In this document: one piece after another, positions 1 to 64,000 of the stretch
How the letters are laid out: each line of letters opens with the position of its first letter
How positions within the stretch are numbered: the stretch's first letter is position 1
DNA from: Chloroflexota bacterium
GTDB taxonomy: Bacteria > Chloroflexota > Limnocylindria > Limnocylindrales > CSP1-4
DNA length: 64,000 nucleotides
NCBI GenBank assembly: GCA_021802825.1
Contig: JAJZRG010000002.1
Location: 92,740 to 156,739, forward strand
Direction of reading: 5' to 3'
The notes under the pieces: model-generated
What the model was told of the DNA's origin: nothing
Seen by the model: the letters and a program-made list of their open reading frames with translations, nothing else
Database searches by the model: none
Made by a program: the position numbers and the translations under genes

Positions 1-198
1 GACGTCGCCGACCTCGTATGCGGTCGCGGCCGTGACCGGTATGTCCACGACGAGTGCACCGGTGTTGAAGGTCGGCGACATCGAGCCCGAGTCGACGGCG
101 TAGATCCGAACGCCGTTCGACCAGGCGTAGGCGCCGCTGCCCACAACCGTCACGAGGGCCACTAGGGCGATCAGTCCGACGATGCGCCTAAGGTTCAT
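1..198 (-). CDS. Signal peptidase I, SipW-like (S26B type), N-terminal portion only; C-terminus lies beyond the window start
   Basis: Minus-strand ATG at 196-198 translates MNLRRIVGLIALVALVTVVGSGAYAWSNGVRIYAVDSGSMSPTFNTGALVVD...; signal-anchor followed by an SGSMSPT catalytic-serine box typical of ER/archaeal-type signal peptidases. Absent from the ORF track because no stop occurs within the window. Confidence 0.55.
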   Translation of the reverse strand, partial: MNLRRIVGLIALVALVTVVGSGAYAWSNGVRIYAVDSGSMSPTFNTGALVVDIPVTAATAYEVGDV

Positions 199-262
199 GG
201 GGACTTTCTCTGATGACCGGGTGGGCGAGGCAGGCTCGCCCACCCGGCTGGACTTCCCCGTC

Positions 263-1063
263 CTACTGGTTGGAGGAAGGGCCGTACGGGGTTAGGTTCA
301 GCGGGGTGATGGCATTCGCCCCGTTGAACGGGCTGGTCGGGTCAACGCCATTCTGGAAGGCCGCCACCTTGAACAGGAGCGGGCCGGGGGTGATGGGGTA
401 GGTATCGTTGGGGCCGGCGGGGTCCCCGGGCACCCGGAGGATGTCGTTCTCCGCGGGGTTGAAGAGCGCCTCGCCCTGGTGGTCGGTCATGCATGCGTTA
501 TACGTGAACGACATGTTGAAGCTGAAGGTTGCACCTGCGGCGAGGGTCCCGAGATTGACCGCGTGCGGAAGATAGTTGACCGGGATGCGCGGCACCGTGC
601 TGCAGGAGCCGCTCATAAAAGAGCCGGGGATGGCCGCGCCCGCCACGCCGGGGTTGACGGCGACGTACTTGTTGCTGAGGTTGTCGTAGACGAGTGAGCC
701 AACCGTGAACTTGCCGTACTGGCCGAGGTTGTTGACGGCGCTCCACATGCTGTTCGAGTTGTCGAACACGAGCCAGATGGCTTCGGGGTTCGTGGTCGGG
801 TTCGTGACCGTGATGGTGGCCGTCTTGGGCGTGCCCGGCAGGATGCCGCTGAAGTCGAAGGCGACGTTGGCGGGATCGCCGGCGCTTGTCGCGCCGCTGC
901 CCACAACCGAGATTGCGACCGTCCCGTTATTGCCGGCGATCTGCCCCGCATGGCCATCCGTGAAGTAGGCGCCGGTGGTGGCAACAACGCCGCCGAGGAG
1001 TGCTGCTGTGGCGACGACTGTCGTCGCGAGGGCCCCAATGCGCGCGAACTTGCGCTTGTTCAT
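263..1063 (-). CDS. Secreted protein with SipW-cognate class signal peptide (TasA/camelysin-like)
   Basis: Internal start MNKRKFARIGALATTVVATAALLGGVVATTGAYFTDGHAG (ATG 1061-1063, GGAGGGAG RBS); AYFTD motif after the hydrophobic core is the SipW-cognate signature; Thr/Asn/Gly-rich secreted body; lies adjacent to the SipW-like peptidase gene. Confidence 0.6.
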   Translation of the reverse strand: MNKRKFARIGALATTVVATAALLGGVVATTGAYFTDGHAGQIAGNNGTVAISVVGSGATSAGDPANVAFDFSGILPGTPKTATITVTNPTTNPEAIWLVFDNSNSMWSAVNNLGQYGKFTVGSLVYDNLSNKYVAVNPGVAGAAIPGSFMSGSCSTVPRIPVNYLPHAVNLGTLAAGATFSFNMSFTYNACMTDHQGEALFNPAENDILRVPGDPAGPNDTYPITPGPLLFKVAAFQNGVDPTSPFNGANAITPLNLTPYGPSSNQ

Positions 1064-1483
1064 GCTCTGCTCCCTCCAAAGGGGTGGGTGATCGACATCG
1101 CCCCGGCACAGGAGCGATGGCTGGTCGCGACTCCGCGCTAGGCGTTCCCTCCTCCGCCGCCGCCGCCGGCTGGGCGCCGGTGCGTGTCCGTGTAGCCGGG
1201 GAAGTACCGCGTCGCGAGGACGCGGAGTCGCACTACCCGGGATGCACCGAGATCGGTTGGAGCGAGCGCCTGCGTTGCGACGTGAGTCCCACGGCAGGGC
1301 GCCCGACGATGGATCAACCGTCGCGCACATCGCTAGGGCCGCCATCAGGGGAACCCCCGACCCGGGTACGGGTTCCGCCCTCCGTACACTGGTGACGCCT
1401 GTCACCAGCTTGGGGCGATCACCAGCCCGCCCTGGAGATCATCCACGTAGCGGCGAACCCGTAGACAGGTACGTATTCTCCCG

Positions 1484-2017
1484 ATGGCGACCGGAGGCCG
1501 CTCGGCCTACCGTCCGGGGATGGAGCAGCTCGACAGGCCCGCGGCCGCAGTCGGCGAAGCGGACGATGCGATCGAGGGCCAGCCCGCGGTCCGAGATGCC
1601 GACGCGATCCTCGCGCGCGCCGCGAGCGACCAGGCGGCCGCGAGCGCCGCGCGTGACCGCTACCGGACGCAGGCGATGCCGGTGCTCGAACCCGACGCGC
1701 GCATCGCGCCGCTGCTCGTCCGAGACGAGCAGGTCGTCGCCCTGAGGCGTGGCGCGGTCTTCGATCGTCGCCAGCACGGGCGTGGCTCGGGTGTCCCCGC
1801 CGGCATTGCGGGCGCTCTCTACCTGACTGCACGTCGACTCGTTCTCGTCGGCCGAGTGACCCTATCGGTCGACCTGACCGTCATCGAGGAGGTGGGGTTG
1901 TCAGGGGGGCGCGTCGTGCTCGTCTTACGCGACGGCACGAGCGTCCTGGTGGAGGTCGCGCAGCCTCGACTGCTCCGGGTCGAGATCGCTGCTGCGCGCG
2001 CGTCCGCCAAGGTCTGA
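1484..2017 (+). CDS. Hypothetical protein
   Basis: 177-aa ORF with high GC3 codon bias in this frame; no recognisable motif. Confidence 0.4.
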   Translation: MATGGRSAYRPGMEQLDRPAAAVGEADDAIEGQPAVRDADAILARAASDQAAASAARDRYRTQAMPVLEPDARIAPLLVRDEQVVALRRGAVFDRRQHGRGSGVPAGIAGALYLTARRLVLVGRVTLSVDLTVIEEVGLSGGRVVLVLRDGTSVLVEVAQPRLLRVEIAAARASAKV

Positions 2018-2054
2018 CCGCTCGAGGTCTGAGCTTCCAAGGCTCAGTCGGAAC

Positions 2055-2717
2055 TCAGCCCGGCTCGCGGTAGTGCTGCGCGGCCTCGGCTCGATTCCGG
2101 GTGCCGAGCTTGCGCAGGATGCTCCCCACGTGCGTCTCGACGGTGCGCGGCGAGATCGTGAGCGCCTCGCCGATCTCGCGGTCGGTGAGGCCGTCGGCGA
2201 GGAGGCGAAGGACCTCCAGCTCGCGCGGGCTCAGCGACGCGAGCGCTGGGTCGTCGGTCGTCGCCGAGCGCCGCGACGCCTCGACGAACCGGTGGACGAG
2301 GCGTGCGGCGAGCCTCCGCGGCATCGCCAGCTCGCCGGTGTTGGCGCTGCGCACGGCGCGAAGCAGTGCGTCGGGTGCCAGCTCTTTGGTCAAGTAGCCG
2401 GCCGCCCCATGGCGCATGGCGTTGACGAGGTGGTGGTCGGCGCTCGACACCGTGAGCATTACGATGCGGGTGTCTGGGAGCCGCGGCGCCAGTTCGCGTA
2501 CCAGGTCCACGCCGTCCATGCCCGGCAGGTCGATGTCGACGAGGAGCACGTCGGGGCGCACGTGAGGTGCCAGCTGCAGCGCCTCCTCCGCCGTCGCTGC
2601 CTCGGCCACCATCTCGACATCGGGAGCGGTGATCGCCTGACGCACGGCAGCCCGCACGAGCGCGTGGTCGTCGACCAACATCACGCGCAGGCGGGCGGAG
2701 CGCGGGGCCGGGATCAC
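2055..2717 (-). CDS. Two-component response regulator, NarL/LuxR family
   Basis: N-terminal receiver (VMLVDDHALVR...DIDLPGMDG) plus C-terminal LuxR HTH (LSPRELEVLRLLADGLTDREIGEALTISPRTVETHVGSILRKLG); GTG start overlaps the stop of the upstream kinase (GTGA). Confidence 0.9.
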   Translation of the reverse strand: MIPAPRSARLRVMLVDDHALVRAAVRQAITAPDVEMVAEAATAEEALQLAPHVRPDVLLVDIDLPGMDGVDLVRELAPRLPDTRIVMLTVSSADHHLVNAMRHGAAGYLTKELAPDALLRAVRSANTGELAMPRRLAARLVHRFVEASRRSATTDDPALASLSPRELEVLRLLADGLTDREIGEALTISPRTVETHVGSILRKLGTRNRAEAAQHYREPG

Positions 2718-4240
2718 AAAGCGCCTGCGCGCACCGGCGCGGGGACGGGCGAGACCGGCACGAGGAGGCTGACGCGCGTCCCGTCGCTCGGCTGCGATTC
2801 GATGCGCAGCTCGCCGCCCATCAGGGCGGCACGCTCCCGCATGCTGGCCAGGCCGAAGGCTGACGGACCGACCGTGTCGGGGTCGAACCCCCGGCCGTTG
2901 TCCGCGACGACGACGACGAGCCGTCCGTCATCCACGGCGACCTTCACTCGCACGACGGTCGCATCGGCATGGCGTCGGACGTTGCTGAGGGCCTCCTGCA
3001 TGATCCGGAGGGCCTCGGCATAGGCCCGCGGCGACAGCTCGGGGAGATCCGGCTGGCATTCCAGCTCGGCGCGCAGGCCGAACCGGTCGGCGAACTCGTC
3101 GATTGAGCGGGACATCAGCTCGCACAGCGACCCGACCGGCTCGCCGGACAGCCGCAGGGCGGCCACGGCCTGCTGCGCCTCCGCGAGCCCGGTGTCGACC
3201 GCGTCTCCCACCTCGCCCGCGAGGGCGCGACCCTCCGCGCCGAGGTCCGGCAGCCCGGCCAGCCGTCTGATCTTGAGCTTCGCGAGCCACAGGTCCTGCG
3301 CGAGGCCGTCGTGCAACTCGCGGGCGAGGCGGGCGCGCTCCTCGAGTCCAGCGCGTTCCAGTTCCACAACCCGAAGCCGGGCAAGCTCGTCGTTGGCGGC
3401 CTGGAGCCTTGACAGCGCAGCTCTGGCCTCGGCCTGGATGCCGAGCAGAAGGATCACGTCGAAGCTGAGCCGGAGCAGATCCCCGGCCGACACGAGCCCC
3501 GTGTAGGCTCCAGGGTAGATCGCGGTGTCCACCTGCGCGAACGCAGCGAAGACCAGACCGACGGCGAGGTACCCCTCACTGACCGACCGGTCACGGCGAT
3601 GCAGTCGCCGTGCGGCCCCGGCCGCCCACAGGAACAACGCCGCGCCCAGGATCTGGACCGCGGCGCCCAAGGGCATCGGCCTGGGCAGGAGCGAGCTGAC
3701 GTCGGCTGGGTTGCCTGACAGCCCGGGCGCGTCGAGTGAGCCCAGGGATGGCAGCCGGTCCGCCCCAACCTGTACGAGGGCGAACATGATCACGACTGCC
3801 AATCCCGACCCGACCACGATGGCTCCCGCATGGTTGAGACGCCACGCGCGGAGCGAACCGATGCCGCCCAGCACCATGAGCGCCGCCGCGAACACCCGGG
3901 CGACCGAGAAGTCGTACAGGGGCGCCTGACCGGGTGCAGCCAGCGTCATCCCGGCCTGACGGTCAAGGCCGGTGATCATGAGGGTCACGGCCGACCCGTT
4001 CGCGATCGCGAGCACCAGGAACGCCGCGGCCCGCAAGGGTGCCACGCGCTCCCCCCGTTGGCGATAGCTGACCCACTCCAGAGCGGCCACGGCGAGGGTC
4101 ACGACGGTCGTGAGGGTACTCAGCACGAGGTCCAGTGGCGTCGCGAGGAAGCGCACCCGGAGCACGGGGATCGCGACGGACCCCGACACGCCGACCGCAA
4201 GGACGGCCACCACGACGATCAGGACGCCGTCGAGGGACAT
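2714..4240 (-). CDS. Sensor histidine kinase (HisKA_3 type) with multi-TM N-terminal domain
   Basis: ELHDGLAQDLWLAKL H-box, HATPase region (ALSNVRRHADAT...VADNGRGF); several N-terminal TM helices; start taken at ATG 4238-4240 (MSLDGVLIVVV); exact start uncertain. Confidence 0.8.
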   Translation of the reverse strand: MSLDGVLIVVVAVLAVGVSGSVAIPVLRVRFLATPLDLVLSTLTTVVTLAVAALEWVSYRQRGERVAPLRAAAFLVLAIANGSAVTLMITGLDRQAGMTLAAPGQAPLYDFSVARVFAAALMVLGGIGSLRAWRLNHAGAIVVGSGLAVVIMFALVQVGADRLPSLGSLDAPGLSGNPADVSSLLPRPMPLGAAVQILGAALFLWAAGAARRLHRRDRSVSEGYLAVGLVFAAFAQVDTAIYPGAYTGLVSAGDLLRLSFDVILLLGIQAEARAALSRLQAANDELARLRVVELERAGLEERARLARELHDGLAQDLWLAKLKIRRLAGLPDLGAEGRALAGEVGDAVDTGLAEAQQAVAALRLSGEPVGSLCELMSRSIDEFADRFGLRAELECQPDLPELSPRAYAEALRIMQEALSNVRRHADATVVRVKVAVDDGRLVVVVADNGRGFDPDTVGPSAFGLASMRERAALMGGELRIESQPSDGTRVSLLVPVSPVPAPVRAGAL

Positions 4241-4626
4241 CGCGCGCTGTCGGAAGGGGACGAGAGGAGGCGGCGCCGGGCTGCCGATCGAAGGTCCTCC
4301 CTCCCATTCGCCGCTCTGCCACGTGGCGCTGAGCCGTCGAACCCGCTCGCGCCGGGTCCCACGCCGCGCTGATCGAGCCTTTGACCCATTCCCGTCGGTC
4401 ATGCCCGGCCAGAAGGCCTTGGGCATACCGAAGGGGCGGTCGTCGCCGCGGCCAAGGTACTCCTTTGTGGGCGCCTAGTGTGGGTGCCGTGTGCCTTCGC
4501 CCGCCCTGGCTTGCCGGTGCGAGTTGGGGCGCGCGGGAGCCGAGGCGAGCATCGGTCAACGGGGCGGCATCGGCGAAAGCGCGGCCTAATGGCGACGTGG
4601 CCGCGCGCTAAGCGCCCCTCGCCACC

Positions 4627-5337
4627 ATGCCGCCCATGGACGAGCGAGATCGACGACGAGCCAACCGGCGGCGACGGGCCGGCAAGGACTATCCGGCCGA
4701 GGACCTCGGCAACGGCGTGGAGGTGGCGACGGCCGAATCGGTGATGCGCGCTGTGGGCTCCCTGCCAAGGGACCTCGGCTGGGACGAGCTGGCGCCATCG
4801 GTGATCCCGGTGCTGCCCCGGCGACGCCCGATGCCGCAGGCGACGGGCGAGCCGTTCCGCGTCACGCTGCCACCGGGCATCTCGACCGGCTTCGGGATCG
4901 ACATCGGGCCGGCATTCCTGATGGTGGGCACGCAGCTGATGGCGAGTTGGCCGATCGAGTCCGTCGACCTCGTCGCGCGGGCGCTCTCGAACCTGCGTGA
5001 TCGCATGCGTCCGGTCCGCGCCCGCGACCTCCTCGCGATGCAGATCGACGGCACGCCGGTGCGCGTGCTCCAGACGGGCCTCGGCTGCGCCTCCGCGCTC
5101 GTCCTGCTGCCCGACGAGATCCGCCGCGTCTTCGGCCCGCGGGCCCAGTGCCTGCTCACGCCGATGCGCGACCTGGTGGTCTCGGTCCCGCCCGCCACGG
5201 ACCGCGGGTTCGCCGCGTGGCTCAACGAGGAGCTCGCCACGATGGACCCGAACGGGCTCGCGCTCGACGCCTTCGTGTTCGACGGCGACCTCCTCCGCTA
5301 CGAGCGGCTGCCGCAACCGGGCCCCGCCCAGCGCTGA
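4627..5337 (+). CDS. Hypothetical protein
   Basis: 236-aa ORF with coding-like GC3; no recognisable motif. Confidence 0.45.
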   Translation: MPPMDERDRRRANRRRRAGKDYPAEDLGNGVEVATAESVMRAVGSLPRDLGWDELAPSVIPVLPRRRPMPQATGEPFRVTLPPGISTGFGIDIGPAFLMVGTQLMASWPIESVDLVARALSNLRDRMRPVRARDLLAMQIDGTPVRVLQTGLGCASALVLLPDEIRRVFGPRAQCLLTPMRDLVVSVPPATDRGFAAWLNEELATMDPNGLALDAFVFDGDLLRYERLPQPGPAQR

Positions 5338-5474
5338 CGCCGCCTGACGCCGCATCCGCCTGACGCCGCCTCCGCCGCGCGCGGGGGCCGAGCAGCGGCG
5401 ACCGGGCTGGCACACACTTCGGGCGACGGCTGCGCGCGTGCAATTGGAGCGCACCGCGAAGGGGAGAACCACGC

Positions 5475-6470
5475 ATGCTGAACGCGCTCATCCTGCTGCT
5501 CGGGATCGTGATCCTGGTCGCCAGTATCGGCTTCGGGATCCTGCTGCCAGCCGCCCGCACGGCCGGGGTGGCCAGCCCGCGCAACGTCACGCCCGGCAAG
5601 GTCGCGCCCGTGCGCGGCCGGCATGTCGCCCTCGGCGTGCTCGGGTCGTTCATCGGCGGGCTGCTGGTGATCGTCGGGGCGGCGGCGCCGTTCGTCGAGG
5701 TCCCGGCGGGCAACGTGGGCGTGCTGATGAACTTCGGCCAGGTGCAGGCCGGCACGCTCGAGCCCGGGCTGCACATCGTCACGCCGATCGTCCAGCACGT
5801 CGCCTACGTGGACACCCGTGTCCAGCCGCACCAGTTCCAGGAGATCGACGCCGCGTCCAAGGAGTACCAGACGGTCAAGCTGACGGGCACGATGAACTAC
5901 CACGTGGACGGCCAGTACGCGTCCGACCTCTACCAGCGGGTGGGCACCGACTTCGCGTCCAAGGTGATCGACCCCGCGTTCAACGACTACATCAAGGCCG
6001 TCGTGCCAACCTACACGGTGGACAGCATCCTGGGGGCCCGGGACGAGATCCGATCGAAGGCGAAGGAGGCGCTCGCCGTCAACCTCGCCCAGTACCACAT
6101 CATCGTGGACGACATCTACATCGCCAACATCTCGTTCAGCGATTCCTTCCAGCAGGCGATCGAGCAGAAGCAGGTCGCCCAGCAGCAGGTCCAGACCGAG
6201 CAGCAGGTGCTCGCGCAGAAGCAGATCCAGGCGCAGCAGGCGGTCGTCGCGGCTCAGGGCCAGGCGGACGCGCAGGTCGCGCTGGCCAAGGGCCAGGCGC
6301 AGTCGAACGACCTCGTCAACTCGTCGCTGTCGGACAAGGTGCTCCAGTATCAGCTGATCAACAAGCTGTCGGACAAGATCAACGTGATGCTCGTGCCGTC
6401 GGGCAACGGGTTCATCCTCGACCTCAAGAGCCTCACGGGGAGCAGCCCCTCGCCATCCGCCGCTCCGTAG
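5475..6470 (+). CDS. SPFH/band-7 (prohibitin/HflC-like) membrane protein
   Basis: N-terminal TM, SPFH core (NVGVLMNFGQVQAGTLEPGLHIVTPIVQHVAYVDTRVQ), Q/A-rich coiled-coil tail (EQKQVAQQQVQTEQQVLAQKQIQAQQAVVAAQGQADAQ); RBS AAGGGGAGA. Confidence 0.85.
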   Translation: MLNALILLLGIVILVASIGFGILLPAARTAGVASPRNVTPGKVAPVRGRHVALGVLGSFIGGLLVIVGAAAPFVEVPAGNVGVLMNFGQVQAGTLEPGLHIVTPIVQHVAYVDTRVQPHQFQEIDAASKEYQTVKLTGTMNYHVDGQYASDLYQRVGTDFASKVIDPAFNDYIKAVVPTYTVDSILGARDEIRSKAKEALAVNLAQYHIIVDDIYIANISFSDSFQQAIEQKQVAQQQVQTEQQVLAQKQIQAQQAVVAAQGQADAQVALAKGQAQSNDLVNSSLSDKVLQYQLINKLSDKINVMLVPSGNGFILDLKSLTGSSPSPSAAP

Positions 6471-6734
6471 CGGGTGAGCGGCCAGGAAGTGCCCTCCCGA
6501 TGCGGGCGAGGCCCGAGACCGGCCCGGGCGGCGGGCATCGGACGCAGGCCGAAACGGCGGCGCCAGCGCGACACCCAATGGGCTCTGGGTGCCTCGGGGG
6601 TATGCAGGTGGCCCGTCCGGCAACGCGCCACCTACAGTTCGACCCGTCCTGAGGGCCGGTCCTGCGCCCCGGGCTGAGCCGCCCGAGACGCAGCACCCGT
6701 CCGCGCCCGCACGGCTGGCGCGGCTGCCCGACAC

Positions 6735-8141
6735 TTGGCGCATGCCTCCAACAGCACGGGCCCGCGCCTCTTGACCCCGGCACCCGCCCGCCGCCGCCGG
6801 CTCGGCAGCCTCCTCGTGGACTCCACGCCGCTCCGGCTCGACCGCGACTTCCGCCTGCTCTGGACCGGCCAGGCCATCACGACCGTCGGCCGGATGATCA
6901 CCTCGGTCGTCCTCCCGTACCAGGTGTACGTCCTCACCGGCGACCTGCTGATACTCGGCGCGCTGTCGCTCGTCCAGCTCGTGCCGATCCTGGCCTTTGC
7001 CCTGGGCGGGGGAGCCATCGCCGACGCCGTGGACCGCAGGCGCCTGCTGCTGGTCACCCAGCTGGGCCTCGCCGCCTCGAGTGTCGCGCTCGTCCTGCTG
7101 GCGACGTTGCCGGCACCGCCGATCCTGGGCATCTTCGCCGCGGCGTTCGCCCAGGCCGGGTTCGGCGCCGTGGATCAGCCCGCCCGAGCGTCGGCGCTCC
7201 CTCGGCTCGTCCCGCCCGAGCGCCTGCCGGCCGCGATCTCGCTCAGCCAGATCGTGTTCAACGGGGCCGCGGTCATCGGCCCCGCGCTCGGCGGCGTGCT
7301 GCTTTCGCTGACCAGCGTGGCAGCGTGCTACTTCGTCGATGTGGTGACGTTCGCGGCGGCCATCACCGCTGTCCTCCTGATCCAGCCGATCCCGCCCCAC
7401 CCCTCTGCGGTGCGCCCGAGCCTGCGGGCCGTCAAGGAGGGGCTCAGGTTCGCGCGCCGCCGCCGGCCCGTCCTCGCGACGTTCATCGTGGACATCAACG
7501 CCATGGTCTTTGGCTCGCCCCGCTCGCTGTTCGCCCCGCTCGCGCTCGACGTGTTCCGTGTCGGGCCGGCGGGTGTCGGGCTCATGTCCGCGGCCGCCGG
7601 CCTGGGCGGGTTCGTGGCGTCCATCCTCTCGGGCTGGACCGCCCATGTTCGGCGACCCGGTCTCGCGGTGCTGGTCGCGGTGGGGTTCTGGAGCCTCGGC
7701 ATCGTGGGCTTTGGCCTCGCCACGTTCAGCTTCCCGCTCGCGCTGCTGTTCCTCGCCATCGCGGCGGGCGCCGACGTGTTCAGCGCCGTCCTCCGCAGCT
7801 CGATCGTCCAGCTGCTCACCCCCGACGCGCTCCGCGGCCGGGTCTCGTCGATCCACATCCTCGTGGTGACCGGCGGCCCGCGGATCGGCGACGCGGAGGC
7901 GAGCGCTGCGGCGGCCCTGCTGGGCACCCAGCTGTCCGTGGTGACCGGCGGCCTGCTCTCGCTCGTGGGCGTGGTGCTTCTCCGCTTCGCGATGCCGGAG
8001 TTCGCCTGGCTCGACATGGCCGACGCCACCGCAGCGGCCGCGCAGGAGGAGGCGGGCCACGAGGCGGACGACCGTGCCCACGAGGCGCGGGCTGCCAGGG
8101 CGGCGAGCGAGGCGCTGCGGGAGCTCGAGGAGGTCGAGTAG
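6735..8141 (+). CDS. MFS transporter
   Basis: 12-TM-like hydropathy; MFS motif region ([25 protein letters not shown]...); acidic C-terminal tail. Confidence 0.8.
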
Positions 8142-8400
8142 CCGCGGTCCGCGTTCCGATCTCGCCGGGTCGGTCCGTGCGGCCGTCAAGGCGATCAACG
8201 CGGCGCGCATGGCGCTGGCCGGCGACGGCGCACCACGTCTCGCTCGAGGCGGCGATCGCGACGATGTGCCAGACGGGCGCCGACATGCACTGCAAGCACA
8301 AGGAGACGTCGAGCGGCGGCCTGGCCCTCAACGCGATCGAGTGCTGGGGGTCGGCCGGCGGCCGCGCCGATAAGCGGTCGCCCGGCCAGTGCTCGCCCGG

Positions 8401-9114
8401 CTAGTGCTCGGTCGCCACCAGTCCCGTGGAATCGGACCCGTCGAAGTCGGGGTCCGACCGCCACACGGCCGCGATCGCCGAGCCCACTGCACCCACGGCC
8501 AGCACCAGCCCCGGCAGCAGCAGCGGAAGGATCGCGGTGGGCGCCGACTGGTCCGCGCGCCCGCCCGGGGGCGTCCCCAGCGCCAGGCCGGTCGCCGCGA
8601 GCCCCACACCCACCGCGAACACCACGGCTCGGCGCGTTCGGCCGGGATGGCGGCGCATGACCGCCAGGGCTCTGTCGATGACGTCGGGCTCGACGTCATC
8701 ACGACCATACCGATCCCATAGCCGGGCCCCGCTGCCGCCCGCGCCCACGACAATCGCGAGGCCGAGGAGCAGGAGCGGCAGGTTCACCACGAGCCCGAGC
8801 GGCGAGTTGCCACCGTTCCAGCTGGGATCGTGCGAGCCGACGACGAACGCGGCCGCGGCCACCAGCACGCCGAGCGCCATGGTGGCGACGTGCGCGATGA
8901 CGAGCGGCCGGACGGAGCGATGCCAGACCTTCGGCCGGCGGACGGGCTGCGAGCGGTACAGCCCCACCCAAGCGCTGACGATCCAGGCCAGGAACGCGAG
9001 GACCAGCAGCAACAGCAGGAGGGGGATCAGCACGATCAGCTTGCCCCAGTCGGGCGTGATGACCGGCGCGAGCAGGAACAGGACGCCGTTCCAGAAGCTG
9101 TCCAGCGGGCTCAT
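8401..9114 (-). CDS. Hypothetical integral membrane protein (cta operon accessory?)
   Basis: 237 aa with several TM segments, co-directional and contiguous with ctaC-ctaD-ctaE; start overlaps the upstream ORF stop. Confidence 0.55.
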
Positions 9115-9707
9115 CAGGCTGCCTCGGGGTCCATTTCGAGATTGCGGAAGACCGTGGTGCCCGCGAATAGCACGAGGCCGATGGGCACCGACACCAGGAT
9201 CGTGATCAGGATGCCGTCCACCAGCCCGGGCCGGGGTGTCACGATGAGGCCGAGGCTGCCCGACCTGTGGATGCTGCAGGCGAACACGCTCGCGACCGGC
9301 GAGTCGGCCGCGATCGTCAGGGCCATGCCCGGCTTGACCGACCAGCCGCCGATCGTGTGGGTGACCACGTCGTCGTTGACCAGGACCAGCCGGTCGCCCT
9401 GGGTCAGGGAGATCTGCGAGGGGATGGCGCTCGGTTTGCCGGCCGCGAGCAGGGCCGCGGTGCCCCGCGGGATGGTGAGCTGCACATCGCGCGGCGGCGC
9501 CACCACCTCGGCGCCGAACGAGGTCCAGGCGACGGCCACCAGCATGGCGCCCATCACGAACCCCGACACCAGCGACCCGGCGAGCACGCGTCCCGAGAAC
9601 CAGCCGGGGAGCCGGTGCCGGAGGCCTCGGGCGACCCGGGCGGGGGCGAGGTGCAGCTCGGCTGCGGTCACAGCAGGTAGAGCATCGGGAACACGATCGC
9701 GAGCCAC
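9114..9707 (-). CDS. Hypothetical membrane protein (cta operon accessory?)
   Basis: 197 aa, two or three TM segments; annotated start overlaps the ctaE 3' end by about 40 nt, so the true start may lie further downstream. Confidence 0.45.
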   Translation of the reverse strand: MARDRVPDALPAVTAAELHLAPARVARGLRHRLPGWFSGRVLAGSLVSGFVMGAMLVAVAWTSFGAEVVAPPRDVQLTIPRGTAALLAAGKPSAIPSQISLTQGDRLVLVNDDVVTHTIGGWSVKPGMALTIAADSPVASVFACSIHRSGSLGLIVTPRPGLVDGILITILVSVPIGLVLFAGTTVFRNLEMDPEAA

Positions 9708-10284
9708 ATCACGTCAACGAACGTCCAGTACCGGACGACCGCCGTGATGCCCCAGTGGTCACCGGGCCCGAACTGGCCCCTGCGCAGCAGGTTCGCGGCG
9801 AGCAGCAGCCCGATGAGCCCCGTGACCAGGTGGAACACGTGGAGCCCGGTCATCGAGAAGAACGCCGTGCCGAACGGCGAGTTCTGGCTGAACTCCGCGG
9901 TCCGCCACTCGACGGCCACCCCGCCGATGAACACGATGCCCAGCAGGCTCGCCAGTAGCAGCGCGGTCATCGCGCGGCGCCGATTTCCCCGCTCGATCGC
10001 GCCCGTGGCCTGGTAGCCCAGCCAGGACGAGGCCAGCAGGATGACCGTCAGGACGAGGCCGAGCCCGATGTTGACCTCGCCCTTGTCCGGCCCGTTGAAG
10101 CCGTTGAGGTAGAGCCGCGCCGCCGCCATCGCGAAGAACAGCATCGACTCCGAGGCCATGAACAGCCACAGCCCCATCCGGTTGATGCCGGCGCGGTCGT
10201 GCTCCTCCTCGTGGTGCGCGACGTGGGACTCCTCGTGGTGCGCGACGCGGAGCTCGTGCTCCTCGGCGGCCAGCGGCATGGTCG

Positions 10285-10288
<4 letters not shown>
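9668..10288 (-). CDS. ctaE: Cytochrome c oxidase subunit III
   Basis: Subunit III fold (GLWLFMASESMLFFAMAAARLYL...FFSMTGLHVFHLVTGLIGLL...WTFVDVMWLAIVFPMLYLL); His/Glu-rich N-terminal extension. Confidence 0.9.
10205..10252. repeat. Tandem duplication (24-bp period) inside the ctaE 5' end, encoding (L/S)(R/H)VAHHEE x2
   Basis: ctcctcgtggtgcgcgacgtggga / ctcctcgtggtgcgcgacgcggag read directly on the plus strand. Confidence 0.7.
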
Positions 10289-12210
<1,922 letters not shown>

Positions 12211-12212
12211 CG

Positions 12213-13250
12213 TCACTTCACCGTCAGGGTGCCGGTCATGGTGGTCGGGTGCGCCTGGCACAGGAACGGGTAGGTCCCGGCCGGGAGCGCGGGGACGTCA
12301 ACCGTCATCGTTGCGGGGCCCGGCTTGAAGTCCGTCGCGTAGGTCTTGCCGTCCGCGGTGACCGCGAGGTTGTGCACCGTCCCGGGGTCGTCGTTCGTGA
12401 ACGTGAAGGTGATCGGGGTGCCGGCCTTCGCGTCGAGCGTCTTGGTGGCGAAGCCGTCGGTGGCGGCGCCAGCAGTCGCCTCGATCGCCACAGGCTGGCC
12501 GCCGCCCGAGGGGCCGCTGGGCTGGCCGCCGCCATTGGCCGCCAGCCATGTCGCGAACTCGGCGTCCGTGACCACCTTGACCGGCATCTGCATGGTGGCG
12601 TGGTTGAGACCGCACAGCTGCGAGCACTGGAGGCGGAGCCCGCTGTCAGTGCCGTAGTCGCCGGTGGCGGTGGGGGTGAAGGACATGTAGGTCGTGAGGC
12701 CGGGGACGGCGTCGATGCGCATCCGGAAGGCCGGGACCCAGACGGAGTGGATGACGTCGATGGACGTGATCTCGAAGCCGATCTTGCGGTTCACCGGCAG
12801 CACGAGCTCGCTGTTGCTCTTCGCGCCAGTCTGCGGGTACTGCACGCTCCAGCGCCACTGCTGGCCCTGGATGCGGACGATGACGTCCGGCTGCGCGTCG
12901 AGGTGGACGACCTTGGGGAGTTCGGTCAGGCCTGGGTAGACCATCACGCCCAGCGCCATCGCCGAGGTGACCACGAACCACGCGAGCGGCAGCCGGCCGC
13001 GGCCGGAGAGCGGAACGCCGTCGCCCTCGGGTTGGCCCTTGTGCCGGAACGCGAACACGCTGTAGCCGAGGATCGCGATGACGAAGGTGAACACGGGCAC
13101 GGACATGATGAGCAGCGTCCGGAACGTGTCGTCGATCATCTGACCCTTGTCAGAAAACGTCCCCGGCTCGAAGGCGACCTGAGCCAGGATCAGACCCGCG
13201 AAGGTCAAGACCAGCCAGACCAGGCCAACGATCGCGATATGGCGCCTCAC
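12213..13250 (-). CDS. ctaC: Cytochrome c oxidase subunit II fused to a C-terminal type-1 copper (cupredoxin) domain
   Basis: Two N-terminal TM helices, CuA site (HSVWVPAF...CSQLCGLNHATM), Gly/Pro linker (GGGQPSGPSGGGQP), then a roughly 95-aa cupredoxin with His (VHNLAV) and a C-x2-H-x3-M ligand set (FLCQAHPTTMTG). Confidence 0.9.
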   Translation of the reverse strand: MRRHIAIVGLVWLVLTFAGLILAQVAFEPGTFSDKGQMIDDTFRTLLIMSVPVFTFVIAILGYSVFAFRHKGQPEGDGVPLSGRGRLPLAWFVVTSAMALGVMVYPGLTELPKVVHLDAQPDVIVRIQGQQWRWSVQYPQTGAKSNSELVLPVNRKIGFEITSIDVIHSVWVPAFRMRIDAVPGLTTYMSFTPTATGDYGTDSGLRLQCSQLCGLNHATMQMPVKVVTDAEFATWLAANGGGQPSGPSGGGQPVAIEATAGAATDGFATKTLDAKAGTPITFTFTNDDPGTVHNLAVTADGKTYATDFKPGPATMTVDVPALPAGTYPFLCQAHPTTMTGTLTVK

Positions 13251-13827
13251 GAGCGCACGACCTCCTCAGGAGCCCGCCCAGGGCTCATCGCATAGACGGG
13301 AACCAAGGCCGCCCTTCCCTCGTTCGGCCACTGGGCCCGGAGACACGAACCGCCCATGCCTTGCGGCGTGACCAAACGGCCCGCCGGGATATTACCTCCG
13401 GCCCCCGCAATATGGGCAAGAGGCCACCCGACTCCGACGCTGCATCGGTTGATCAGGCGCGCTCTTGGCTGTCGCTGCGTGAGGCGCACCTCGCCGCCAG
13501 CCCCCCGGGGATGACCGCGGGCGGCGGCGCCTTGAGCGCGGCGATCGTGCCGCGGCGATCGTGCCGTTGCCCGCATCGCTGGGGCTCGCGATGCGGTCCG
13601 GAACCCCTGGATCGGTCGCTGTGTCGCCGCAGCGGCCGACGACGAGTCGGCCGCTGCTCAGATGGGGCGCTGCTCGAGGCGATGGCCGTACCGCCTGGCG
13701 GGACGGATGGCCCCTCTCCCTCGAGTACGTTCCTGGGCCCGAGCAGCCACGGCCTGCCGGGCTCGAGCGGCCCCGCAGGCCCACGGCTCCGAGGTCCGCT
13801 ACCCCGGCGGCCCGCGCAGCGATGTGG

Positions 13828-14262
13828 TCAGCCGGCCTGGGGTGCCGCAGGCGGCTCGTCGTGCGCCTCGCCAGGCGTCGGGGTGGAGTCGACGGGCACG
13901 GGCGCAGGGGCTGGGGGAGCCGGCTGTGCCTCGACAGGCGCGGGGGCCAGCGTGACAGGCGCGGCAGCGACGGGCGGCGGCGGGGGTTCTGTGGGCGCAG
14001 GAGCAGGAGGCGCGGCCTGCGGGGCGGGCACGGGCGCCGCCTGCTGCGGGGCAGGCGCGGGTGCGACCGGCGCGGCCTGTTGCGGGGCGGGCGCGGGACC
14101 GGCCGGCGGAGCGGGCGGCGTGTCGTCGCCCGAGGCGGCCTTCCGGAACTCGCGAATGCTCTTGCCAATCGCTCCCCCGACCTCGGGCAGCTTGCCCGGC
14201 CCGACGACGATCAGCGCGATCACCAGGATCAATGCGATGTGGAGCGGTGAGAACTCGCCCAT
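13828..14262 (-). CDS. tatA: Twin-arginine translocase subunit TatA/E with a long Pro/Ala-rich repetitive tail
   Basis: MGEFSPLHIALILVIALIVVGPGKLPEVGGAIGKSIREFRKA is a canonical TatA N-terminus (TM + amphipathic helix); the C-terminus is PAPAPQQAAPV-type low complexity with internal repeats. Confidence 0.85.
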   Translation of the reverse strand: MGEFSPLHIALILVIALIVVGPGKLPEVGGAIGKSIREFRKAASGDDTPPAPPAGPAPAPQQAAPVAPAPAPQQAAPVPAPQAAPPAPAPTEPPPPPVAAAPVTLAPAPVEAQPAPPAPAPVPVDSTPTPGEAHDEPPAAPQAG

Positions 14263-14603
14263 GAGAACTCCTTCTGCCGCGCCTCCGGTGTCGTGCGGCA
14301 GGCTGCCGTGCACGCGCAGGATACTGACCGAGCGCCGGGCGTGCCCGGTCCACCCGTCCCGACCGGCCGTGCCGATGGGCAGCCGATGGGTAGCGGGTTA
14401 GCCCGACGCTGGCACGGTTGGGCCGTCGGCGCGTCATCCAGGCTGCCGGGGCGTGCGTGGCGACGCGCAGCGGGGAGTGCGGCGTCCGGACGGGCAACGA
14501 GCGCACTGGGCGTGTGCAACGCTTGGCGTGTTGCGGGCGGCAGCGAGCACTGGTCGCAGGGCCAGCGCTCGGGACCGGCGCTGCGATGCGAAGGAGGCCG
14601 GGG

Positions 14604-16364
14604 ATGGCGGAGGCGCAGCAGAGCCGCGCGGCCAGGTCCCGCGGGACCGCCGGGTCGCGCGCCACGGCGAGGTCGTGGAGCCGCGGACGGATCGGCAGTG
14701 CCCTGACTCTCGGCCTCACCGTGGCGCTTCTCGCGGCTGGCGCCGCCTTCGCCGGGCTCCGCGTCGTGCTGCCCGGCGAGCCCGCCGGCATCTCCTCGGA
14801 CGCATGGCGGTGGACGAGTCAGGGGGTGGCGGTCGTCCCCATCGGTGACGCAGGACCCTTCCGGGCTGGCGACGTGGTGACCGCCATCGACGGGCGCCCG
14901 CTCGCAGCGCGTCCCGCCGCCGTGCTCGTGCCACCCCTCGTCGATCCGGTGCCGGGCAGGCTCGAGTTCGAGGTCCAGCGGCGCGGCGGCGCGGTGTCCC
15001 TCTCGGCCGCCATCGTCCCGCAGCCGATCGGCGGGTTCCTCCTCGCCGGCCTGCCGCTGCTGGGGTTCACGCTTGTCCAGGGGTTCGTGGCCGCGCTCGC
15101 CTGGCTCCGACGCCCGGTCGAGGCGTGGCGGCGCGGGTTCCTCATCGGCTCGGCAGCGAACATCACGAGCGCGCTCATCTGGGAGCTCGGGCTGCGGCCC
15201 TCCGATCTCGTCCGAGCCGAGCCGGCATTCGGCGTGTACGTCCTGACCTTGCCGATGCACCTGCTGTTCTGGTCGTCGGTGGTCCACGTGCTGGTGTCCT
15301 GGCCACGACGCTGGGAGGCGGTCTCCGGGCGGCGCTGGGCCGTCGCCGCGGTCTACCTCGTCCCCCAGGCTTCGCTCCTGGTCGGCATGGCCCTGACCCG
15401 CGCGCAGAGCGCCAACGCGCTCGCGTGGTTCGCGACCTGGGACGACATCCTCGCCGTCGTCGTGCTCGCGATGATCGGGCTCGTCCTCGTCGCGATCGGG
15501 CGCGCCTACCTGCGCACGTCGGCCCGGCACGACATCTGGCTGCGCGTGGTCGCGGCGGCCTGCGTGGCAGTTGCGCTCGCTGTGGGCGGGCTCACGGAGC
15601 TGCCGCTGCTGTTCACCGGCCAGGCGCTGGTTGGGCGCTCCGCCGTCGCCGCCCTGGGACTGCCGCTCGCGGTGGTCCTCATCGTCGGGACGCTGCGCAG
15701 CCACATGTTCGAGGTGGACGTCCTGCTGGCGTCGCGCCGCCGCCTCGTGGTGGCCCGCGAGGAGGAGCGCAGGCGGATCCGCCGCGATCTCCACGACGGG
15801 ATCGGGCCGATGCTGGCCGCGATGACCCTCAAGGTGGACCTCGCCCGGGACGTGCTCCACGCGGATCCCGATGCAGCTGACGACGCCCTCGCGGCACTCA
15901 AGCGAGACACCCAGGAGGCGGTCGCCGAGATTCGCCGGCTGACGCGCGAGCTGCGGCCGCCTGCGCTCGATGAGCTGGGAGTCGTTGAGGCGATCCGGCA
16001 CGGCGCCTCAGACCTTGCCGGGGGCGCCGAGGGGGAGCGCGTCGCGATCGAGGTTGGGTGCGCCGGCCCATTGCCGCCCCTTGACGCCGCGGTGGAGGCC
16101 GCCGCCTACCGCATCGCCGTCGAGGCGATGACCAACGTCGTTCGGCATGCGCGGGCGCGTCGTTGCCGGGTCCGCCTGAGCGCCAACGGCGTGCTGGTGG
16201 TCGAGGTGGCCGACGACGGGGAGGGCTTCGCGTCAGGCCGCGGGGCAGGCGTCGGGATGACCTCGATGCGCGAGCGCTGCGCCGAGCTGGGCGGGTCGTT
16301 TGGGGTGGACCGGACGGCCGACGGCTGGACGGTCGTCCGCGCGACGCTGCCGGTGACCGGCTGA
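14604..16364 (+). CDS. Sensor histidine kinase (HisKA_3 type), multi-TM sensor domain
   Basis: Start at ATG 14604 preceded by GAAGGAGG; H-box RRIRRDLHDGIGPMLAAMTLKVDLA; HATPase region (AVEAMTNVVRHA...VADDGEGF); 6 or more TM helices N-terminally. Confidence 0.85.
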   Translation: MAEAQQSRAARSRGTAGSRATARSWSRGRIGSALTLGLTVALLAAGAAFAGLRVVLPGEPAGISSDAWRWTSQGVAVVPIGDAGPFRAGDVVTAIDGRPLAARPAAVLVPPLVDPVPGRLEFEVQRRGGAVSLSAAIVPQPIGGFLLAGLPLLGFTLVQGFVAALAWLRRPVEAWRRGFLIGSAANITSALIWELGLRPSDLVRAEPAFGVYVLTLPMHLLFWSSVVHVLVSWPRRWEAVSGRRWAVAAVYLVPQASLLVGMALTRAQSANALAWFATWDDILAVVVLAMIGLVLVAIGRAYLRTSARHDIWLRVVAAACVAVALAVGGLTELPLLFTGQALVGRSAVAALGLPLAVVLIVGTLRSHMFEVDVLLASRRRLVVAREEERRRIRRDLHDGIGPMLAAMTLKVDLARDVLHADPDAADDALAALKRDTQEAVAEIRRLTRELRPPALDELGVVEAIRHGASDLAGGAEGERVAIEVGCAGPLPPLDAAVEAAAYRIAVEAMTNVVRHARARRCRVRLSANGVLVVEVADDGEGFASGRGAGVGMTSMRERCAELGGSFGVDRTADGWTVVRATLPVTG

Positions 16365-16446
16365 CCCTGCCCGTAACCAGATAGGCGAGCTCGAGCGCGG
16401 GCCCGCGCTCGGCGAGCGGCGGGAGCCGGATGCCCTCTCGCGGGTG

Positions 16447-17133
16447 TCAGGCAGAGCCGAGGCCGGCGTCGCGGGCGCGCACGATCGCCTGGGCGCGGTC
16501 TGCCACCTGAAGCTTGTTGAGGATGCTCGAGACGTGGTTGCGCACGGTCTTGTCTGAGAGCCCGAACTGCTGGGCGATCGCTTGGTTGAGATCGCCGCGC
16601 GCCAGCCGCTCGAGGATCTCGCGCTCCCGCTCGGTGAGCTCCGGGAAGGCCGCCGCGGCGACCGTGGGCATGTGGCCGGTGAAGAACGCCATGACCCGAC
16701 GCGCAATGGCGGCGCCGAAGATGACCTCGCCGTGGGCGACCGCGCGGAGGGCCGTGAGCAGTTCGTCGCGGTCGGCGCCCTTGAGCAGGTACCCCCGGGC
16801 GCCCGCCCGCATCGCCGCGAAGATCGAGTCGTCATCCTCGAGCATCGACACCACGACCACGCGGACGCCGGGATCGGCGGCGACGATCCTCCGGGTCGCC
16901 TCGATGCCGCTCATGCCCGGCAGCCGCAGGTCCATGAGCACCAGGTCTGGACGGTGCGCGGCGACCATGTCGAGCGCCGTCTCGGCGTCGGGCGCCTCGC
17001 TGACCGATTCGAAGTCGCGGGTGGCGGCCAGCGCCAGGCGCAGCCCCTCGCGATACATCGGGTGGTCGTCCACCACGATGACGCGCAGGCGACGGGCCGT
17101 GTCGCCGGGCGACGTCGGGACCGAGTCATCCAT
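16447..17133 (-). CDS. Two-component response regulator, NarL/LuxR family
   Basis: Start ATG 17131-17133 (MDDSVPTS, GGAGGGG RBS); receiver (RVIVVDDHPMYREGLRLAL...LMDLRLPGMSGIE) plus LuxR HTH (LTEREREILERLARGDLNQAIAQQFGLSDKTVRNHVSSILNKL); convergent with the kinase at 14604. Confidence 0.9.
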   Translation of the reverse strand: MDDSVPTSPGDTARRLRVIVVDDHPMYREGLRLALAATRDFESVSEAPDAETALDMVAAHRPDLVLMDLRLPGMSGIEATRRIVAADPGVRVVVVSMLEDDDSIFAAMRAGARGYLLKGADRDELLTALRAVAHGEVIFGAAIARRVMAFFTGHMPTVAAAAFPELTEREREILERLARGDLNQAIAQQFGLSDKTVRNHVSSILNKLQVADRAQAIVRARDAGLGSA

Positions 17134-17364
17134 GTCCCCTCCGAGGCTGGCGCGCTGATGGTAGGCGCGCGCCGCTGGCGCGTCCCGGCCGTTTCGCACG
17201 CCGTGTCGTCCGCTCGTCGGCTGCCTCTCGGGCGAACTTCCCCTGCACCTTCCCGACCCCGCGGGACACCGTCCCCATGCACCCGGGACACCCGGCGCCG
17301 TACACCTTCGCTGTGCCTCGGGACCCCTCCCTTGGGGCCCGAGCAGAGTCGCAAGGAGCCCACC

Positions 17365-17907
17365 GTGGCCGCCAATGCCAGCCCCCGCGAGACCGGCGAC
17401 CCGGCCGTTGGCCGGCTGACCCCGGTCTGGGACGCCAGCGTCGCCTACGACGCCTATCGCGACCGCCTGTTCGCGAGCGTCGTCCGCTCCACTCGTGACG
17501 AGGAGCTCGCCGCCGACATCGTCCAGGAGGCCTTCCTGGAGCTCGTCCGCGCCGGCCGGCGCGGCGACCTGCCCCAGAACGAGCTCGCATGGCTGCACCG
17601 CGTCGCAGCCAACCGCGTCATCGACTGGTCGCGCAAGCGGGCGCGCTGGGCGGGCCACCTCCGGCCCTCCGAGGACACCGAGGAGGCGCCCGAGTCGGCC
17701 ATCCTGCGCCGCGAGGACCAGTGCGCCCTCCACGCCGTGCTCGACACACTGCCGAGCACGACCCGACGCGCGCTGCTGCTTGAGGGAGAGGGCTACCAGC
17801 CGGCCGAGATTGCGGGGATGATCGGCAGGACCCGGCAGGCAACGCGCACACTGCTGTGTCGGGCACGGCGTCGCCTCCGTGACAGCCTCGTGGCCCAGCC
17901 AGCGTGA
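17365..17907 (+). CDS. ECF (sigma-70 family) RNA polymerase sigma factor
   Basis: GTG start after AAGGAG; region 2 (DIVQEAFLELVRA...WLHRVAANRVIDWSRKR) and region 4 (RRALLLEGEGYQPAEIAGMIGRTRQATRTLLCRARRRLR). Confidence 0.8.
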   Translation: MAANASPRETGDPAVGRLTPVWDASVAYDAYRDRLFASVVRSTRDEELAADIVQEAFLELVRAGRRGDLPQNELAWLHRVAANRVIDWSRKRARWAGHLRPSEDTEEAPESAILRREDQCALHAVLDTLPSTTRRALLLEGEGYQPAEIAGMIGRTRQATRTLLCRARRRLRDSLVAQPA

Positions 17908-17953
17908 CCATCCGAAGGCCGGCATCAGTCCGAGAGGAGAGGGAGGTTCGACC

Positions 17954-19303
17954 GTGACCGCCGAGGTGGCCATCCCCGGATCGCCCGCCGTGGGCATTGC
18001 CCGCCCGACGACCCGCCTCTCGGCGGGCTCGCTCGTCCGGATCAGCCTCTACTGGCTCGGCCTGTCGTCGGTGTTCATCGGGCTCAACCAGATCCTCGAC
18101 GGCCGTATGGCGACCGGTGCGCTCGGGCCCGACGCGCAGCGCGAAGTGGGCGGGACGCTGTTCCGGCTCACCGTGGCGGGCTCGGTCATCGCCGCCCTCG
18201 TCCAGCCCACCATCGGCACCCTGTCGGACTACACGGCCTCGCGCTGGGGCCGGCGCAAGCCCTACATCGTGATCGGCTCGACTCTCGACCTCGTGTTCCT
18301 CGCGGGGATCGCGTTCTCGAACGACCTGGTCGCGATCGCCGCGTTCATCATGATGCTGCAGGTCTCGGCCAACTTCGCTCAGGGGCCGTTCCAGGGCTAC
18401 ATCCCCGACCTCGTCCCGGCCGAGCAGACCGGCATCGCCTCATCGCTGGTCGGCCTGTTCAGCGTGCTCGGGCAGGTCTGCGGCTTCGGCATCGCGGCGG
18501 CCGCGCTCGCGACGGACTCGTTCGCCTTGGGTACCCTGGCCCTGGGCCTGCTCGAGTTCGCGATGATGTTCTCGGTGGTCGTGCGCGTGCCCGACGGCCC
18601 GCCGGCCCGCGACCGCATGGGGCGCTCTTGGGTCACGGTCGCCCGCGAGGCGTGGGGGTCGGACATCCTGCGCCAGCGCAACTTCCTGCTGATCGTCGCC
18701 TCCCGGCTCCTCATCCTGATGGGCGGGACCATGCTGATCAACTTCTCGCCCCTGTTCCTGATGCGGACGCTGGGCATCGACCAGCACGCCACCTTCGCCC
18801 CGAACCTAGCGCTCATCGCGGCCGTCGTTGTGGGCAACGCCATCGCGGTCATCCCGGCCGGGCGGGTCGGCGACCGGATCGGCCGGCGCCCGGTGGTCTG
18901 GGCCGCCTGTGTGATGGCCGCGGCGGGCATGGCGCTGTGCGCCACGGCGACGGGCAACGGCAGCCTGCCGCTCCAGGTCGTGCTCGGTGCCGGGCTGTTC
19001 GGCACCGGCATGGGCTCGTTCCTGTCCGTGGACTGGGCGCTCCTGACCTCGGTCGTGCCGGGCGCCGCCGGCGGGCGGTACATGGGCATCAGCAACGTCG
19101 CCACCGCGATGGCCGGCGTGTTCAGCATCGCAACCGGCGGCCCGCTGCTCGACGCCGTGGACGCTGCGACGTTCGGCAATGGTGCGCGCGCGGCGTTCGC
19201 CCTCGCGGTCGGCTACCTGATCCTCGGCATGTTGCCACTGATCTGGGTCAGGGAGCCGCCGCGGGGCAAGCCCGGCCCGAGCGCCGTCGCGGCCGCGGCG
19301 TAG
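17954..19303 (+). CDS. MFS-type transporter
   Basis: GTG start after GGAGAGGGAGG; about 12 TM helices; no anti-sigma factor is evident between it and the ECF sigma gene. Confidence 0.75.
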   Translation: MTAEVAIPGSPAVGIARPTTRLSAGSLVRISLYWLGLSSVFIGLNQILDGRMATGALGPDAQREVGGTLFRLTVAGSVIAALVQPTIGTLSDYTASRWGRRKPYIVIGSTLDLVFLAGIAFSNDLVAIAAFIMMLQVSANFAQGPFQGYIPDLVPAEQTGIASSLVGLFSVLGQVCGFGIAAAALATDSFALGTLALGLLEFAMMFSVVVRVPDGPPARDRMGRSWVTVAREAWGSDILRQRNFLLIVASRLLILMGGTMLINFSPLFLMRTLGIDQHATFAPNLALIAAVVVGNAIAVIPAGRVGDRIGRRPVVWAACVMAAAGMALCATATGNGSLPLQVVLGAGLFGTGMGSFLSVDWALLTSVVPGAAGGRYMGISNVATAMAGVFSIATGGPLLDAVDAATFGNGARAAFALAVGYLILGMLPLIWVREPPRGKPGPSAVAAAA

Positions 19304-19323
19304 GGGCTGGCCAGGCCGCCCGG

Positions 19324-20103
19324 CTAGCCGCGGTCGTTCACCGCCGGCTGGCCCGGTGGTCGCGCGCCCGCACCCGACTTGGCGGGTTGGGAGCCCGGCG
19401 CCCACGGCGTGCCCAGTCTGGGCAGGAGCCAGCGGTCGACGCCGTAGTAGCCGGCCACCTTCCACGCCATCATCACGCCCACGCCGAGCGCGAACATGAC
19501 GGGATTGGTCGACGCGGTACCTGCGAGCAGGTACGACATGTTCATGAACGAGCCGAAGAACGCGGCGAGACCGGTCAGGGCACCCACGATGAGTCCGATG
19601 CCCACCAGCAGCTCGCCGAACGCGATCAGCGGCGCGAACCAGGTGTAGTGGCCGCCGTTGAGCAGGAAGCTCAGGAAGTCGCGGTACCAGTCGTAGGTGA
19701 TCGGGCCCTTGCCCGTGTCGGACACGGCAATCGCCGCGGTCCAATAGCCCTTCAGGGCGGAGCCCCCGTCGATCCAGCCGGGGCTGGTGAGCTTGTGGAG
19801 ACCGGCCTCCAGCCAGGTGAAGCCGAGGAACACCCGGATCGGGAGCCAGACCAGGCCGGCCCGCGAATTGCCGAACAGGAAGCGCGAGAAGTCGGGCCCC
19901 TCGATCTCGACGTTCCCCGACCGCGGGTCCCGGCGGGCGTCGAGGTAGAGCACGACGACGAGAGCGAGCGCGAGGACCCAGAACGCGAGCGACACGATCG
20001 GCGTCAGACTGTCCGGAACGCTGACCCAAGGATTGACCATCCAGACCAGCAGGACGGTCGCGACGGCGCCTATGGCGACCGCCAGCGAGCGAGAGCGGGA
20101 CAT
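19324..20103 (-). CDS. DoxX-family membrane protein
   Basis: Start ATG 20101-20103 (MSRSRSLAVAIG, GGGAGGA RBS); DoxX-like 4-TM pattern (VFLGFTWLEAGLHKL...LIAFGELLVGIGLIVG). Confidence 0.8.
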   Translation of the reverse strand: MSRSRSLAVAIGAVATVLLVWMVNPWVSVPDSLTPIVSLAFWVLALALVVVLYLDARRDPRSGNVEIEGPDFSRFLFGNSRAGLVWLPIRVFLGFTWLEAGLHKLTSPGWIDGGSALKGYWTAAIAVSDTGKGPITYDWYRDFLSFLLNGGHYTWFAPLIAFGELLVGIGLIVGALTGLAAFFGSFMNMSYLLAGTASTNPVMFALGVGVMMAWKVAGYYGVDRWLLPRLGTPWAPGSQPAKSGAGARPPGQPAVNDRG

Positions 20104-20377
20104 GACGTCCTCCCGTCCCAAGCGCCGATCGCGAGCCACGCCGGTGGGACGATGCTGGCGCGGGTCGGCCGCGGGAGTCGCGCGGGAACCCGCGCGAACG
20201 CCGTGCGACCCAATTCTAGTCGGCCCGGTGATACAGCGCGGGGCCACCCGGGGTGCCCGAGATGCGATCCCGCGTGAAAGCGCGGCACGAGTCGTTGCGG
20301 CCGGGTGCTTCGCGGTTGCGCTCCTGCGCGCCCAGAGGCCCGGCCACCCGCGCCCGGCCGCCTGCTCGTCAGGGAAC

Positions 20378-20854
20378 TCAGCTGGCCGTGGGCTTGCCCT
20401 TGGTGTGGCCAAGGAACCAGCGCATGCACTTGTGCCCGAAGTCGGCCTTCGGCCCGAACATGAGGGGACAGGCGCCAGCGATCACGGTCAGGCCAGCGGC
20501 GCGGCCGGCCTCCACCGCGGCCTCATCGACGCTGCCGCCGCCGAACGAGCGGTGCATCCACACCCGGCGCACGCCCAGCTTGACGCAGTCGTCCACGACC
20601 GCCCCCGTGACGCTGGGGTTGGTCGCGATCACGACCCCGTCCACGCCGCCCGGCACGTCGGCGAGGCTGGGGTAGCAGGGGTCGCCCTCGACCGTGTCGG
20701 CATTGGGGTTGACTGCGAACACCTCGTAGCCGCGCTGCTTGAGGCTCTTGTAGACGAAGTTGCCCCCATGGCCGCCGGCATCGCGCGAGACGCCGGCGAC
20801 GGCGATGCGCCGCTGGGCGAGGAAGTCAGCCGCGGCTTCGGCTACGGTGGTCAT
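20378..20854 (-). CDS. CoA-binding domain protein (YccU-like)
   Basis: MTTVAEAAADFLAQRRIAVAGVSRDAGGHGGNFVYKSLKQRGYEVFAVNPNADTVEGDPCYPSLADVPGGVDGVVIATNP matches the CoA_binding_2 pattern; RBS GGGAGGGATGGAG. Confidence 0.8.
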   Translation of the reverse strand: MTTVAEAAADFLAQRRIAVAGVSRDAGGHGGNFVYKSLKQRGYEVFAVNPNADTVEGDPCYPSLADVPGGVDGVVIATNPSVTGAVVDDCVKLGVRRVWMHRSFGGGSVDEAAVEAGRAAGLTVIAGACPLMFGPKADFGHKCMRWFLGHTKGKPTAS

Positions 20855-21104
20855 GCTGCTCCATCCCTCCCGGCGGTCCTGCGCCGCCACGTCGGTGCCA
20901 CGGTAGGGGACTCCCTGCCGGCGGCGACAGGGCCGGTGGTCCCGGTCGCGCAGGCGTTCGTGGCCCCAGGCGCTCGCCTCGGCCGAATGCCAGGACCCCG
21001 GAAGACGCGTCGCGAGGATGGAGCCCGCGATCACCAGCGCGAACCACCGGCCATCGTCGGCCCGATCTCCGGGTCCGCCCCCGGCAGGCGTGCGAGACGC
21101 GCGA

Positions 21105-21806
21105 TCAGCGCAGCCAGGCCGGGGAGCCCTCCTCGAGCCCCGGCAGGGCGGCGAGGTAGCGCATCACCGGCAGGGACGCCGCGAGGTCCGCCGCGACCCG
21201 CTCGGGCAGGTCCCTCGCGAGGACGTCGGTGTCGCTCAGCGGGTGGCCGAACACCACATCCTTGAGCCTGAGGAGTTCAATGTCGGGGTCGACGGGATCG
21301 AAGCCGGTTGGGGCGCGCTTGAGTTTCGCGTCCGCTTCGAGGGCGCCGTATGCGGCGACGAACGCGGGGTCGTCGATTGCGGCATGGACCCCGTCGCGAT
21401 CGCTTACCACCGCATGGCGCCAGGCTGCGAGGCGCGCCGGGGACGGGTGGTACATGCCGCCGCCCGTGAAGGATTCACCGGGCGCGAGGTGGAGGTAGCC
21501 TCCGACGCCACCGCCCTCGCCGGTCCACGGGAAGCTGGCGCCGAGATTCGTCTTGTAGGGCGCCTTGTCCTTGGTGAATCGGACGTCGCGGTAGATGCGG
21601 AACGGCGAGCGCTCGTCCGCGCGCATGGGGATCCCGCGAGCCGCGAACTCCTCACCCAGCGCCAGGCAGAAGCGCTGGAGCGGATCCTTGAGCAGCTCCT
21701 CGTATCGGGCCTTGCGGGGCGTGAACCAGGCCCGGTCGTTGTTGAGCCCGAGCTCGACGAGGAAGTCAAGCGCCTGTGGGCGAAAGCCCTCGAAGCCCGA
21801 AGTCAT
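21105..21806 (-). CDS. DUF2461 (TIGR02453) family protein
   Basis: FRIYRDVRFTKDKAPYKTNLGASF and surrounding sequence are characteristic of the DUF2461 family. Confidence 0.8.
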   Translation of the reverse strand: MTSGFEGFRPQALDFLVELGLNNDRAWFTPRKARYEELLKDPLQRFCLALGEEFAARGIPMRADERSPFRIYRDVRFTKDKAPYKTNLGASFPWTGEGGGVGGYLHLAPGESFTGGGMYHPSPARLAAWRHAVVSDRDGVHAAIDDPAFVAAYGALEADAKLKRAPTGFDPVDPDIELLRLKDVVFGHPLSDTDVLARDLPERVAADLAASLPVMRYLAALPGLEEGSPAWLR

Positions 21807-21886
21807 CGGCGGTCCTCCCGCTGCCTTGCCGGCGCGTGCCAGCGATCAGCCGACGATGGCCCGCACCGCTGATGCCAGGCTCTTGG

Positions 21887-22129
21887 TCAGTCGGGCTTCC
21901 TGTAGGCGACCGCGATGCCGCCGACCTTGGCCTCCAGGCTCTGGAGCTGCTTGACCTGCTCGTCTGAGAGCGGGGCAGGCGCCAGCGGCAACGAGGCGGG
22001 AACGTCGCGCCGCGGGTCGCCTGGGGCGTAGACGACCACGAAGTCGGCGCCGATGGCTTGTTCGGTCTCCTCGACGAGCGCGAGGCGGGCCGGGTCGAGC
22101 CTGGCCCAAGTCCATGTCTGTCCGGTCAT
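21887..22129 (-). CDS. Hypothetical small protein (80 aa)
   Basis: Internal ATG 22127-22129 with GGAGG RBS; MTGQTWTWARLDP...; coding-like GC3. Confidence 0.45.
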   Translation of the reverse strand: MTGQTWTWARLDPARLALVEETEQAIGADFVVVYAPGDPRRDVPASLPLAPAPLSDEQVKQLQSLEAKVGGIAVAYRKPD

Positions 22130-22460
22130 CTGAACCTCCGTCACGTGGGCGGGATGATGGTACGACTGCGGCGCAACGGGGCGGCCGATGCTGTGGAGCA
22201 TCGTTCGGGCAGCGGTCGCAGTCCCCGGTCAGCCTGCCGTCGGGGCTGGCTCGACCAGCCGCCGGTCGGGGTCTCGTGCTCGCGGCTGCCGTTCCGGCCG
22301 GGCTAGGTCGCCAACACAGAACGCGGCCACGGGCGAGCCGGCGAAGGCGTTGGCCCCACCGCGTCACTGCTGGCGAGGGCCACCGCCCACGGCGCTCCTC
22401 GTGAGAGGGGGCTACCCTGACCCGCGGGAGACGAGTCCCCCCACCGCCCGGAGGTGCTTC

Positions 22461-22607
22461 ATGCGTCGCCCGTGCCGCTTCAGCCTGTTCGTCCCGCGAG
22501 ACGGGGTCATCGACCTCGTCGCGGTCGATGACCCCGTCGAAGGGTGCGCCCTCGCCGCGGACGTGCTGCCGGCCTTCCCGGGCCTGCGGGCAGGATGCCC
22601 GAGATGA
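22461..22607 (+). CDS. Small ORF (48 aa), hypothetical
   Basis: ATG preceded by GGAGGTG; GC3 strongly biased in this frame; no homology signal; could be spurious. Confidence 0.25.
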   Translation: MRRPCRFSLFVPRDGVIDLVAVDDPVEGCALAADVLPAFPGLRAGCPR

Positions 22608-22818
22608 GCCCCGCAGGCGAGGCGTCAATGGTCGAGCCCCAGCAGGACACAGCCCTGGCCGCGGACACGCCGCCCCTTGCCGCCGCGCTCCTCAGGCTGC
22701 TGCGGGCGATGCGCGAGGCGCCGGACGAGGTGTCGCTCCTCGCGCGGGCCGGCGGCCGACGAGGTTGTCGGGCGCGCCTCCTGAGCCTGCGCCATGGACC
22801 TAGCGCGCCGCGATCGCG

Positions 22819-23967
22819 TCAGGCGGCCGCCACATCAACTTCGACCGCCACCTCGGTGCCGTCGCCGGGCGCCCGGCGCAGCCACGGGCTCGTCTCGAGC
22901 TTCACCGCGAGCCGCGAGAGGTAGCTCGTGAGGACCGCGGCCGCGGCCATCGCCGCGACCACCTGCCACAGGCCGAGCGCCCGAAAGCCCACCAGGCCCG
23001 CGCCCCACCCCACGAGCACCCAGTGCGTGAAGTACATGGCGATGACGCGATCGCTCCAGCCGTACACGACGGTCAGCCGGCGGTCGATAGCATCGAATCG
23101 CGTGATCGCATCGCACAGGGCCAGCCAGACGAGGATCACGCCCATGATGGCGACGGGGAAGGCAGGCGGCTGACGCCAGTAGGTGTAGACGTCGAAGCCC
23201 GGGTGCGTGAGGCGGATCAGCGCGCCGCCGACGAGCAGGAGGCCGATGCCGACCGCCGCCCCGCGACGGAACAGGCGTGTCCGGTCGGTCGTCCGCGCGA
23301 TCGCCCTGCCGAAGACGGCGCCGGCCAGGGGGTACACCAGCCACGGCACGAGCGCGTAGTAGACGTTGGGCGCTGAGCCCAGGATCGGCGTCAGCGGGGC
23401 GTCGAGCAGCGGCGTGCCGAACACGATCGTGCGCAGCCACGGCGCCGCGAGCACCAGCACCCCGCCGAGCACGAGCCACCACGCGTTGGGCTGGCTCCGC
23501 GTGCGCAGGAGCGCGATCGTCACGAGCGACAGCCCGACAACGTGGTGCAGGTCGACGGTCGTGGCCAGCCACCACGGCGTGTACGGCGCGATCTGCTCGG
23601 GCGTCACCACGCCGAGCGCCGTCCCCAGCGAGCCCGGGATGACACCGCGCAGGACGTTGAGCACGTAGCCGAGGAACAGGAGCCACAGGCCGCGGGTGAC
23701 GAGCGTGGACGCACGTGCCTGGCGCGCCGCACCGAGCGAGGCGCCCATCAGGAACACGAACACGGGTGCCGCGGTGGGACCCGCGGCATAGCTGATCGCC
23801 TCGCCGATGGGCGTGGTCCAGGTCTCCGGGCTGCCCCAGTGCCACAGAATGTGGACGAGGATCATGAAGAAGACCGCGAGGCCCGCAGCGAGGTCGAACG
23901 CCCGGACGCGCTCCCGCCCGACAAGCCCCGTGACGGCGTTGAGCTCCCCCGCGCCAGCGTCCATCAC
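22819..23967 (-). CDS. Integral membrane protein, acyltransferase-3/DUF1624-like
   Basis: About 10 TM helices, Trp-rich; N-terminal FFMILVHILWHWG pattern as in acyltransferase-3 / heparan-alpha-glucosaminide N-acetyltransferase-like membrane proteins. Confidence 0.55.
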   Translation of the reverse strand: MMDAGAGELNAVTGLVGRERVRAFDLAAGLAVFFMILVHILWHWGSPETWTTPIGEAISYAAGPTAAPVFVFLMGASLGAARQARASTLVTRGLWLLFLGYVLNVLRGVIPGSLGTALGVVTPEQIAPYTPWWLATTVDLHHVVGLSLVTIALLRTRSQPNAWWLVLGGVLVLAAPWLRTIVFGTPLLDAPLTPILGSAPNVYYALVPWLVYPLAGAVFGRAIARTTDRTRLFRRGAAVGIGLLLVGGALIRLTHPGFDVYTYWRQPPAFPVAIMGVILVWLALCDAITRFDAIDRRLTVVYGWSDRVIAMYFTHWVLVGWGAGLVGFRALGLWQVVAAMAAAAVLTSYLSRLAVKLETSPWLRRAPGDGTEVAVEVDVAAA

Positions 23968-24305
23968 ACAACTCTAGCGGCGCTCCGGGCAGCGCTTTGA
24001 GTCGCTGCGGACTCGAATGCCGCGTTGCCGAGCGTGGCTGCCGCCCGGAGGCGGCGGTTCGGGGCGCCGCGCGTGCCCGCCTGTCCCGATTCTGATGCCC
24101 ACCTGACTTGGCGGGGCCGCAGCGTCGCGGGGCCGCAGCGTCGCCGATCGGAGCCTTCGCCCCCCGATCCACCTCGGTCATTCGTGGCGCCGCGGCTCCC
24201 CGGGCTCGCGGTGCTCGCGATCCTGGCGCCAGCATGGGCGACGCGCACGTTCTGCTCGTACCAGCAATCGGTCTCAGCGCCGATCCCGTCCTGGGCGCGC
24301 TCCGC

Positions 24306-25427
24306 CTACAGCACCAGCCAGTCGCGGATCTGGTTGGCCGGCAGGCAGGCGTGGGCCGGGATGATGAGTGCGAGGTCGCCGACGCGAAGCTGGGCGAGGA
24401 TGTCCGGCGAGCATCGGAGGACGCCGTGCTCCTGGGAGATGCCGCGGACGAAGCCGTCATCGACCGGCACCAGGCGCCATCCGTCCGACCCGACCACCGC
24501 CAGTCGGCCGAAGTTGCGAACGTCGCCCGGGCCGGGCGCGGTGTCGAGCGAGAGCTGGACGGACCCGCCGTGGATCACGGCCTCGCCGCGCGCCGGGTAC
24601 ACACCCACGATCGGACAGGCGATGGCGAGCGCGAGGTCGTCCTCGGAGCAGACGCCAAGCGCGAGCTGCTGGAGGTCGAAGAAGACGAAGTTGCCGGGTC
24701 GAACCTCGTCCACCGCGGTCAGGCGGCTCATCAACGCGCAGCCGGGCGTGTCGCCGACCGAGATCTCGAGCCCGCTCGCGCCGGTGGCAGCGGCCAGCAG
24801 GTCACGTGCGGCGGCTAACCGCACGGCGGTGTCGGCCCAGATGCCGCGGATCGCCGCGTGGTCGGGCGCGTGGTAGCTGTTGCCGGCGTGGGTCAGGACC
24901 CCGCGAAGCCGATGGCGTGGTACATGCACGAGCGCCGCCGCGATCTCGGCCAGTCTCGCCGCGTCGTCCCAGCGGGCCCCCGACCGGCCGTAGCCCGCGT
25001 CCACGTCGACCCAGAGGTCCACCGCGGATTCAACGGAGGCCAGCGCCGTGACGCCCTCGGGGCCCTCCACCAGCAGGCCCAGGCGGACCTGCGTGGCCAA
25101 GTCGCCAATCGTCGGGAGCGCTCGCGTGACCAGCGGGAAAGCGATCGTGATGTTGTCCCACCCGGCATCGGCGAAGGTCCGGGCGTGCTCCACCGAGCTC
25201 ACCGTGATCGCGGTCACGCCAGCCTCGCGGAACCACTCGCCCACCTCGACCGAGTTGTGCGTCTTGAAGTGCGGCCGGAACCGGACGCCGCTGGCCTCGG
25301 CTTTGGCTGCCATCCGCTCGATGTTGCGCTGCGCGCGAGCGCGGTCCGCCACCAACGTGGGCCGGTCGATGCCGGCGAAGCGGTCCGTTTCGGCGGGGGG
25401 GTGGTAGGCGAGGGCGTCGTTCGGCAT
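24306..25427 (-). CDS. Fold-type III PLP enzyme, alanine racemase N-domain family (D-serine dehydratase/D-threonine aldolase-like, DSD1)
   Basis: Start ATG 25425-25427 (MPNDALAYHP); PLP-lysine motif RPHFKTHNS; C-terminal beta domain; the much longer ORF in the track is an upstream high-GC extension. Confidence 0.8.
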   Translation of the reverse strand: MPNDALAYHPPAETDRFAGIDRPTLVADRARAQRNIERMAAKAEASGVRFRPHFKTHNSVEVGEWFREAGVTAITVSSVEHARTFADAGWDNITIAFPLVTRALPTIGDLATQVRLGLLVEGPEGVTALASVESAVDLWVDVDAGYGRSGARWDDAARLAEIAAALVHVPRHRLRGVLTHAGNSYHAPDHAAIRGIWADTAVRLAAARDLLAAATGASGLEISVGDTPGCALMSRLTAVDEVRPGNFVFFDLQQLALGVCSEDDLALAIACPIVGVYPARGEAVIHGGSVQLSLDTAPGPGDVRNFGRLAVVGSDGWRLVPVDDGFVRGISQEHGVLRCSPDILAQLRVGDLALIIPAHACLPANQIRDWLVL

Positions 25428-25745
25428 GAGGCGAACGGTACTCCCGCGACGACTGGGCCTCCTTCCCGCGTCAGAGCGCCGCGAGCCGCGCGCCGCGAGC
25501 CGGCCGCCGCTCGCACCGCCTCCCGCAGGCGTCGCCGAGCCCCGTGAGCTGCCCGGCCTCACGCACGGCCACGTCTGGCGGAGCGGGGCGCGCGTGTCGG
25601 CGAAGGCGGCGGCCGCCTGGCAGAGCGGCTCGGCGGGTGTCTGGCGGAGCCCGGGCAGCGAGCTTAGGTGGAGGCGGCGGCCGTCTGGCGGGGTGCGGCC
25701 GCTCCTGGCACGCGAAGCTGGGGCGAGTGGAGATAGGCTGCGGCC
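25428..25745. promoter_or_regulatory. Divergent intergenic region between the DSD1-like gene and the LysR gene, with three direct GTCTGGCGG(A/G)G repeats
   Basis: Copies at 25572-25580, 25639-25647 and 25683-25691; classic LysR-plus-divergent-target arrangement. Confidence 0.3.
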
Positions 25746-26657
25746 ATGCTCGGCGTGTGGCGGCTCCAACTCCTGCGCGAGGTTGGGCGGCGCGGGACCA
25801 TCCGGGCGGCTGCCGAGGCGCTGTCGATCACACCGTCGGCGGTCAGCCAGCAGCTGCGGATCCTCGAGGCCGAGGCGGGCGTCGCGCTGCTCCAGCCCGA
25901 TGGGCGGCGCATAAGCCTCACCGAAGCCGGGCAGATGCTGGTTCGGCATGCCGATGCCATCACGGCGGCGATCGACGCGGCGGAGGCGGACCTCGCGGCG
26001 AGCCGGGCCCAGATCACTGGGACGCTGCGCATCGCGGCGTTCCCCACAGCCGCGCGGGCGATCCTGCCCGGCGTCATCGCCCAGCTCGGGCAGGACCATC
26101 CCCGCCTCACCGTCACGCTGCGGGACCTCGAGACGGCCGAGAGCCTGGCGGCCCTGCGGCTCGACGAGGTGGACCTCGCGCTGGTGGACGTGTACGACGA
26201 GGCAACCTGGATCGTGGAGCCGGCGATCGAGCTCCTCGAGGTAGGCTCGGACCCGCTCTACCTGGCCGCACCCGGGGAGGCGTCTATAGGCGACCGGCCC
26301 ACCCAGCTCGCCTCCCTGGCGAAGACGCCCTGGATCATGGACACGGAGGGGAGCAACATCCGGGGCGCGGTCGTCCGCGCGTGTGCGCGGGCGGGCTTCG
26401 AGCCCCAGGTCCGCGCGGCCTGCCGTGACTACAGCGTGATCATCGCGCTCGTGGAGGCGGGGCTCGGCGTGGCGATCCTGCCCGGCCTCGCGCTCCAGGA
26501 CCGGCAGATCCGGGCGCGGATCACCCACCTCACGCCACCGATGACCCGCCGCGTGCTGATCGCCGTGAAGCCCGGCCGCCGGTCCCACCCCGCCATTGCC
26601 GCGACGCTGGCTGCCCTCCGCGGCCGTCACCCCGCGCCCCAGAACCGTGAAGAGTAA
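25746..26657 (+). CDS. LysR-family transcriptional regulator
   Basis: N-terminal HTH (LREVGRRGTIRAAAEALSITPSAVSQQLRILEAEAGVALL) plus LysR substrate-binding domain. Confidence 0.9.
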   Translation: MLGVWRLQLLREVGRRGTIRAAAEALSITPSAVSQQLRILEAEAGVALLQPDGRRISLTEAGQMLVRHADAITAAIDAAEADLAASRAQITGTLRIAAFPTAARAILPGVIAQLGQDHPRLTVTLRDLETAESLAALRLDEVDLALVDVYDEATWIVEPAIELLEVGSDPLYLAAPGEASIGDRPTQLASLAKTPWIMDTEGSNIRGAVVRACARAGFEPQVRAACRDYSVIIALVEAGLGVAILPGLALQDRQIRARITHLTPPMTRRVLIAVKPGRRSHPAIAATLAALRGRHPAPQNREE

Positions 26658-26745
26658 CTGAACGGTTCGGGTAGGAAGTCGCGCTGGACGCTTCCGTCTC
26701 GGCGTGGGATCGTGCGTTCCTGAAGACTCGCCAGGAGACCGTCCC

Positions 26746-27930
26746 ATGCAGCTCGCGTCGCGTATGGCGTCCATCGGCACCGAGACCGCGTTCGAGGCTG
26801 CGGCCCGAGCGCGCGCGCTCGAGGCCACCGGCCGCAGCGTCGTCCACCTCGAGATCGGCGAGCCCGACTTCGACACCCCCGCCAACATCCGTGAAGCGGC
26901 CAAGAGCGCGATCGACGCCGGCAGGACGCACTACCCGCCGTTCCCCGGCATCCCCGAGCTGCGCGAGGCGATCGCTGCCGACAGCGCCCAGCGCCGCGGC
27001 TTCGCGCCCGACCCCCAGAACGTGTTCGTCACCGTCGGCGGCAAGGGCGTCATGTACTACGCGATCCTCGCGCTGGTGGACCCCGGCGACGAGGTCATCG
27101 TCCCCGACCCGGGTTACCCCATCTACGAGTCGGTGACCCGGTTCGTCGGCGGCACGCCCGTCCCGATCGCGATCCGCCAGGAGAACGAGTTCCGCCTTGA
27201 CCCCGACGAGCTCGCCTCGCTGGTCACCCCACGCACGAAGCTCATCGTCATCAACTCGCCGGCCAACCCCACCGGCGGCGTCCTGACGCGCGGCGACCTC
27301 GAGAAGATCGCGGCCATCGCGATCGAGCACGACATCGCGGTCCTGTCCGACGAGATCTACTCGCGGATCCTGTACGGAGGCGAGCACGTCTCGATCGCGG
27401 CCCTGCCGGGCATGGCCGAGCGCACCATCGTCCTCGACGGCTTCTCGAAGACCTTCGCGATGACGGGCTGGCGCCTGGGCTACGCGATCGTCCCGTCGTG
27501 GCTCGGCCACGGATTCGGCCGGCTGATCATCAACTCCGTGTCGGGCGCGACGACGTTCGCGCAGGTCGGCGCGGTGGAGGCGCTGAACGGGCCGCAGGAC
27601 GCAGTCGACGCGATGGTCGCGGAGTTCCGCGCCCGTCGTGACCTGGTGGTGGACGGCCTCAACGCCATCCCCGGCGTGCGCTGCCTGCGCCCCGCGGGCG
27701 CCTTCTACGTCTTCCCGGAGATCTCCGGGACCGGTCTCAGCGGCGCCGAGCTCGCCGACCGGCTCCTGCTCGAGGCCGGTGTGTCGGTCCTCGCCGGCAC
27801 GGCCTTCGGCGGGGTGGGCGTCAACCACATCCGGCTCTCGTACGCGACCTCGCGCGAGAACATCGCCGAGGCGCTGCGCCGGATGCGCACCGTGATCGAG
27901 CCGCTCGTCGCGGCGGGAGCGGCCCGGTGA
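26746..27930 (+). CDS. PLP-dependent aminotransferase, class I (aspartate aminotransferase-like)
   Basis: ATG 26746 after AGGAGA; SPANPTGGV and FSKTFAMTGWRLGY (Schiff-base lysine) motifs. Confidence 0.9.
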   Translation: MQLASRMASIGTETAFEAAARARALEATGRSVVHLEIGEPDFDTPANIREAAKSAIDAGRTHYPPFPGIPELREAIAADSAQRRGFAPDPQNVFVTVGGKGVMYYAILALVDPGDEVIVPDPGYPIYESVTRFVGGTPVPIAIRQENEFRLDPDELASLVTPRTKLIVINSPANPTGGVLTRGDLEKIAAIAIEHDIAVLSDEIYSRILYGGEHVSIAALPGMAERTIVLDGFSKTFAMTGWRLGYAIVPSWLGHGFGRLIINSVSGATTFAQVGAVEALNGPQDAVDAMVAEFRARRDLVVDGLNAIPGVRCLRPAGAFYVFPEISGTGLSGAELADRLLLEAGVSVLAGTAFGGVGVNHIRLSYATSRENIAEALRRMRTVIEPLVAAGAAR

Positions 27931-30311
27931 CGGCGCCCGCGAACCCGGTGACGGTTTCGAGCGAAGCCGGAGAGGCCGAGCGCCTGTTCGCCTCCGTCGA
28001 GGGCGACTTCGAGCGCTGGGAGCTGCTCAAGGACGTCATCGACGAGTGCATGGACCTCGCGCTCAACGAGCGCCAGAGCGGCCACCCCGGCGGCTCGCAC
28101 AGCAAGGTCCACATGCTGCTCTCGCTGATGCTCTCGGGCGCCATGCGCTGGGACATCCGCCGCCCGTGGCTGCGCTTCGCCGACCGCTTCGTGCTGTCGG
28201 CGGGGCACACCGTGCCCGTGGTGTACACGCTGCTCGCCGTCCTCTCGGACACGCTGCGCCAGCGCGTCGAGCTCGACGGCGACGACCGCTTCGCGCTGCC
28301 CGATGGCGGCCGCTGGACCGTCCTGCCCGAGGACCTGCTCACGCTCCGCCGACGCGGCGGCCTGCCGGGCCACGCCGAGATGGCCGGCAAGACGCTGTTC
28401 TTCAAGGCGAACACGGGACCCTCGGGCCACGGCATGCCGGTCGCTGCGGGCGAGGCGCTCGCGCTCAAGATCGCCGGGGCGGACGACGTCCGCGTGTTCG
28501 TGGTCGAGGGCGAGGGCGGCCTCACGCCCGGCGCGACGCACGAGGTCAAGAACGCGGCCTGGGGCCTGGGCCTGTCGAACCTCGTGTTCCTCGTGGATTG
28601 GAACGACTTCGGCATCGACGGGCGGCCGGCGTCGTCGGTCGTGCCTGGTGGGCCCGACGACTGGTTCGCGCCGTACGGCTGGCGCGTCGCCGGGACCGAG
28701 GACGGGATGAGCTGGGCGCCGGTGACCCGGACGCTGCTCGAGGCGGCCCGGGGCGACAACCCCGCCAACGTGCCCTCGATCGCCTGGTTCAAGACGCGCA
28801 AGGGGCGCGGCTACGGCAAGTACGACGCGGGCTCCCATGGGACCCCGTGGCCGCGCCACGCGCCCGAGTTCTGGGCGGTGCGCAAGGACTTCATGGCCCG
28901 CCACGGCGTGGCCTACGACGGCGTGGACGAGCCGGCCTCCACCGATGCCGAAGCGCGCCGCACGCAGACCGCGCACAACCTTGACGTGGCGCTGTCGGTG
29001 CTGCGCCGCGACCCGGAGCTGGTGCGCTGGCTGTCCGATCGGCTGCTGGCGATCGCCGCGACCGTGCCCCAGGACGAGCCCGGGCTGCGCCTCGGCGACG
29101 GCGGGGCCGTGTTCTCCGACGAGCGCCTGTTCGACCCCGCGGCCTACCCGGCCGCCATGTGGAAGCAGCCGGGCGAGTCTGCCCCGAACCGGGCGGGCCT
29201 CGCGGCCTGGGCGGGCTGGATCAACGCCACCGCCCTCCGCGACCACGGCCGGCCGCTGTTCATCGCCGCGTCCGCGGACCTCGCCGAATCGACCAACCTC
29301 GCCGGCTTCGGCCACGGCTACGGCGGCGAGACCGGCGGCGGCTGGTACGAGCGCGACACGAACCCGACGGGCTCGCTGCTGCCCACCGAGATCACCGAGT
29401 TCACCAACGCCGGGATGCTGGCGGGCCTCGCGTCCGTCAACTTCGCGCCTGACCCCTTCGCCGCGTTCGACGGGTTCTGGGGCGCGATGAGCACCTACGG
29501 CTCGTTCAGCTATCTCAAGTACGGGCCGCTGCGCCTGTTCAGCCAGGTGGCCCAGGACACCGAGCTGCGCATCGGGCGCCTGCTCTACGTCGCCGGCCAC
29601 TCCGGGCCGGAGACCGCCGAGGACTCGCGGACCCACTTCGGCATCTACGAGCCCGGGGTCATGCAGCTGTTCCCCAAGGGCCACGTGGTCGAGCTCCACC
29701 CCTGGGAGTACAACGAGGTCCCGGTCCTGCTCGCGGCCGCCTTCCGCACCGACGTGCCGATCGTCGTCCTCCACCTCACGCGCCCGCCCGTCAAGCTGCC
29801 CGACCGGGCGGCCCTCGGCATGCCCTCGCACCTCGAGGCGGCCCGCGGCGCCTACGTCCTGCGCGAGTGGCGGGGCGATCAGCGGCGCGCCGGCACCGTG
29901 TTCGTGCGCGGCACGATGCCCACCCAGAACCTGGTGTCGCTGTTCCCCGAGCTCGACCGACTGGGGCTCAACGTCCGAGTCGTGGCCGCGCAGAGCGAGG
30001 AGCTGTTCCGGCGCCAGGACGCCGCCTACCGCGAGTCGATCGCGTCGGAGGCGCACAAGCTCGACGCGATGGTCGTGACCAACGGCGCCGTCAAGCTGAT
30101 GCGCGAGTGGGCGTCGGGGCCGGTGGTGGACGAGTACTCGCTCGGCCCCGACTGGGATGACCGTTGGCGCACCGGCGGCTCGCTCGAGGAGGTCATCGAG
30201 GAGGCGCACCTCGACGCACCGCACATCCTGGCCGGGATCGAGCGGTTCGTCCGCGAGCGCGACGGGCGGCTTGCCCGCGTGCGGGCGGCCCTGGAGGCCG
30301 CCTCGAGCTAG
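27927..30311 (+). CDS. Transketolase-family TPP-dependent enzyme (794 aa)
   Basis: Start overlaps the aminotransferase stop (ATGA); TPP-binding region QSGHPGGSHS and DRFVLSAGH (cf. transketolase DRFVLSNGH), GEGGLTPGA; longer than canonical transketolase. Confidence 0.75.
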   Translation: MTAPANPVTVSSEAGEAERLFASVEGDFERWELLKDVIDECMDLALNERQSGHPGGSHSKVHMLLSLMLSGAMRWDIRRPWLRFADRFVLSAGHTVPVVYTLLAVLSDTLRQRVELDGDDRFALPDGGRWTVLPEDLLTLRRRGGLPGHAEMAGKTLFFKANTGPSGHGMPVAAGEALALKIAGADDVRVFVVEGEGGLTPGATHEVKNAAWGLGLSNLVFLVDWNDFGIDGRPASSVVPGGPDDWFAPYGWRVAGTEDGMSWAPVTRTLLEAARGDNPANVPSIAWFKTRKGRGYGKYDAGSHGTPWPRHAPEFWAVRKDFMARHGVAYDGVDEPASTDAEARRTQTAHNLDVALSVLRRDPELVRWLSDRLLAIAATVPQDEPGLRLGDGGAVFSDERLFDPAAYPAAMWKQPGESAPNRAGLAAWAGWINATALRDHGRPLFIAASADLAESTNLAGFGHGYGGETGGGWYERDTNPTGSLLPTEITEFTNAGMLAGLASVNFAPDPFAAFDGFWGAMSTYGSFSYLKYGPLRLFSQVAQDTELRIGRLLYVAGHSGPETAEDSRTHFGIYEPGVMQLFPKGHVVELHPWEYNEVPVLLAAAFRTDVPIVVLHLTRPPVKLPDRAALGMPSHLEAARGAYVLREWRGDQRRAGTVFVRGTMPTQNLVSLFPELDRLGLNVRVVAAQSEELFRRQDAAYRESIASEAHKLDAMVVTNGAVKLMREWASGPVVDEYSLGPDWDDRWRTGGSLEEVIEEAHLDAPHILAGIERFVRERDGRLARVRAALEAASS

Positions 30312-30829
30312 CGCGTCGCGGGCACGCCCCAATCGCGCGGCGACGCCCGCCGTTCACGAGCAGGCTGCAACGCGTGCCCCGGGTCTCGATCGACATCGCC
30401 CGCATCATCGAGTGGCGCTCGCCACCGGCCGTACCGTAGACTTCGTGCGCCCCCGTCGGCTATCCCCCCAGCCGTCGGGGGCACTTGCGTGTCCGCGGCA
30501 GAGCTGCCCGCGTTGGCGGGGCGAACGCTTGCGCCGCCTCAACGGTACGAGCGTCACTTCTCGCGCCCCGCGGAGCGGTGGGCCGTGACGAAGGGCCTCA
30601 GCGGTGGGCGAGCGACAATCGCCGGGTCGCGCCGCGCGCCCTGTAGACTGGCAGCCGAAGGGGAGTAGTCCGACCGCCACCCCCGGCGGTCAGGGGAGAT
30701 CGACACACCGGCTTCGGCCCGGTCCCCCACCTCGACCCGAGGCGGATGAGACCTTCGGCCAGGTGGACCTGGTCGAGGTCTCGCCGCGCCCAGGGGCGAC
30801 ACCTCACGGCAGCGGAGGTGTTCGACGGC

Positions 30830-32080
30830 ATGTGGCGCAGGCTCGGGCTGACGGCGCTGTTCGCCCTCCCCGCCATCGTGGTGCGGCTCACCGGGACGGA
30901 GCTGCCGCCGGGCGTCACCGTCATCGTCTTCGGCGCTGGCGTGGTCGCGTCGGCCGTCCTGCTCTCGTGGGCAGCCGAGGCGGCCCAGGTGGACATCTCG
31001 GGGAGCCTCGCGATCGCGATCCTCGCGCTGATCGCGGTCCTGCCCGAGTACGCGGTGGACCTCTACTTCTCGTTCACCGCCGGGGGCGACCCGACCTACA
31101 CGCAGTTCGCCGCGGCGAACATGACGGGCTCGAACCGCCTGCTCATCGGCATCGGCTGGCCCGTGGTGGCGTTCGTCGGCTTCTGGGCGATGCGGCGGGC
31201 GCGGCGTCGGGGCGAGGCGGAGTCCGCCGAGGCCGTGCCTGCACTGGCGAGGGGCGCGAGGCACCGCCAGCCCGCCGTCGTCCTGCCGCCCCGCAACCGC
31301 GTCGAGCTCGCCTTCCTCGCCGTCGCGAGCGCCTACGCGTTCCTCATCCCGCTCACCCGCTCGATCGCCTGGTACGACGCCGTCGTCCTGCTCGTCCTGT
31401 TCGGCGCCTACCTGTTCCGGGTGACCCGCGAGGGCCGCGGCGAGCCAGAGCTCATCGGCGTCGCGGCCGACATCGCGCGCCTGCCGCAGAGCCAGCGCCG
31501 GGCGCTCGTCACCGGGCTGTTCGTCGCGGCCGCCGCCATCGTCGTGATGGCCGCCAAGCCGTTCGCCGACGGCCTGGTCGCCACGGGCGAGACGCTCGGC
31601 ATCGACCAGTTCCTGCTCGTGCAGTGGCTGGCGCCGCTCTCGTCCGAGGCCCCGGAGCTCATCGTGGCCACGATCTTCGCGTGGCGCCTGCACGCCGCCG
31701 ACGGGCTCGGGATGCTGCTCTCGGCCAAGGTGAACCAGTGGACGCTGCTCGTCGGGAGCCTGTGGGTGGCCTACACGCTGGGCGGCGGCCGGGGTGCCGC
31801 GCTGCCCCTCGACGACCGCCAGACCGAGGAGTTCCTCCTCACGAGCGCCCAGGCCCTGCTCGCGTTCGCCGTCCTCGCCGACCGGCGGTTCGGGCTGTGG
31901 GAGGCGGCCGCGGTCCTGGGGCTGTTCGTCCTCCAGTTCCCGTTCCCGACGACCGAGGTCCGGCTCATCTTCTCCGTCATCTACCTCGTCGTCGCGGTCG
32001 CGCTCCTCGTGCAGAAGCGGCGACACCTGCCGGGTGTCGTGGCCAGCATCGTGCGCTGGGAGCGGCCGCGGGCGGTGTAG
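30830..32080 (+). CDS. CaCA-family cation/Ca2+ antiporter-like membrane protein
   Basis: ATG after GGAGGTG; two alpha-repeat regions, including LSSEAPELIVATIFAWR (cf. GNSAPEL); about 10 TM helices. Confidence 0.7.
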   Translation: MWRRLGLTALFALPAIVVRLTGTELPPGVTVIVFGAGVVASAVLLSWAAEAAQVDISGSLAIAILALIAVLPEYAVDLYFSFTAGGDPTYTQFAAANMTGSNRLLIGIGWPVVAFVGFWAMRRARRRGEAESAEAVPALARGARHRQPAVVLPPRNRVELAFLAVASAYAFLIPLTRSIAWYDAVVLLVLFGAYLFRVTREGRGEPELIGVAADIARLPQSQRRALVTGLFVAAAAIVVMAAKPFADGLVATGETLGIDQFLLVQWLAPLSSEAPELIVATIFAWRLHAADGLGMLLSAKVNQWTLLVGSLWVAYTLGGGRGAALPLDDRQTEEFLLTSAQALLAFAVLADRRFGLWEAAAVLGLFVLQFPFPTTEVRLIFSVIYLVVAVALLVQKRRHLPGVVASIVRWERPRAV

Positions 32081-32239
32081 ACCGGGCACGTGCCCGGCCC
32101 CTGGCCGGCATCGCCCGGCAGCCGCGGGGGCGCGCGGGCAGCACGGTTGACCAACGGCTCTAAGCCGCTCATCGAGGGCGGCGAGCTCCTGGTGGCCAAG
32201 GCACCCCTGGCCCCCCGGGCGGAGCGAACGGCGCTGACC

Positions 32240-32431
32240 TCAGGCCGTGCGCCCGTCCACGTACTCGTTCGCGTGCTGCTCACGGTCCTTGTCCTCGGTC
32301 TGCTCCATGATCCGGAGCGTCTCCGCGACCGATCGCCCGTTCTCGTCGGCGGCCCGCTTGATGTCCTCGTACGTCAGGTTCGACTCGCCCATCTCGAGGT
32401 GGGCGTCCATGCAGCCACAGGTCAGGCACAT
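32240..32431 (-). CDS. Small Cys-containing hypothetical protein (63 aa)
   Basis: ATG 32429-32431 with GAAGGAG RBS; MCLTCGCMDAHLEMGESNLTYEDIKRAADENGRSVAETLRIMEQTEDKDREQ; acidic, with an N-terminal CxxCxC. Confidence 0.45.
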   Translation of the reverse strand: MCLTCGCMDAHLEMGESNLTYEDIKRAADENGRSVAETLRIMEQTEDKDREQHANEYVDGRTA

Positions 32432-32705
32432 GTCGGCGACTCCTTCGCTCGCGCGGGCGTGGCCGAGCCCGTCGGCCGGGCGCAGCAGGTTGCCCGCGCT
32501 CCGGGCCAGCGTCCCACCCTTGCGGCGACATCGGCGACTGCGGCGACGCCCCGCTGTCGCAATCGCATTGCAGCGTCTCTGATCGCGATGGCTTCGAGCG
32601 GGTCGGGCCGGAATGCGCGACGATCGGCGCCGCAGAGCGACTGCCCGAGCCTGAACGCCGTCGCTCGCGGCGCCTGTCAAGGCCGCGCCCACAACGGGAG
32701 CACCC

Positions 32706-33926
32706 ATGCACGTCTCGCGCGAGGTCGCCCGCCGGTTCCTGCTCGGTCGCCAGGGCCTCTGGCCGGGGCGCCGCTGGCGCGGAATGCGCGGCACCGCGAA
32801 GGCGATGCGCGCCATGGGCGACCTCCAGCTGGACCCGCTCCAGGTTGTGGCCCGGGCGCATGACATCGCGCTGGAGAGTCGGGTGCTCGGCTACCGGCCG
32901 GACGACTGGGCGATCCTCGCCTACGCGCGGCGCCAGTTCTTCGAGGCGGGCGGCTGGCTCGCGGTCCGGCCGATCGAGGAGCTGCCGTTCTATCGAGTCG
33001 TGATGCGCCGCGAGCGCGACCAGCCTCGGATCCGGAGGGTCGTCGAGGAGCACGCCGCGGCGGTGGACGAGATGCGCGCGATCCTCGCCACCGGTCGCGA
33101 AGTCGTGAACCGCGACTTCGCGACCAGTGATCGTGTCCGCGTGGAGAGCTACCGGGCGCGCAAGGACAGCGGGCTCGCCCTCCACTACCTGTGGCGGACC
33201 GGCGAGGCCATGGTCGCCCGGCGCGAGCGGTTTGAGCGCGTCTACGCCGCCGCCGAGGGGATCGCTCCTCCGCAGTACCTCCGGGAGGCGACCGACGCGG
33301 AGGCGGACGACCACCTCCTCCGTCGGCACGTCGGCCGGATGGGGTTTGCTCGGCTGACGGCCGTCCGCTGGGAGCTGATGCGCGACATCTCCGGGGCGGA
33401 GGTGACCGCCTGGCGCGAGCGGGCGCTTTCGGACGGCAGCCTCCTCGAGGTTGAGGTCGATGGGCTGGGGCGTCGACTGGTCCTCGGCGAAGAAGCACCG
33501 ATCCTCGAGACCCTAACCGGCGGACGCGTGCCCCGCGCGTGGCGCCCGCTCGAGACCACGACGCTCGACGAGGTCACCCTGCTGTCACCCCTCGAGCCTG
33601 CCATCCACGATCGAGAGCGCACCCGCGTGCTGTTCGGCTTCGACTACCTCTGGGAGGTCTACACGCCGGCCCACAAGCGGAGGTTCGGGTACTACGCGCT
33701 GCCGATCCTGTGGGGGGACCGCCTGGTCGGGCGGACCGACCTCAGGCTCGACCGGATCGCGAACTCGCTCCTCGTCAACGGGCTGTGGCTGGAGGAGCCG
33801 GCGACGGGGGACGAGCCAGCGTTCGAGGCGGCGTTGTGCGCCGGGATGGAGCGGTTCCGCGGATTCGTCGGCGCGGAGCGGATCGAGGCGCCCGGGATCG
33901 AGGTCCTGCGCCGGCTCCAGGGCTGA
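32706..33926 (+). CDS. Winged-helix DNA-binding protein of the YcaQ/AlkZ (DUF1006) family
   Basis: FDYLWEVYTPAHKRRFGYYALPILWGDRLVGRTDLRLDR and the overall length and pattern match the YcaQ/AlkZ family. Confidence 0.75.
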   Translation: MHVSREVARRFLLGRQGLWPGRRWRGMRGTAKAMRAMGDLQLDPLQVVARAHDIALESRVLGYRPDDWAILAYARRQFFEAGGWLAVRPIEELPFYRVVMRRERDQPRIRRVVEEHAAAVDEMRAILATGREVVNRDFATSDRVRVESYRARKDSGLALHYLWRTGEAMVARRERFERVYAAAEGIAPPQYLREATDAEADDHLLRRHVGRMGFARLTAVRWELMRDISGAEVTAWRERALSDGSLLEVEVDGLGRRLVLGEEAPILETLTGGRVPRAWRPLETTTLDEVTLLSPLEPAIHDRERTRVLFGFDYLWEVYTPAHKRRFGYYALPILWGDRLVGRTDLRLDRIANSLLVNGLWLEEPATGDEPAFEAALCAGMERFRGFVGAERIEAPGIEVLRRLQG

Positions 33927-34084
33927 GCCCATCGGGCCGCTCCCTAGGCGCCGGGGGCGTGTCAGGCGACTTCGTCGTACGGTGCGCGCAGCAGACGGTG
34001 TGAGAATCGCGAGCGCTGGGCCACGTCAGGCGACGGGCAGAAGGCTCGCCCAAGGATCGGCTGCCCGACGGAGGTTCGACCACG

Positions 34085-35581
34085 ATGACTGCCGCGCGAG
34101 CCGGCACCGGACCCAGGACGCAGCCGACGCCCCTCGCCGACGCGGTCGTGTTCTTCGGCGCCACCGGCGACCTCGCCTTCAAGCAGATCTTCCCCGCGCT
34201 CGCCGGGCTCATCCGCGACGAGGGCCTCGACGTGCCCATCATCGGCGTCGCGCGCTCGGGCGACCTCGAGAGCCTCCGGGAGCGCGCCCGCCAGAGCCTT
34301 GCGGCGAACGGGTTCACGGACGCGGCCGCGACCAGGGCGCTCACCGACCACCTGCGCTACGTCAAGGGCTCGGACGACGACGCGGCAACCTTCCACGCGC
34401 TGCGCCGCGAGCTCGGCGGCGCGCGCCACCCGCTCCACTACCTCGCGGTGCCGCCCGCGCTGTTCGGTGAGGTCGTCGTCAACCTCCAGGCGTCGGGCTG
34501 CTCGACCGGCGCCCGGATCATCGTCGAGAAGCCGTTCGGGCACGACCTCGCCTCGGCCATCGCCCTCAACGAGACGATCCACTCGGTGTTCGCCGAGCGC
34601 GACGTCTTCCGGATCGACCACTACCTGGGCAAGGAGCCCGTCCAGAACCTGCTCTACTTCCGCTTCGCGAACGCGTTCCTCGAGCCCATCTGGAATCGCG
34701 ACCACGTCTCGAGCGTGCAGATCAACATGCCCGAGGCGTTCGACGTGGCCGACCGGGGCGCCTTCTACGAGCAGGCCGGCGCGATCCGGGACGTCGTCCA
34801 GAACCACCTCCTGCAGGTGGTGAGCCTGCTCGCGATGGAGGCGCCGTCGGGCCACACCCGCGAGGCGGTCCGCAACGAGCAGTTCAAGGTGCTCGACTCG
34901 ATCCCGCCGCTCGCCCCCGACGACGTGGTCCGCGGGCAGTACCGCGGCTACCGCAAGGTCGCCGGCGTCGCGCCCAGGTCCAGGGTCGAGACGTTCGCGG
35001 CGATGCGGCTGCACGTGGACACCTGGCGCTGGTCCGGGGTGCCCTTCTATATCCGGACCGGCAAGTGCCTGCCCGCGACCGTCACCGAGGTCCTGGTTGA
35101 GATGCGCCGGCCGCCGCAGTCGGTGTTCGGCGATGCGGCGCCGGCCGATGCCGACTACTTCCGGTTCCGGCTCTCGCCCGACATGTCGATCTCGCTCGGG
35201 GCACGGGCGAAGAAGCCGGGCGAGGCGATGGTGGGCGAGGCGGTCGAGCTCTTCGCCTCGCACGAGCGGGGGACCGAGCGGCCGCCGTACCAGCGCCTGA
35301 TCGGGGACGCGATCGGCGGCGACCAGTCGCTGTTCGCCCGCGAGGATTCGGTCGAGGCGGCCTGGCGGGTCGTGGACGATGTGCTCGACGTTGGGACACC
35401 GCACGCGTACGAGCCGGGAACCTGGGGCCCCGACGAGGCCGCGAGCGTGCTCCGGCGCGGTGATCGCTGGCACAACCCGGTCGCGACGCCCCGAGTCCCC
35501 GCGGCGACGGTGCCTGGCCACGCGTCCGCGACGACGCCCGCGAGGGGCGCGGGCCGCGGCATCTCGGGCGACCACCGATGA
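34085..35581 (+). CDS. zwf: Glucose-6-phosphate dehydrogenase
   Basis: NADP-binding [19 protein letters not shown]; active-site signature RIDHYLGKE. Confidence 0.95.
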
Positions 35582-38037
35582 GCGAGACGGAGGCGGACAC
35601 GCCGGCCGCCGAAGGCCTGCTGGCGCCGGGTGCGCCGGGCACCCCCCCGACCTGGTCGAGCAGCGACAAGGACGCCGTGGGCACGTCGCACTACTCGAGC
35701 CGGGTCTGGTTCACCGTCGGGCGCGGGATCCTCAACGAGGTCTACTGGCCGCACGTGGACCGGCCGCAGATCCGCGACCTCGGCTTCATCGTGGCCGACG
35801 ACGCGGGCTTCTGGAGCGAGGTGAAGCGCGACGCGACCCACGACGTCCACGGCGAGGGCGACGGCGTGCCGGCGATCACGGCCGTGCACCGCCACCCGAG
35901 CTACGAGCTCACGCTCCGGATCATCGCCGACGACCACGCCGATGTCGTCCGGATCGAGGCCCGGCTCGCGGACCTCCGCGACGCGGCCGACCCGGGGCTG
36001 GCTGCGCACCCGCTCCGCCTGTACCCCCTCCTGGCGCCGCACCTCGGCTTCAGCGGCCTCCGCGGCCGGGCGTGGGTGGGCGAGCACAAGGGGCGCCCCA
36101 TGCTGTTCGCCCAGGACGGGCCCTGGGCGCTCGCGCTCGCCTCTGACCCGGCGCCCGTGCGCCAGTCGGTGGGCTATGTGGGCGCCTCCGACGGCTGGCA
36201 CGACTTCGCGGCCAACGGCCGCATGACCTGGGCCTATGCGAGCACCGGCACCGGCAACGTCGCGGGCATGGCCGAGCTCGTGCTCGACGGTGGCCGGGCC
36301 CAGCTCGCGCTCGCGTTCGGGACCCGGCCGGAGGAGGCCGGGCTCGAGGCGTCGGCGGCCCTAGCCGGTCCGTTCGAGAGCGCCTGGGGCGAGTACGTCG
36401 CGAACTGGCACGGCTTCCTTCGCACCGTGGTCGACCCGCCGGCTGACCTGCCGCAGGCGGACCGAGACCTGTACCTCGTCTCGGCGTCGGTGCTGCGGGC
36501 GCACCAGGACCGGACCCTTCCTGGCGCGACGGTGGCTAGCCTCTCGATCCCGTGGGGCAACACCCGCAACGACCTCGGCGGCTACCACCTGGTCTGGGCG
36601 CGCGACCTTGTCGAGTCCGCAGGCGCCGTCGTCGCGCTCGGCGCGGCCGCCACGGCCCGGCGCACGCTCGCCTACCTCGTTGCGTCCCAGGAGCCGGACG
36701 GCCACTGGCCCCAGAACCAGTGGGTGGACGGGGTTCCCTACTGGACCGGCCTCCAGCTCGACGAGTCCGCCTACCCGCTGCTCCTGGCCGGGGCGCTCCG
36801 GACCGGCGCCTCGCACATGCACGGCCGGACCGGCCCTCACGTGGAGGCGTTCCAGAACCTCGTGGCGCAGCCGGCGCTGGACCGGATGATCGCGCGTGCC
36901 GCGGGCTTCCTCGCGCGGACGGGCCCGGTCACCAGCGAGGATCGCTGGGAGGAGACCGCTGGGCTCTGCCCGTCCACCCTGGCGCCCGTCGTGGCAGCCC
37001 TCGTCGTGGCCGCCGACCACCTTCCGGAGCCGGGCGCCAGCTACTGCCTCGAGCTCGCCGACGACTGGAACGCATCGATCGAGGACTGGACGTACGCGCG
37101 AGGCACCCGTCTGGCCCAGGCCCACGGCGTGGACGGCCACTACATCCGGATCGCGTCGCCGGACGTGCTCGCCGGGGCGCCGCTGTCCACCCCGGTCACG
37201 CTCCGGAACCAGCCTCCGGGCTCGTCGCTCGTGTCTGGTGACGAGATGGTCGGGACCGACTTCCTGGCGCTCGTGCGATTCGGGCTCCGCCTGCCCGACG
37301 ACCCCCGGATCGTGTCCAGCCTCGCCGTCGCCGACGCCCTCCTGCGGACGGACACCCCGAGCGGGCCCGTCTGGCACCGCTACACGGGCGACGGCTATGG
37401 CGAGCACGAGGACGGGAGTGCGTTCGACGGGACCGGGATCGGGCGGGGCTGGCCGCTGCTGGTGGGCGAGCGCGGCCACTTCGAGCTCGACGCCGGCCGC
37501 GACGCGCGACCCTACCTGACGGCGATGCGACGCATGGCATCGCGCGGCGGGATGCTGCCCGAGCAGGTCTGGGACGCGGCGCCGATCCCCGAGCGCCGCC
37601 TAGCGCCCGGCCGGCCGAGCGGTTCGGCGATGCCGCTCGCCTGGGCCCACGCGGAGTACGTGAAGCTCGTCCGGTCGATCGCCCTGGGCCACTCGATCGA
37701 CCGGCCCGAGGCGGCCTGGCGACGCTACCGCGGGATCGCCCCGACGCCGACGCGGGCGACGTGGCGGTTCACCGCCGCGCGACCCTCGATGCCGACCGGC
37801 CGCACCCTCCGGCTGGAGGTGCTCGCGCCGGCTCGCGTCCGCTACTCGACCGATGGCGGCCGACGCTGGGCGGACCTCGACGCCCGCGACACGGGCCTCG
37901 GCGTGTGGGTGGCCGACATCCCCGGCTCGGACCGGCTGCCCCCCGGCGCGGCCGTGGACTTCACGTTCTGGTGGCCCGAGGCCGGCCACTGGGAGGGACG
38001 CGACTTTCGGGTGGGGGTCGTCGCGCGGGGCCAGTGA
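35578..38037 (+). CDS. Glycoside hydrolase family 15 protein (bacterial glucoamylase/glucodextranase/trehalase-like)
   Basis: ATG overlaps the zwf stop (ATGA); N-terminal beta-sandwich domain plus (alpha/alpha)6 catalytic domain with RWEETAGL catalytic-Glu region. Confidence 0.85.
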
Positions 38038-38212
38038 TTCAGCGGCCGCGAGCGTCGCCTGTGTCAACCTGAGAGCTTGGCGCCGGGCGCGGACGACCGC
38101 GGCAAGGTCCTGAGGGGTCCGCGGATGACGCAGATCCGGACAATCGCGGTTCCCGATCGCCGTGGTGGTGTCGCGACACAGGACCACAAGGGGCGGTGGT
38201 CGGATGGGGGAG

Positions 38213-38267
38213 TGGAGCCGACACTCGGATTTGAACCGAGGACCTGCTGTTTACGAACTAGATCGGC
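38213..38267 (-). other. tRNA 3'-end-like fragment (T-arm + acceptor 3' strand + CCA), about 55 nt; candidate att site remnant at a genomic-island boundary
   Basis: Minus strand reads GCCGATCTAGTTCGTAAACAGCAGGTCCTCGGTTCAAATCCGAGTGTCGGCTCCA: T-arm CTCGG-TTCAAAT-CCGAG, acceptor strand TGTCGGC, discriminator T, CCA. No D-arm or anticodon arm could be folded upstream by eye. Confidence 0.45.
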
Positions 38268-38489
38268 CTAAGCGCTGTGGCCTGAGCGTGGGATGGCGAG
38301 CGCAGGCTGCTCAGTTAGCAGGTCTTCGTTTCGAGCTCGTATCGCTGCTGCTCATTGCCTCCGAGGATGCGCGTGGTCACCGCCATCCTAGCCCGCTACC
38401 GAAACGACGCAACCCCGTTCTTGCTCCGAATGCGGCCGATCACCCGAACTGTACTGTGCGGGCTTTGGTGAAGTAGGTGGGATCGGCTC

Positions 38490-38506
38490 GGTGGGCCCGC
38501 GGCCCA
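38490..38506. repeat. Perfect palindrome GTGGGCC-CGC-GGCCCAC (7-bp stem)
   Basis: Read directly in the non-coding stretch between the tRNA-like fragment and the first island gene. Confidence 0.5.
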
Positions 38507-38739
38507 CACTCATCCGAGCCTATCAGCATGCTGAGCCCGCGGCGGGGCGACGACGCGAAGGATGGCCCTCTGGACGCGAGCCGGCCGACGTCAGTGCGGT
38601 GTCGCCGACCCAAACCTAGCAACGACCACGACGAACCCTTCTAGCCCGCCCGACCGGCTCACGCACCTAAACCTTCGGGGCTGGTGAACACGGCACACGC
38701 TCGTGCATGGACGCCGTGATCTCGGCCACTCGCCCTTCG

Positions 38740-39513
38740 TCAGCGCTGTCGGCTCGAGCCTGGCGCACTTCCCTCCCACCGGCGCTCCAGGGAGGCCTTG
38801 TCATGCTGCACGCGGACGATGACTCCAGCGAGGATCCGCGCGATCCCTTGCCCCTGTTGTGGCGACAGCGGCGGCGGGGGGCACCACTCGCTGCAGTGGG
38901 TGACGCCGGTCGGTCCGTACTGCCAGCTCATCGTCGCGCAGGTCGGGTAGAGCGCCCGGTACCCCGCCCCCTCGCGCTCGAAGGCCTCGGCCTCCTCTGG
39001 CGTGTGCTTCGTTGCGGGCTTCCACTCCGGCGCCCCGACGAAGCCCCGGCCGCACCGGCGGCAGGCGGCACCTCCCGCGAACTCCTCCCAGGACAGGCGC
39101 TGCTCCTCGGTCCAGCGCCGCGCAAGGTGGAAGACCGGAACCGCCCGGCAGTACCGGGCGCGGAAGACGAGGCGCTCGTCGCCGACCTCGACCGCGAAGT
39201 GGACGACCACGCCGTCGTGGCGCCGCACGTGCCCGACCGTCTCTGCCCGACGCCGGCACTCCTTCGCATCGGACTTCTCCGGCCGCTCGGCCGGGGTCCA
39301 CAGGCCTCGCGCGGCGGCTGCCCCGAGCCAGTCGCGCTCGCACCCCGGGTACCACTCGGAGAAGTGGGTCAACTCGTCGCGTGGGTCGTCGAGCGCGGCC
39401 GCCCGGCGCGCCCACGCCTCGTAGTCGTCTCGGGCGCTCCCGCTGATCAGGACCTCGACCGCCTCGATCGCTGCCCGCTCTGCCCGCTGCGGGCCGGGGC
39501 GACGTCCTGCCAT
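38740..39513 (-). CDS. Hypothetical protein
   Basis: ATG 39511-39513 with GGAGGATGATGAG RBS; 257 aa; Cys/Trp-containing; co-directional with the upstream excisionase-like gene. Confidence 0.45.
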   Translation of the reverse strand: MAGRRPGPQRAERAAIEAVEVLISGSARDDYEAWARRAAALDDPRDELTHFSEWYPGCERDWLGAAAARGLWTPAERPEKSDAKECRRRAETVGHVRRHDGVVVHFAVEVGDERLVFRARYCRAVPVFHLARRWTEEQRLSWEEFAGGAACRRCGRGFVGAPEWKPATKHTPEEAEAFEREGAGYRALYPTCATMSWQYGPTGVTHCSEWCPPPPLSPQQGQGIARILAGVIVRVQHDKASLERRWEGSAPGSSRQR

Positions 39514-39544
39514 CTCATCATCCTCCGCGGCGGACGCGCTCGCC

Positions 39545-40351
39545 TCACCACGACCGGCGGCCGGGGTAGCCGCGTCCCTTCTTGCTGGCGGCGGCTGCCG
39601 TCGTGTACGCGCGGATGCTGGTCCACGACGCGCGGTACCGGTCGGCGTCCTCGGCGAGCCGCCCCTCGATCCACTCCTCAAGCGCCCTCACGGGCAGGAG
39701 GACCCGCTTGCCGATGCGCAGGCTCGGGATCGTGCCCTTGGCCGCGAGCGACCCGATCGTGGACGCGGACAGCCCGATCACCCTGGCGGCGTCGGCGACC
39801 GAGATCAGCAGCGGCTCCATGCCCACGGCGAAGCGCTCGTCGCGCGGCGAGGCCACCTCAGGCGGCTCAGCCTTCGGCGGCGGCGCGGCCGTCGGGGCGG
39901 ACGGCGGCGGCTGCGCCCACGGGTCCTCCTGCTCGCGGTGCTCCTTGCGCGCGACGTGGTAGCTCATCGCCACCGGATCGATGAGCAGCCGGCACCGCAG
40001 GCAGATGCGCTTGGGTGACGGGGCGTCCGGCGGCAGCTGGCGGGACAGGCGCTCGATGGCGATGCCGACCTGCCGCGCCTCCACGCGGAGCGACGCGCCC
40101 GCGCCGAGGTTCGCGATTCCGACCCAGGAGCCGTCAGGCCGTCGGAAGACGCCGCTCTCGCCGTGGGCGAGGCCGAAGTGGCGCCCCTCGGGGTCGACGG
40201 GCCTGATCCTGTCCGGCGAGATCGGCCGGGGCGCGATCACGCACTCACGGTGGGCCGGGGAGTCGACGTGCCGCTCCCAGTCGCGCCAGGTCCTCCAGGT
40301 CACGACCACGTCGCACACGGCGCAGTAGCTGACGCGCTCGGTTGTCGCCAT
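39545..40351 (-). CDS. Helix-turn-helix (excisionase/MerR-like HTH_17) DNA-binding protein with a Cys/His-containing N-terminus
   Basis: C-terminal LLISVADAARVIGLSASTIGSLAAKGTIPSLRIGKRVLLPVRALEEWIE is an excisionase-family HTH; N-terminus has CAVCD...H...C. Confidence 0.55.
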   Translation of the reverse strand: MATTERVSYCAVCDVVVTWRTWRDWERHVDSPAHRECVIAPRPISPDRIRPVDPEGRHFGLAHGESGVFRRPDGSWVGIANLGAGASLRVEARQVGIAIERLSRQLPPDAPSPKRICLRCRLLIDPVAMSYHVARKEHREQEDPWAQPPPSAPTAAPPPKAEPPEVASPRDERFAVGMEPLLISVADAARVIGLSASTIGSLAAKGTIPSLRIGKRVLLPVRALEEWIEGRLAEDADRYRASWTSIRAYTTAAAASKKGRGYPGRRSW

Positions 40352-41371
40352 GCACTGGATTGTGCCCCGCCGGAGAGTCGGGGTCTCAGGCTGTGTGCCA
40401 CCCTGAGCGCCGGCGACCCAACGCTCCCCCGCAGCCGCTGGACTCTGGCCGCCCGTAACGGCCCCGGGTCCACCTCCTCTCGCCGGCAGCATGACCAGCA
40501 GGGGCCGTCGAGGGTCGTTCGGCAGCACGTGGCCGCAGGCAGTCGGGGTCCACGACCACGCATGCCGTGCCTCGAAAGCTCGCGGACGATGCCCAGATCT
40601 CCCCCGCTGCAGCGCTCGGGCGAGCGGACGGCCTCGACTCCAGTTGCGGGCGCCCTCGGTGGCGTCCACGCGATCGCGGTCGGCCGGCGACGGCGTCGAT
40701 CTCGCTCAGGAATGCGTCCGCGACCTTCTGGAACATGTGCGACGAGGGTTGGGACGGGCGGACGGACCTGTCCGCAACCCAGTACGTGTACTCGTCCCAT
40801 TCAAGGAGCAACGCTGCAGACGTCCCGGCGGTGAGCCGCGGCCGTCCCTCCTCCCAGTCGTGGACCGCGCCTGAGAGCTCGCGTTCGTACCCGCGCAGGG
40901 ACGGGGACCCAGATCGCCGGAGCGACACGATCGAGGGACGCTCTGGCGCGATGGACGCTCGCGGTGCCGCAGCCTGCGGCCCGGACGATGGGCAGGCGAT
41001 GGACCCGCTGTTCGTGGCGGACCCGAGCGAGGCCGAAATCGGGGAGGCCCTCCGCCTGCGGCCCTGGTTCGCCGGGAAGCCGGTCCGGCCGCTGCTCGTC
41101 TCGGCCTTCGGCGACGTCTTCGTCGAGACGGACGCCGGCGACGCGTGGGTCCACGCGGCGGGGCACGAACCGCGGGATGACCACCCAGCGCGCGGCCGCG
41201 CCAGGCACATCGGGTCGTCTCGCCGATCCCGCGCCGCCGGGCCAGTGAGGGTTGGACCGCAGTTCGGGGCCTCGCGTCCCGCGCACGCAGGGACGAATGT
41301 CCTCCCCGCGGCTGAGGCACCGGCAATAGCCTCGCTTGCTGACCAGCCAGCACTCCAAGGGGGAACGCGAC

Positions 41372-41758
41372 ATGCAGGAAGAACTCGACGACATCGCAGG
41401 CGGGCGCGGCGATGATCCCAAGAACCGGCTCGTCGAGCTCGCTCGCGACTTCGAGGAGCTTGGCGAGACGCCCCGGGGCGACGCCGAGAAGTGGATCCTT
41501 GCTGGCCTCATGGCCGTGGCGTGCGTAGGGCAGCCGCTTTTCGGCGTTCCCCTCGCGATCATCATGGGAGGGGAGGTCGGCGACAAGGTGCTGCGCCTCC
41601 TGCGGAGCGGCCACCGGCCGAGCGGGCCGGCCGCGCTCGAGGCCGTCGAGGCCGTCGAGGCCGTCGAGGATCCCCGCACCTTCGCCAACGACCCGGCGGC
41701 GATCGAGGCGGCCGAGGCCGCGATCAAGAGCATGCCGGAGCTCGCCGAGGGGGACTGA
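41372..41758 (+). CDS. Hypothetical acidic protein (128 aa) with an internal 9-bp tandem repeat
   Basis: ATG after AAGGGGGA; gaggccgtc x3-4 at 41639-41668 encodes LEAVEAVEAVED. Confidence 0.4.
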   Translation: MQEELDDIAGGRGDDPKNRLVELARDFEELGETPRGDAEKWILAGLMAVACVGQPLFGVPLAIIMGGEVGDKVLRLLRSGHRPSGPAALEAVEAVEAVEDPRTFANDPAAIEAAEAAIKSMPELAEGD

Positions 41759-42193
41759 CCTCTGTCGGGCTCGCTGGCGCTGGGGACGAGCGCCGTCGCC
41801 GGCAGAGGCGGCGGGCCTTGACGTTCCGCGAACCTCGTGACCACCTCCGCCTTCGCTTGACCCCCTCGGGCATGTCTCAGGCGCGATGCGGGCCACGGTG
41901 GCAACAACATCGACCAGCGAGGTCTTGTCGGCCAAGGCGAATCCGAGCGCGTAATGGTCCTCGACGGAGATGTCGCCGTCCGTCTCGCGTCTTGCGATCT
42001 CGCCGGCACTGGCATCAGGTTCTCAACAACGAACCTCAGGCAAGTCGTTTGCGTAGTGTGGGCCGTGTGCGGCGACACCTCGAACCCGGTGTTTTCGTTC
42101 CCCGGTCAGGCACCCACTAGGTACGTCCGCAAGGGATCGTGACACCCGAGCTGCTTCGAAAACCCCTCCCGAGGACGACTGGGCGGAATGACC

Positions 42194-43420
42194 TCACGCA
42201 GGCTGGACGATCGAGACCTGGTAGCCGAGCGCCTCGAGGCGGCGGGTGAGCCGGTGGCGCGTGCGCTCGCGGTCGCGCTCGTCGAGGTAGGCGGCCCCGA
42301 GGTCCTGGAACTCGACCCCGCGGGCGAGGACGTGGTACGCGATCACGATGATGTTGTGGGCGACCGCGAAGGTGGCCCGCTTGGCGCCGCGGCGGGCGGC
42401 GAGCCTCTGGTGGAGCGCGCCGAGGTACGTCGGGCTGCGGCCCGCGGCCTTCGCCGCCTCGACGAGCATCGAGCGGAGCCAGGGGCTGCCCTTGCGGGCG
42501 CGGCCCGAGCGCGACTTGCCGGCGCTCTCGTGGTTGCCCAGGCACAGGCCGGCCCAGGAGGCGAGGTGGCCCGGGCTGGGGAAGCGCCCCATGTCCGACC
42601 CGACCTCGGACAGGATCGTCTCGGCCGTCCGGCGCCCGACGCCCGGGATCGTCTGGAGGCGCGCCAGCTCCGCCTCCAGCCCGGCGAGGCGGGACGCGAC
42701 CTCCGCCGACACCTCGGCGACCAGCGCGTCGATGGCGTCGAGGTGCCGCAGCAGGGCCCCGAGCAGGAACCGCTGGTGCGGGCCGACCCGGCCCTCGAGC
42801 GCCTCGACCAGGGAGTCGTGCTTCTCGCGCATGCGCCCGCGGGCGAGCGACGCGATCGCCTCCGCGTCGGCGTCGCCGCCGACCATCGCCTCGAGCATGG
42901 CCCGGCCCGACACGCCGACCACGTCCGATGCGACCGAGGCGAGCTTGACGTTCGCGCCCTCGAGCACCTTCTGGATCCGGTTGACCTCGGCCGTCCGCGC
43001 CTGGAGCAGGGTGGTGCGGTACCGGGTGAGCTCGCGCAGCTCGCGCTCGGGCCGCTCCGGGATGAACGACGGGCGCAGGAGGCCGTGCCGGAGCAGGTCG
43101 GCGATCCACTCCGAGTCCCGGACGTCGGTCTTGCGGCCGGGGACCGCCTTGAGGTGGGTCGCGTTGACGACGACGAGCTCGAAGCCGCCCTCGAGCACGT
43201 TGTACACGGGCTTCCAGAACGACCCAGTGCTCTCCATCGCGACGACCGAGACGCCCGCCCCCGCGAGCCAGTCGGAGAGCTCGAGCAGTCCCCGGCTGGT
43301 CGAGCGGAACGAGGCGACCTCCCGCTCCGGCCGGCCCCGCTGCCCCGGGGTGAGGCGGCAGGCGACGATGACCCGCTTGTGCACGTCGAGCCCCGCGCAC
43401 CGGGCGTGGACGACTTCCAC
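42194..43420 (-). CDS. IS110-family transposase
   Basis: GTG start with GGAGGAG RBS (VEVVHARCAGLDVHKRVIVA...); DEDD-type N-terminal domain and C-terminal IS110 transposase domain (TIPGVGRRTAETILSEVG). Confidence 0.9.
   Translation of the reverse strand: MEVVHARCAGLDVHKRVIVACRLTPGQRGRPEREVASFRSTSRGLLELSDWLAGAGVSVVAMESTGSFWKPVYNVLEGGFELVVVNATHLKAVPGRKTDVRDSEWIADLLRHGLLRPSFIPERPERELRELTRYRTTLLQARTAEVNRIQKVLEGANVKLASVASDVVGVSGRAMLEAMVGGDADAEAIASLARGRMREKHDSLVEALEGRVGPHQRFLLGALLRHLDAIDALVAEVSAEVASRLAGLEAELARLQTIPGVGRRTAETILSEVGSDMGRFPSPGHLASWAGLCLGNHESAGKSRSGRARKGSPWLRSMLVEAAKAAGRSPTYLGALHQRLAARRGAKRATFAVAHNIIVIAYHVLARGVEFQDLGAAYLDERDRERTRHRLTRRLEALGYQVSIVQPA
42194..43420 (-). mobile_element. IS110-family insertion sequence; ends not definable by eye because IS110 elements lack terminal inverted repeats
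   Basis: Single transposase gene immediately upstream of, and divergent from, the SNF2 helicase start. Confidence 0.6.
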
Positions 43421-43681
43421 CGGACGCTCCTCCGCGGCCGCCGGCGGGCGCCCATCGTTCAGAAACTGCTTCGCGTGCTCGCCCCAGGGGAGCGGCAACA
43501 GACGGCGATGCCCGCAGGCGCCCGGGGCCAGGCTGTCACGCGGGCTCGAGGCACCAATCTTGGTGCGGCCTCGTCGACCGGCACGACCGCGGCCCCATTT
43601 TCATACGCGGCGGTGGCGCGCGTGCCATCAGAGCTGTCACCGCAGGCGTTATGGTTGGCCCGAAGTCCGGGTGCTAGCAAC

Positions 43682-46600
43682 ATGCGAGGCGGCCCGGAGG
43701 GGAGGACAGTCAAGATCGCCCGCCTCGAGGACCTGACCAACGGCGCGCTCCTCGCCGGCGTCGTGCCCGACGCCCACGTGACGGTGGTGAACGTCGCCTG
43801 GCACGGCTCCGCCGTCGTGACGCTCACGTACCGGCTTGCGGACGGCGCCGTCGCGGAGAAGCTCCTGTTCCGCGAGGACGAGCCCAAGCTCGTGCTGGTC
43901 GCGGAGGGCCGTCCGTGGTCGTTCGACGGGGACGGCGACGCCTTCCGGCTCGCGTCCGAGGCCAAGCGCATCAGCCTCGCGTACCTGTTCGACCCGTACG
44001 TCGCAGTCTCGACGAGCCTCGTGGAGCCGCTGCCGCACCAGATCACCGCGGTCTACCGGGAGCTCCTCGACCGCCAGCCGCTCTCGTTCCTGCTGGCGGA
44101 CGACCCGGGCGCCGGCAAGACGATCATGACCGGGCTCTACATCCGGGAGCTCCTGGTCCGCGGCGAGCTGCGCCGGTGCCTGATCGTCGCGCCGGGCTCG
44201 CTCGTCGAGCAGTGGCAGCAGGAGCTGGCGGACAAGTTCCACCTCCACTTCACGCTGCTCAGCAACGAGCTCGCCAACGGCTCCCCGTCGGGCAACGTCT
44301 TCGCGGACAACGACCTGCTGATCGCGCGCCTCGACAAGCTGAGCCGAGACGAGGACCTCCAGCTCGCCATCGAGAACGCGCCCGACTACGACCTGATCGT
44401 GTTCGACGAGGCGCACAAGCTCGCGGCGACCCTGTTCGGCGACGAAGTGAAGGAGACCCGGCGCCGCAAGCTCGCCGTCAGGATCCGCGACCACGGCCGG
44501 AACCTGCTGCTCCTGACCGCCACGCCCCACAACGGCAAGGAGGCGGACTTCGAGCTGTTCATGAGCCTCCTCGACCCCGACCGGTTCGCGGGGCACAAGC
44601 GCAAGGCGTCCGAGACCGCCCCGCCCGCATCGAAGACCGACGGCCTGATGCGCCGGCTCATCAAGGAGCAGCTCGTCAAGTTCGACGGCACGGCGCTGTT
44701 CCCGCCGCGCTTCGCCTACGTCGTGCCCTACGACCTCTCGGACGCCGAGGCCGTGCTCTACGAGCGCGTCACCGCGTACGTGCGCGACGAGATGAACCGC
44801 GCCGAGCGGCTCAAGGCGGAGGGGGAGGGGAGGCGCGGCACGATCGTCGGGTTCGCCCTGACGGTCCTCCAGCGCCGCCTCGCCAGCTCGCCCGAGGCGA
44901 TCTACCAGAGCCTCCGCCGACGCCGCGAGCGCCTCGAGCGGACCGTCGCCGAGACGGAACTGCTGCGCCAGAGTGCGGAGGTGCGTCTGCGGATCCCCGA
45001 GCTCGACCAGGTCAGCCTGACGACGATCCGCGAGCTGTCCGAGGAGGGCGACGACGTCGACCCCGACGACGCCACCGCCGCCGAGACCGAGGACACCGAG
45101 GAGACCGCGGTCGACCTCGCGACCGCGGCCACGACGATCGCCGAGCTCCGGACCGAGATCGGCATCCTGCGCGAGCTCGAGGCGCTCGCGGCCGACGTCC
45201 GCCGGCGCGGCACCGACACCAAGTGGACGGAGCTGTCCCGCCTCTTCCAGGAGGCGCCCGAGATGGTCGACGCGGGCGGCGGGCGCCGCAAGCTCGTCGT
45301 GTTCACCGAGCACCGCGACACGCTCAACTACCTCGCCGAGCGGATCGGCACGTTCCTCGGCCGCCCCGAGGCGATCGTCGCCATCCACGGCGGCCTGCCG
45401 CGCGACCAGCGCCGCGCCGCCGAGAGCCGGTTCAAGAGCGACCCGGACGCGATCGTGCTCCTCGCGACCGACGCCGCGGGCGAGGGCATCAACCTCCAGC
45501 GCGCCCACCTGATGGTCAACTACGACCTGCCCTGGAACCCCAACCGGCTCGAGCAGCGGTTCGGCCGGATCCACCGCATCGGCCAGACCGAGGTCTGTCA
45601 CCTCTGGAACCTCGTCGCCCACCAGACCCGCGAGGGTGACGTCTACGCGCGGCTGCTCGAGAAGATCCAGGTCGAGTCCGAGGCCCTGGGCGGCGCCGTG
45701 TTCGACGTCCTGGGCCAGCTCACGTTCGAGGACGGCAAGAGCCTCCGCGACCTCCTCATCGACGCCGTGCGCAAGGGCGACTCGCCCGAGATGCGCCTCT
45801 GGCTGACGGACGTCCTCGACGACGCGCTCGACCAAGACAACCTGCGCGCCCTCCTGCGCCAGCGTGCGCTCGGGGCGAACCTCCTCGACGCGGCGACCGT
45901 CGCCGGCGTCCGCGACCAGCTCGAGCGCGCCGAGGCCGCGAGGCTCCAGCCGCACTACGTCCGCGGGTTCTTCCTCGAGGCGTTCCGGGGCCAGGGCGGC
46001 ACGGTGCGCGAGCGCGAGCCCGGCCGGTACGAGCTCACGAAGGTGCCGGGGCGCATCCGCGATCGCGCCCGCGAGGCCGGCTACCGCCCGGCGGTGCTTG
46101 GCGCGTACGAGCGGATCGCGTTCGAGAAGGACCGGGTCGCGGTTGCCGGGACGCCGCTCGCCGAGTACGTGTGCCCCGGGCACCCGCTCCTCGAGGCCAC
46201 GATCGACCTCGTCCTCCACGAGCACCGCGACCTGCTCCGCCGAGGGGCGCTGCTCGTGGACCCGACCGACCCCGGCGACGAGCTGCGGGCCCTCGTGTAC
46301 CTCGAGCACTCCGTCATCGACGCGCGGCCCAACCGCAACGGCGGCCCTTCGGTCGTGTCGCGGCGCCTCGAGTTCGTCGAGATCGGAGCACTCGACGCGC
46401 GGGGCGCCGGCGCCGCGCCGTACCTCGACTACCGGGGGGCGACAGCCGACGAGCGGACGAAGCTCACCCCGGCGATCGCAGGCCAGCCCTGGCTCGTCGG
46501 GTCGGCGGTCGAGGGTCGAGCGCTCGCGCACGCCATCGAGCACCTGTCCCGCGCGCACCTCGCGGAGGTCCGCGAGCGCACGCTCGACCGGGTCGGCCGT

Positions 46601-47287
46601 ACGCGGCGCGAGGTCGACGCCCGCCTGACCTACGAGATCAACTATTGGGACGGACGGGCGTGGAAGCTCGAGCAGGAGGAGGCCGCCGGCAAGAGCGTCA
46701 AGCTCCCCAGCCTCCAGGCCCGCAGGCGCTCGGACGACCTGCGCGACCGACTGCGCTCGCGCAGCCGCGAGCTCGACCAGGAGGCGCAGGTGGACGCGCT
46801 GCCGCCCGTCGTCGTGGGCGGGGCAATCGTCGTGCCGCAGGGACTCCTCAACCGCCTGTCGGGCAGGCCTGCGCCCGAGGTCGACCTGTTCGCCCGAGAG
46901 ACCCGGCGCATCGAGCTGGCTGCCATGCAGACCGTGTTCGCCGCCGAGCGCGCCGCCGGCCGCGAGCCGCGCGACGTGTCCGCGGACAAGGTGGGCTGGG
47001 ACGTGGAGTCGCGCGAGCCGGGGGGTCGGCTCCGCTTCATCGAGGTCAAGGGCCGCGCCGCGGGCGCGACGACCGTCACGGTGACGCGTAACGAGATCGC
47101 CAAGTCATTCAACGTCCCGGACCGCTGGTACCTCGCCATCGTGACCGTGGACGGCGAGCACGCCGACCCGCCAGTCTACCTGCGCACGCCCTTCCGGCAG
47201 GCGCCGGAGCAGGCGGCGACATCGGTCAACTACGCCATCAAGGAGCTCCTCGAACAGGGGCACATCGTCGAGGTGGGAGGTGTGTAG
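43682..47287 (+). CDS. SNF2-family (superfamily 2) helicase with C-terminal DUF3883 restriction-endonuclease-like domain
   Basis: Motif I LADDPGAGKT, motif II DEAHK, helicase-C region (LATDAAGEGINLQRAHLMVNYDLPWNPNRLEQRFGRIHRIGQ), C-terminal DUF3883-like segment (RLRFIEVKGRAAGATTVTVTRNEIAKSFNVPDRWYLAIV). Start taken at ATG 43682; the longer tracked ORF is an antisense extension across the IS110 gene. Confidence 0.9.
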   Translation: MRGGPEGRTVKIARLEDLTNGALLAGVVPDAHVTVVNVAWHGSAVVTLTYRLADGAVAEKLLFREDEPKLVLVAEGRPWSFDGDGDAFRLASEAKRISLAYLFDPYVAVSTSLVEPLPHQITAVYRELLDRQPLSFLLADDPGAGKTIMTGLYIRELLVRGELRRCLIVAPGSLVEQWQQELADKFHLHFTLLSNELANGSPSGNVFADNDLLIARLDKLSRDEDLQLAIENAPDYDLIVFDEAHKLAATLFGDEVKETRRRKLAVRIRDHGRNLLLLTATPHNGKEADFELFMSLLDPDRFAGHKRKASETAPPASKTDGLMRRLIKEQLVKFDGTALFPPRFAYVVPYDLSDAEAVLYERVTAYVRDEMNRAERLKAEGEGRRGTIVGFALTVLQRRLASSPEAIYQSLRRRRERLERTVAETELLRQSAEVRLRIPELDQVSLTTIRELSEEGDDVDPDDATAAETEDTEETAVDLATAATTIAELRTEIGILRELEALAADVRRRGTDTKWTELSRLFQEAPEMVDAGGGRRKLVVFTEHRDTLNYLAERIGTFLGRPEAIVAIHGGLPRDQRRAAESRFKSDPDAIVLLATDAAGEGINLQRAHLMVNYDLPWNPNRLEQRFGRIHRIGQTEVCHLWNLVAHQTREGDVYARLLEKIQVESEALGGAVFDVLGQLTFEDGKSLRDLLIDAVRKGDSPEMRLWLTDVLDDALDQDNLRALLRQRALGANLLDAATVAGVRDQLERAEAARLQPHYVRGFFLEAFRGQGGTVREREPGRYELTKVPGRIRDRAREAGYRPAVLGAYERIAFEKDRVAVAGTPLAEYVCPGHPLLEATIDLVLHEHRDLLRRGALLVDPTDPGDELRALVYLEHSVIDARPNRNGGPSVVSRRLEFVEIGALDARGAGAAPYLDYRGATADERTKLTPAIAGQPWLVGSAVEGRALAHAIEHLSRAHLAEVRERTLDRVGRTRREVDARLTYEINYWDGRAWKLEQEEAAGKSVKLPSLQARRRSDDLRDRLRSRSRELDQEAQVDALPPVVVGGAIVVPQGLLNRLSGRPAPEVDLFARETRRIELAAMQTVFAAERAAGREPRDVSADKVGWDVESREPGGRLRFIEVKGRAAGATTVTVTRNEIAKSFNVPDRWYLAIVTVDGEHADPPVYLRTPFRQAPEQAATSVNYAIKELLEQGHIVEVGGV

Positions 47288-47338
47288 CCTCGCTGCACGT
47301 GCTGGTTCTCGGCGCGGCCGGAGTCCGGAGGTTGACGC

Positions 47339-48565
47339 ATGAGCCGTGGCGGGCCTGTGGGAGCGGCAACGCGGCAGCGGGTAGCCGCCGCCATCGACGC
47401 CGCCATCACCGCGCATTCGAGCGCGCGGCCATCGGCCCGAGACATTCTCGATTCGGCGCTCGAGGAGTTGCCCGGCTCGTCCGGCGACACCCGCGGCCCG
47501 TGGGTGGGGCGGTCCGCGAGCTTCGATGCCATGCTCGAGGAGGCCCAGTCGCGGTGGCCCGAGGACTTCGAGGCCACGCTGCTCGAGTTCGTCGATGGGA
47601 TGATCTCCGAGCAGGCGGCTCTCGACCGGTTCGCCACTTGGTCGGACAGGCCCTGGGGGACAACCGGTCCGGAGTGGACCGACATTGGGGCAGACATCAC
47701 CGAGATCGGCGTCGAGTGGAGCGGCGGGTTGTCGCCCTTGGCTTCCAGCGACCTCGTGTTCCGGCCTGGCGGCGCGTCACGCACGGAGGTCTACCACGGG
47801 GGATCCCCGGAGACCGAGCACGCATCGTTCGATCTGAGCGCGTTCGAGGATCTGGCGCGGGCGGCCGCCGCGCTGTACGCCCCGCGGGAGCACCCGCGGG
47901 ATCGGGCATCGGAGACAGTGGTCTTTGACGCCGGGGAGACGTACGTCTGGCTCCACCGTGCGCGCAGGCGTGTCCCCTGGCAGGGCTCGGCACTCGGGCC
48001 GTCCCTCGTCAAGCTGTTGAGCGAAGCAGCAGATGGTCTCGACTGGAAGCCAGCGAGCGAGCTGCCATTGAGATGGGACACCGGGCGCCCGGTCACCGGA
48101 GTCGATGGCGGGACCGTTGATTGCCCGATGTGCCGCCAGGGCATCCTCACGGCCAGGTACGGCCGGTTCGGCGAGTTCGTGGGCTGCTCGCGGTACCCCG
48201 AATGCTCCTACGTCAAGAAGGATGGACCGCCGCCGCCCGACCAGCTTGCGTTCGAGGTCCGCTGTCCCAAGAACGACGACGGCCACCTCGTCGCGCGCCG
48301 TGTCCGGCGCACCGGGAACGTCTTCTGGGGGTGCTCTGCCTACCCCAAGTGCGACTTCACGACGAGCGGCGAGCCGACGGGCGCCATCCACGATGCCCAT
48401 GAGGGTGGGCTCGGTGCGGTTGCACGGCACGGCGGCGACGGGACTTGCATGACCTGTGGCGCGGCGGTCGAGCTGCCGTCGACGGTCAGTCCCGGCTTGC
48501 GGTTGCCGGGCGGGCCACCGGACCCGGCAGCACTCTCGCGTCTCCGTCGGTCGAAGAAGCGATGA
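47339..48565 (+). CDS. Protein with two topoisomerase-type C4 zinc-ribbon domains and an uncharacterised N-terminal domain
   Basis: CPMCRQGILTARYGRFGEFVGCSRYPEC and CPKNDDGHLVARRVRRTGNVFWGCSAYPKC fit the Topo I C-terminal zinc-ribbon repeat pattern (C-x2-C ... C-x4-C). Confidence 0.6.
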   Translation: MSRGGPVGAATRQRVAAAIDAAITAHSSARPSARDILDSALEELPGSSGDTRGPWVGRSASFDAMLEEAQSRWPEDFEATLLEFVDGMISEQAALDRFATWSDRPWGTTGPEWTDIGADITEIGVEWSGGLSPLASSDLVFRPGGASRTEVYHGGSPETEHASFDLSAFEDLARAAAALYAPREHPRDRASETVVFDAGETYVWLHRARRRVPWQGSALGPSLVKLLSEAADGLDWKPASELPLRWDTGRPVTGVDGGTVDCPMCRQGILTARYGRFGEFVGCSRYPECSYVKKDGPPPPDQLAFEVRCPKNDDGHLVARRVRRTGNVFWGCSAYPKCDFTTSGEPTGAIHDAHEGGLGAVARHGGDGTCMTCGAAVELPSTVSPGLRLPGGPPDPAALSRLRRSKKR

Positions 48566-48634
48566 CTGGCGACCCGGGGATGCGGCCAGGCGCGCGCCCG
48601 ATGGCGGCCGGATCGGGGTCGGCGGAGGTCAGGC

Positions 48635-51067
48635 ATGGAGCTTAGCGATCGGCTCGCGGGCGCGGTCTGGGGGCACCTGGTCGGCGACGCGGTGGGCGTC
48701 CCGTACGAGTTCAAGCCGGCGTCCTCGATCACGAGCGTCCACTTCGGCGTCGCGGGGACCCACTCCAAGCCGGCCGGGACGTGGAGCGACGACGGCGCGC
48801 TCATGCTCGCGCTGCTCGACTCGCTGCTGCGCGATCGGCAGGACGGCGAGTCGGTCTTCGACACCGCCGACGAGGCGCAACGCTTCCTGGCGTGGTGCGA
48901 CTCGGGCGCCTACACCCCGGGCGGAGAGGGCAGGTTCGACATCGGCGGGGCGACATCGAACGCCCTTGCGCGCCTGCGTAGCGGCACCCCGGCCGAGGAC
49001 GCTGGCGGCACCGGCGAGCGCGACAACGGCAACGGGTCGCTGATGCGGATCCTTCCCCTCGCGCTCGCCGACCGCGACGCGTCCAGCGAGGTCCTCGTCG
49101 AGCGCGCCTTCCGGGCCTCCGCGGTTACGCATGGGCACGTCGTCTCGCAGGTCGCGTGCGCCATGTATGTCCTGATCGCCCGCTACCTCCTGCTCGGCTG
49201 CTCGCGTCAGGCGGCGTTCGAGCGAGCCCACGGAGCGCTGTTCGGCATGTGGGCGCCGGGGGACGACGCCCGGCTCGCGGTCCTCGCGGAGCTGATGGCG
49301 TGGAAGGGCCGGTCGGGCCGCGGCTTCGTCGTCGACTCGTTCTGGTCGGCGTGGGACGCCCTCACGGGAGCCCACGACTACCGGGGGACGATCGAACGCG
49401 CGGTGCGTTACGGGAACGACACCGACACGACGGCCGCGATCGCTGGCGGACTGGCCGGCATCCGCTTCGGCCTGTCGGGCATCCCCGCGCACTGGCTGTC
49501 CGGCATGCGCGGTGCGGAGGTCGTCGCGCCGCTCGTCGCCAGGCTCACGGGGAGCCCCGCAGCGGCGGCCCTCGCAGGCTCGCCGTTCCGCACGGAGGCG
49601 GCGGTGCCGGGTGCGCGGACGTCGGAGAGCCACCCGCTGTACGTCAACTGGGTGGAGTCGTCTGCGGTTCCTGCGGCGGCCGGCTGGACGGGACGCCTCG
49701 GCATGAGCATCCTCGCCGGAAAGAAGGCCCAGGGGATCGCCGGGCTCCACTGGCGTGACGTCGAGACGGACATCACCAGGCTCGCAGAGCACGAGCACGT
49801 GGAAACCTACGTGCTGCTCGTCGAGGATCACGAGCTCGTCGAGACCAAGACGACGGGCATCCCCGATGCGTGCGCCAGGCACGGGATCGACCTGGTCCGG
49901 TTCCCGGTGGCGGACCACGGCGTGCCGGATCACACGGGCGCATACGCCGCCACGCTCGCGGCGGTCGAGGATCGCCTGCGTGCGGGCCGGACCGTGCTCG
50001 TCACGTGCAAGGGCGGCCTCGGGCGGACTGGCACGGCGGTCGCCTGCATGCTCCGCGACGCGGGCCTCGACGCCGAGGAGGCGATGGCGGTCACCCGCCG
50101 CGCCCGCCACGGGGCGATCGACCACGGCGCGCAGGAGGCGTTCGTCCGCTCCTGGGAGCCGGCAGCGCGTGGCACGTCGGCAAGCGGCCCCGGGGGCGCC
50201 GCCGAGCTGGCCGCCGGCGACGGTTTCACCTTTATCGACGGCGTCCTCTCGGCGTACAAGGCTGAGCTCGCTCGGCTCGCCCGAGGCGTTGTCGCCGGGG
50301 CCGCGCCGTCAGCCCGGGACGCCCGGGCAAGGGTGCTCGAGGCCCACGAGCAGGCCAAGGGCCTGTGGGCGAGGTACTCGCCCGAGGCGGCCGCGTACGG
50401 GCGGGTCGTCGAGGCGGGGCAGGGACGGGCCCGGTTCTTCAACGCGCTCGTCGATGCCGCGACGGCGCGGTGGGGCCAGCCGTCCGCGTCGTACTCGGAC
50501 GCCGTCGCCTGGCAGCGGGCTAGCGAGTGGGTCGACCCGGAGCAGGACACGCTCATCATCGACTGGGTCGTAGGCGAGCTGTCGCGCGAGGCCGAGACGA
50601 TCCTCCCGTTCGACCGCTACGAGGGCGGCGGCCGAAAGCCTCTCGGCAGGCCGCGCCAGGGCGACATGACCGCCCGCCACGGCTACGGGCCGCCCGTCTT
50701 CGAGCAGTGCGGCTACACGTGCGTCTACTGCGGGCTCGAGATGGGGGCATCGTTCGAGAACTGGCTCCAGCTCTCGGTCGACCATGTCATTCCGCGCCAG
50801 ATGAAGAACGCAGGGTTCGACCCGGCCCTAGTCGAGGACATCACGAATCTCGTGACCTGCTGCCGCGAGTGCAACGACTTCGGCAACCGATACACCGTGT
50901 CGGGCGAGGCCCCGGCGACCTACGCCGCCTTCTACGATGTTCGCGACCGCGTGTTCAGCGAGCGCAAGGCGATGATCCTCGCCAAGCGCGAACAGGAGCG
51001 CGCGATCTTCGCCAAGCTGCCGGCCGCCGGGCCGGACCGACCGGCCGTGGCCGGGGAGGACGCGTGA
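48635..51067 (+). CDS. Three-domain fusion: ADP-ribosylglycohydrolase + Cys-based (CX5R) protein/dual-specificity phosphatase-like domain + HNH nuclease
   Basis: ARH motifs GAVWGHLVGDAVGVPYEF ... GNDTDTTAAIAGGLAGI (aa 1-300); phosphatase P-loop VLVTCKGGLGRTGTAVACML (aa about 455-472); HNH motif CGYTCVYCG...LSVDHVIPRQ...NLVTCCRECN (aa about 692-748). Confidence 0.8.
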   Translation: MELSDRLAGAVWGHLVGDAVGVPYEFKPASSITSVHFGVAGTHSKPAGTWSDDGALMLALLDSLLRDRQDGESVFDTADEAQRFLAWCDSGAYTPGGEGRFDIGGATSNALARLRSGTPAEDAGGTGERDNGNGSLMRILPLALADRDASSEVLVERAFRASAVTHGHVVSQVACAMYVLIARYLLLGCSRQAAFERAHGALFGMWAPGDDARLAVLAELMAWKGRSGRGFVVDSFWSAWDALTGAHDYRGTIERAVRYGNDTDTTAAIAGGLAGIRFGLSGIPAHWLSGMRGAEVVAPLVARLTGSPAAAALAGSPFRTEAAVPGARTSESHPLYVNWVESSAVPAAAGWTGRLGMSILAGKKAQGIAGLHWRDVETDITRLAEHEHVETYVLLVEDHELVETKTTGIPDACARHGIDLVRFPVADHGVPDHTGAYAATLAAVEDRLRAGRTVLVTCKGGLGRTGTAVACMLRDAGLDAEEAMAVTRRARHGAIDHGAQEAFVRSWEPAARGTSASGPGGAAELAAGDGFTFIDGVLSAYKAELARLARGVVAGAAPSARDARARVLEAHEQAKGLWARYSPEAAAYGRVVEAGQGRARFFNALVDAATARWGQPSASYSDAVAWQRASEWVDPEQDTLIIDWVVGELSREAETILPFDRYEGGGRKPLGRPRQGDMTARHGYGPPVFEQCGYTCVYCGLEMGASFENWLQLSVDHVIPRQMKNAGFDPALVEDITNLVTCCRECNDFGNRYTVSGEAPATYAAFYDVRDRVFSERKAMILAKREQERAIFAKLPAAGPDRPAVAGEDA

Positions 51068-53892
51068 CCCAGGCCCAACCGCTCAAGCGCAAGCTCATCG
51101 AGGTCGCGCTCCCTCTCGAGGCGATCAACGTGGCCTCGGCACGTGAGAAAAGCATCCGTCGCGGGCACCCGTCCACACTTCACCTGTGGTGGTCGAGGAA
51201 GCCCCTCGCTACGTGCCGCGCAGTTCTGTTCGCAAGCCTCGTCGATGATCCGTCGTCGAACCCGGTCAGCTTTCCTACGCCCAAAGCTGTCGAAGTCGAG
51301 CGAACGCGACTCTTCGGAATCATCGAGCGCTTGGTCGAGTGGGAGAACAGCACGAACGAGGCGGTGCTCGAAGAGGCGCGCACCGAGATCATGCGCTCGA
51401 CCGGCGGCAACCCGCCGTCCGTCCTGGACCCATTTTGCGGCGGCGGTTCGATTCCGCTTGAGGCGCAGCGACTTGGCCTGACGGCGTACGCCAGTGACCT
51501 CAACCCGGTTGCGGTTCTGATAACCAAGGCTCTGATTGAGATCCCGCCGACGTTCGCGAGACTCACGCCTGTCCACCCTGACGCGCGCCGCGGCATGGGC
51601 GGCAGCGGAGCCTGGAATGGCGCCACTGGCTTAGCGGAGGACGTCAGGCGATACGCCGCATGGATGCGGGGCGAAGCCGAGCGTCGGATTGGGCACCTCT
51701 ATCCGCCGACGACGCTCCCGAGGGAACTTGGGGGTGGTGAGGCCACGATCATTGCATCAATCTGGGCGCGCACTGTCACGTGCCCGAATCCAGCCTGTGG
51801 CGCCCAGATGCCCCTGACGACGAAGTTTGCGTTGTCCACGAAGAAGGGCAAGGCAGCCTGGGTCGAGCCGGTCATCGATAGGGTTCGGCGAACGGTCCGA
51901 TTCGAGGTTCGCACTGGGACCATGCCGGCCTCGGCGCTGACCGGGACGGCCACTGTGGGAACCGAAGGCAAGAAGGTCCGATCCTCATTCACCTGCCTTG
52001 TGTGCAGCTCAGGCATGGCAGACGGCGCGTACATCGACGGACAAGCTGACGCTGGAGCCATGGGTGCGGTGCCAATGGCGATGGTGGCTGACGGGCCCCG
52101 GGCTCGAGTGTTCCTCGCGCCCGACGATGACCTGAGAAACGCAGTCGCGGCGGCAGTCGAACTCGTGGAGAACCCAGCGGTCGCCGCGAAGCTGCCGGTC
52201 GAGCCTACGCGCGGGACGTTTGCGAGTAATGCGCAGGGACGCTATTACGGGCTCCGACGGTTCCGGGACTACTTCTCGCCGCGACAACTCCTGACACTCG
52301 CGACACTCGTCGATCTCGTAGGCGAGGTGCGCTTTCGCATCCGGGGTGACGCCACAGAAGCCGGTGACCGCGACGCGGTCGACTACGCCAACGCCATCGC
52401 CATGTACTTGGCGCTCGCTATTGATCGGAGCGCGAACACCCTTTGCACCCTAGCCCGGTGGACGCCAGCTCGTGAGCAGACGGTGACGGCCTTTTCTCGC
52501 CAGGCGATTCAGATGGCCTGGGACTACCCGGAGGTCAACCCATTCTCGGAGGCGGCCGGAGGGTACGGCGTCTCCGTTGATGGGATCGTCGAGGCGCTGA
52601 AGAACTTGCCGGCAACTCGGTCCGGTTATGCGACCCAAGCGGACGCCATGCGGCTGCCGTCTGGCCCGAGCGCCTATCTCGTATCAACCGACCCGCCGTA
52701 CTACGACAACATCGGCTACTCGGACTTGTCGGACTTCTTCTACGTCTGGCTTCGGCGCTGCCTGTCCGATGTTGATCCCGATCTGTTCGGCACGGTATTG
52801 ACCCCGAAGTCGGCGGAGCTCATCGCATCGCCTTACCGTTTTGCAGGCAGCAAGGTCAAGGCTGACGAGCACTTCGAGGCTGGACTTGGCGCAGCGTTCG
52901 CCCGAATGCTCGAGCGCGCGGATCCGACGGTCCCGGTAACGATCTACTACGCGTTCAAGCAGTCCGAGTCTGACGAAGATGACGGTGGAGCCGTTGCGTC
53001 GACTGGATGGGAGACGATGCTGGAGGCGCTCTTGTCCGCCGGGTTTGCCATTGACGGTACTTGGCCAATCCGTAGTGAACTCAGCAACCGTATGGTGGCA
53101 AGCGGCACCAACGCCCTGGCGTCCTCGATCGTTCTCGTATGTCGCGGTCGTTCCACTGACGCTGGTATCGCCACCCGCCGTGACTTCGTGGCAAGCCTGA
53201 AGCGGGAGATGCCGCGAGCCTTGCGAGACCTTCAGCACGGCAACATCGCGCCGGTCGACCTCGCTCAGTCGGCCATCGGACCCGGCATGGCCGTGTTCAG
53301 CCAGTACTCCAATGTCCTCGAGCCCGACGGCACGGCAATGCGCGTGCGCACGGCGCTCTCGCTCATCAATCAGGTCCTCGACGAGATCTTGGCCGAGCAG
53401 GAGGGCGAGTTCGACACGGACACGCGCTGGGCCGTTGCCTGGTACGACCAATACGGGATGAAGGACGCGGAGTTCGGCGTCGCCGATGTCCTCGCTCGTG
53501 CAAAGAACACGTCGGTCCAGGGCATGGTCGAGGCCGGCATCGTATCGGCTGGCCGCGGAAAGGTTCGCTTGCTCGCACGCGACGAGTACGACCAGGGCTG
53601 GGACCCGGCGCACGATCGGCGGCTCCCGGCCTGGGAGGCCGCGCAGCGGCTGGTGCACGTCCTGCTGACCTCAGGCGAAGGCCCGGCCGGGGAGCTGCTG
53701 GCGAAGTTGGGTGGCGTCGGCGAGGCCGCCCGCGACCTCGCGTACCGCCTTTACCAGGTGTCCGAGCGCAAGGGCTGGGCCGACGAGGCACGGGCGTACA
53801 ACGCACTCGTCGTGGCGTGGTCGGACCTGTCGCGCGGCGCCGCGGCGCCTGCCGCGTCCGAGTCGACACAGCCGAGCCTCGGGCTCGAGTAG
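51064..53892 (+). CDS. DUF1156-family N6-adenine/N4-cytosine DNA methyltransferase
   Basis: GTG start overlaps the upstream stop (GTGA); N-terminal DUF1156 signature KRKLIEVALPLEAINVASAREKSIRRGHPSTLHLWWSRKPLATCRAVLFASLVDDP; SAM motif I DPFCGGGSIPLEAQRLG; catalytic motif IV STDPPYYDNIGYSDLSDFF. Confidence 0.9.
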   Translation: MTQAQPLKRKLIEVALPLEAINVASAREKSIRRGHPSTLHLWWSRKPLATCRAVLFASLVDDPSSNPVSFPTPKAVEVERTRLFGIIERLVEWENSTNEAVLEEARTEIMRSTGGNPPSVLDPFCGGGSIPLEAQRLGLTAYASDLNPVAVLITKALIEIPPTFARLTPVHPDARRGMGGSGAWNGATGLAEDVRRYAAWMRGEAERRIGHLYPPTTLPRELGGGEATIIASIWARTVTCPNPACGAQMPLTTKFALSTKKGKAAWVEPVIDRVRRTVRFEVRTGTMPASALTGTATVGTEGKKVRSSFTCLVCSSGMADGAYIDGQADAGAMGAVPMAMVADGPRARVFLAPDDDLRNAVAAAVELVENPAVAAKLPVEPTRGTFASNAQGRYYGLRRFRDYFSPRQLLTLATLVDLVGEVRFRIRGDATEAGDRDAVDYANAIAMYLALAIDRSANTLCTLARWTPAREQTVTAFSRQAIQMAWDYPEVNPFSEAAGGYGVSVDGIVEALKNLPATRSGYATQADAMRLPSGPSAYLVSTDPPYYDNIGYSDLSDFFYVWLRRCLSDVDPDLFGTVLTPKSAELIASPYRFAGSKVKADEHFEAGLGAAFARMLERADPTVPVTIYYAFKQSESDEDDGGAVASTGWETMLEALLSAGFAIDGTWPIRSELSNRMVASGTNALASSIVLVCRGRSTDAGIATRRDFVASLKREMPRALRDLQHGNIAPVDLAQSAIGPGMAVFSQYSNVLEPDGTAMRVRTALSLINQVLDEILAEQEGEFDTDTRWAVAWYDQYGMKDAEFGVADVLARAKNTSVQGMVEAGIVSAGRGKVRLLARDEYDQGWDPAHDRRLPAWEAAQRLVHVLLTSGEGPAGELLAKLGGVGEAARDLAYRLYQVSERKGWADEARAYNALVVAWSDLSRGAAAPAASESTQPSLGLE

Positions 53893-53904
53893 GGGGAGCG
53901 ACAC

Positions 53905-56900
53905 GTGGCACTGTCGAACCGCGAGCGCATCGGCCGCATGCTCGATGGGCTCGCCGGCGGGCTCAAGCCGGTCGTGGACAGGATGTTCACCGAGGCGTAC
54001 GGGACGGCGTGGGTGTCGCGCGTCGACGCGGACCGCCCGGCCAACGCCGGGCCGGCGGACCCGAACGACGCCCAGTTCCTGCTCAATGCCGCGTGGTTCC
54101 ACTGGAACGAGACGCTCGGCAGGACGCTCGGGCCGGCCGAGAAGAACTACGTGAACGAGCTCCGCCTGACGCGCAACCGCTGGGCGCACCCGGGCGAGCG
54201 GCCGTTCACCGGCGAGGACGTGTACCGCGCGTACGACACCGCCGAGCGGCTGCTGCGGTCGGTCGCGTCGCCGGCTGCCGACGACGTCGGCAAGGCGAAG
54301 TCGCAGGTCCTGATGGAGAACGCCGTCGCCCAGGCCAAGGACCGCCAGAAGGCGCCGGCCGTCGCCGCCACCGCGGGCGAGCCCGCCAAGGGCCTCGCGC
54401 CCTGGCGCTCCGTCGTCACGCCGCACCCCGATGTCGCCGCAGGGCGGTACCGCCAGGCCGAGTTCGCCGCCGACCTCGCGCAGGTCGCCCGCGGCGAGGG
54501 GGCGAAGGAGTACGTGGATCCGCGCGAGTTCTTCGCGCGGACGTACCTCACAGAGGGGCTGAGGCTCCTGCTCACCGGCGCGCTGCGCCGTCTGGCCGGG
54601 ACCGGCGGCGAGTCTGTCGTGGACCTCCAGACCACGTTCGGCGGCGGCAAGACGCACTCCATGCTCGCGCTCTGGCACCTCGCCGCGGCCGGTGCGTCGA
54701 TCACGTCCCTGCCGGGCCTCGAAGGTGTCGTAGCGGACGCGGGCGTCGCCTCGCTTCCGCGTGTCGCGCGGGCCGCGATCGTCGGCACGTCGCTCTCGCC
54801 GATCACGCCGCGCGTCGTCGAGGGAGCCGAGATCAGGACCCTCTGGGGCGAGCTGGCGTGGCAGCTCGGCGGCCCCGAGGGCTTCGCGCGCGTGGCGGAG
54901 GCCGACCGGGCCGGCGTCCCGCCCGGCGCGGACGCGCTGCGCGGACTGCTGGCCGCCTACGCCCCGGTCGTCGTGCTGGTGGACGAGTGGGTGACGTACG
55001 CCCGGCTCCAGTGGGGCAAGGACGCGCTCCCCGGCGGGTCCTTCGACGCTGCGCTCTCCTTCGCCCAGCAGCTCACCGGCGCCGTGGACCAGGTCCCGGG
55101 CGCCCTGCTCGTCGTGTCGCTCCCGTCGTCGGTGATCGAGGTCGGCGGCGAGGGCGGCCAGAAGGCGCTGGCAGCGCTCAAGCACGTCGTCCACCGCGTC
55201 GACGCGCCGTGGCGCCCGGCCGCGGCGCAGGAGAGCTTCGAGATCGTCCGGCGTCGCCTCTTCGAGCCGATCACCGCGGAGGCGGCGAGGTCGCGCGATG
55301 AGGTCGTGCAGCAATTCTCCGAGCTCTACTCGGCGAACACGGGCATGTTCCCTTCGGACACGAAGGAGAAGTCGTACCTCGAGCGGCTCCGAAACTGCTA
55401 TCCGATCCACCCCGAGCTGTTCGACCGGCTCTTCGACGACTGGTCGACCCTCGAGCGGTTCCAGCGGACGCGCGGCGTCCTCAAGCTGATGGCCGCGGTC
55501 GTCCACACGCTCTGGGAGAAGCAGGACGGCAACCTCCTGATCCTGCCGGGGGCGATCCCGCTGGACGACGGCGAGGTGATGCCGCAGCTCATCCAGTACC
55601 TCGACGACGGCTGGGACGCCATCGTCGAGGGCGATGTCGACGGCACCTCATCGCTGCCGCTCCGGCTCGACCGCGAGAACCACGGGACCTACGGGCGCTA
55701 CTCGGCAGCCCGCCGCGTGGCGCGCACGGTGTTCCTCGGCTCGGCGCCGCTGCCTGCGGCCGCCAACCGCGGCATCGACGACAAGCGGATCCTGCTCGGC
55801 GCGGTCCAGCCCGGAGAGACGCCGGCCACGTTCGGCGACGCCCTCCGGAAGCTCGCCGGCCAGGCGACCTACCTGTACGAGAACGCCGGCCGCTACTGGT
55901 ACTCGACCCAGCCGTCGGTCAACCAGCTCGCGCGCGACCGCGCCGACCAGCAGGCGCAAGACCAGGTCGAGCTCGAGATCGAGGCGCGCCTAAAGAAGGC
56001 GCTCGCGGACCGGCTGCCGTTCCACCGGATCCACGCCGCGCCGCGCGACGCGTCGGACGTGCCCGACGAGGACGAGGTCGCGCTCGTCGCGCTCCGCCCC
56101 GAGCACCCGCACGACGCGAAGGGGCTCGGTTCCAAGGCCCGCGACGCGGCGGCGGCCATCCTGGCGTCGCGGGGCGCGGGCACGCGCGTCAACAAGAACA
56201 TGCTCGTGTTCCTCGCGCCCGACTCCCTCCGCCTGCCGGAGCTCGAGGACGCCGTCCGCCAGTTCAAGGCCTGGTCGTCGATCCTGGCCGACGGGGACGC
56301 CGGCCGACTCAACCTCGACGACTTCGGGCGCGCCCAGGCCAAGTCTCAGCGCGACAGCTTCGACGCGACCGCCACGTCGCGCGTGCCCGAGACGTACCAC
56401 TGGCTGCTCGTCCCCGAGCAGGCGGACGCGCTCTCCCCGGTCGAGCTCAAGGCCGTCAAGATCGCGCCGGGCCCCGACATCGCCGCCCGCGCCGCGGCGA
56501 AGCTCCGCTCCGAGGAGCTGCTGATCACCCGGTACGGCGGCGTCAACCTGCGGCTCGTCCTCACCCAGACGCTGAAGGACTACTGGGGCCAGCACCACGA
56601 AGTGGGCATGCGCGAGCTGTGGGGCTGGTTCGCCCATTACCCGTACCTGCCGCGCCTCCTCGACATGAGCGTCCTCGAGGGCGCGGTCGAGGACGGCGTC
56701 GGGAACCTCCTGTGGCGCTCGGAGACGTTCGCCTACGCGGCGGCTCGTGAAGCTGGCGGGGCGTACATGGGCGTCGTCGCCGGGCGCCGGGCGCCGACGC
56801 CGGTGACCTCGACGAGCCTGATCGTGGACGGCTCGCTCATTCGGGACGCGCCCGCGCGATCGCCCGTGCCGCCCGTGGATGACATGCCGGAGGGCGGACA

Positions 56901-57174
56901 CAAGTCCCCGGAGCCGCCCAAGCCCGCGAGCATCCGCAGGTTCCACGGCCAGGCCGTCCTGTCGGACCCGCGGACGCCGATCCCCGAGCTCCAGAAGCTC
57001 GTCGCCGAGATCATCGGCCCACTTGCCGCCCAGACCGAGGTGAGCCTCACCATCCGCGTGGAGATCGAGGCCGACCACCGCGCCGAGGCCGGTTTCACCG
57101 ACCAGACCATCCGCACCGTGTCCGAGAATGCGCGAACCCTGCGCCTCCGCGACTTCGGCTTCGAGCGGGAGTAG
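53905..57174 (+). CDS. DUF499 (BrxC/PglY-like) P-loop ATPase with N-terminal Swt1-type HEPN domain
   Basis: GTG start after GGGGGAG; HEPN R-x4-H motif LTRNRWAH in the first 110 aa; Walker A TTFGGGKTHSMLAL, Walker B VVVLVDEWVTY; large C-terminal region typical of DUF499 proteins. Confidence 0.9.
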   Translation: MALSNRERIGRMLDGLAGGLKPVVDRMFTEAYGTAWVSRVDADRPANAGPADPNDAQFLLNAAWFHWNETLGRTLGPAEKNYVNELRLTRNRWAHPGERPFTGEDVYRAYDTAERLLRSVASPAADDVGKAKSQVLMENAVAQAKDRQKAPAVAATAGEPAKGLAPWRSVVTPHPDVAAGRYRQAEFAADLAQVARGEGAKEYVDPREFFARTYLTEGLRLLLTGALRRLAGTGGESVVDLQTTFGGGKTHSMLALWHLAAAGASITSLPGLEGVVADAGVASLPRVARAAIVGTSLSPITPRVVEGAEIRTLWGELAWQLGGPEGFARVAEADRAGVPPGADALRGLLAAYAPVVVLVDEWVTYARLQWGKDALPGGSFDAALSFAQQLTGAVDQVPGALLVVSLPSSVIEVGGEGGQKALAALKHVVHRVDAPWRPAAAQESFEIVRRRLFEPITAEAARSRDEVVQQFSELYSANTGMFPSDTKEKSYLERLRNCYPIHPELFDRLFDDWSTLERFQRTRGVLKLMAAVVHTLWEKQDGNLLILPGAIPLDDGEVMPQLIQYLDDGWDAIVEGDVDGTSSLPLRLDRENHGTYGRYSAARRVARTVFLGSAPLPAAANRGIDDKRILLGAVQPGETPATFGDALRKLAGQATYLYENAGRYWYSTQPSVNQLARDRADQQAQDQVELEIEARLKKALADRLPFHRIHAAPRDASDVPDEDEVALVALRPEHPHDAKGLGSKARDAAAAILASRGAGTRVNKNMLVFLAPDSLRLPELEDAVRQFKAWSSILADGDAGRLNLDDFGRAQAKSQRDSFDATATSRVPETYHWLLVPEQADALSPVELKAVKIAPGPDIAARAAAKLRSEELLITRYGGVNLRLVLTQTLKDYWGQHHEVGMRELWGWFAHYPYLPRLLDMSVLEGAVEDGVGNLLWRSETFAYAAAREAGGAYMGVVAGRRAPTPVTSTSLIVDGSLIRDAPARSPVPPVDDMPEGGHKSPEPPKPASIRRFHGQAVLSDPRTPIPELQKLVAEIIGPLAAQTEVSLTIRVEIEADHRAEAGFTDQTIRTVSENARTLRLRDFGFERE

Positions 57175-57177
57175 GGG

Positions 57178-58047
57178 GTGGCCTCAAGACGCGCCCCTGG
57201 GAAGGGCGAACAAAGGCAGGGCCCTCCCATCCTGACCATCGCCCTGGTAGAAGCACAGCGTCTGATTGCCGACCAGCTCGAGCGCGGCAGGCAGATCCGG
57301 GAGCGGCAGATCGGCGATCGCTCGAGTCTTGCGGCAGCGAAGGACGCCTACAACAACTGGGTCGACTACAACCGGGACCTGCTGCGTCGGATCCTGACCA
57401 CGGATGAGCCATCGGACGAGTTCGCGCGGTCGATTCACCTGATGTACGTGCTCGGAGACACGACGCTCGGGGAGGACATCGAGGAGTTCCGATCGGACAT
57501 CGGGACCCACCTCCGACGTCTCGAGTCGATCTCGGACCGACTCCCGCTCTTCGACAACCGGCCGGAGCTCGCCAGCGCCGCCGCACCAGGCACGGAGATC
57601 GACATGAAGCGGGTCTTCGTTGTGCACGGTCACAACCTCGCGGTGCTGGATCGAGTTGTGCGATTGCTGCGCGATCTCGATCTGGAGCCAGTCGTGCTCC
57701 GAGAGCAGGCAAATCAAGGCAGAACCATCATCGAGAAGTTCGAGGCGCACACGGATGTAGCGTTCGCCGTGGTCATCCTGACCGCGGACGACATCGGCGG
57801 AGTCGTCGGCACGGCCCCTGAGGAGTTGCGCCTTCGAGCACGCCAGAACGTCGTGCTGGAGCTCGGGTTCTTCATTGGAAAGCTGGGCAGGCGCTCTGTC
57901 GTGTCGCTACTCGAGCGCCGAGTCGAGGTTCCGAGCGACATCGACGGCGTCCTCTACATCCCGATGGACACCGGTGACTCGTGGCGCCTGCTCCTCGCCA
58001 AGGAGATGAAGGCGGCCGGTCTGCCAGTCGACCTCAATCGACTTTGA
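57178..58047 (+). CDS. TIR-like domain protein (COG4271 / PF10137-type predicted nucleotide-binding TIR-like) with alpha-helical N-terminal domain
   Basis: C-terminal KRVFVVHGHNLAVLDRVVRLLRDLDLEPVVLREQANQGRTIIEKFEAHTDVAFAVVILTADDIGG...RARQNVVLELGFFIGKLGRRSVV matches the TIR-like pattern recalled from CBASS/Pycsar effectors (vFIVHGhD...IIEKFE...faVVLLTpDD...NVifElGfF). GTG start 4 nt after the ATPase stop. Confidence 0.6.
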   Translation: MASRRAPGKGEQRQGPPILTIALVEAQRLIADQLERGRQIRERQIGDRSSLAAAKDAYNNWVDYNRDLLRRILTTDEPSDEFARSIHLMYVLGDTTLGEDIEEFRSDIGTHLRRLESISDRLPLFDNRPELASAAAPGTEIDMKRVFVVHGHNLAVLDRVVRLLRDLDLEPVVLREQANQGRTIIEKFEAHTDVAFAVVILTADDIGGVVGTAPEELRLRARQNVVLELGFFIGKLGRRSVVSLLERRVEVPSDIDGVLYIPMDTGDSWRLLLAKEMKAAGLPVDLNRL

Positions 58048-58111
58048 GCGTCATGCGGCCCGCGGCTACGAGACCGTCATCCGGCGTACCCGGCGAGGCT
58101 ATGCTCCGCGA

Positions 58112-60003
58112 ATGACAGCGCTCGAACGGCAGACCGTTGACGTCGATGAACTGCATGGGCGCATCTCGGCGCTGCCGTTCCCGATTGCGTCCGTCCTTGA
58201 GCTCTATCTGACGGACACGGACAACAGGGATCGCATCGAGGACTTGCTGCACGCCTTCGAGGCCACCGCGGAGTTCGCGGCAAGCGTTCTACTCGCGGGG
58301 CTCCTCCGGGATCCCGAGGGGCTCTCAAGCCACTGGGACTCGATCCGGGGCCCCGGACGCGGCGTCGGTCATGCACTCCGCACGAGCTCCTTCGGCACCT
58401 GGGTGATGCTCGGCACGACGCTTACCGTCGTGGTGAATCGCGAGATCAACCGCGGCAGGGCAACCGACGTTGCAACGGGATTCGGTCTCGCCACGATCGC
58501 TCCACTGGAGGCGCTTGCGACTCGGAGCGCCTGGGAGATTCTCGACAAGGCCAAGGTCATCAGAAACGGCGCAAAGGGGCATGATCCGCGACTCACCCCG
58601 GCGGATCGCGTGAGAATCCTTCTGTCGCTCGAGGCGCTGCTGCTGGAGCTCCTGCCGGCCCTGGAGCGCGCATTCTCCTCTTGGGAGCTGGTTCGGCTTG
58701 GTGGCGCAACGACCCGGCACGGAGTCCTTGCATTCGATGCCCGCAGGCTGACTGGAGCACCGCGAGCGTTCCGTCCTACCCGGATCGAAGTCACTCAGGT
58801 GCTCGAGACCGGTGGCGTCTACATGTACGACGCGCGCGCGAGCGCACCACTCCCTCTCGGCCCGTTCATCCAGCTCGTTCAGGACGACGCCCGGGGCACC
58901 GAGGCCTGCTACTTCTACGACCGCATCGAGAACGAGGAGACGCGCTGGAAGCTGTACCACACCGGCGCCGATTCATCCCTGTCATTCCCGATGCCGGCCC
59001 TGCTGGAGCTTCTCTCGTTCCTCGATGCCGGGCCAGACCGCTCTCTCCCGATTGATCAGCAAGAAGCCGCCGCGAGGTCCGCACGGCTGCGGATCCCGGT
59101 GCGGAAGTGGATCGAGGCTCCGGGTCGGATGCGACTCCCGAGCTGGACATCGGCCGCGAGAGCGCGGTCGAACCGGACGCAGCGGAGCCTCCGGCGGCGG
59201 CGGCCGCAGGCCGAGGCCCCGTGGGCGCCCTCGTCGGCACCGCATTGGCGACAGCGATGTACCCGATCGTCAGGCGCGAGGATCCCACGAGACGGGGCCG
59301 ATCGGTCGACGCATGGCTCGTGGTGGCCGAGCAGGCCGGAATCGTCATCCCCGGCGACAGGGCGCAGAAGCTCAGGTCTGCCTTCAACATCACGCAGCAC
59401 CTCTTCGCGCGCCCCGGGCGCGGGACTTGGACATGGGTCGGCCACGACGCGGCCCTGGTCGCGGACGGCCTGTCAGGCTCGGAGCTGCGAGACAAGGCCT
59501 ACGACGCCGCGCGGGAGCTCGATCCAAGTCGCGGCGGCATCCACTACGAGACGATCAAGGCCGAGCTGCTCCGGCGAGGCGTCGCGATCGCCGGACCGTC
59601 GCAAGGCCGCCGGGTTTGGGCGGCGCTCGGATCGGCTTCGGGCGCTGCCCGATTCCGCGCGCTCGGCGAGGGCCGGTTCGCCTGGGTGACCGACGGCGAC
59701 AACACGGGCACCATCGCCGCCGAGAGCCGAGAGCCGCTGCGACTCCCGCCGGGCCTGCGTGGCTTCGCGGACCTCGCGGGGGCGCTCGACACGCTCCTCC
59801 TGGCCGTGCACCCGTCGATAGGGCGGAATGTTCGCGAAGACGAGGTCGTCTACCTGTCCGCAGCCGAGCCCATTGCCCGGCTCGAGGTTCACCGATCCAG
59901 GCTGCGGATCGTCGTGGACGAGCCCCTCGCCACTACGCCTCACGTCGCGGGCGTTGTCGTCCAGCAGCTTGCACTCCCGGGGCAGCCGAGCCACACGACT
60001 GAG
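58112..60003 (+). pseudogene. 5' portion of a large (about 830 aa) gene of unknown function, frameshifted near 59110-59130 and truncated by an IS insertion
   Basis: Frame-2 ORF from 58112 is protein-like up to about aa 340 and then turns into R/S/P-rich out-of-frame sequence. The frame-1 ORF from 59107 is protein-like with high GC3 and ends in a TAG that lies inside the IS left inverted repeat. Confidence 0.55.
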
Positions 60004-61084
60004 GGCCTGTAGCCGAATTCTCCCGCACGAATGTCCCCGCTCGTGCCAGCAAAGGTGTCACAGCCTGGCCTGAGCATGCCGGGCAAGGGCACGATCGTCG
60101 ACCTCGCCGACGCCGAGTGGGAGCAGGTCGCCGACCTGTTCGACCCTGAGGGCCGGCGCGGTGCACCCGAGGTCTACCCGCGCCGGACCATGGTTGAGGC
60201 GATGCTGTGGATGGCCCGGACCGGTGTCCAGTGGCGCTATCTGCCCGAGCGGTTCCCGCCCTGGACCGCCGTCTGGAGCCAGTGGCGGCGCTGGCGGGCC
60301 AACGGGGTCTGGGCAGCGTCCATCGGCCGGCTCGCCCGCACGATCCGCGTGGACAAGGACCGCCACCCCGAGCCCTCGATGGTGATGGTCGACGCCCAGA
60401 CGGCCAAGGGTGGCCGGGCGGGCCCCACGTTCTGGGAATGCGTACGGTGAGCGGGCCTTCCGCAGGGCGGCCGGACGTTCGGCGCCAAGCGCTCGATCCT
60501 GGTCGACATCCTGGGCCTGCCGTTCGCCTGCCGGGTCGATCCGGCCCGGCCCCATGACGTCGCCTCGGCCCGCCTGCTCCTCGCCGAGGAGCTCCCCGCG
60601 CTCCCACGCCTGCGCGCCGTCGTCGCCGACCGCGCCTACCGCGGCCTCGCGAAGCTCGCCGCACGGCGTGATCTTGTCCTCGACATCAAGGCGCCGCCGG
60701 CGGGGGCGAGCGGCTTCGTCCCCATCAGGCCGCTGGTCAAGGTCGAGCACGCCTTCGCGCAGCTCGGACGCTGGCGACGCCTGTCGCGCTGCGACGAGCA
60801 GACCGAGGCGTCGGCCCGGGCCTGGCTCGAGGTCGCGGCCATGGGCTACCTGTTCGCGAGGATGCGGATCGAGCCCGCCTGACACGTTGCCCGCAGCCAG
60901 CCAGCCAGTCGCCTGGCCTCATCCGGCGCGGCCCGTCGGCTCCCGATGACCGACTCTCCGCGGGCGGTCGTGGCACCGGGTGCTGCGTGACCCGCCGTCC
61001 GATCCCTTGCCTTCTCTCCGCCGCGATCGTTCGCGTGTCCGACCCGATCAGGTCGTGCCAGAACGGCGAATTCGGCTACAGGCC
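60004..61084 (+). mobile_element. IS5-family insertion sequence (IS427/DUF4096 group-like), 1081 bp
   Basis: 17-bp perfect terminal inverted repeats GGCCTGTAGCCGAATTC (60004-60020) / GAATTCGGCTACAGGCC (61068-61084), flanked by a 5-bp direct repeat CTGAG (59999-60003 and 61085-61089). Confidence 0.75.
60031..60882 (+). pseudogene. IS5-family transposase (DUF4096 N-terminal + DDE domain), interrupted by an in-frame TGA at 60448-60450
   Basis: N-terminal WRYLPERFPPWTAVWSQWRRWRANGVW (DUF4096). After the TGA, the same frame continues RSILVDILGLPFACRVDPARPHDVASARLLL...VVADRAYRG...PLVKVEHAFAQLGRWRRLSRCDEQTEASARAWLEVAAMGYLFARM (DDE domain, ends 60882). Likely true start is MPGKGTIVDLADAEW at 60076. 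Confidence 0.75.
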
Positions 61085-61692
61085 CTGAGTCCTGGCTCAC
61101 CGTCGGCGACGAGCGCTCCTTGGATGCCGCGACACTCCTCGTGGCGGCCAGAGGCGCCAGGGCGCGCCACCAGTACCTCGACGCGGGGTACCGGCGGGAC
61201 GTCGAGCGGGCAAAGGCCGCCAGCGGCACGCAGTTCGCGCCGGGCTGGGGCGATGGCGATCGCCCGGGAGGGGACCTCACGGGGGAGGCTCTGGTCGCGT
61301 TCTGGACCGGACTGATCTTGCGATACCCGAGCGTCGCGGCCGCAACTAGGGCCTGGGCGCCCAAGGGTCGCCGACTGGGCTCATCGGGAGCGGGCGGCGT
61401 CTACCGCACGCTCCGCATCGACGAGTTTGGCGTCCTGGCGACGTACTGGACGGCCGTCGCTCGCGGCCACCAGCCCGCGGGCGACGACCTAGAGGAGCAG
61501 GGCCGGGCGATCGAAGAAGCGCTTGGCCATCCCGTCATCGTCCTGAACTACGCGGCCGGGACGTGGTTCGCCGACCGCGTCTATCTCGGGGCGCTCGACG
61601 ACGCGGCGCGCTGGCCGGAGGTGTGGGCGGCCTGCGACGCCGGGCTCACGGCGTTGCTGGCGGCCGCGACCGCGATCGCGACCGCCCGCTAG
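61085..61692 (+). pseudogene. 3' portion of the IS-disrupted gene (continues the 58112-60003 reading frame across the CTGAG target duplication)
   Basis: Removing the IS and one CTGAG copy joins ...HTTE to SWLTVGDERSLDAATLLVAARG... in the same frame (codon phase 1 on both sides). Confidence 0.55.
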
Positions 61693-62092
61693 GTTCGACG
61701 CCTTGCTGCAACCTCCAGGCGCTGAGGGCGCGCTCAGTTCGTCGACGCGTTCGGGACGTAGCGGTGCGGCCCCGAACCCGACGTGGACCTTGCCCGTGAC
61801 ACCCTTGGTGTCGTGGTGGAAGTAGATGCGCGGGATGTTCGGCCCGCCGCCCTCGGACTGAGAATGATCATGCCCACGGAGGGTAGCGTCGGCCTCCCGA
61901 CAGGCGGCGGAGGCGAAGTAGAGTCGAGGCGCACAGCGATCGACAGCAGCGGGAACGCATCGATGCCCACCTGCGACGACGACGAGCTCGGCGGCGATTT
62001 CCACACGTCCCGACGGTAGCTCCTTAGTCAGAGTGCTCGAAGCGTACACACTCTGCCTTGACACGCGTCCATACTCGGCGCAGAGTCCCGGC

Positions 62093-62398
62093 ATGCAGAA
62101 CGTGATTGGCATCCGGACTCTTCGGCGGGGCGTCAACGGGGCGCTCCTGCGCGTGGCGCGCGGCGAGACGATCGTCCTCGTGCGGCACGGGCGGCCGGTC
62201 GCGATCCTCCGGCCCCTCGGCGTGGGCGAGCTGTACCGGCGGGTGTCGGTCACGACCTTCCGGCGGAACCTGCGGCGGGCCGTGCTGGTGTCGCACCGCC
62301 GCCCGATTACGCTGACCTGGTACGGCGACGGGGCCGCGGTCCTGGCGCCCGTCCCGCCCGAGCTCGAGCTCGAGTACGAAGAGGACGACCTCCTGTGA
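62093..62398 (+). CDS. Phd/YefM-like antitoxin-domain protein with two tandem antitoxin-like domains
   Basis: MQNVIGIRTLRRGVNGALLRVARGETIVLVRHGRPVAILRPLG and VSVTTFRRNLRRAVLVSHRRPITLTWYGDGAAVLAPV both resemble the Phd/YefM N-terminal fold. Confidence 0.55.
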   Translation: MQNVIGIRTLRRGVNGALLRVARGETIVLVRHGRPVAILRPLGVGELYRRVSVTTFRRNLRRAVLVSHRRPITLTWYGDGAAVLAPVPPELELEYEEDDLL

Positions 62399-62997
62399 CC
62401 GCCGGCGGGATGATCCAGGCGCTCGGGATGCGCGAGGTCCGCGAGAGGATGCGCGCGGTCGTGGCGCGGGTCGAGGCGGGCGAGGCCCTCGTGGTGCTCC
62501 GCGACGGGCAGCCGGCCGCGGTCATGCTCGGCTTCGCCGAGGGGCAGCGCTGGCAGCAGGTCGAGCGGTCGCTGTCCTCGCTCCACGGCCTCGAGCTGTA
62601 CCCGGAGCTGGCGCGCGACACCGCCGAGCTGGCGCGGCTCGTGCGCCGCGAGGCCCGGCCCTCGGCCACCGCGATCCGCCGCCTGGCCGAGCAGCCTCGC
62701 GACATCCTGGCGCCGCTGCGGACGATGGGGATCACCGACGCTCGGGCCGGGTTCGCGGCGCTGCTCGACGAGGTCGGGCGGGGGCGGACGATGACGATCG
62801 TGTCGAGCGGCAGGTTCGCCGCCACGCTCGTCGCGCCGCGCGAGTTCGACCGCCTCCGCGCGCTCGACCGCACGGTGGGCTGGTTCCGGTCCGCGGGGCT
62901 CGACCTCGCGGCCGCGGACGACGCCGCGATCGCCGCCTTCGTGCGCGAGTTCGCGACCCGGTCGGCGGCGGCCGGCGCCGAGCAGGCGGCGGGGTAG
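62395..62997 (+). CDS. Second protein with two tandem Phd/YefM-like antitoxin domains
   Basis: GTG overlaps the upstream stop; LGMREVRERMRAVVARVEAGEALVVLRDGQPAAVMLGFAE and MGITDARAGFAALLDEVGRGRTMTIVSSGRFAATLVAPREFDRL. Confidence 0.5.
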   Translation: MTAGGMIQALGMREVRERMRAVVARVEAGEALVVLRDGQPAAVMLGFAEGQRWQQVERSLSSLHGLELYPELARDTAELARLVRREARPSATAIRRLAEQPRDILAPLRTMGITDARAGFAALLDEVGRGRTMTIVSSGRFAATLVAPREFDRLRALDRTVGWFRSAGLDLAAADDAAIAAFVREFATRSAAAGAEQAAG

Positions 62998-62999
62998 CG

Positions 63000-63395
63000 A
63001 TGGGCGGGAACGTGGGGACGAGGCGGGTCCGGCGCGGCCGCACGGTGCTGGTGCTGGCGGCCCTCGCGCTCCTGTGGCTGGCGGGCGCGTCGCCGAGCCT
63101 CGCTGCGGGCACCGTGCCGGCCGGGGCGAAGGAGGCGCTGGCGCCCGTCACCAAGATGATCGCGACGCTGGTCGCGATCGCGATCAGCCTGGGGGTGGCG
63201 ATCTGCGGCGCGGTGATCGTGTGGGGCGGCATCGAGAAGACGCTCGCCGGCGCGAACCAGGACGCCGAGCACCGCGCGACGCGGCGGATCCAGAACGGGA
63301 TCCAGGGCCTCGTCTGGATGATCCTCGCGAGCGTGATCGTGTCGACGATCACCGCCATCGCCGTGGCCTACGGCCTCATCGACACGCCGTTCTAG
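63000..63395 (+). CDS. Small secreted/membrane protein, TrbC/VirB2-like conjugative pilin candidate
   Basis: 131 aa with a signal peptide (LVLAALALLWLAGASPSLAAG) and two hydrophobic helices (IATLVAIAISLGVAICGAVIVWGGI; LVWMILASVIVSTITAIAVAYGLI), matching TrbC/VirB2 topology. Confidence 0.4.
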   Translation: MGGNVGTRRVRRGRTVLVLAALALLWLAGASPSLAAGTVPAGAKEALAPVTKMIATLVAIAISLGVAICGAVIVWGGIEKTLAGANQDAEHRATRRIQNGIQGLVWMILASVIVSTITAIAVAYGLIDTPF

Positions 63396-63407
63396 GCCCG
63401 GATCCCG

Positions 63408-64000
63408 ATGTCGACGACCGGGGACCTGGTTCCCCCTGCCCTCCGGACCCTCCCGACTCGGCTGCGGGCCCTCCGCGGCGTGCCGCCGGCAGCCCTGGCC
63501 ATGCTCGGCCTCGCGGCCCTCGGGCTGCTGCTCGCCGGGGCCGGACGGCCGGGCGCAGAGCAGGGCGAGACGACGGCCGTGGCGCCGACCCCGACCCTGA
63601 CGGCCGCCGCGGTCGGCGCGATCCCCGTCATCGGCGACCCGGTCCGCGACCTCACGGTCTGGTACTCGGACCGCGTGGCCGACGCCAACAGGGCGGCGCT
63701 CGACAACCTGCGCGGCCAGCTCCTCACGCCGGTCGACCCGCTGGCCGACGGCGTGACGCGGACGCTGTACGGGCCGATGGTCCTCATCACCCTGCCGCTG
63801 CTCACCTTCGGCGGCCTCGTCCTCGGCTTCCTGATCATGACGAGCCGGACGAGCGGGGAGGGCGCGTACGCCGTCCGCTCGACCACCCCGCGGTACATCG
63901 CCGCCGCCGTCCTCGCTATCCTCGGGATCTTCCTCGCGTCGGTGCTCGCGCAGTTCACCGCGGCGCTCGACGGCGCCATGATCGGCGTGGCGCTCCCGGC
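63408..64000 (+). CDS. Membrane protein, possible T4SS component (TrbL/VirB6-like); 3' end beyond the window
   Basis: ATG 63408; open to the window end; signal/TM segment followed by a further TM region (MVLITLPLLTFGGLVLGFLIM...AAAVLAILGIFLASVLA). Not in the ORF track because it has no stop within the window. Confidence 0.3.
   Translation, partial: MSTTGDLVPPALRTLPTRLRALRGVPPAALAMLGLAALGLLLAGAGRPGAEQGETTAVAPTPTLTAAAVGAIPVIGDPVRDLTVWYSDRVADANRAALDNLRGQLLTPVDPLADGVTRTLYGPMVLITLPLLTFGGLVLGFLIMTSRTSGEGAYAVRSTTPRYIAAAVLAILGIFLASVLAQFTAALDGAMIGVALP

Follow-up and report, generated by a model that had tools for sequence, protein, structure and literature searches.

The window analysed here, a stretch of DNA of 64,000 nucleotides with a G+C content of 72%, carries a partial tRNA gene at positions 38213–38267 of the minus strand. 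Positions 1–38037 encode a cytochrome oxidase, histidine kinases, transporters, transketolase, G6PD and a glucodextranase, and from 38.7 kb on there are unknowns, IS110, an Hma defence system, a TIR gene, an IS5 fragment and a Phd-like gene. An earlier note on this DNA had placed a switch in gene content at the fragment, and the genes are indeed of housekeeping type up to 38037 and mobile, defence or toxin-antitoxin-like after it; the GC content shows no sharp step at the border. The glucodextranase gene and the fragment are convergent, with 175 nt between the stop codon of the gene (38037) and the CCA, and the product of the gene is 71–86% identical to proteins of MAGs labelled Chloroflexota, Chloroflexia and Candidatus Limnocylindrales. 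The fragment and its immediate surroundings comprise the following features.

35578–38037, plus strand: glucodextranase gene (Pfam Glucodextran_N and Glyco_hydro_15), chromosomal flank
38193–38212, minus strand: 20-nt trailer CTCCCCCATCCGACCACCGC, taken from its match in locus L164 to be the native trailer of the tRNA gene, chromosomal (B') side
38213–38257, minus strand: displaced 3' part of tRNA-Thr(CGT), the att core (identity block), delimited by identity to intact genes
38213–38216, minus strand: discriminator U and CCA
38217–38223, minus strand: 3' acceptor strand TGTCGGC, 7 nt
38224–38240, minus strand: T arm CTCGG-TTCAAAT-CCGAG
38258–38332, minus strand: conserved class-1 arm (P-arm-like), not tRNA-derived, holding the pseudo 5' acceptor GCCGATC
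38262–38303, minus strand: three CGCT(C/T)-centred units at 14-nt spacing, GCGCTCGCCATCCC / ACGCTCAGGCCACA / GCGCTTAGGCCGAT, recognised by eye
38314–38327, minus strand: motif M, GAAGACCTGCTAAC, a candidate recombinase arm-type site and inverted copy of the core AGCAGGTC(C/T)TC
38333–38394, minus strand: extension of the arm common to loci L097 and L108 only (blastn)

Read on the minus strand, positions 38267–38213 consist of GCCGATCTAG followed by TTCGTAA, ACAGC, AGGTC, CTCGG-TTCAAAT-CCGAG, TGTCGGC, T and CCA. The T arm, 7-nt acceptor strand, discriminator and CCA described in the earlier note are all present; 5' of the T arm there are also a variable loop (AGGTC), the 3' strand of an anticodon stem (ACAGC) and a 7-nt anticodon loop (TTCGTAA), the middle triplet of which, CGT, is a Thr anticodon. 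A complete cloverleaf, the mark of a functional tRNA gene, was found at 38213–38267 neither by ARAGORN nor by Rfam. ARAGORN, a predictor of the kind named in the note as a check on its reading, folded no complete tRNA here and returned zero tRNA and zero tmRNA over the whole 64,000-nt window, and Rfam at gathering thresholds gave no match at the fragment. With relaxed thresholds, the Rfam tRNA model RF00005 reached 21.4 bits (gathering score 29, E = 0.095) in an alignment that drops the D arm and the 5' anticodon stem and takes GCCGATC (38261–38267) as the 5' acceptor strand. The window has a single occurrence of the 25-mer GGTTCAAATCCGAGTGTCGGCTCCA, which was seen 0 times in 100 shuffles.

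The claim that no matching 5' acceptor strand lies upstream stood in part: GCCGACA, the strand expected by the earlier note, is absent, while GCCGATC at 38261–38267, which pairs with TGTCGGC at 6 of 7 positions, had been overlooked, though it is at chance level. At least six of seven pairs with TGTCGGC can be formed by 5% of all 7-mers of the window, so that one is expected per few tens of positions and the pairing is uninformative.

The view past the window end was provided by an ENA contig of 38 kb (ERZ27237050 k141_761550, loci L002 and L001), which is identical to the window from ~33.5 kb and reaches ~71.5 kb in window coordinates; L207 adds a further ~0.3 kb. An nhmmer profile of the full tRNA-Thr aligned the window copy at model positions 26–75 only and found no further piece of tRNA-Thr in the window or in L001, and no tRNA-Thr 5' half, with up to 3 mismatches allowed, was present in the window or in the 7.5 kb beyond. 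On the island side of the fragment, the annotated genes are these.

38726–40352, minus strand: two-gene module beside the arm, 86% nucleotide identity to L214
38740–39513, minus strand: 257-aa unknown protein of the two-gene module
39545–40351, minus strand: 268-aa HTH_17 protein of the two-gene module
42194–58047: accessory/defence cargo (Pfam, PADLOC)
42194–43420, minus strand: IS110 transposase (Pfam)
43682–47287: HmaA (PADLOC, 1529 bits)
47339–48565: Zn-ribbon protein, inserted in the Hma system
48635–51067: ADP-ribosylglycohydrolase–phosphatase–HNH protein, inserted in the Hma system
~51085–53892: HmaB (PADLOC, 1100 bits)
53905–57174: HmaC (PADLOC, 977 bits)
57178–58047: PDC-S35 TIR protein (PADLOC, 228 bits)

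The Hma system is complete (HmaA, HmaB and HmaC) and carries two inserted genes. After the TIR gene come an IS5-family fragment, a Phd-like gene and then a pilin/T2SSE/T2SSF/TadE operon, which had been taken for T4SS genes and looks like a Tad/Flp-type pilus operon (T2SSE, T2SSF, TadE), not a conjugative T4SS. One gene of this operon has >100 homologues on metagenome and MAG contigs, the named match being a Chloroflexi MAG; therefore, the accessory block may end at ~60–62 kb without a tRNA, or it may continue. The gene formerly described as excisionase-like encodes the 268-aa HTH_17 protein, which elsewhere lies beside a large serine recombinase: the module is 86% identical at the nucleotide level over 1628 nt to L214 3073–4700, where truncated Tad genes precede it and a large serine recombinase and a tRNA-Asn gene come after it. 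The neighbours of further homologues of the 257-aa protein are AAA_15/AAA_21 ATPase–UvrD helicase genes (in our reading Gabija-like), genes that we read as SbcCD-like, or AbiEii genes. The homologues of these arm-adjacent genes had been followed as a route to a complete element and gave an independently shuffled module instead. No homologue of the two genes was found in any class-1 islet (described below), and the module is, judged from these matches, a separately shuffled unit. The DNA next to the fragment looks like a mosaic, not demonstrably a single element.

Between 38.2 and 71.5 kb we found no intact tRNA-Thr, 5' half, second repeat, P'-type trailer or tyrosine integrase; no protein in this range carries PF00589, and its transposases are of IS110 and IS5 type only (Pfam). 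The intact tRNA and integrase predicted by the earlier note to lie past the window end are both missing from these 33 kb (38.2–71.5 kb), as is a matching direct repeat across the accessory region, and the partner site is either at least 33 kb away or lost.

Parent gene and upstream arm

JGI metagenome contigs were scanned with a 45-mer containing 3 degenerate positions, which yielded at least 85 matches in at least 80 loci. Positions 38213–38257 of the window are identical, at 45 of 45 nucleotides, to the 3' end of at least 58 intact metagenomic tRNA-Thr(CGT) genes. In 58 of the 85 matches listed, the upstream 30 nt are GCCGACATAGCTCAG(C/T)GGTAGAGCAGCTGT, which completes tRNA-Thr(CGT), and ARAGORN called tRNA-Thr cgt in all 9 of the 9 intact-gene loci on which it was run. 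The GCCGACA proposed in the note as the missing 5' acceptor strand is exactly that of these parent genes. The 45/45 identity excludes a chance resemblance, and by this identity the fragment is the displaced 3' part of a genuine tRNA-Thr(CGT) gene. Among the matches listed, the remaining 27 are 3' fragments resembling the window copy; all 27 lose tRNA identity within the anticodon stem, immediately 5' of TTCGTAA, a breakpoint to be read with the caveat that the 45-mer search pattern itself began at the anticodon loop. The breakpoint thus lies at a canonical crossover sublocation, the anticodon loop, in the window, in phage L083 and in the 27 listed metagenome fragments. The 45-nt core is common to at least four arm families, and tRNA-Thr(CGT) is an integration hot spot in this Chloroflexota group.

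On the other side of the core, the 20-nt trailer was compared with that of an intact tRNA-Thr gene in L164. Core and trailer together match at 63 of 65 positions, and similarity ends after these 20 nt. The gene that follows the trailer in L164 is metabolic, not an integrase, and because of this trailer match and this neighbour the window copy fits an original chromosomal 3' end.

The 75-nt arm abutting the core (class 1) is 88–94% identical beside the same tRNA fragment in at least 12 other contigs. Copies occur in L096, L097, L103, L108, L112 (two), L130, L132, L134, L136, L137, L143, L149 and L157, and among the matches listed this is the largest fragment class, with 12 exact-core copies and 2 degenerate ones. 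Its consensus 5' of the core is ...CGAAGACCTGCTAACTGAGCrGCCTACGCTCGCnnTyCCACGCTynkGCCACAACGCTTAGGCCGATCTnn. In blastn, window positions 38203–38394 aligned to class-1 loci with 88–94% identity over 120–190 nt, the longest alignments (88.5% over 192 nt) being those with L097 226–410 and L108 9147–9331. The arm always abuts the same tRNA fragment, and the rest of the flanking DNA is unrelated to the window. An arm-only nhmmer profile recovered every class-1 copy (E = 1e-21 to 1e-24) and found one copy in the window. Because the arm is conserved across class-1 loci, GCCGATC is part of a non-tRNA arm and no remnant acceptor.

This conservation bears directly on the idea that a tRNA-Thr gene simply decayed in place, with its D arm and 5' anticodon stem deleted and GCCGATC-TAG joined to the anticodon loop, no integration being involved. 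The Rfam tRNA model does align 38267–38216 end to end, with 6/7 acceptor pairing and then TAG, as such a pseudogene would. However, the conserved arm contradicts this reading: GCCGATCT belongs to it in at least 12 loci, 5 of which have an intact tRNA elsewhere on the contig; moreover, the true 5' end of tRNA-Thr is GCCGACATAGCTCAG, and 6/7 pairing is offered by one in twenty window 7-mers (5%, as above). We regard decay in place as highly improbable. The Rfam alignment and a seeming likeness to copy A of L003 (the closest relative, see below) had also brought up an internal-deletion pseudogene or a D-armless mini-tRNA, which was rejected with the same two findings, namely that the arm is conserved non-tRNA sequence and that the pairing is at chance level.

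The alanine identity G3:U70 is needed for tmRNA function. At the fragment position 70 is G, so G3:U70 is absent, which argues against a functional small tRNA-like RNA, be it an acceptor/T-arm minihelix, a D-armless tRNA or a piece of tmRNA. A T arm, a CCA and a 6/7 acceptor helix can be drawn, and ARAGORN calls the homologous fragment of L003 a 67-nt tRNA-Thr; against this, ARAGORN calls nothing here, Rfam stays below threshold, and the fold is no better than that of shuffles (z = -1.5). RNAalifold found almost no covariation in the arm (covariation term only -0.65 kcal/mol), and tRNA fragments miscalled as tRNAs are a known artefact (PMC9897764). Taken together, a functional RNA of this kind appears extremely unlikely. 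A tmRNA or two-piece tmRNA, prompted by the tag-like upstream sequence ...CCTGCTAACTGA, was discarded after ARAGORN and Rfam came back empty and no G3:U70 was seen, and a structured RNA within the arm was dropped on the essentially absent covariation. A terminator-like match on the plus strand (38307–38321) was set aside as not above expectation and not conserved.

Short motifs repeated on both sides of a core are the look of attP arm-type sites. Motif M has a single exact copy in the window, and M-like motifs lie ~+20, +62 and +80 nt after the CCA in several related loci, behind intact tRNAs and fragments. The 14-nt CGCTY units are conserved across class-1 arms and were not called by Tandem Repeats Finder. 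We infer from these patterns that motif M and the 14-nt units are putative protein-binding arm sites. The class-1 arm was absent from IMG/VR (two scans), INPHARED phages and PLSDB plasmids, in which the matches covered the tRNA-like part only (tRNA-Thr genes of Aeromonas phages and a single unannotated stretch in a Burkholderia plasmid). Arm plus core is a practical marker for island borders in fragmented metagenome assemblies, which are invisible to tRNA predictors and integrase-based finders.

Related loci with the same core

A 13.9-kb IMG/VR phage contig (L083) encodes a prim-pol/AAA_25 protein, an HTH_17 protein, a tyrosine integrase (PF00589, 5056–6243) and a portal protein. At a distance of 30 nt past the stop codon of the integrase, and convergent with it, lies a 50-nt stretch 98% identical to window positions 38211–38260. 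This core is devoid of a tRNA 5' half and has a motif of its own, GGCAACAGA, on both sides; in this sequence context it is an attP. In L110, a related integrase converges on an intact tRNA-Thr(CGT) gene, and this junction is an attL. In both loci the integrase is on the CCA side of the core; therefore, integration leaves the intact gene and the integrase at one end and the arm-preceded fragment at the other.

An arrangement of this type is present in five loci, where an intact tRNA-Thr(CGT) gene is followed downstream, on the same strand, by a class-1 fragment at a distance of 11 kb (L097), 6.5 kb (L137), 3.4 kb (L136), 2.8 kb (L134) or 1.9 kb (L132). In all five ARAGORN called the intact copy and not the fragment. 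L116 and L125 have direct repeats of intact tRNA-Thr(CGT) and fragment with other arms. A DUF6036/MarR block is located after the intact tRNA in L137 and after the class-1 fragment in L108/L097, and there an 11-kb sulfatase island lies between the class-1 fragment and the tRNA; the order of gene blocks in L108 and L137 is read as accretion. Seven islets have tRNA-Thr and a fragment as their borders, with the following cargo.

L097: sulfatase, radical-SAM maturase, sulfate permease, alkylsulfatase
L137: DUF6036, MarR, STAND NTPase
L134: RES toxin, GDSL lipase
L136: AraC, glyoxalase, ABC permease, DUF2652
L112: weak vanadium-chloroperoxidase-like match (PF17897, below the Pfam cut-off)
L116: Ig-like surface protein
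L125: PfkB kinase

None of these seven islets (0/7) contains an integrase, and none was found among the main ORFs behind five further intact tRNAs, the genes of which include a STAND-LuxR protein, a Schlafen/AEP-TOTE pair and a TPR protein. A search for integrases over all loci, by tblastn with the L083 integrase and by a box-II regular expression, returned L110 only, the regular expression being too strict and missing L083 itself. Integrases linked to this core were seen only in L083 and L110, and both are tyrosine recombinases. Keeping in mind that the requirement for both ends on one short metagenome contig favours small, decayed islets, the steady lack of integrases in flanked islets bears on the build-up of defence and metabolic genes at tRNA sites.

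The class-1 arm is ~90% identical between loci whose shared coding DNA is 73.5% identical. One explanation is that related elements spread recently and shed their integrases afterwards; the other is that the arm persists because it still works as a target for an integrase provided in trans. The second option can be developed into a live-site model that extends the attR reading and is compatible with it: the ~120-nt arm plus core, and the tRNA plus M-bearing trailer, would be attR and attL of integrase-less, CIME- or cassette-like segments, which an integrase encoded elsewhere excises, stacks or moves. Consistent with this, the arm is 88–94% identical between loci with unrelated adjoining cargo, the non-orthologous arms of L108 and L137 are each 88–92% identical to the window arm vs. 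73.5% for the shared genes of these two loci, motif M occurs on both sides of the core, and neither the seven islets nor the main ORFs behind the five further intact tRNAs supply an integrase. CIMEs, by definition, have lost their integration genes and kept attL and attR (PMC5704250). The model is weakened by several facts: neither excision nor a circular junction was seen, the searches gave no candidate integrase for class 1, IMG/VR, INPHARED phages and PLSDB plasmids lack the arm, and the two-ended metagenome loci are biased to short, decayed islets, with the window showing one end only. A live site of this kind is possible, if unlikely. Its most specific form, in which the conserved arm and the tRNA-Thr 3' half are a working site that defines integrase-less cassettes, stacked or exchanged downstream of tRNA-Thr(CGT) by a trans-acting integrase, we consider distinctly doubtful; were it true, the cassettes would be 2–11 kb long with defence, toxin-antitoxin or metabolic cargo, and the window fragment would be the terminal site of a tRNA-anchored, integron-like or CIME-like cassette array.

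Origin of the junction

The comparison with related genomes suggested in the earlier note was run through the glucodextranase gene, on 80 GTDB genome loci. G6PD and glucodextranase form the only block common to the window and 25 related Chloroflexota MAG loci, and a scan of the 25 relatives found no intact tRNA-Thr within 10 kb (0/25). Because only these two genes are syntenic with related MAGs, no clean, island-free site was recovered. L003, the closest relative, contains three clear 3' fragments of tRNA-Thr (14241–14291, 12819–12858 and 2263–2310) and a fourth, weak one (1451–1485, E = 0.013), all four on one strand and flanking the glucodextranase gene on both sides, with a similar hairpin trailer after at least the first three. 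The position of these fragments around the gene indicates that the locus is a long-standing tRNA-Thr-linked array in this lineage.

Based on the evidence from the window and its relatives, the feature at 38213–38267 is very probably an attR-type junction that arose by anticodon-loop integration into tRNA-Thr(CGT). The identity of the fragment, its breakpoint, the conserved arm, the direct repeats seen in relatives and an attP that combines this core with an adjacent integrase are established here. The 45/45 identity, the direct repeats and the L083 attP beside a tyrosine integrase uphold the proposal of the earlier note that a displaced tRNA 3' end is the remnant of an att site. Its geometry is also confirmed, the CCA end facing the chromosomal flank and the island lying on the 5' side.

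The attR-type junction very probably formed as follows. A mobile element whose attachment site included a copy of the 3' 45 nt of tRNA-Thr(CGT) would recombine with the chromosomal gene, with the crossover inside the 7-nt anticodon loop. The copy brought by the element would regenerate the tRNA gene at the integrase-proximal end, and the original 3' end (38213–38257), together with its native trailer (38193–38212), would be displaced to the far end, where it would abut the P arm of the element (38258–38332, extending to 38394) on one side and the glucodextranase flank on the other. The CCA faces glucodextranase and the arm faces higher coordinates; therefore, the island lies beyond 38258 and the intact gene is expected further right, on the minus strand, in line with the reasoning of the earlier note. 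A tyrosine integrase presumably made this particular junction, and an intact tRNA-Thr(CGT) gene presumably still lies further along the contig.

That the fragment is the integrase-distal border of a tRNA-linked accessory region is strongly supported, and this region, to judge from related loci, probably grew by successive insertions, decay and shuffling and is probably not one intact element. These results fix the exact border, at 38213, or at 38193 with the trailer, of an accessory/defence region in an uncultured, high-GC Chloroflexota lineage (Ca. Limnocylindrales-like), and make it specific in its parent gene (tRNA-Thr(CGT)), its 45-nt core, its 20-nt native trailer and its arm of 75–135 nt from a recurrent family.

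Comparison with known systems

The reading of partial, non-canonical tRNAs as products of element integration, sometimes miscalled as genes (PMC9897764), applies to the L003 fragment called as a 67-nt tRNA-Thr; in contrast, the predictors rightly call nothing in the window. No tmRNA was called, and the acceptor 3' strand is TGTCGGC.

In genomic islands catalogued by Islander, a regenerated tDNA and a displaced fragment mark the island ends, and an anticodon-centred site, the commonest class, is used in 2083 of 3919 islands (PMC4383910). The window resembles these tDNA islands in having a 3' tDNA fragment in the expected orientation, with a breakpoint in the anticodon loop, at the integrase-distal border; it also has the match to a tRNA 3' end, the canonical breakpoint and the accessory vs. 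conserved sides typical of an Islander-type border. The likeness extends to relatives with direct repeats of tDNA and fragment, and to a phage attP with the same core beside a tyrosine integrase (PMC4383910). Unlike Islander islands (PMC4383910), the window has no full-length tRNA or integrase within 33 kb, and a tyrosine integrase inside the island was found neither in 38.2–71.5 kb nor in the seven related islets; these islets would fail Islander (PMC4383910), having no integrase. A full-length tDNA upstream in the same orientation is lacking in window positions 1–64000 and in L001 and is present in L097, L132, L134, L136 and L137.

The ssrA islands of Dehalococcoides, of which 16 of 31 carry an integration module and in which a conserved motif abuts each repeat on its upstream side (PMC3146451), offer a closer parallel in taxonomy. 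They too are tandem islands in Chloroflexota with direct repeats of the 3' end of a small-RNA gene, and they carry accessory cargo, theirs including defence and CRISPR genes (PMC3146451). They differ in targeting tmRNA with a 20-bp T-loop repeat, whereas here the target is tRNA-Thr and the repeat runs 45 nt from the anticodon loop, and in their integrase, a large serine recombinase, the core-linked integrases here being tyrosine recombinases (PMC3146451).

CIMEs and tandem accretion at tRNA 3' ends are known from Streptococcus and Streptomyces (PMC5704250). As in these, the related islets are flanked by attL- and attR-like sites, have no integration genes and lie in tandem at a tRNA 3' end (PMC5704250); both attL and attR, with no integrase or transfer genes between them, were found in L097, L134, L136 and L137, and in the window only the attR-like end is visible. 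In contrast to CIMEs (PMC5704250), the class-1 islets are known from sequence alone, and no integrase-bearing partner element was identified. The sole aspect of the system that is mildly unusual is the existence of integrase-less islets with a conserved arm. The integration mechanism is textbook and the kind of feature is well known, and this example, from an uncultured lineage, is new.

Arm families and alleles on the tRNA-Thr(CGT) core

Besides the class-1 arm, the conserved non-tRNA sequence that abuts the core in the window, at least three more arm families were found joined to an identical 45-nt tRNA-Thr core in metagenome loci and in L083, a phage contig:

Class 2 arm: metagenome loci L094, L098, L104 and L118
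Class 3 arm: L115, L155 and copy A of L003, the closest relative
Further arm on the same 45-nt core: L083

Since several arm families thus share one core, tRNA-Thr(CGT) serves these communities as a hot spot for multiple elements. In L136, a class-1 locus that also holds an intact tRNA-Thr(CGT), the T stem of a degenerate class-1 fragment (2007-2051) differs at two base pairs, each changed on both strands so that pairing is kept (CTCGG/CCGAG to CGCAG/CTGCG); the source of this copy was therefore another tRNA-Thr allele, and a functional one. Directly behind the intact tRNA-Thr in the relatives L099, L106 and L137 lie defence-type genes: one for a STAND-LuxR protein, a pair for AEP-TOTE and a Schlafen AlbA_2/HATPase_c_4 protein, and a set for DUF6036, MarR and STAND NTPase proteins; no integrase was found among the main ORFs downstream of the tRNA in these three loci.

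L003 has four tRNA-Thr 3' fragments on the same strand, of which those at 2263-2310, 12819-12858 and 14241-14291 are clear and the one at 1451-1485 is weak (E = 0.013). One of them was called as a 67-nt tRNA-Thr by ARAGORN, and at least three have hairpin trailers that resemble one another. Because these same-strand fragments bracket the glucodextranase gene of L003, we suggest that in this relative the glucodextranase block itself lies inside an old tRNA-linked array.

A terminator-like hairpin with a T-rich tail is present in the window at 38307-38321 on the plus strand, overlapping the reverse complement of motif M, a segment of the class-1 arm. One such hairpin was observed vs. 0.4 expected, and the other class-1 arms do not preserve its stem.

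Cargo genes on the island side of the fragment

A two-gene module, encoding a 268-aa HTH_17 protein and a 257-aa unknown protein, occupies window positions 38726-40352 and is 86% identical at the nucleotide level to positions 3073-4700 of the JGI contig L214, with sharp limits to the similarity where the first gene begins and shortly after the second one ends. The L214 copy of the module is abutted by a truncated Tad gene and followed by a large serine recombinase gene, the 3' end of which overlaps a tRNA-Asn(GTT) gene.

Further along the window, a complete Hma defence system and the TIR gene that follows it span 43682-58047, with two additional genes between hmaA and hmaB and an IS110-family transposase directly upstream of hmaA:

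42194-43420, minus strand: IS110-family transposase (DEDD_Tnp_IS110 and Transposase_20)
43682-47287: HmaA, SNF2 helicase with NOV_C
47339-48565: Top1-type zinc-ribbon protein (additional)
48635-51067: ADP-ribosylglycohydrolase/dual-specificity phosphatase/HNH fusion (additional)
about 51085-53892: HmaB, DUF1156 methylase
53905-57174: HmaC, HEPN-DUF499 ATPase
57178-58047: PDC-S35 TIR protein

A long plus-strand ORF at 42188-47287 was rejected over its first ~500 codons, an artefact antisense to the IS110 element. GC content falls to 0.65 at 51-53 kb of the window and again at 57-59 kb.

A probable pilus operon past the cargo

An operon is located within window positions 63000-64000 and positions 10001-18537 of L001, a metagenome contig that extends past the window. 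One of its genes has over 100 homologues on contigs from metagenomes and MAGs, a Chloroflexi MAG being the only match with a name; the operon may therefore belong to the chromosome and not to an ICE. Its first gene, a PF18895 match (30 bits) that the earlier note had taken for a T4SS pilin, heads T2SSE, T2SSF and TadE genes, a setting in which a Tad/Flp pilus is more likely than a T4SS.

Follow-up and report, generated by a model that had tools for sequence, protein, structure and literature searches.

The window examined here, a stretch of 64,000 nucleotides, contains five co-directional genes in which a SNF2 helicase, a DNA methyltransferase and an ATPase accompany two further genes, raising the questions of which defence system the locus represents and whether the two embedded genes belong to it. 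The open reading frames and their tight or overlapping spacing were confirmed as originally predicted, and a Pfam search supported all of the domains proposed for them (SNF2/DUF3883, zinc ribbon, ARH/phosphatase/HNH, DUF1156 and HEPN-DUF499). The features of the locus and its flanks are the following.

42194-43498, minus strand: IS110-family transposase, upstream boundary of the locus (Pfam DEDD_Tnp_IS110, Transposase_20; GC3 0.96)
43682-47287, plus strand: hmaA, SNF2 helicase with C-terminal NOV_C/DUF3883 PD-(D/E)XK nuclease (PADLOC HmaA; Pfam)
47339-48565, plus strand: gene 2, zinc-ribbon gene, strain-specific insertion after hmaA (Pfam Zn_ribbon_Top1, twice)
48635-51067, plus strand: gene 3, ARH-PTP-helical linker-HNH fusion, 810 aa, translationally coupled to hmaB (Pfam; embedded homologues; GTGA overlap)
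48659-49492, plus strand: ADP-ribosylglycohydrolase (ARH/ARG) domain, aa 9-286 (PF03747 ADP_ribosyl_GH, E 8.6e-60)
49748-50146, plus strand: Cys-based dual-specificity phosphatase (PTP) domain of the rhodanese-phosphatase superfamily, aa 372-504 (PF22784 PTP-SAK, E 2e-10; PF22785)
50213-50593, plus strand: lineage-specific five-helix linker (MID), aa ~527-653 (missing from 671-aa fusions)
50603-51034, plus strand: HNH nuclease module, aa 657-800 (PF01844, E 8e-5)
51064-53892, plus strand: hmaB, DUF1156 N6-adenine-type DNA methyltransferase (PADLOC HmaB; Pfam DUF1156, E 1e-27)
53905-57174, plus strand: hmaC, DUF499 ORC/Cdc6-like ATPase with N-terminal Swt1-type HEPN (PADLOC HmaC; Pfam HEPN_Swt1, DUF499)
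57178-58047, plus strand: TIR-domain gene, PADLOC candidate family PDC-S35 (228 bits; Pfam CAP12-PCTIR_TIR, E 1.4e-34)
58112-59161, plus strand: ORF of no assigned family (no Pfam, PADLOC, NCBIfam or PDB match)
59994-61094, no strand assigned: IS5-like insertion sequence, downstream boundary (30-nt terminal inverted repeats, 90% complementary)

The third-position GC content (GC3) was 0.78-0.96 across the five ORFs, the catalytic motifs were intact and genes 2, 3, 4 and 5 were each preceded by a GGAGG-type Shine-Dalgarno sequence. The helicase reading frame is open further upstream, to position 42188; the start of hmaA was placed at 43682 because the PADLOC HmaA model alignment begins at residue 511 of the long ORF and the minus-strand IS110 transposase occupies the region upstream. 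The end of gene 3 overlaps the start of the methyltransferase gene in the sequence GTGA at 51064-51067. The IS elements and TIR gene reported beside the locus were also found, the IS110 element upstream, the IS5-like element (with a DUF4096 transposase N-terminal domain at 60031-60450) downstream and the TIR gene after the ATPase gene.

PADLOC returned full-length matches of 1527, 1101 and 976.5 bits to HmaA, HmaB and HmaC, identifying the trio as a full-length Hma system, also known as the HEPN-fused "Type-1 BREX-related" (BR) system. The HmaA model was matched over profile positions 2-1170 of 1176, with Pfam SNF2-rel_dom, Helicase_C and NOV_C (DUF3883) domains and the motifs GAGKT143, DEAH242 and D1107...E1121-V-K1123 kept. 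HmaB contains motif I (VLDPFCGGG) at residue 120 and motif IV (DPPY) at residue 543, and the centre of its gene (~51850-52680), presumed to encode the target-recognition region, is hypervariable, resembling none of the sister loci in its DNA, and the GC content there dips to 0.65. The HEPN domain of HmaC is encoded at 53935-54264 and the protein contains the motifs RNRWAH (residues 90-95), GGGKT (residue 246) and VVLVDE (residue 356). Hma was named by Payne et al. in 2021 (PMC8565338), the HEPN-fused Type-1 BR system is described in NAR 2026 (PMC12839542) and anti-T4 activity has been shown for HmaA (PMC11232893). The locus resembles the published system in its three full-length proteins, the order A...B-C, the PD-(D/E)XK nuclease at the C-terminus of the helicase, the DUF1156 N-terminus of the methyltransferase and the N-terminal HEPN domain of the ATPase, the last present in 1,370 of 2,446 Type-1 taxa (PMC12839542).

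The module had been predicted to be BREX-related without PglZ, BrxA or BrxL, and none of the three was detected among the locus proteins or neighbours with Pfam and PADLOC profiles; the trio is not BREX. The locus shares with BREX type 3 (BrxC, PglXI, BrxHII, PglZ) a homologous SNF2 helicase (PADLOC BrxHII, 275 bits) and an analogous ATPase and N6-methyltransferase, but differs in having no PglZ, an ATPase of the DUF499 type rather than BrxC/DUF6079 (only 17 bits to the BrxC model) and a methyltransferase with a DUF1156 N-terminus. The proposal that the architecture as a whole is undescribed does not hold, since the trio is a named system and extra genes inside Hma are published as frequent (62.7% of 1,485 systems; about 66.5% in another count). 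The two extra genes are nested between the helicase and methyltransferase genes as expected, a known hotspot for embedded defence genes ("guilt by embedding": HEC-01 to HEC-09, PDCs; BrxU/GmrSD-like), and the neighbouring TIR gene is itself a PDC; however, genes 2 and 3 match no HEC or PDC model of PADLOC, the zinc-ribbon gene giving no match and gene 3 only weak HNH matches of 19 bits or less. Unlike the published Hma/Type-1 BR system, for which HNH nucleases inside or close to certain loci are mentioned only in general terms (PMC12839542), the locus has an extra HNH gene that is coupled to hmaB and fused to ARH-PTP. The locus belongs to a sub-lineage of Hma, probably one of Chloroflexota, in which a small HNH nuclease, its translation coupled to that of hmaB, makes up a fourth gene.

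Judged from their intact residues, both the ARH and PTP domains of gene 3 appear to be of the active type. The ARH metal-site motifs S51-D52-D53 and D262-T-D264-T265, together with T165-H166, are invariant in 31 homologues, as is the phosphatase CX5R loop (C458-R464), with D427 nearly so. The closest solved or curated relatives of the ARH domain are Lmo0067, Thermus ARH, Tri1 and DraG, while the PDB relatives of the phosphatase domain are archaeal and bacterial PTPs and DUSP23. Tri1 and DraG are the best curated matches and share the conserved binuclear-metal motifs, but the scores (105 and 82 bits) are far below the equivalog cut-offs (490 and 337), no cognate transferase (Tre1, DraT) is nearby and the domain here shares its polypeptide with a phosphatase and a nuclease. 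Among the locus ORFs scanned, none was recognised as an ADP-ribosyltransferase or a sirtuin. The HNH module conserves C696/C699, D716-H717, N738, C742/C743 and C746-N747.

The HNH module has 106 homologues, up to 83% identical and mostly of 150-165 aa. Standalone HNH genes of ~160 aa, 68-83% identical to the module, lie between hmaA and hmaB in L091-94, L095, L098, L099 and L109, and sequence similarity places the module in the same family as these genes upstream of hmaB. More distant relatives adjoin other RM-type methyltransferases and helicases, and the family was not found in IMG/VR viral contigs save for three weak generic HNH matches. In all seven distinct gene-called loci with an HNH directly abutting hmaB (the window, L002, L003, L004, L084, L086 and L091), the HNH stop and hmaB start overlap by 4 bp.

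The fusion of ARH-PTP to HNH was found in eight distinct loci (the window, L002, L003, L004, L084/85, L086, L097 and L101), with intact ORFs of two lengths, 810-812 and 671 aa, and protein identities between sister loci of 62-80% for HmaB and 72-86% for HmaA. The junction is exact, in that the DNA aligns with that of L091, a locus with a standalone HNH, from position 50606 at the initial residue of the HNH module, and the fusion is of modular origin. Among Hma loci, L091 is nearest to that of the window (HmaA 93%, HmaC 89%) and is without the ARH-PTP part, which is therefore dispensable for Hma. Proteins with the architectures ARH-PTP-DUF6508 and DUF6508-HNH both exist and are independent domain-fusion links. 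The neighbour-joining tree, built on the short HNH module, was poorly resolved on one versus two origins of the fusion types. Neither the fusion nor its association with Hma was found described in the literature, including the text and supplements of the most relevant papers, and the PADLOC v2 models include none for a fusion of ARH/phosphatase with HNH; an ARH/phosphatase module fused to the HNH that accompanies this Hma lineage is apparently undescribed and makes the locus a rare form of Hma.

We lean slightly towards reading the locus as Hma with an HNH accessory, in which the fused ARH-PTP counters or senses ADP-ribosylation by phage. The biochemistry that we infer for it begins with HmaB, which, following the published model of the family, would mark host DNA by N6-adenine methylation, unmarked DNA then being recognised and attacked by HmaC (the ORC-like ATPase) and HmaA (SNF2 translocase and PD-(D/E)XK nickase). 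The HEPN domain of HmaC could serve as an RNase of last resort, and the HNH may be an auxiliary or second-strand nuclease of the Hma complex. ARH-PTP would detect or remove ADP-ribose marks set by phage ADP-ribosyltransferases on host or defence proteins and might further dephosphorylate the released product, either to shield the restriction complex against sabotage by the phage or to license the nuclease during infection. We know of no phage transferase targeting Hma.

In 2022, Iyer, Burroughs, Anantharaman and Aravind predicted that modules which combine ARG with a phosphatase of the rhodanese-phosphatase superfamily, but have no matching transferase, counteract ADP-ribosylation by viruses, in some cases together with nuclease and helicase effectors (PMC9503650, section 3.8). 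Gene 3 resembles these predicted systems in the fusion of ARG to a phosphatase of that superfamily without a partner transferase, the variable nuclease and helicase effectors and the presence of relatives fused or adjacent to ARPP-1. The published systems occur in actinobacteria, planctomycetes and proteobacteria, with Nudix or WYL regulators, chaperones and REase effectors (PMC9503650), whereas the lineage here is probably Chloroflexota, neither a Nudix nor a WYL regulator was observed, HNH serves as effector and gene 3 in its entirety forms part of an RM-like Hma operon.

Published work argues that genes embedded in Hma are usually autonomous systems, which counts against a coupled accessory. 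Gene 3 could accordingly be a single-gene defence system occupying the Hma hotspot, like Septu, BrxU/GmrSD-like or HEC genes, with ARH-PTP sensing an infection cue and HNH cutting DNA without need of HmaABC, a reading we regard as tentative and rather doubtful. A sensor and nuclease in one polypeptide is a common defence design. Hma loci are documented as hotspots of defence genes that act independently, and seven such genes were functional by themselves after cloning. Independent systems are also found in or beside the sister operons (Gabija-like in L004, CBASS in L084, GmrSD in L086, McrBC in L091). However, autonomous embedded systems are published as residing mostly outside Hma, with only 0.7% of Septu systems embedded, whereas the HNH-bearing fusion was seen only inside Hma, directly upstream of hmaB in 8/8 distinct loci with visible context. 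Also against autonomy, the 4-bp overlap is kept across divergent loci, and where the 160-aa HNH occupies this place in the operon by itself, it has no sensor.

The substrate of ARH-PTP could, from its sequence, be a protein, a nucleic acid or a small molecule. In the nucleic-acid case, ARH-PTP would remove ADP-ribose, or sugar-phosphate adducts related to it, from the bases or ends of phage DNA or RNA and also dephosphorylate them, so that modified genomes become substrates of HNH and HmaA in a type IV-like add-on. The ARH and PTP domains share one polypeptide with a DNA nuclease, and type IV-like enzymes directed at modified phage DNA, for example GmrSD/BrxU, are frequently embedded in BREX and Hma loci. 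ARH3 can take ADP-ribose off phosphorylated DNA or RNA ends, and polynucleotide ends are also substrates of some Cys-phosphatases, but the hydrolases nearest to the ARH domain are Tri1 and DraG, which act on arginine-linked ADP-ribose of proteins, rather than ARH3. Furthermore, besides HNH, the searches of gene 3 gave no domain for DNA binding or reading, the MID linker being a featureless helical bundle, and solitary ARH-PTP genes have unremarkable surroundings with no nucleic-acid-related context. An action on nucleic acids is considered unlikely. The ARH-PTP module outside the fusions is widespread, mostly as a solitary Chloroflexota gene; ~99% of homologues have neither Hma nor HNH nearby, and Hma is present at 1 of the 80 best genome loci (of at least 558). 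ARH-PTP may merely be co-opted from a housekeeping role, since its homologues are mostly solitary and their contexts unremarkable.

The two embedded genes had been presented as one unit whose recurrence could be followed across genomes; the fusion gene does recur with the trio, but the zinc-ribbon gene occurs only in this genome and in none of the other seven fusion loci. A two-gene cassette would have the zinc-ribbon protein bring ARH-PTP-HNH to single-stranded DNA, to which topoisomerase-type Zn ribbons bind, and the genes are adjacent, co-directional and 69 bp apart. This arrangement is contradicted by the neighbourhood comparison and is very improbable: the zinc-ribbon gene is also missing from all standalone-HNH loci, with no DNA or protein match in sister Hma loci, and the slot after hmaA is empty in L002, L084, L086, L098 and L099 or filled by unrelated genes of 226 aa (L003/L004) or 197-202 aa (L091-94). 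The orphan N-terminal half (residues 1-250) has no homologue among 5.8e9 proteins, the only full-length match being the identical sequence; residues ~255-400, the TopA-type Zn ribbons, share 55-74% identity with Chloroflexota topoisomerase I and with standalone Zn-ribbon proteins. The gene has a GC3 of 0.84 and GGAGG before its ATG; it is strain-specific and unrelated, and sits where insertions into Hma are known to concentrate, behind hmaA.

The TIR gene starts 4 bp past the hmaC stop, and its CAP12/Pycsar-effector-type domain shares NAD/ADP-ribose chemistry with the ARH family, such that the two might form a signalling pair in which TIR makes or consumes an ADP-ribose-derived signal that ARH-PTP degrades. 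Such a pair is hardly credible, as no TIR homologue is present in any sister locus, including the other fusion-bearing loci, where the position after hmaC holds Gabija-like, GmrSD_N-domain or other genes, and the protein matches a single-gene candidate family. The TIR gene is probably a separate single-gene defence candidate. In the ORF downstream of it, the codon-position GC leaves the frame at ~59160.

The open reading frames of the locus lie exactly at the coordinates of the original prediction, all five co-directional, and every domain named there was backed by Pfam search.

43682-47287: helicase gene, hmaA
47339-48565: zinc-ribbon gene, gene 2
48635-51067: gene 3, an 810-residue fusion of an ADP-ribosylglycohydrolase (ARH), a cysteine phosphatase (PTP), a helical linker and an HNH module
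51064-53892: methyltransferase gene, hmaB
53905-57174: ATPase gene, hmaC

GC3 ranged from 0.78 to 0.96 across the five ORFs, and a GGAGG-like Shine-Dalgarno sequence stands ahead of each of genes 2-5. The stop of gene 3 falls within the GTG start codon of hmaB (GTGA, 51064-51067). The ORF scan revealed that the helicase frame is open upstream as far as 42188. Since that stretch is filled by a minus-strand IS110 transposase gene (42194-43498, GC3 0.96) and the PADLOC alignment with the HmaA profile begins at the residue corresponding to 43682, the results indicate that 43682 is the true helicase start and rule out an N-terminally extended protein. When the operon was scanned for promoters and terminators, no signal exceeded shuffled expectation.

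The helicase, methyltransferase and ATPase matched the PADLOC models of HmaA (1527 bits), HmaB (1101 bits) and HmaC (976.5 bits), each over the full length. HmaA contains SNF2-rel_dom, Helicase_C and a C-terminal NOV_C domain (DUF3883 PD-(D/E)XK nuclease) with the GAGKT, DEAH and D...EVK motifs intact. HmaB contains PF06634 (DUF1156, 96 bits) with intact motif I (VLDPFCGGG) and DPPY, and HmaC matches PF04465 (DUF499) and PF18731 (HEPN) with intact Walker A (GGGKT), Walker B (VVLVDE) and HEPN Rx4H (RNRWAH) motifs. The genes form a single co-directional cluster in which two genes separate hmaA from hmaB and hmaC directly follows hmaB, within the three or fewer embedded genes tolerated between each Hma gene pair (Payne 2024). 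With all three core proteins present and clustered in this way, the trio is, on sequence grounds, an Hma system, and the identities assigned to the genes of the locus are held with high confidence. Hma owes its name (helicase, methylase, ATPase) to a 2021 study that counted 1,638 instances across 26 phyla (PMC8565338), and was renamed the DUF499-centred "Type-1 BREX-related" system in a 2026 comparative study that recorded it in 2,446 taxa, 1,370 of them with an N-terminal HEPN fusion on the ATPase as in the window, and that proposed a restriction-modification (RM)-like mechanism (PMC12839542). HmaA alone protects against T4 via its helicase and PD-(D/E)XK nickase (PMC11232893).

The trio had been described as related to BREX without being BREX, a view borne out by the Hma matches and by the Pfam and PADLOC searches, which found no PglZ, BrxA or BrxL among the locus and neighbouring ORFs scanned, with zero PglZ matches in any of them. 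Canonical BREX (types 1-6) combines a BrxC/PglY (DUF6079-type) ATPase with PglX, whereas the window ATPase scored only 17 bits with the BrxC model versus 976.5 for HmaC and the methyltransferase matches HmaB, not PglX. Matches of the helicase to the DrmD and BrxHII models were partial only (PADLOC), those to DISARM DrmD reaching 356 bits in PADLOC and 341 bits in NCBIfam against a cut-off of 610, and of the DISARM partners DrmA, DrmB and DrmC that accompany DrmD, DrmB and DrmC were not found in the PADLOC and NCBIfam search of the locus. The further claim that the architecture as a whole is undescribed did not hold, as the trio is the named Hma system and the embedding of extra genes in it has been published; both are already known.

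Embedded genes were reported in 62.7% of 1,485 Hma systems (Payne 2024) and insertions in approximately 66.5% of systems in an independent study, and the hotspot has been exploited for the discovery of new defences, yielding the published embedded candidates HEC-01 to HEC-09 and 145 PDCs. Neither embedded gene of the window fits any HEC or PDC model in PADLOC: gene 2 had zero matches, and gene 3 matched only PtuB (19 bits or less) and PDC-M01B (15 bits), both through the HNH motif. The ARH and PTPase are unmentioned in the text and supplements of the Hma-embedding preprint and of PMC12839542, as far as the portions of some tables extend, and with the same limit to portions of some tables ADP_ribosyl_GH, PF03747 and Zn_ribbon_Top1 are absent from the published supplements. 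What appears to be new is the Hma sub-lineage with a coupled HNH gene, especially the ARH-phosphatase-HNH fusion.

Over residues ~255-400 the predicted product of gene 2 shares 55-74% identity with standalone zinc-ribbon proteins that bind ssDNA and with the C-terminal zinc ribbons of topoisomerase I from Chloroflexota. A protein search with residues 1-250 returned no homologues except the identical sequence, the N-terminal half had no sequence match in the PDB, and a single-sequence AlphaFold2 model was unusable (pLDDT 38). Gene 2 looks expressed, judging by its GC3 of 0.84 and its Shine-Dalgarno sequence. Its position next to gene 3 raises the idea that the two work as a pair, an idea that is very improbable and is contradicted by the lack of co-occurrence in sister Hma loci: gene 2 is absent from all those compared, where the slot is empty or holds unrelated genes with no mutual similarity found in the comparison. 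The most fitting view is that gene 2 occupies the Hma hotspot in this strain specifically and does not act with gene 3.

The HNH module of gene 3 (residues 657-800) is a member of a separate family comprising 106 clusters, mostly standalone proteins of 150-165 residues up to 83% identical to it, with conserved residues C696/C699, D716-H717, N738, C742/C743 and C746-N747. In the sister loci L091-94, where HmaA is 93% and HmaC 89-97% identical to the window proteins, the order is hmaA, a gene of 197-202 codons, a standalone HNH gene, hmaB and hmaC, and the stop of the HNH gene overlaps the hmaB start. Standalone HNH genes also occur in the Hma loci L095, L098, L099 and L109. Among loci for which genes were called, fused and standalone, seven distinct ones conserve both the gene order and the 4-bp coupling between the HNH ORF and hmaB. 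More distant members of the HNH family adjoin MmeI-like, type-I-like or Eco57I-like methyltransferases. The conserved coupling to hmaB speaks against the possibility that gene 3 acts on its own as an embedded nuclease, which we regard as rather unlikely. If the fusion were merely another such nuclease, the locus would be an ordinary Hma island. A viral origin of the HNH family was rejected, the family being essentially absent from IMG/VR viral contigs, in which the search yielded three weak generic HNH matches only.

The fusion occurs in two forms, one of 810-812 residues with the helical linker (the window, L002, L003, which is frameshifted, L004 and L097) and one of 671 residues without it (L084/85, L086 and L101). 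At each of the eight distinct loci hmaB comes directly after the fusion gene, and upstream, where visible, stands hmaA or one small variable gene. Comparison of DNA divided the loci into blocks comprising hmaA; the variable slot; ARH-PTP-linker; HNH with the hmaB 5' end; a hypervariable hmaB centre; and the hmaB 3' end with hmaC. The ARH-PTP-linker block is missing from L091, and homology with the standalone-HNH locus sets in at window position 50606, in the opening residues of the HNH module. The alignments show that the fusion junction is exact and that gene 3 is modular, its parts having different histories. Proteins of the types ARH-PTP-DUF6508 and DUF6508-HNH both exist, and the ARH-PTP and HNH families are thus linked independently of Hma. 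After clustering of a library at 50% identity, none of its best 150 matches contained the phosphatase and HNH stretches together, consistent with the fusion being rare. A weakly resolved neighbour-joining tree of the short HNH module separated the two fusion forms and nested a standalone HNH within one of them, a topology that cannot distinguish a single origin with losses from two origins.

The linker (residues ~527-653) is confidently predicted to be a five-helix bundle (pLDDT 84) for which comparison of the predicted model with known structures gave no informative neighbours. DUF6508 was ruled out as its identity, there being no similarity to either DUF6508 fusion partner. P0377, a protein of 154 residues from the 50%-identity library, matched gene 3 only in its linker, with 54% identity over query residues 212-333; it may represent a free-standing gene for the linker or a fragment from a short contig.

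The ARH domain (PF03747, E 9e-60) has the motifs S51-D52-D53, T165-H166 and D262-T-D264-T265 invariant among 31 aligned homologues, in which the CX5R loop (C458...R464) of the fused DSP-PTPase domain is also invariant and D427 nearly so. Sequence comparison placed Lmo0067, Thermus ARH, Tri1 and DraG closest to the ARH domain; Tri1 and DraG are arginine-ADP-ribose hydrolases. Action of gene 3 on ADP-ribosylated or otherwise modified nucleic acids, an alternative to be weighed against these relatives, is improbable. The ARH-PTP core of approximately 500 residues is a large family: the protein search gave at least 816 matches and GTDB representative genomes contain at least 558 loci, with Chloroflexota accounting for nearly all members among the matches listed. 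Among the best 80 of these at least 558 loci, Hma adjoins ARH-PTP in one (L004), and ARPP-1 or DUF6508 lies downstream in three. The contexts examined of solitary ARH-PTP genes were unremarkable. In three related metagenomic contigs (L088-L090) two overlapping genes, of 144 and 487-517 codons, lie directly 3' of a solitary ARH-PTP gene and may be its conserved partner pair.

The ARH-PTP part resembles the "ARG-centric" neighbourhoods of Iyer et al. 2022, in which an ADP-ribosylglycohydrolase (ARG) and a phosphatase of the rhodanese-phosphatase superfamily are fused or lie side by side, without a partner transferase and with variable effectors that include nucleases and helicases, and which were predicted, by prediction only, to reverse phage-imposed ADP-ribosylation (PMC9503650). 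Gene 3 encodes an ARG with an intact active site together with a phosphatase of that superfamily, and neither an ADP-ribosyltransferase nor a sirtuin was found among the called ORFs scanned (~35.6-63.3 kb). A Nudix- or WYL-HTH repressor accompanies approximately 42% of ARG-centric systems and is not strictly defining; a profile search of the neighbouring ORFs found no Nudix or WYL domain. HNH fusions and DUF499/Hma loci are unmentioned in the text of PMC9503650.

The composite that best explains the locus, and that we hold to be somewhat probable, is an Hma system with an auxiliary HNH and an ARH-PTP acting on ADP-ribose. Hma would work in an RM-like manner, HmaB marking self DNA while HmaC and HmaA find and nick unmarked DNA, and the HNH would serve as an auxiliary nuclease of the Hma complex. 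The ARH-PTP would remove or sense ADP-ribose marks, most plausibly protein arginine-ADP-ribose added by phage transferases, so that the nucleases are protected or licensed; this specific ADP-ribose role is tentative, with the balance against it. Phage ADP-ribosyltransferases are widespread, among them T4 Alt, ModA, ModB and many others, and we know of no demonstrated bacterial counter-measure to phage ADP-ribosylation, only comparative-genomic prediction. Gene 3 could constitute a built-in anti-anti-defence or infection-sensing arm that reads and erases phage ADP-ribose marks on Hma or host proteins and keeps or switches the HNH and HmaA nucleases active, a more speculative proposal that we consider unlikely. 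If true, the locus would be the first concrete bacterial immune system directly countering phage ADP-ribosylation and a tractable experimental model for the 2022 ARG-centric prediction, for which an ADP-ribose hydrolase and phosphatase joined to an accessory nuclease offer a compact, clonable test case. An ADP-ribose role would also mean that RM-like systems can bring their own shield against post-translational sabotage. To our knowledge the nickase of HmaA is the only activity shown that bears on how Hma cuts DNA, a question to which a sub-lineage with a fourth, methyltransferase-coupled HNH gene is relevant.

Other variation was observed among the loci. The centre of hmaB (51850-52680, extending to ~53110 versus L004) shares no DNA similarity with the sister loci, although both ends are 74-84% identical, and it coincides with a dip in GC to ~0.65 in a window of 72% GC. 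The pattern is what a recent swap of the target-recognition region would leave, and closely related Hma systems would then be switching specificity. L084/L085 carry, besides the fusion, a second and unrelated HNH gene of 267 codons between hmaB and hmaC (14851-15654), and a CBASS operon (SMODS, E2, TIR-SAVED) immediately upstream of hmaA. In L095 two DUF488 genes and a DuOB-domain gene lie between the standalone HNH gene and hmaB (10474-12151), different cargo in the same hotspot.

Downstream of hmaC the window contains the following features.

57178-58047: TIR gene, starting 4 bp past the hmaC stop
58112 to ~59160 (called to 59161): ORF without a family match, following the TIR gene
59994-61094: IS5-like element with 30-nt terminal inverted repeats, 90% complementary

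The TIR protein matches the single-gene candidate PDC-S35 in PADLOC (228 bits), residues 50-289 aligning with profile positions 21-262 of 264, near full length, and is a predicted member of it. No clear Shine-Dalgarno sequence precedes the annotated GTG start, and PDC-S35 aligned only from residue 50; the true start may therefore lie downstream. Proximity could suggest a pairing of gene 3 with the TIR gene, which is highly improbable and is contradicted by the absence of co-occurrence in sister loci, none of which has a TIR counterpart; Gabija-like genes, a GmrSD_N-domain gene or McrBC occupy the position. The ORF that follows (58112-59161) had no match in Pfam, PADLOC, NCBIfam or the PDB. The 525-codon ORF of 58112-60012 is not one gene: the coding signal is in frame only to ~59160 and then moves to the frame of ORF 59107-60012, which reaches the left end of the IS5-like element. 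Both parts had zero family or PDB matches and may represent a disrupted or frameshifted gene. In the IS5-like element an N-terminal ORF of a DUF4096 transposase (60031-60450) is followed from ~60410 by coding signal in another frame (ORF 60410-60949, whose GC is highest at codon position 2), suggestive of a programmed frameshift.

MADS was rejected as the parent system, its preprint describing an eight-gene mad1-8 operon without using the terms DUF499, DUF1156 or Hma. The sole local tie to MADS is a weak PADLOC match to mad1 (HTH; 24 bits) of the minus-strand ORF 39545-40669, which has a C-terminal HTH_17 domain (excisionase/MerR-like) and lies upstream of the IS110 gene among several overlapping ORFs at 38.7-42.1 kb that may or may not be coding. 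A tRNA integration site was sought and no tRNA gene was found in the window, the remainder of which is ordinary chromosome encoding a cytochrome oxidase operon, histidine kinases, transporters and a glucodextranase.

Follow-up and report, generated by a model that had tools for sequence, protein, structure and literature searches.

The Hma operon and its appended gene

The window analysed here, a stretch of 64,000 nucleotides of the Chloroflexota contig JAJZRG010000002.1, encodes a TIR-like protein directly downstream of the last gene of a predicted defence operon. The following features were identified in this region.

42188..47287, + strand: HmaA, an SNF2 helicase with a C-terminal NOV_C nuclease-type domain (PADLOC HmaA, E = 0; Pfam)
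47339..48565, between HmaA and HmaB: Zn-ribbon protein of 408 aa with two topoisomerase-type Zn ribbons
48635..51067, between HmaA and HmaB: fusion protein of 810 aa comprising an ADP-ribosylglycohydrolase (ARH), a DSP-type phosphatase ("PTP-SAK") and an HNH domain
51064..53892, + strand: HmaB, a DUF1156 N6-adenine methyltransferase (PADLOC HmaB, E = 0; Pfam DUF1156)
53905..57174, + strand: HmaC, a HEPN_Swt1 and DUF499 ATPase protein directly upstream of the TIR gene (PADLOC HmaC, E = 4e-294; Pfam)
57167-57171, + strand: GGGAG, a Shine-Dalgarno-like motif within the last HmaC codons, 6 nt ahead of the GTG
57172-57174, + strand: HmaC stop codon TAG (read from the sequence)
57178-57180, + strand: GTG start codon of the TIR gene (read from the sequence)
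57178..58047, + strand: TIR-like protein gene of the PADLOC PDC-S35 type, an ORF with GTG start and TGA stop encoding 289 aa (PF10137)
60031..60885: IS4/IS5-family transposase N-terminal domain (DUF4096), about 2 kb downstream of the TIR gene
62033..62997: ORF of 200 aa with two Phd/YefM antitoxin-like stretches, following a small overlapping ORF

The HmaA helicase, HmaB methylase and HmaC ATPase genes lie on one strand, and all three were recognized by PADLOC with E-values of 0 to 4e-294. Judged by these matches, the window holds a complete, DUF499-centred Hma system. The Hma system was described previously (PMC8565338) and has recently been renamed the Type-1 BREX-related system (PMC12839542). 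In HmaA, the PADLOC match covers residues 511-1692, and the Pfam domains SNF2-rel_dom, Helicase_C and NOV_C were found; a 510-aa N-terminal extension without a Pfam match lies ahead of the PADLOC-matched region. The GTG start of HmaB at position 51064 overlaps the preceding stop by 4 nt. HmaC, which the preliminary description had called an ATPase from the sequence, combines HEPN_Swt1 with DUF499, and its N-terminal Swt1-like HEPN RNase domain occupies residues 11-120.

The Zn-ribbon gene and the ARH-PTP-HNH gene (47339..48565 and 48635..51067) have no PADLOC system match, just weak PtuB-like HNH matches, and adjoin no other homologue of the TIR gene in the fetched loci. Both appear to be uncharacterised candidate defence genes embedded in Hma. 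The TIR gene does not count among the defined components of Hma, and the term TIR is absent from the text of the survey of BREX-related systems (PMC12839542). In terms of annotation, the locus is an Hma system within which two genes are embedded and to which one candidate defence gene is appended.

Directly past the TIR gene, a search of 5.8 billion proteins with the first 329 aa (58112..59100) returned no homologue at E ≤ 0.001, so this ORF does not represent a conserved partner. Neither the frame that begins at 58112 nor 59107..60012, which is in another frame, has a Pfam, PADLOC or NCBIfam match. The segment 58112..60012 may contain an orphan or frameshifted gene, or else be non-coding. Its G+C content is about 65%, versus about 72% in the flanks.

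The 289-aa TIR protein has an identical copy (P0001) in the public protein collection. Its GTG start is supported by its homologues, since the best of more than 5000 scored are about 285–290 aa long with 94–100% query coverage, M1 is nearly invariant, and nearly all homologues begin in the same column of a 32-sequence alignment. Three bases (GGG) separate the HmaC stop from the GTG, which places the start at the fourth base past the stop, in agreement with the 4 nt given in the preliminary description. Neither a sigma-70-like promoter nor a + strand terminator-like site was found around the HmaC/TIR junction; the sole terminator-like match nearby is on the - strand inside the TIR gene (57373-57360). 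A junction equivalent to that of the window, AAGGAG-TAG/TAA-(3–6 nt)-ATG, was seen in four other loci (L004, L252, L253 and L254), and at the Hma-linked junctions the Shine-Dalgarno motif is supplied by the final HmaC codons GAG-AAG-GAG-stop. The genes encoding P0006, P0008, P0012 and the window protein all start 3–6 nt past HmaC. Co-transcription with HmaC, which had been proposed as probable, is plausible because of the 3-nt gap, the Shine-Dalgarno motif in the HmaC end, the lack of a promoter or + strand terminator at the junction, and the conservation of the junction in three other lineages. As far as these features indicate, the TIR gene is coupled in translation to the Hma operon at its 3' end and forms a stable fourth gene in this lineage.

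The G+C content at third codon positions (GC3) of the TIR gene is 0.71–0.79, versus 0.87–0.97 in the coupled host gene (window, L004, L087, L002 and L250). This low GC3 points to a mobile cassette or, alternatively, to selection that keeps the translation of a toxic protein weak. The HmaB gene of the window likewise has a low GC3 of 0.78.

Domain architecture of the TIR protein

The 289-aa protein was divided into the following parts.

57229..57552, + strand: N-terminal helical domain, about residues 18-125, a predicted sensor/adaptor (AlphaFold2 model, domain profile)
57553..57609, + strand: low-confidence variable linker of about 18 residues, about residues 126-144 (pLDDT, alignment)
57610..58044, + strand: TIR domain of the CAP12/Pycsar clade, residues 145-289 (PF10137, Foldseek, profile matches)
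57859..57861, + strand: codon GAG, the predicted catalytic glutamate E228 (aligned with E84 of SfSTING)
57937-57939, + strand: codon of D254 (aligned with D110 of SfSTING)

The only Pfam match of the protein is CAP12-PCTIR_TIR (PF10137; STIR clan), which scores 119.1 bits against a cut-off of 24.7 (E = 1.4e-34). It spans residues 145-264 and profile positions 1-118 of 119, and a match of this quality is far beyond chance. The preliminary description had recognized a TIR-like domain from the motifs VFVVHGHN, IIEKFE, FAVVILTADD and NVVLELGFFIGKLG, all of which are present in the ORF translation and alignment, and the profile search that it proposed as a check thus returned the expected family over residues 145-264. 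In a Foldseek search against the PDB, the best matches are the TIR-STING Cap12 filaments 9LMQ and 7UN8 (E about 1e-4), followed by SARM1, TIR-APAZ and other TIRs. When solved structures were searched with a family profile, Cap12 was retrieved at 8.9e-11 and 2.5e-7 and PycTIR at 8e-6. The CBASS TIR-effector and PycTIR models of PADLOC match weakly, at 1e-10 to 5e-12 (PycTIR, E = 1.4e-10).

The active-site helix motif R222-Q-N224-V-V-L-E228-L-G230 overlies the segment of SfSTING with R78, N80 and E84, and P252-S-D254 overlies the loop carrying D110. In SfSTING, E84 is catalytic and the D110 loop enters the active site of the dimer mate (PMC9402430). R222, N224, E228 and D254 are kept in 119–120 of the 120 closest cluster representatives, and E228, the glutamate whose absence would have spoken against the preliminary assignment, is present in 119 of these 120. 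From the conserved residues only, we infer NADase activity and toxicity; the TIR domain is predicted to destroy NAD+.

Cap12 TIR-STING (SfSTING, 7UN8; 9LMQ) is the closest structural and sequence relative of the TIR domain, and the R-x-N-x-x-x-E-x-G helix and the aspartate of the P-S/T-D loop are common to both proteins. In contrast to Cap12, the window protein has no STING/SAVED domain, its predicted sensor being an unrelated helical bundle, and it scores 39 bits against a cut-off of 450 with the NCBIfam Cap12 equivalog. No CD-NTase or other nucleotidyltransferase match was obtained among the scanned neighbours (HmaA, HmaB, HmaC, the Zn-ribbon and ARH-PTP-HNH proteins, the orphan ORFs and the IS element). 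Membership in CBASS as a Cap12 was rejected because the STING/SAVED domain and a nearby CD-NTase gene are both missing. The TIR domain of Pycsar PycTIR (PDB 8JSJ) belongs to the same Pfam family, but its similarity to the window protein does not extend beyond the TIR part. No cyclic-nucleotide-binding N-terminal domain was detected in the window protein by Pfam or fold search, and membership in Pycsar was rejected because Pfam and PADLOC scans of the neighbours revealed no pyrimidine cyclase (PycC). The likeness to Cap12 and PycTIR noted earlier therefore holds for the TIR domain and does not extend to membership in either system. Assignment to Thoeris ThsB was also rejected, given that PF10137 is the only Pfam family, and no Thoeris PADLOC match, ThsA-type gene or conserved neighbour was found.

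The PADLOC model PDLC05005 (PDC-S35) matches residues 50-289 over profile positions 21-262 with E = 3.1e-68, which was counted as full-length, and four more PDC-S35 models match the TIR half. PDC-S35 is a single-gene "phage defence candidate" of PADLOC derived by guilt-by-embedding (Payne et al., bioRxiv 10.1101/2024.01.29.577857), and these candidates are explicitly untested. By these matches, the TIR protein is assigned to the widespread candidate anti-phage family PDC-S35. Phage defence candidates generally lie inside or beside Hma, type I restriction-modification (R-M) and related systems, as the window gene does; unlike a gene embedded between hma genes, however, the window gene is appended past the last of them. 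The name PDC-S35 is absent from searchable papers. A functional study of the PDC-S35, PF10137, COG4271 or WP_000235578 family was not found in the searchable literature.

The full-length protein was modelled by AlphaFold2 with the family alignment (mean pLDDT 85.6, pTM 0.54), and at this pTM the arrangement of the two domains in the model is uncertain. The N-terminal half, described earlier as helical, comprises four helices in the model (H23-41, H48-72, H77-83 and H97-125) with pLDDT mostly above 90, and the beta/alpha TIR fold begins at residue 145. The pLDDT of residues 131-138 in the intervening linker falls below 50, and in the 32-sequence alignment the linker varies in length and is not conserved in sequence. 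When modelled alone, the N-terminal domain reached a pLDDT of 87.1 and a pTM of 0.78. It has no Pfam match below 0.01 (best E = 0.011) and no fold relative in the PDB by Foldseek (best E = 1.2).

A profile of the N-terminal domain retrieved 2467 representatives at E ≤ 0.001, most of which combine this domain with PF10137 in proteins of about 288 aa. In other proteins it is fused to transmembrane helices (the second unit of P0124, and P0224), to divergent TIR-like domains with an NPNVFxELG motif (P0125, P0135 and P0164), to an unknown C-terminal domain (P0154) or to TIR and a SieB-like segment (P0220). The N-terminal domain also diverges faster than the TIR domain (58% versus 70–73% identity). 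Because of these alternative C-termini and this faster divergence, it is read as a putative module that would behave as expected of a sensor or adaptor joined to exchangeable effectors.

A protein of the same size and architecture is SpbK, a single-protein TIR abortive-infection system of the Bacillus subtilis element ICEBs1, in which a 4-helix N-terminal domain is joined by an 18-residue linker to a TIR NADase, and which is clustered and activated by the phage portal (PMC12847820). In both proteins a helical bundle of about 95–125 residues is followed by roughly 18 residues of flexible linker and then by the TIR domain at the C-terminus. The TIR of SpbK, however, belongs to a different subfamily, and the likeness is one of architecture only. 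SpbK is absent from the PDB profile matches (E ≤ 1) and from the top 50 Foldseek matches. SpbK is nevertheless the best model for how the window protein may work.

Homologues and their genomic neighbourhoods

The homologue census scored more than 5000 cluster representatives. Members of the family were found on Tn7-like elements, plasmids, prophages and satellites, with 1147 plasmid records and 167 matches on IMG/VR contigs. At 80 genome loci from many bacterial phyla and archaea, whose proteins share 34–62% amino acid identity with the window protein, no Hma gene was found within 10 kb. Partner genes were searched by tblastn at up to 257 loci with Hma, HsdR/M/S, AbiEii, ARH-PTP-HNH and downstream-ORF queries, and 43 upstream and 30 downstream same-strand neighbours were scanned with Pfam. 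Neither approach revealed a universal partner gene across the loci, just recurrent R-M contexts. The neighbours are heterogeneous, including methylases, HTH proteins, MNT/HepT pairs, AbiU2 and housekeeping genes, and are enriched for defence and toxin-antitoxin genes.

The survey of partners bears on a reading in which the TIR protein resembles Thoeris ThsB and produces an ADPR-derived messenger for a separate effector, such as the ARH-PTP-HNH protein encoded at 48635..51067. TIR domains can be signal synthases, and the same operon does encode an ADP-ribose-handling domain fused to an HNH nuclease. Such a role is nevertheless very improbable, considering that the TIR domain belongs to the PF10137 effector clade and not to the Pfam family of ThsB, that the ARH-PTP-HNH gene is absent from every other locus with a homologue, and that the family has no conserved partner gene.

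Among the closest relatives (≥55% identity), the genes of the window protein, P0006, P0008 and P0012 lie directly after HmaC in four lineages, and these proteins share about 60% mutual identity. In a sister clade, the genes of P0002, P0003, P0005 and P0010 lie directly after or overlap a type I hsdR gene. Upstream of the P0011 gene (L089, 9630..9812), hsdR is reduced to its last ~60 codons, which share 70% identity with HsdR of L087; this remnant records the earlier attachment of the TIR gene to a type I system that is now gone. P0009 adjoins NERD and SIR2 genes, and P0014 is cargo of a Tn7-like element. Neighbour-joining places the Hma-linked proteins at the base of the tree as a paraphyletic group and the HsdR-linked proteins in a nested position.

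Type III systems are also involved. Among more distant relatives, at three loci from three unrelated phyla (L049, L063 and L080, at about positions 7000–14000 in each), the TIR gene and an MNT/HepT pair are located between type III Mod and Res, and the TIR-like gene overlaps Mod by 4 nt. At another locus (L071), a TIR, MNT and HepT trio precedes a gene for a 1489-aa Mrr-helicase-methylase fusion. Across the family, the gene is without a fixed neighbour, yet repeatedly docked onto ATP-dependent restriction operons. The family was already known from Pfam and the PDC-S35 catalogue, and the Hma context and the embedding phenomenon have been published. New here are the conserved Hma-TIR junction, the switch of the sister clade to type I hsdR along with the type III settings, the finding that the unannotated N-terminal domain is modular, and a tractable homologue from E. 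coli.

Mobility and low GC3 raise the question of a non-defence role, in which the gene would be a selfish addiction or toxin-like passenger, or decaying cargo, at the 3' ends of mobile R-M operons. Its GC3 is below that of the host operon, its relatives travel on the mobile carriers listed above, and the window has an IS element 2 kb beyond the gene. Against this stand an intact ORF whose catalytic and structural residues are strictly conserved in more than 5000 homologues, an orientation shared with Hma and a tight coupling to it in four lineages, and an enrichment of the neighbourhood in defence and toxin-antitoxin genes. We consider a passenger of this kind quite improbable.

Predicted mode of action and relation to restriction systems

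The repeated docking could indicate that the TIR protein depends on a restriction complex and is not autonomous. As a guard or back-up effector, comparable to PrrC for EcoprrI, the TIR protein would monitor or be held by the restriction complex and fire NAD+ depletion once an anti-restriction protein disables that complex. This reading draws on the position directly after HmaC in four lineages of about 60% identity with a conserved coupled junction, on the sister clade, where the gene follows or overlaps type I hsdR and one locus keeps just an hsdR 3' remnant, and on the relatives between type III Mod and Res in three phyla. PrrC-type embedding in type I R-M systems and embedded systems acting as back-up are documented, and back-up effectors have been proposed for DUF499 systems. 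Most family members, however, have no R-M neighbour. The N-terminal domain bears no partner-specific signature or divergence: Hma-linked proteins are no more alike in this domain among themselves (58% identity) than they are to HsdR-linked proteins (58%). The C-termini of HmaC and HsdR share no similarity that could provide a common docking segment (BLASTP E = 0.81), and in every host operon the TIR gene keeps its own lower GC3, as a mobile cassette would.

PrrC and RloC resemble the window protein in being abortive-infection effectors genetically attached to an ATP-dependent restriction system, but they are anticodon nucleases, which act on tRNA, and the window protein is a predicted NADase. 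PrrC is, moreover, almost exclusively embedded in R-M systems, whereas most PDC-S35-type members stand alone. On balance, a guard or back-up role is unlikely: the recurrent docking makes it attractive, but it leaves the many stand-alone members without an explanation. In a narrower version, a little less likely again, the TIR protein would be a dedicated guard, bound to or licensed by the Hma, type I or type III complex; it would then be an NADase counterpart of PrrC-EcoprrI that serves three types of restriction system.

The TIR protein is better explained, with rather more than even confidence, as an autonomous, mobile single-protein abortive-infection NADase that is co-expressed with Hma. 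Autonomy is favoured because no neighbour is conserved across the family and the PDC-S35 match is to a single-gene model; the 80 Hma-free loci, the heterogeneous neighbours, the NERD/SIR2 and Tn7 settings, the IMG/VR matches and the E. coli satellite described below were counted in the same sense. Docking onto restriction operons is exactly the pattern from which the phage defence candidates of PADLOC were derived. The preliminary description had left open whether the gene is an additional effector of the operon or a separate single-gene defence; the latter is favoured, as a separate gene riding on the operon.

For an autonomous protein, we infer that it acts as an NADase, that oligomerisation activates it, that a phage provides the trigger and that the outcome is defence. 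The helical N-terminal domain would serve as sensor or adaptor, tethered by the flexible linker to the CAP12/Pycsar-clade TIR NADase. By analogy with solved relatives, the TIR domains may be inactive until brought together, and activation of SfSTING depends on oligomerisation (PMC9402430). A composite active site would then be formed by E228, R222 and N224 of one protomer and D254 of its partner. A phage-derived cue or scaffold may cluster the N-terminal domains and so switch on NAD+ hydrolysis; single-protein TIR systems of E. coli are triggered by structural proteins. Depletion of NAD+ would halt replication of the phage and sacrifice the infected cell. Coupling to the Hma operon would let the TIR protein be expressed as a second layer of defence.

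If active, the protein would represent a very widespread one-gene NAD+-depleting module, found in bacterial phyla, some archaea, plasmids, prophages and satellites. Defining the trigger of the uncharacterised N-terminal domain would add a new phage-sensing domain to the TIR toolbox, and the conserved coupling, to Hma here and to type I and type III systems in relatives, makes it possible to ask in a specific instance whether such appended genes form independent layers or guard the restriction complex.

In E. coli, a gene of this family is present in 37 of 5426 complete genomes. The homologue WP_000235578.1 (L257, 9021..9896 of NZ_AP022222.1) is homologous over its full length to the window protein, with 34% amino acid identity, and is a convenient, tractable E. 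coli test case. Its gene sits just past the integrase and HTH regulator of a capsid-encoding, phage-satellite-like island, which is itself inserted in a prophage major capsid gene.

Follow-up and report, generated by a model that had tools for sequence, protein, structure and literature searches.

A gene broken by a frameshift and an IS5-family insertion beside an Hma system in a Chloroflexota bacterium: remains of a possible single-chain anti-phage protein

Among the closest described counterparts of the protein discussed here are two groups of defence proteins. The first comprises the DUF4268 nucleases, i.e., the GmrSD type IV enzymes, which are accompanied by DUF4268 (PMC4619093), and MdgA and MdgB, experimentally active modification-dependent nucleases that also contain this domain (bioRxiv 10.1101/2025.02.28.640651). 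The DUF4268-type domain has been proposed to recognise the substrate (PMC4619093, PMC5714182, bioRxiv 10.1101/2025.02.28.640651). The second group consists of the HEPN RNases of defence and abortive infection, including PrrC/RloC, AbiD/F, Csx1/Csm6 and the Swt1-type domain of HmaC. In Csx1-Crn2 the catalytic HEPN residues are R401, N402 and H406 (PMC11317161). According to a 2013 survey, HEPN domains linked to restriction-modification (R-M) genes do not occur in methylase fusions of the kind described below (PMC3710099).

The window, a stretch of 64,000 nucleotides of contig JAJZRG010000002.1, contains a broken gene that closely follows an Hma system (HmaA, HmaB, HmaC) and a PDC-S35 TIR gene. 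Two lesions in this one gene, a frameshift at approximately 59114-59143 and an IS5-family insertion, are shown with high probability by the comparisons described below, and 58112-61692 most probably represents the remains of a single gene of ~830 codons that was an independent resident of the defence island. The ORFs 58112-59689, 59107-60012 and 61120-61692 are then fragments of one pseudogene and not three hypothetical proteins. The breakage itself is routine, as genes broken by insertion sequences and frameshifts are common in defence islands. The locus comprises the following features.

58112..59143, + strand: 5′ part of the broken gene, frame 2 (from the ORF list), with the N-terminal helical domain, the beta domain and the beginning of the linker; aligns with P0001 6-305
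59114..59143, + strand: frameshift interval, frame 2 to frame 1
59144..60002, + strand: middle part, frame 1, with the remainder of the linker, the winged-helix-like pair and the N-terminal half of the alpha/beta domain; aligns with P0001 351-615 and with seven other C-modules
60000..60002, no strand: left-hand target-site repeat, TGA (alternatively CTGAG, 59999-60003)
60003..61085, + strand: IS5-family insertion sequence, 1083 bp, recognised by its inverted repeats and transposase families
60003..60020, + strand: left inverted repeat, supplying the TAG that ends the upstream frame
60031..60882, + strand: transposase gene, one frame, with an in-frame TGA at 60448-60450
61068..61085, - strand: right inverted repeat, a perfect 18-bp match
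61086..61088, no strand: right-hand target-site repeat, TGA (alternatively CTGAG, 61085-61089)
61089..61692, + strand: 3′ part, frame 1, with the C-terminal half of the alpha/beta domain, followed by the DUF4268-like C-terminal domain, stop at 61690-61692; aligns with P0001 616-808

When the insertion sequence and one copy of the target repeat are removed in silico, 59107-60003 joins 61090-61692 in frame, and the excision product reads QPSHTTE directly followed by SWLTVGDERSLDAATLL, in a single frame up to the stop at 61692. This restoration of one frame, claimed in the initial annotation, is reproduced identically under a 3-bp and a 5-bp reading of the duplication. Its description of the flanking ORFs is also borne out: the ORF from 58112, said to be protein-like for ~340 aa and then out of frame, matches relatives only over its first ~306-340 residues, and the frame-1 ORF 59107-60012 (ending in HTTE-GL-TAG) indeed terminates at a TAG created inside the left inverted repeat, at 60010-60012. 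The proposed original length of ~830 aa agrees with a search using the restored protein, in which P0001, an uninterrupted protein of 812 aa, matches the 830-aa reconstruction end to end with 49% identity, 99% coverage and an E-value of 4e-229. The alignment with P0001 shows no break, either in the region of the frameshift or at the IS junction (TTESWLTVGDERS vs ATESWIPISGSRS). An exhaustive profile search yields further single-ORF relatives that cover both lesions, i.e., P0002 (815 aa), P0006 (857 aa) and P0005 (795 aa). The junction lies within a contiguous block in an alignment of eight C-terminal modules (A3). The uninterrupted relatives, collinear over all fragments, show that the latter derive from one original gene. 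The database entries P0003 (251 aa, with its start downstream of the frameshift) and P0004 are gene calls for the window locus itself. Both lesions would seem to be recent, as the gene shows no further stop or indel and retains the residues of the conserved motif.

The frame switch was delimited to 59114-59143 by GC3 and codon-usage change-point analysis (100:1 support interval) and requires a 1-bp deletion or a 2-bp insertion. Frame 2 contains no stop before 59689, and a TGA at 59053-59055 closes frame 1, which is open from 59056 onwards. No stop separates the two frames at the switch. The interval corresponds to residues 335-344 and falls within a linker that is disordered in the AF2 model (residues 327-369); a frameshift at this position would disconnect the N-terminal domain from all downstream parts. 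An artefact of sequencing or assembly at the frameshift, which would leave the IS insertion as the sole real lesion, is very unlikely. Such an error would be favoured by the GC-rich surroundings with short G3 and C3 runs and by the resemblance of the window to a metagenome assembly, and homology cannot locate a missing base in the unconserved linker, but three-base runs are atypical error sites for short-read assemblies, and the public gene calls also treat the locus as broken (P0003). Moreover, the frameshift region and the IS junction recur base for base in two other public assemblies, ENA ERZ27237050 and Logan SRR13189623, the ENA sequence being a separate MEGAHIT contig (L004); because the three assemblies may share one sample, a systematic error at the frameshift is only partly excluded by them. 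A programmed -1 ribosomal frameshift, which would leave the gene intact upstream of the insertion sequence, is scarcely credible and was rejected. The shift needed is indeed -1, across frames that no stop separates, but a slippery heptamer of the type X XXY YYZ is absent from 59056-59150, the full-length relatives are all plain single ORFs, and the linker sequence is not conserved.

An AF2 model of the reconstruction has a mean pLDDT of 85.5; an earlier structure prediction based on two sequences only had reached a pLDDT of 35 and was useless. The model consists, in order, of a helical domain, a beta domain, the disordered linker, two winged-helix-like domains, an alpha/beta domain and a DUF4268-like C-terminal domain. 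The pLDDT exceeds 85 over residues 11-323 and for the most part also over residues 631-829, and the middle part is built from the elements H375-441, H455-524 and 546-630. For residues ~375-441 and ~455-524 the modelled topology appears compatible with the H-H-H-strand-strand order of a winged helix. This pair has no match in Pfam and aligns weakly with the HARE-HTH pair of P0063 (hhalign, E 0.008, probability 5%). Searches with the window protein against Pfam, NCBIfam and PADLOC gave no family match, Foldseek against the PDB and BFVD gave none at E ≤ 1e-3, and profile searches of the PDB with the C-module and with the winged-helix pair gave none either. The window protein itself does not match PF14088 (DUF4268), whereas this model matches P0009 (33.9 bits, cut-off 27) and P0005 (26.2 bits) in their homologous C-termini, which align with window residues ~690-830. 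It is only by transitivity through these two relatives that the C-terminal domain can be called DUF4268-like.

In its single polypeptide, its putative DUF4268-type C-terminus and its location in a defence island, the window protein is similar to GmrSD, MdgA and MdgB. Its effector, unlike theirs, would be a helical domain that lacks annotation and carries the motif RNxxxGH, instead of a DUF262/HNH domain or another DNase, and its C-terminal domain is preceded by a predicted winged-helix pair and an additional alpha/beta domain.

The motif of the N-terminal domain, R151-N152-x4-H157, shows no variation among 22 sequences, and its conservation across 113-149 sequences is at least 90%. The nearly invariant residues of the domain are L21, P22, P24, E50, W97, R151, N152 and H157. 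Its best profile matches in the PDB are chains of Csx1-Crn2, at non-significant E-values of 0.14-1.1, and in these alignments the motif falls exactly on R401, N402 and H406. Among the 22 members the best Pfam match is HEPN_Swt1, found in one of them (E 0.0096). An hhalign comparison of the domain, alone or as an eight-sequence profile, with the Swt1-type HEPN domain of the neighbouring HmaC is not significant (E 0.23-0.25), and a significant profile or fold match to any recognised HEPN family was not obtained. The N-terminal helical domain looks like a possible HEPN RNase: it is predicted to be all-helical, with Arg-Asn and His at Rx5H spacing and a conserved Glu in an earlier helix, and its genes are linked to R-M-type genes. 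In contrast to the HEPN families, it is followed by a conserved beta domain of ~100 residues, and it is most commonly found fused to the C-terminus of an N6 methyltransferase plus half a specificity subunit.

The relatives form a family of ~950 members. More than 700 cluster representatives were found at E ≤ 1e-10 in the whole-protein search, mostly through the N-domain. Word-indexed protein searches are nearly blind for the GC-rich window protein, with one and three matches, and the family was recovered only by the exhaustive profile search. A scan of representative genomes revealed no relatives, a metagenome scan added only one short contig with an N-domain (L024), and look-ups of the family's clusters returned no names. 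In most cases (hundreds of proteins) the N-domain is located at the C-terminus of DNA methyltransferase-specificity fusion proteins; it is also fused to kinases and helicases, and 17 of the best 141 matches are stand-alone proteins of ~300-340 aa. The C-module likewise occurs with other partners. In P0007 and P0031 it is joined to a small RNDAQH domain, and in P0008 an AIPR domain (PF10592) replaces the N-terminal domain on the same module, which suggests that effector heads are interchangeable. The window protein itself has no AIPR domain, the domain of the AIPR abortive-infection proteins.

This modular pattern, with RNxxxH or AIPR heads on the C-module and the N-domain on methylase fusions, fits a reading in which the intact protein was a single-chain anti-phage protein combining effector and sensor. 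We regard this as a real possibility, held with limited confidence, and we infer the defence role from the neighbourhood only. In the proposed mechanism the N-terminal R-N-x4-H helical domain would act as a HEPN-type RNase, an enzyme type that normally needs dimerisation, while nucleic acid, perhaps modified phage DNA, would be bound by the winged-helix pair and the DUF4268-like domain. On sensing, the nuclease would be released and the growth of the infected cell halted. More tentative, and on balance doubtful, is the wider proposal that the N-domain represents a large unnamed family of HEPN-like nucleases, with its main home at the C-terminus of methyltransferase-specificity fusions, and that the intact gene encoded a new single-protein immune sensor in which two winged helices and DUF4268 read nucleic acid and are coupled to that RNase. 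If true, this would amount to detection in the manner of type IV restriction, with an abortive-infection RNase taking the place of the DNase. Should the N-domain prove to be a HEPN RNase, domains of this kind could also no longer be said to avoid methylases. The gene is a member of a so far undescribed multidomain family that recurs in defence islands, with P0001 and P0002 as intact templates. Neither Pfam nor PADLOC has a model for the abundant N-domain, and to name and test it would improve the annotation of many R-M-like loci.

The position of the gene next to the Hma genes, on the same strand and with tight spacing after HmaC and the TIR gene, could indicate that it is an accessory component of that system. 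A SNF2-family helicase is present in three of the five neighbourhoods of relatives, as in the window, and adjoins P0002 and P0007. Nevertheless, HmaB (DUF1156) and HmaC (DUF499) are absent from all five neighbourhoods, the partners differ in every one of them, and none of the PADLOC Hma models matches the window protein. The defence genes beside the relatives include McrBC, a DrmD-like SNF2 helicase and UvrD in one case (L003), SIR2 in another (L006), a type IIG R-M enzyme, a PLD-SNF2 helicase and McrBC in a third (L008), and AAA_13, SNF2, DEAD+MZB and Macro proteins in another. Intact orthologues next to DUF499/DUF1156 loci, which the initial annotation proposed to look for, were not found in the five neighbourhoods, and because intact relatives do not lie beside such genes we consider the gene to stand next to the Hma module without being part of it. 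Membership of the Hma system, rejected on this neighbourhood evidence, appears improbable. A tRNA marking an island boundary is not present in the window.

We read the locus as a dead stand-alone defence gene. The statement in the initial annotation that the gene has been knocked out holds for the full-length protein, which cannot be made after the frameshift and the insertion; it does not extend to the N-terminal domain (residues 1 to ~335), whose reading frame is still open and has its native start. The product of this domain may still be made, and, with ~335 native and ~190 out-of-frame residues, might still be active, in which case the locus would not be fully dead. It is unlikely that the frameshift created a functional stand-alone N-domain gene with loss of the sensor half only. 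The stand-alone proteins among the best matches provide a precedent, the break lies in the disordered linker just after the N-domain, and the native start as well as E50, W97, R151, N152 and H157 are all intact. On the other hand, the continuation of frame 2 to 59689 adds the ~190 out-of-frame residues, a tail rich in Arg, Ser and Pro that is unlike the natural stand-alone forms, and an unregulated nuclease domain is expected to be toxic. For the dead stand-alone defence gene that we favour, a decay driven by toxicity or cost is plausible.

The second lesion is caused by an element that resembles the IS5 family of the DUF4096 plus DDE_Tnp_1 type in its length of ~1.1 kb, its 18-bp terminal inverted repeats, its one DDE transposase and its short palindromic target with a duplicated TNA core. 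IS427, IS1031 and ISL2 are presumably the IS5-family subgroups (ISfinder) of this type. The inverted repeat, GGGCCTGTAGCCGAATTC, is perfect over 18 bp at both ends of the element, and two matches were found in none of 100 shuffles. The transposase matches NF033580 with 153.2 bits (cut-off 110), PF13340 (DUF4096) at 5e-23 and PF01609 (DDE_Tnp_1) at 2e-10, and is 56% identical to an annotated, uninterrupted IS5 transposase of 258 aa from Miltoncostaea oceani. This alignment continues across the in-frame TGA at 60448-60450, through which the Miltoncostaea relative reads and which is also present in L005. Unlike autonomous IS5-family elements, the window copy thus has a premature stop in its transposase and is probably inactive or non-autonomous.

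The element would have inserted at a CTNAG site (C/TGA/G) between codons 630 and 631, thereby splitting the C-terminal module inside the alpha/beta domain and severing the DUF4268-like end. The initial annotation described a CTGAG duplication around an insertion sequence at 60004-61084; CTGAG can be read on both sides, but a TGA duplication around 60003-61085 is equally readable. As the CTNAG target is palindromic, the 3-bp and 5-bp duplications are indistinguishable. CTNA with variable N flanks 15 of the 18 ends available for such elements from the window, its duplicate assemblies and the loci in metagenome-assembled genomes (MAGs), which points to a CTNAG target, compatible with a duplication of either length. 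An IS-free allele with the empty site (CACACGACTGAGTCCTGGCTC) was not found in the scanned JGI metagenome contigs. The 18-bp inverted repeat of the element also occurs at 15 loci in soil MAGs, 13 of which are from Chloroflexota.

The broken gene at window positions 58112-61692 consists of three collinear open reading frames (ORFs), the last two separated by an insertion sequence (IS) with its own transposase gene. From the ORF list and the sequence these are:

58112-59689, + strand, frame-2 ORF
59107-60012, + strand, middle frame-1 ORF
60031-60882, IS5-family transposase gene, a single reading frame with an in-frame TGA at 60448-60450
61120-61692, + strand, 3′ frame-1 ORF

The three ORFs, the IS, the TAG stop of the middle ORF (60010-60012) within the left inverted repeat and the in-frame join after excision are all as described in the initial annotation. 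When the IS and one repeat copy are removed, ...QPSHTTE runs into SWLTVGDERSLD... in one frame, which stops at 61692. A TGA at 59053-59055 closes frame 1, which is open from 59056 onward; frame 2 stays free of stops until 59689, and around 59100-59200 the GC3 signal passes from frame 2 into frame 1. With a codon-usage model trained on the adjacent Hma genes, a change-point scan puts the switch within 59114-59143 (codons 335-344; 100:1 support). The frameshift amounts to the loss of 1 bp or the gain of 2 bp; the only base runs in this interval are short (G3 and C3), and it contains no slippery heptamer. The ORF of the N-terminal domain is still open, with about 335 native residues followed by about 190 out-of-frame residues.

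As the initial annotation had proposed, the 830-aa reconstruction was used for searches. Among 5.8 billion proteins a single match was found, P0001 (812 aa, JGI metagenome; E 4e-229, 49% identity across 99% of the reconstruction), whose one alignment crosses the frameshift region as well as the IS junction (ATESWIPISGSRS versus TTESWLTVGDERS). When 1.84 billion cluster representatives were searched exhaustively with an HMM, 952 proteins emerged, among them more full-length relatives in a single ORF: P0002 (815 aa, E 7e-206), P0005 (795 aa) and P0006 (857 aa). Aligning eight C-terminal modules places the IS junction within a contiguous block. The annotation had named a junction not conserved in homologues as grounds for refuting its single gene of ~830 aa; the homologues prove collinear and uninterrupted, and the one-gene reading is supported: full-length relatives run through both lesions, and the module alignment through the IS junction. 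The alignments thus show that the ancestral sequence was one ORF.

An 18-bp inverted repeat without mismatches, GGGCCTGTAGCCGAATTC, bounds the IS (60003-60020 and 61068-61085); in 100 shuffled versions of the window, two matches to it never occurred. The transposase of the IS scores 153 bits against NCBIfam NF033580, 'IS5 family transposase' (cut-off 110), and also matches Pfam DUF4096 and DDE_Tnp_1. The nearest annotated relative, a 258-aa IS5-family ORF from a plasmid of Miltoncostaea oceani, itself uninterrupted and 56% identical, aligns across the in-frame TGA, which sits in a short insertion relative to the closest intact relative and is also present in the Logan assembly. The window copy is therefore probably unable to transpose alone, and the element that broke the gene is probably itself dead. 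The same terminal repeat occurs in 15 soil-MAG loci, 13 of them Chloroflexota, and CTNA, its N variable, stands immediately outside GGGCC at 15 of 18 element ends; the target is therefore CTNAG-like. A direct repeat flanks the IS as annotated, but its reading as a CTGAG duplication is only one of two that fit equally: the flanks are TGA, or CTGAG if one base from each repeat is assigned to the target. Duplications of 3 bp (TNA) and 5 bp are indistinguishable because the target is palindromic and the first and last bases of the element are G and C. Among IS5-family subgroups 3 bp is the commoner length, and the reconstruction is the same for either. The repeat-bearing soil MAGs (loci L009-L023) are mostly Chloroflexota of the Chloroflexia and Limnocylindrales, a hint that the window too derives from this phylum; one full IS copy (L017, 3905-4954) has differing flanks (TCA versus TGA), as expected from recombination between copies.

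An assembly error at the frameshift is unlikely, as the ENA contig L004 equals the window throughout that interval; a small residual chance is retained because the matching assemblies may share a sample. The IS insertion is not in doubt. Contig L005 from Logan is identical to the window along 1659 bp, which take in the junction and the right three-quarters of the IS. A search of JGI metagenome contigs turned up no IS-free allele. Fragments of the window locus itself are on record as P0003 (251 aa, with the C-terminus ...HTTEGL) and P0004 (190 aa; recorded from NCBI, ENA and Logan assemblies). The finding is real and its original interpretation essentially right.

The AlphaFold2 model of the reconstruction, based on a 113-sequence alignment (mean pLDDT 85.5), shows the following architecture:

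residues 11-187, helical domain
residues 192-291, beta-rich domain and two further helices
residues 327-369, disordered linker (pLDDT below 50)
residues 375-441 and 455-524, two helix-helix-helix-strand-strand units
residues 546-660, alpha/beta domain
residues 662-829, C-terminal alpha/beta domain

The frameshift (codons 335-344) falls inside the linker, and the IS junction, E630|S631, inside the alpha/beta domain 546-660. The gene thus carries a frame-breaking indel in the linker and an IS5-family insertion, with a defective transposase, at a CTNAG site at codon 630/631; the coding sequence is otherwise undamaged and conserved residues are intact. The two winged-helix-like units weakly resemble HARE-HTH. 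Pfam, NCBIfam and PADLOC models match neither half, nor P0001.

Within the family, the N-terminal domain occurs much more often than the rest of the protein. Among its top 141 matches it is C-terminal on ~770-aa proteins in 113, stand-alone in 17 and N-terminal in 9. In the ~770-aa proteins, the N-terminal half is an N6 DNA methyltransferase joined to one half of a type I specificity subunit (Pfam N6_Mtase, HsdM_N, Methylase_S; PADLOC mad2, MTase_I, Specificity_I); other partners are a protein kinase, HARE-HTH with a ResIII helicase, and DUF4116 repeats. L21, P22, P24, E50, W97, R151, N152 and H157 are nearly invariant, giving the motif RNxxxGH, which agrees in spacing and composition with the HEPN catalytic motif Rx4-6H. 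The top PDB profile matches are Csx1-Crn2 chains (8Y7F, 8Y7G, 8Y6Z, 8Y75) at non-significant E values of 0.14-1.1; the alignment puts the family R, N and H on R401, N402 and H406, which mutagenesis showed to be essential in that HEPN RNase, Csx1-Crn2 (PMC11317161). Across 22 members the top Pfam match is HEPN_Swt1 (E 0.0096, one member); hhalign against the Swt1 HEPN of the neighbouring HmaC was not significant, and Foldseek gave no match. On balance a HEPN-like RNase is slightly favoured, as a lead rather than a membership. If correct, the methylase fusions would contradict the 2013 survey statement that restriction-modification (R-M)-associated HEPN domains fuse to nucleases, helicases and ATPases 'but not to the methylases' (PMC3710099), which would be notable. 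Hundreds of ~770-aa methyltransferase-specificity fusions carry the unannotated RNxxxGH domain (P0012-P0150, representatives search; e.g. locus L007, 8001-10235), and P0016 adjoins a complete type I R-M operon.

The C-terminal module is rare. Besides the full-length relatives, it occurs with a small N-terminal domain bearing its own RNDAQH motif in P0007 and P0031, and with an AIPR abortive-infection domain (PF10592, E 1e-40) in P0008; these partners form the pattern of a putative constant sensor/regulatory body with interchangeable effector heads. Its last ~140 residues match DUF4268 in P0009 (33.9 bits) and P0005 (26.2 bits; cut-off 27), whose ends align with window residues ~690-830. DUF4268 accompanies GmrSD type IV restriction enzymes (PMC4619093, PMC5714182) and is the proposed substrate-recognition part of MdgA and MdgB, experimentally active modification-dependent anti-phage nucleases (bioRxiv 10.1101/2025.02.28.640651). 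The intact protein may have been a single-chain defence protein, in which a nucleic-acid-binding body (two winged helices and the DUF4268-like domain) would have controlled an N-terminal HEPN-type RNase, activation halting the growth of infected cells. A gene of this kind, potentially toxic to its own cell, would be expected to be lost in a defence island. The biology is ordinary pseudogenisation; the modest added interest is the unannotated family exposed by the reconstruction.

Upstream of the broken gene lie the following genes:

42188-47287, HmaA
47339-48565, 408-aa protein with two topoisomerase-type C4 zinc ribbons
48635-51067, 810-aa fusion of ADP-ribosylglycohydrolase, dual-specificity/PTP phosphatase and HNH nuclease
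51070-53892, HmaB
53905-57174, HmaC (Swt1-HEPN and DUF499)
57178-58047, PDC-S35 / CAP12-Pycsar-type TIR protein

The TIR protein is a candidate single-gene defence element, which would make this a three-layer island. The housekeeping genes for G6PD and glucoamylase lie upstream of ~38 kb. The initial annotation proposed looking for intact orthologues beside DUF499/DUF1156 loci; HmaB and HmaC are absent from all five neighbourhoods (P0001, P0002, P0005, P0006, P0007); a role as Hma component was rejected on this ground, and the broken gene is therefore taken as a self-contained island resident. The relatives lie in other neighbourhoods of defence type: P0002 lies between a DrmD-like SNF2 helicase and HSP70-like gene and McrBC, AAA_11/12 helicase and UvrD genes; P0006 adjoins a SIR2 protein; P0005 adjoins AAA_13, SNF2, DEAD+MZB and Macro genes; and P0007 is flanked by a type IIG R-M enzyme, a PLD-SNF2 helicase and McrBC. 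P0001 is the exception, with no recognisable defence genes around it. SNF2 helicases recur near the relatives, in a sample of five cases only.

Within the Hma operon, the HmaA model covers residues 511-1692; the preceding ~510 residues (window 42188-43720) lie outside it, match nothing in Pfam or PADLOC, and represent either an uncharacterised domain at the N-terminus or an ORF call extended too far in GC-rich DNA. The two genes at 47339-51067, lying within the operon between HmaA and HmaB, are extra ones: neither belongs to the PADLOC Hma definition. Downstream of the broken gene are Phd-like antitoxins and pilus genes. Two consecutive Phd/YefM-type antitoxin-like ORFs of 121 and 200 aa occupy 62033-62997, with the Phd match in the C-terminal half of the second and no recognisable toxin gene beside them; a T4SS-pilin-like gene follows, and then, in the longer ENA contig, Tad/T2SS-type genes.
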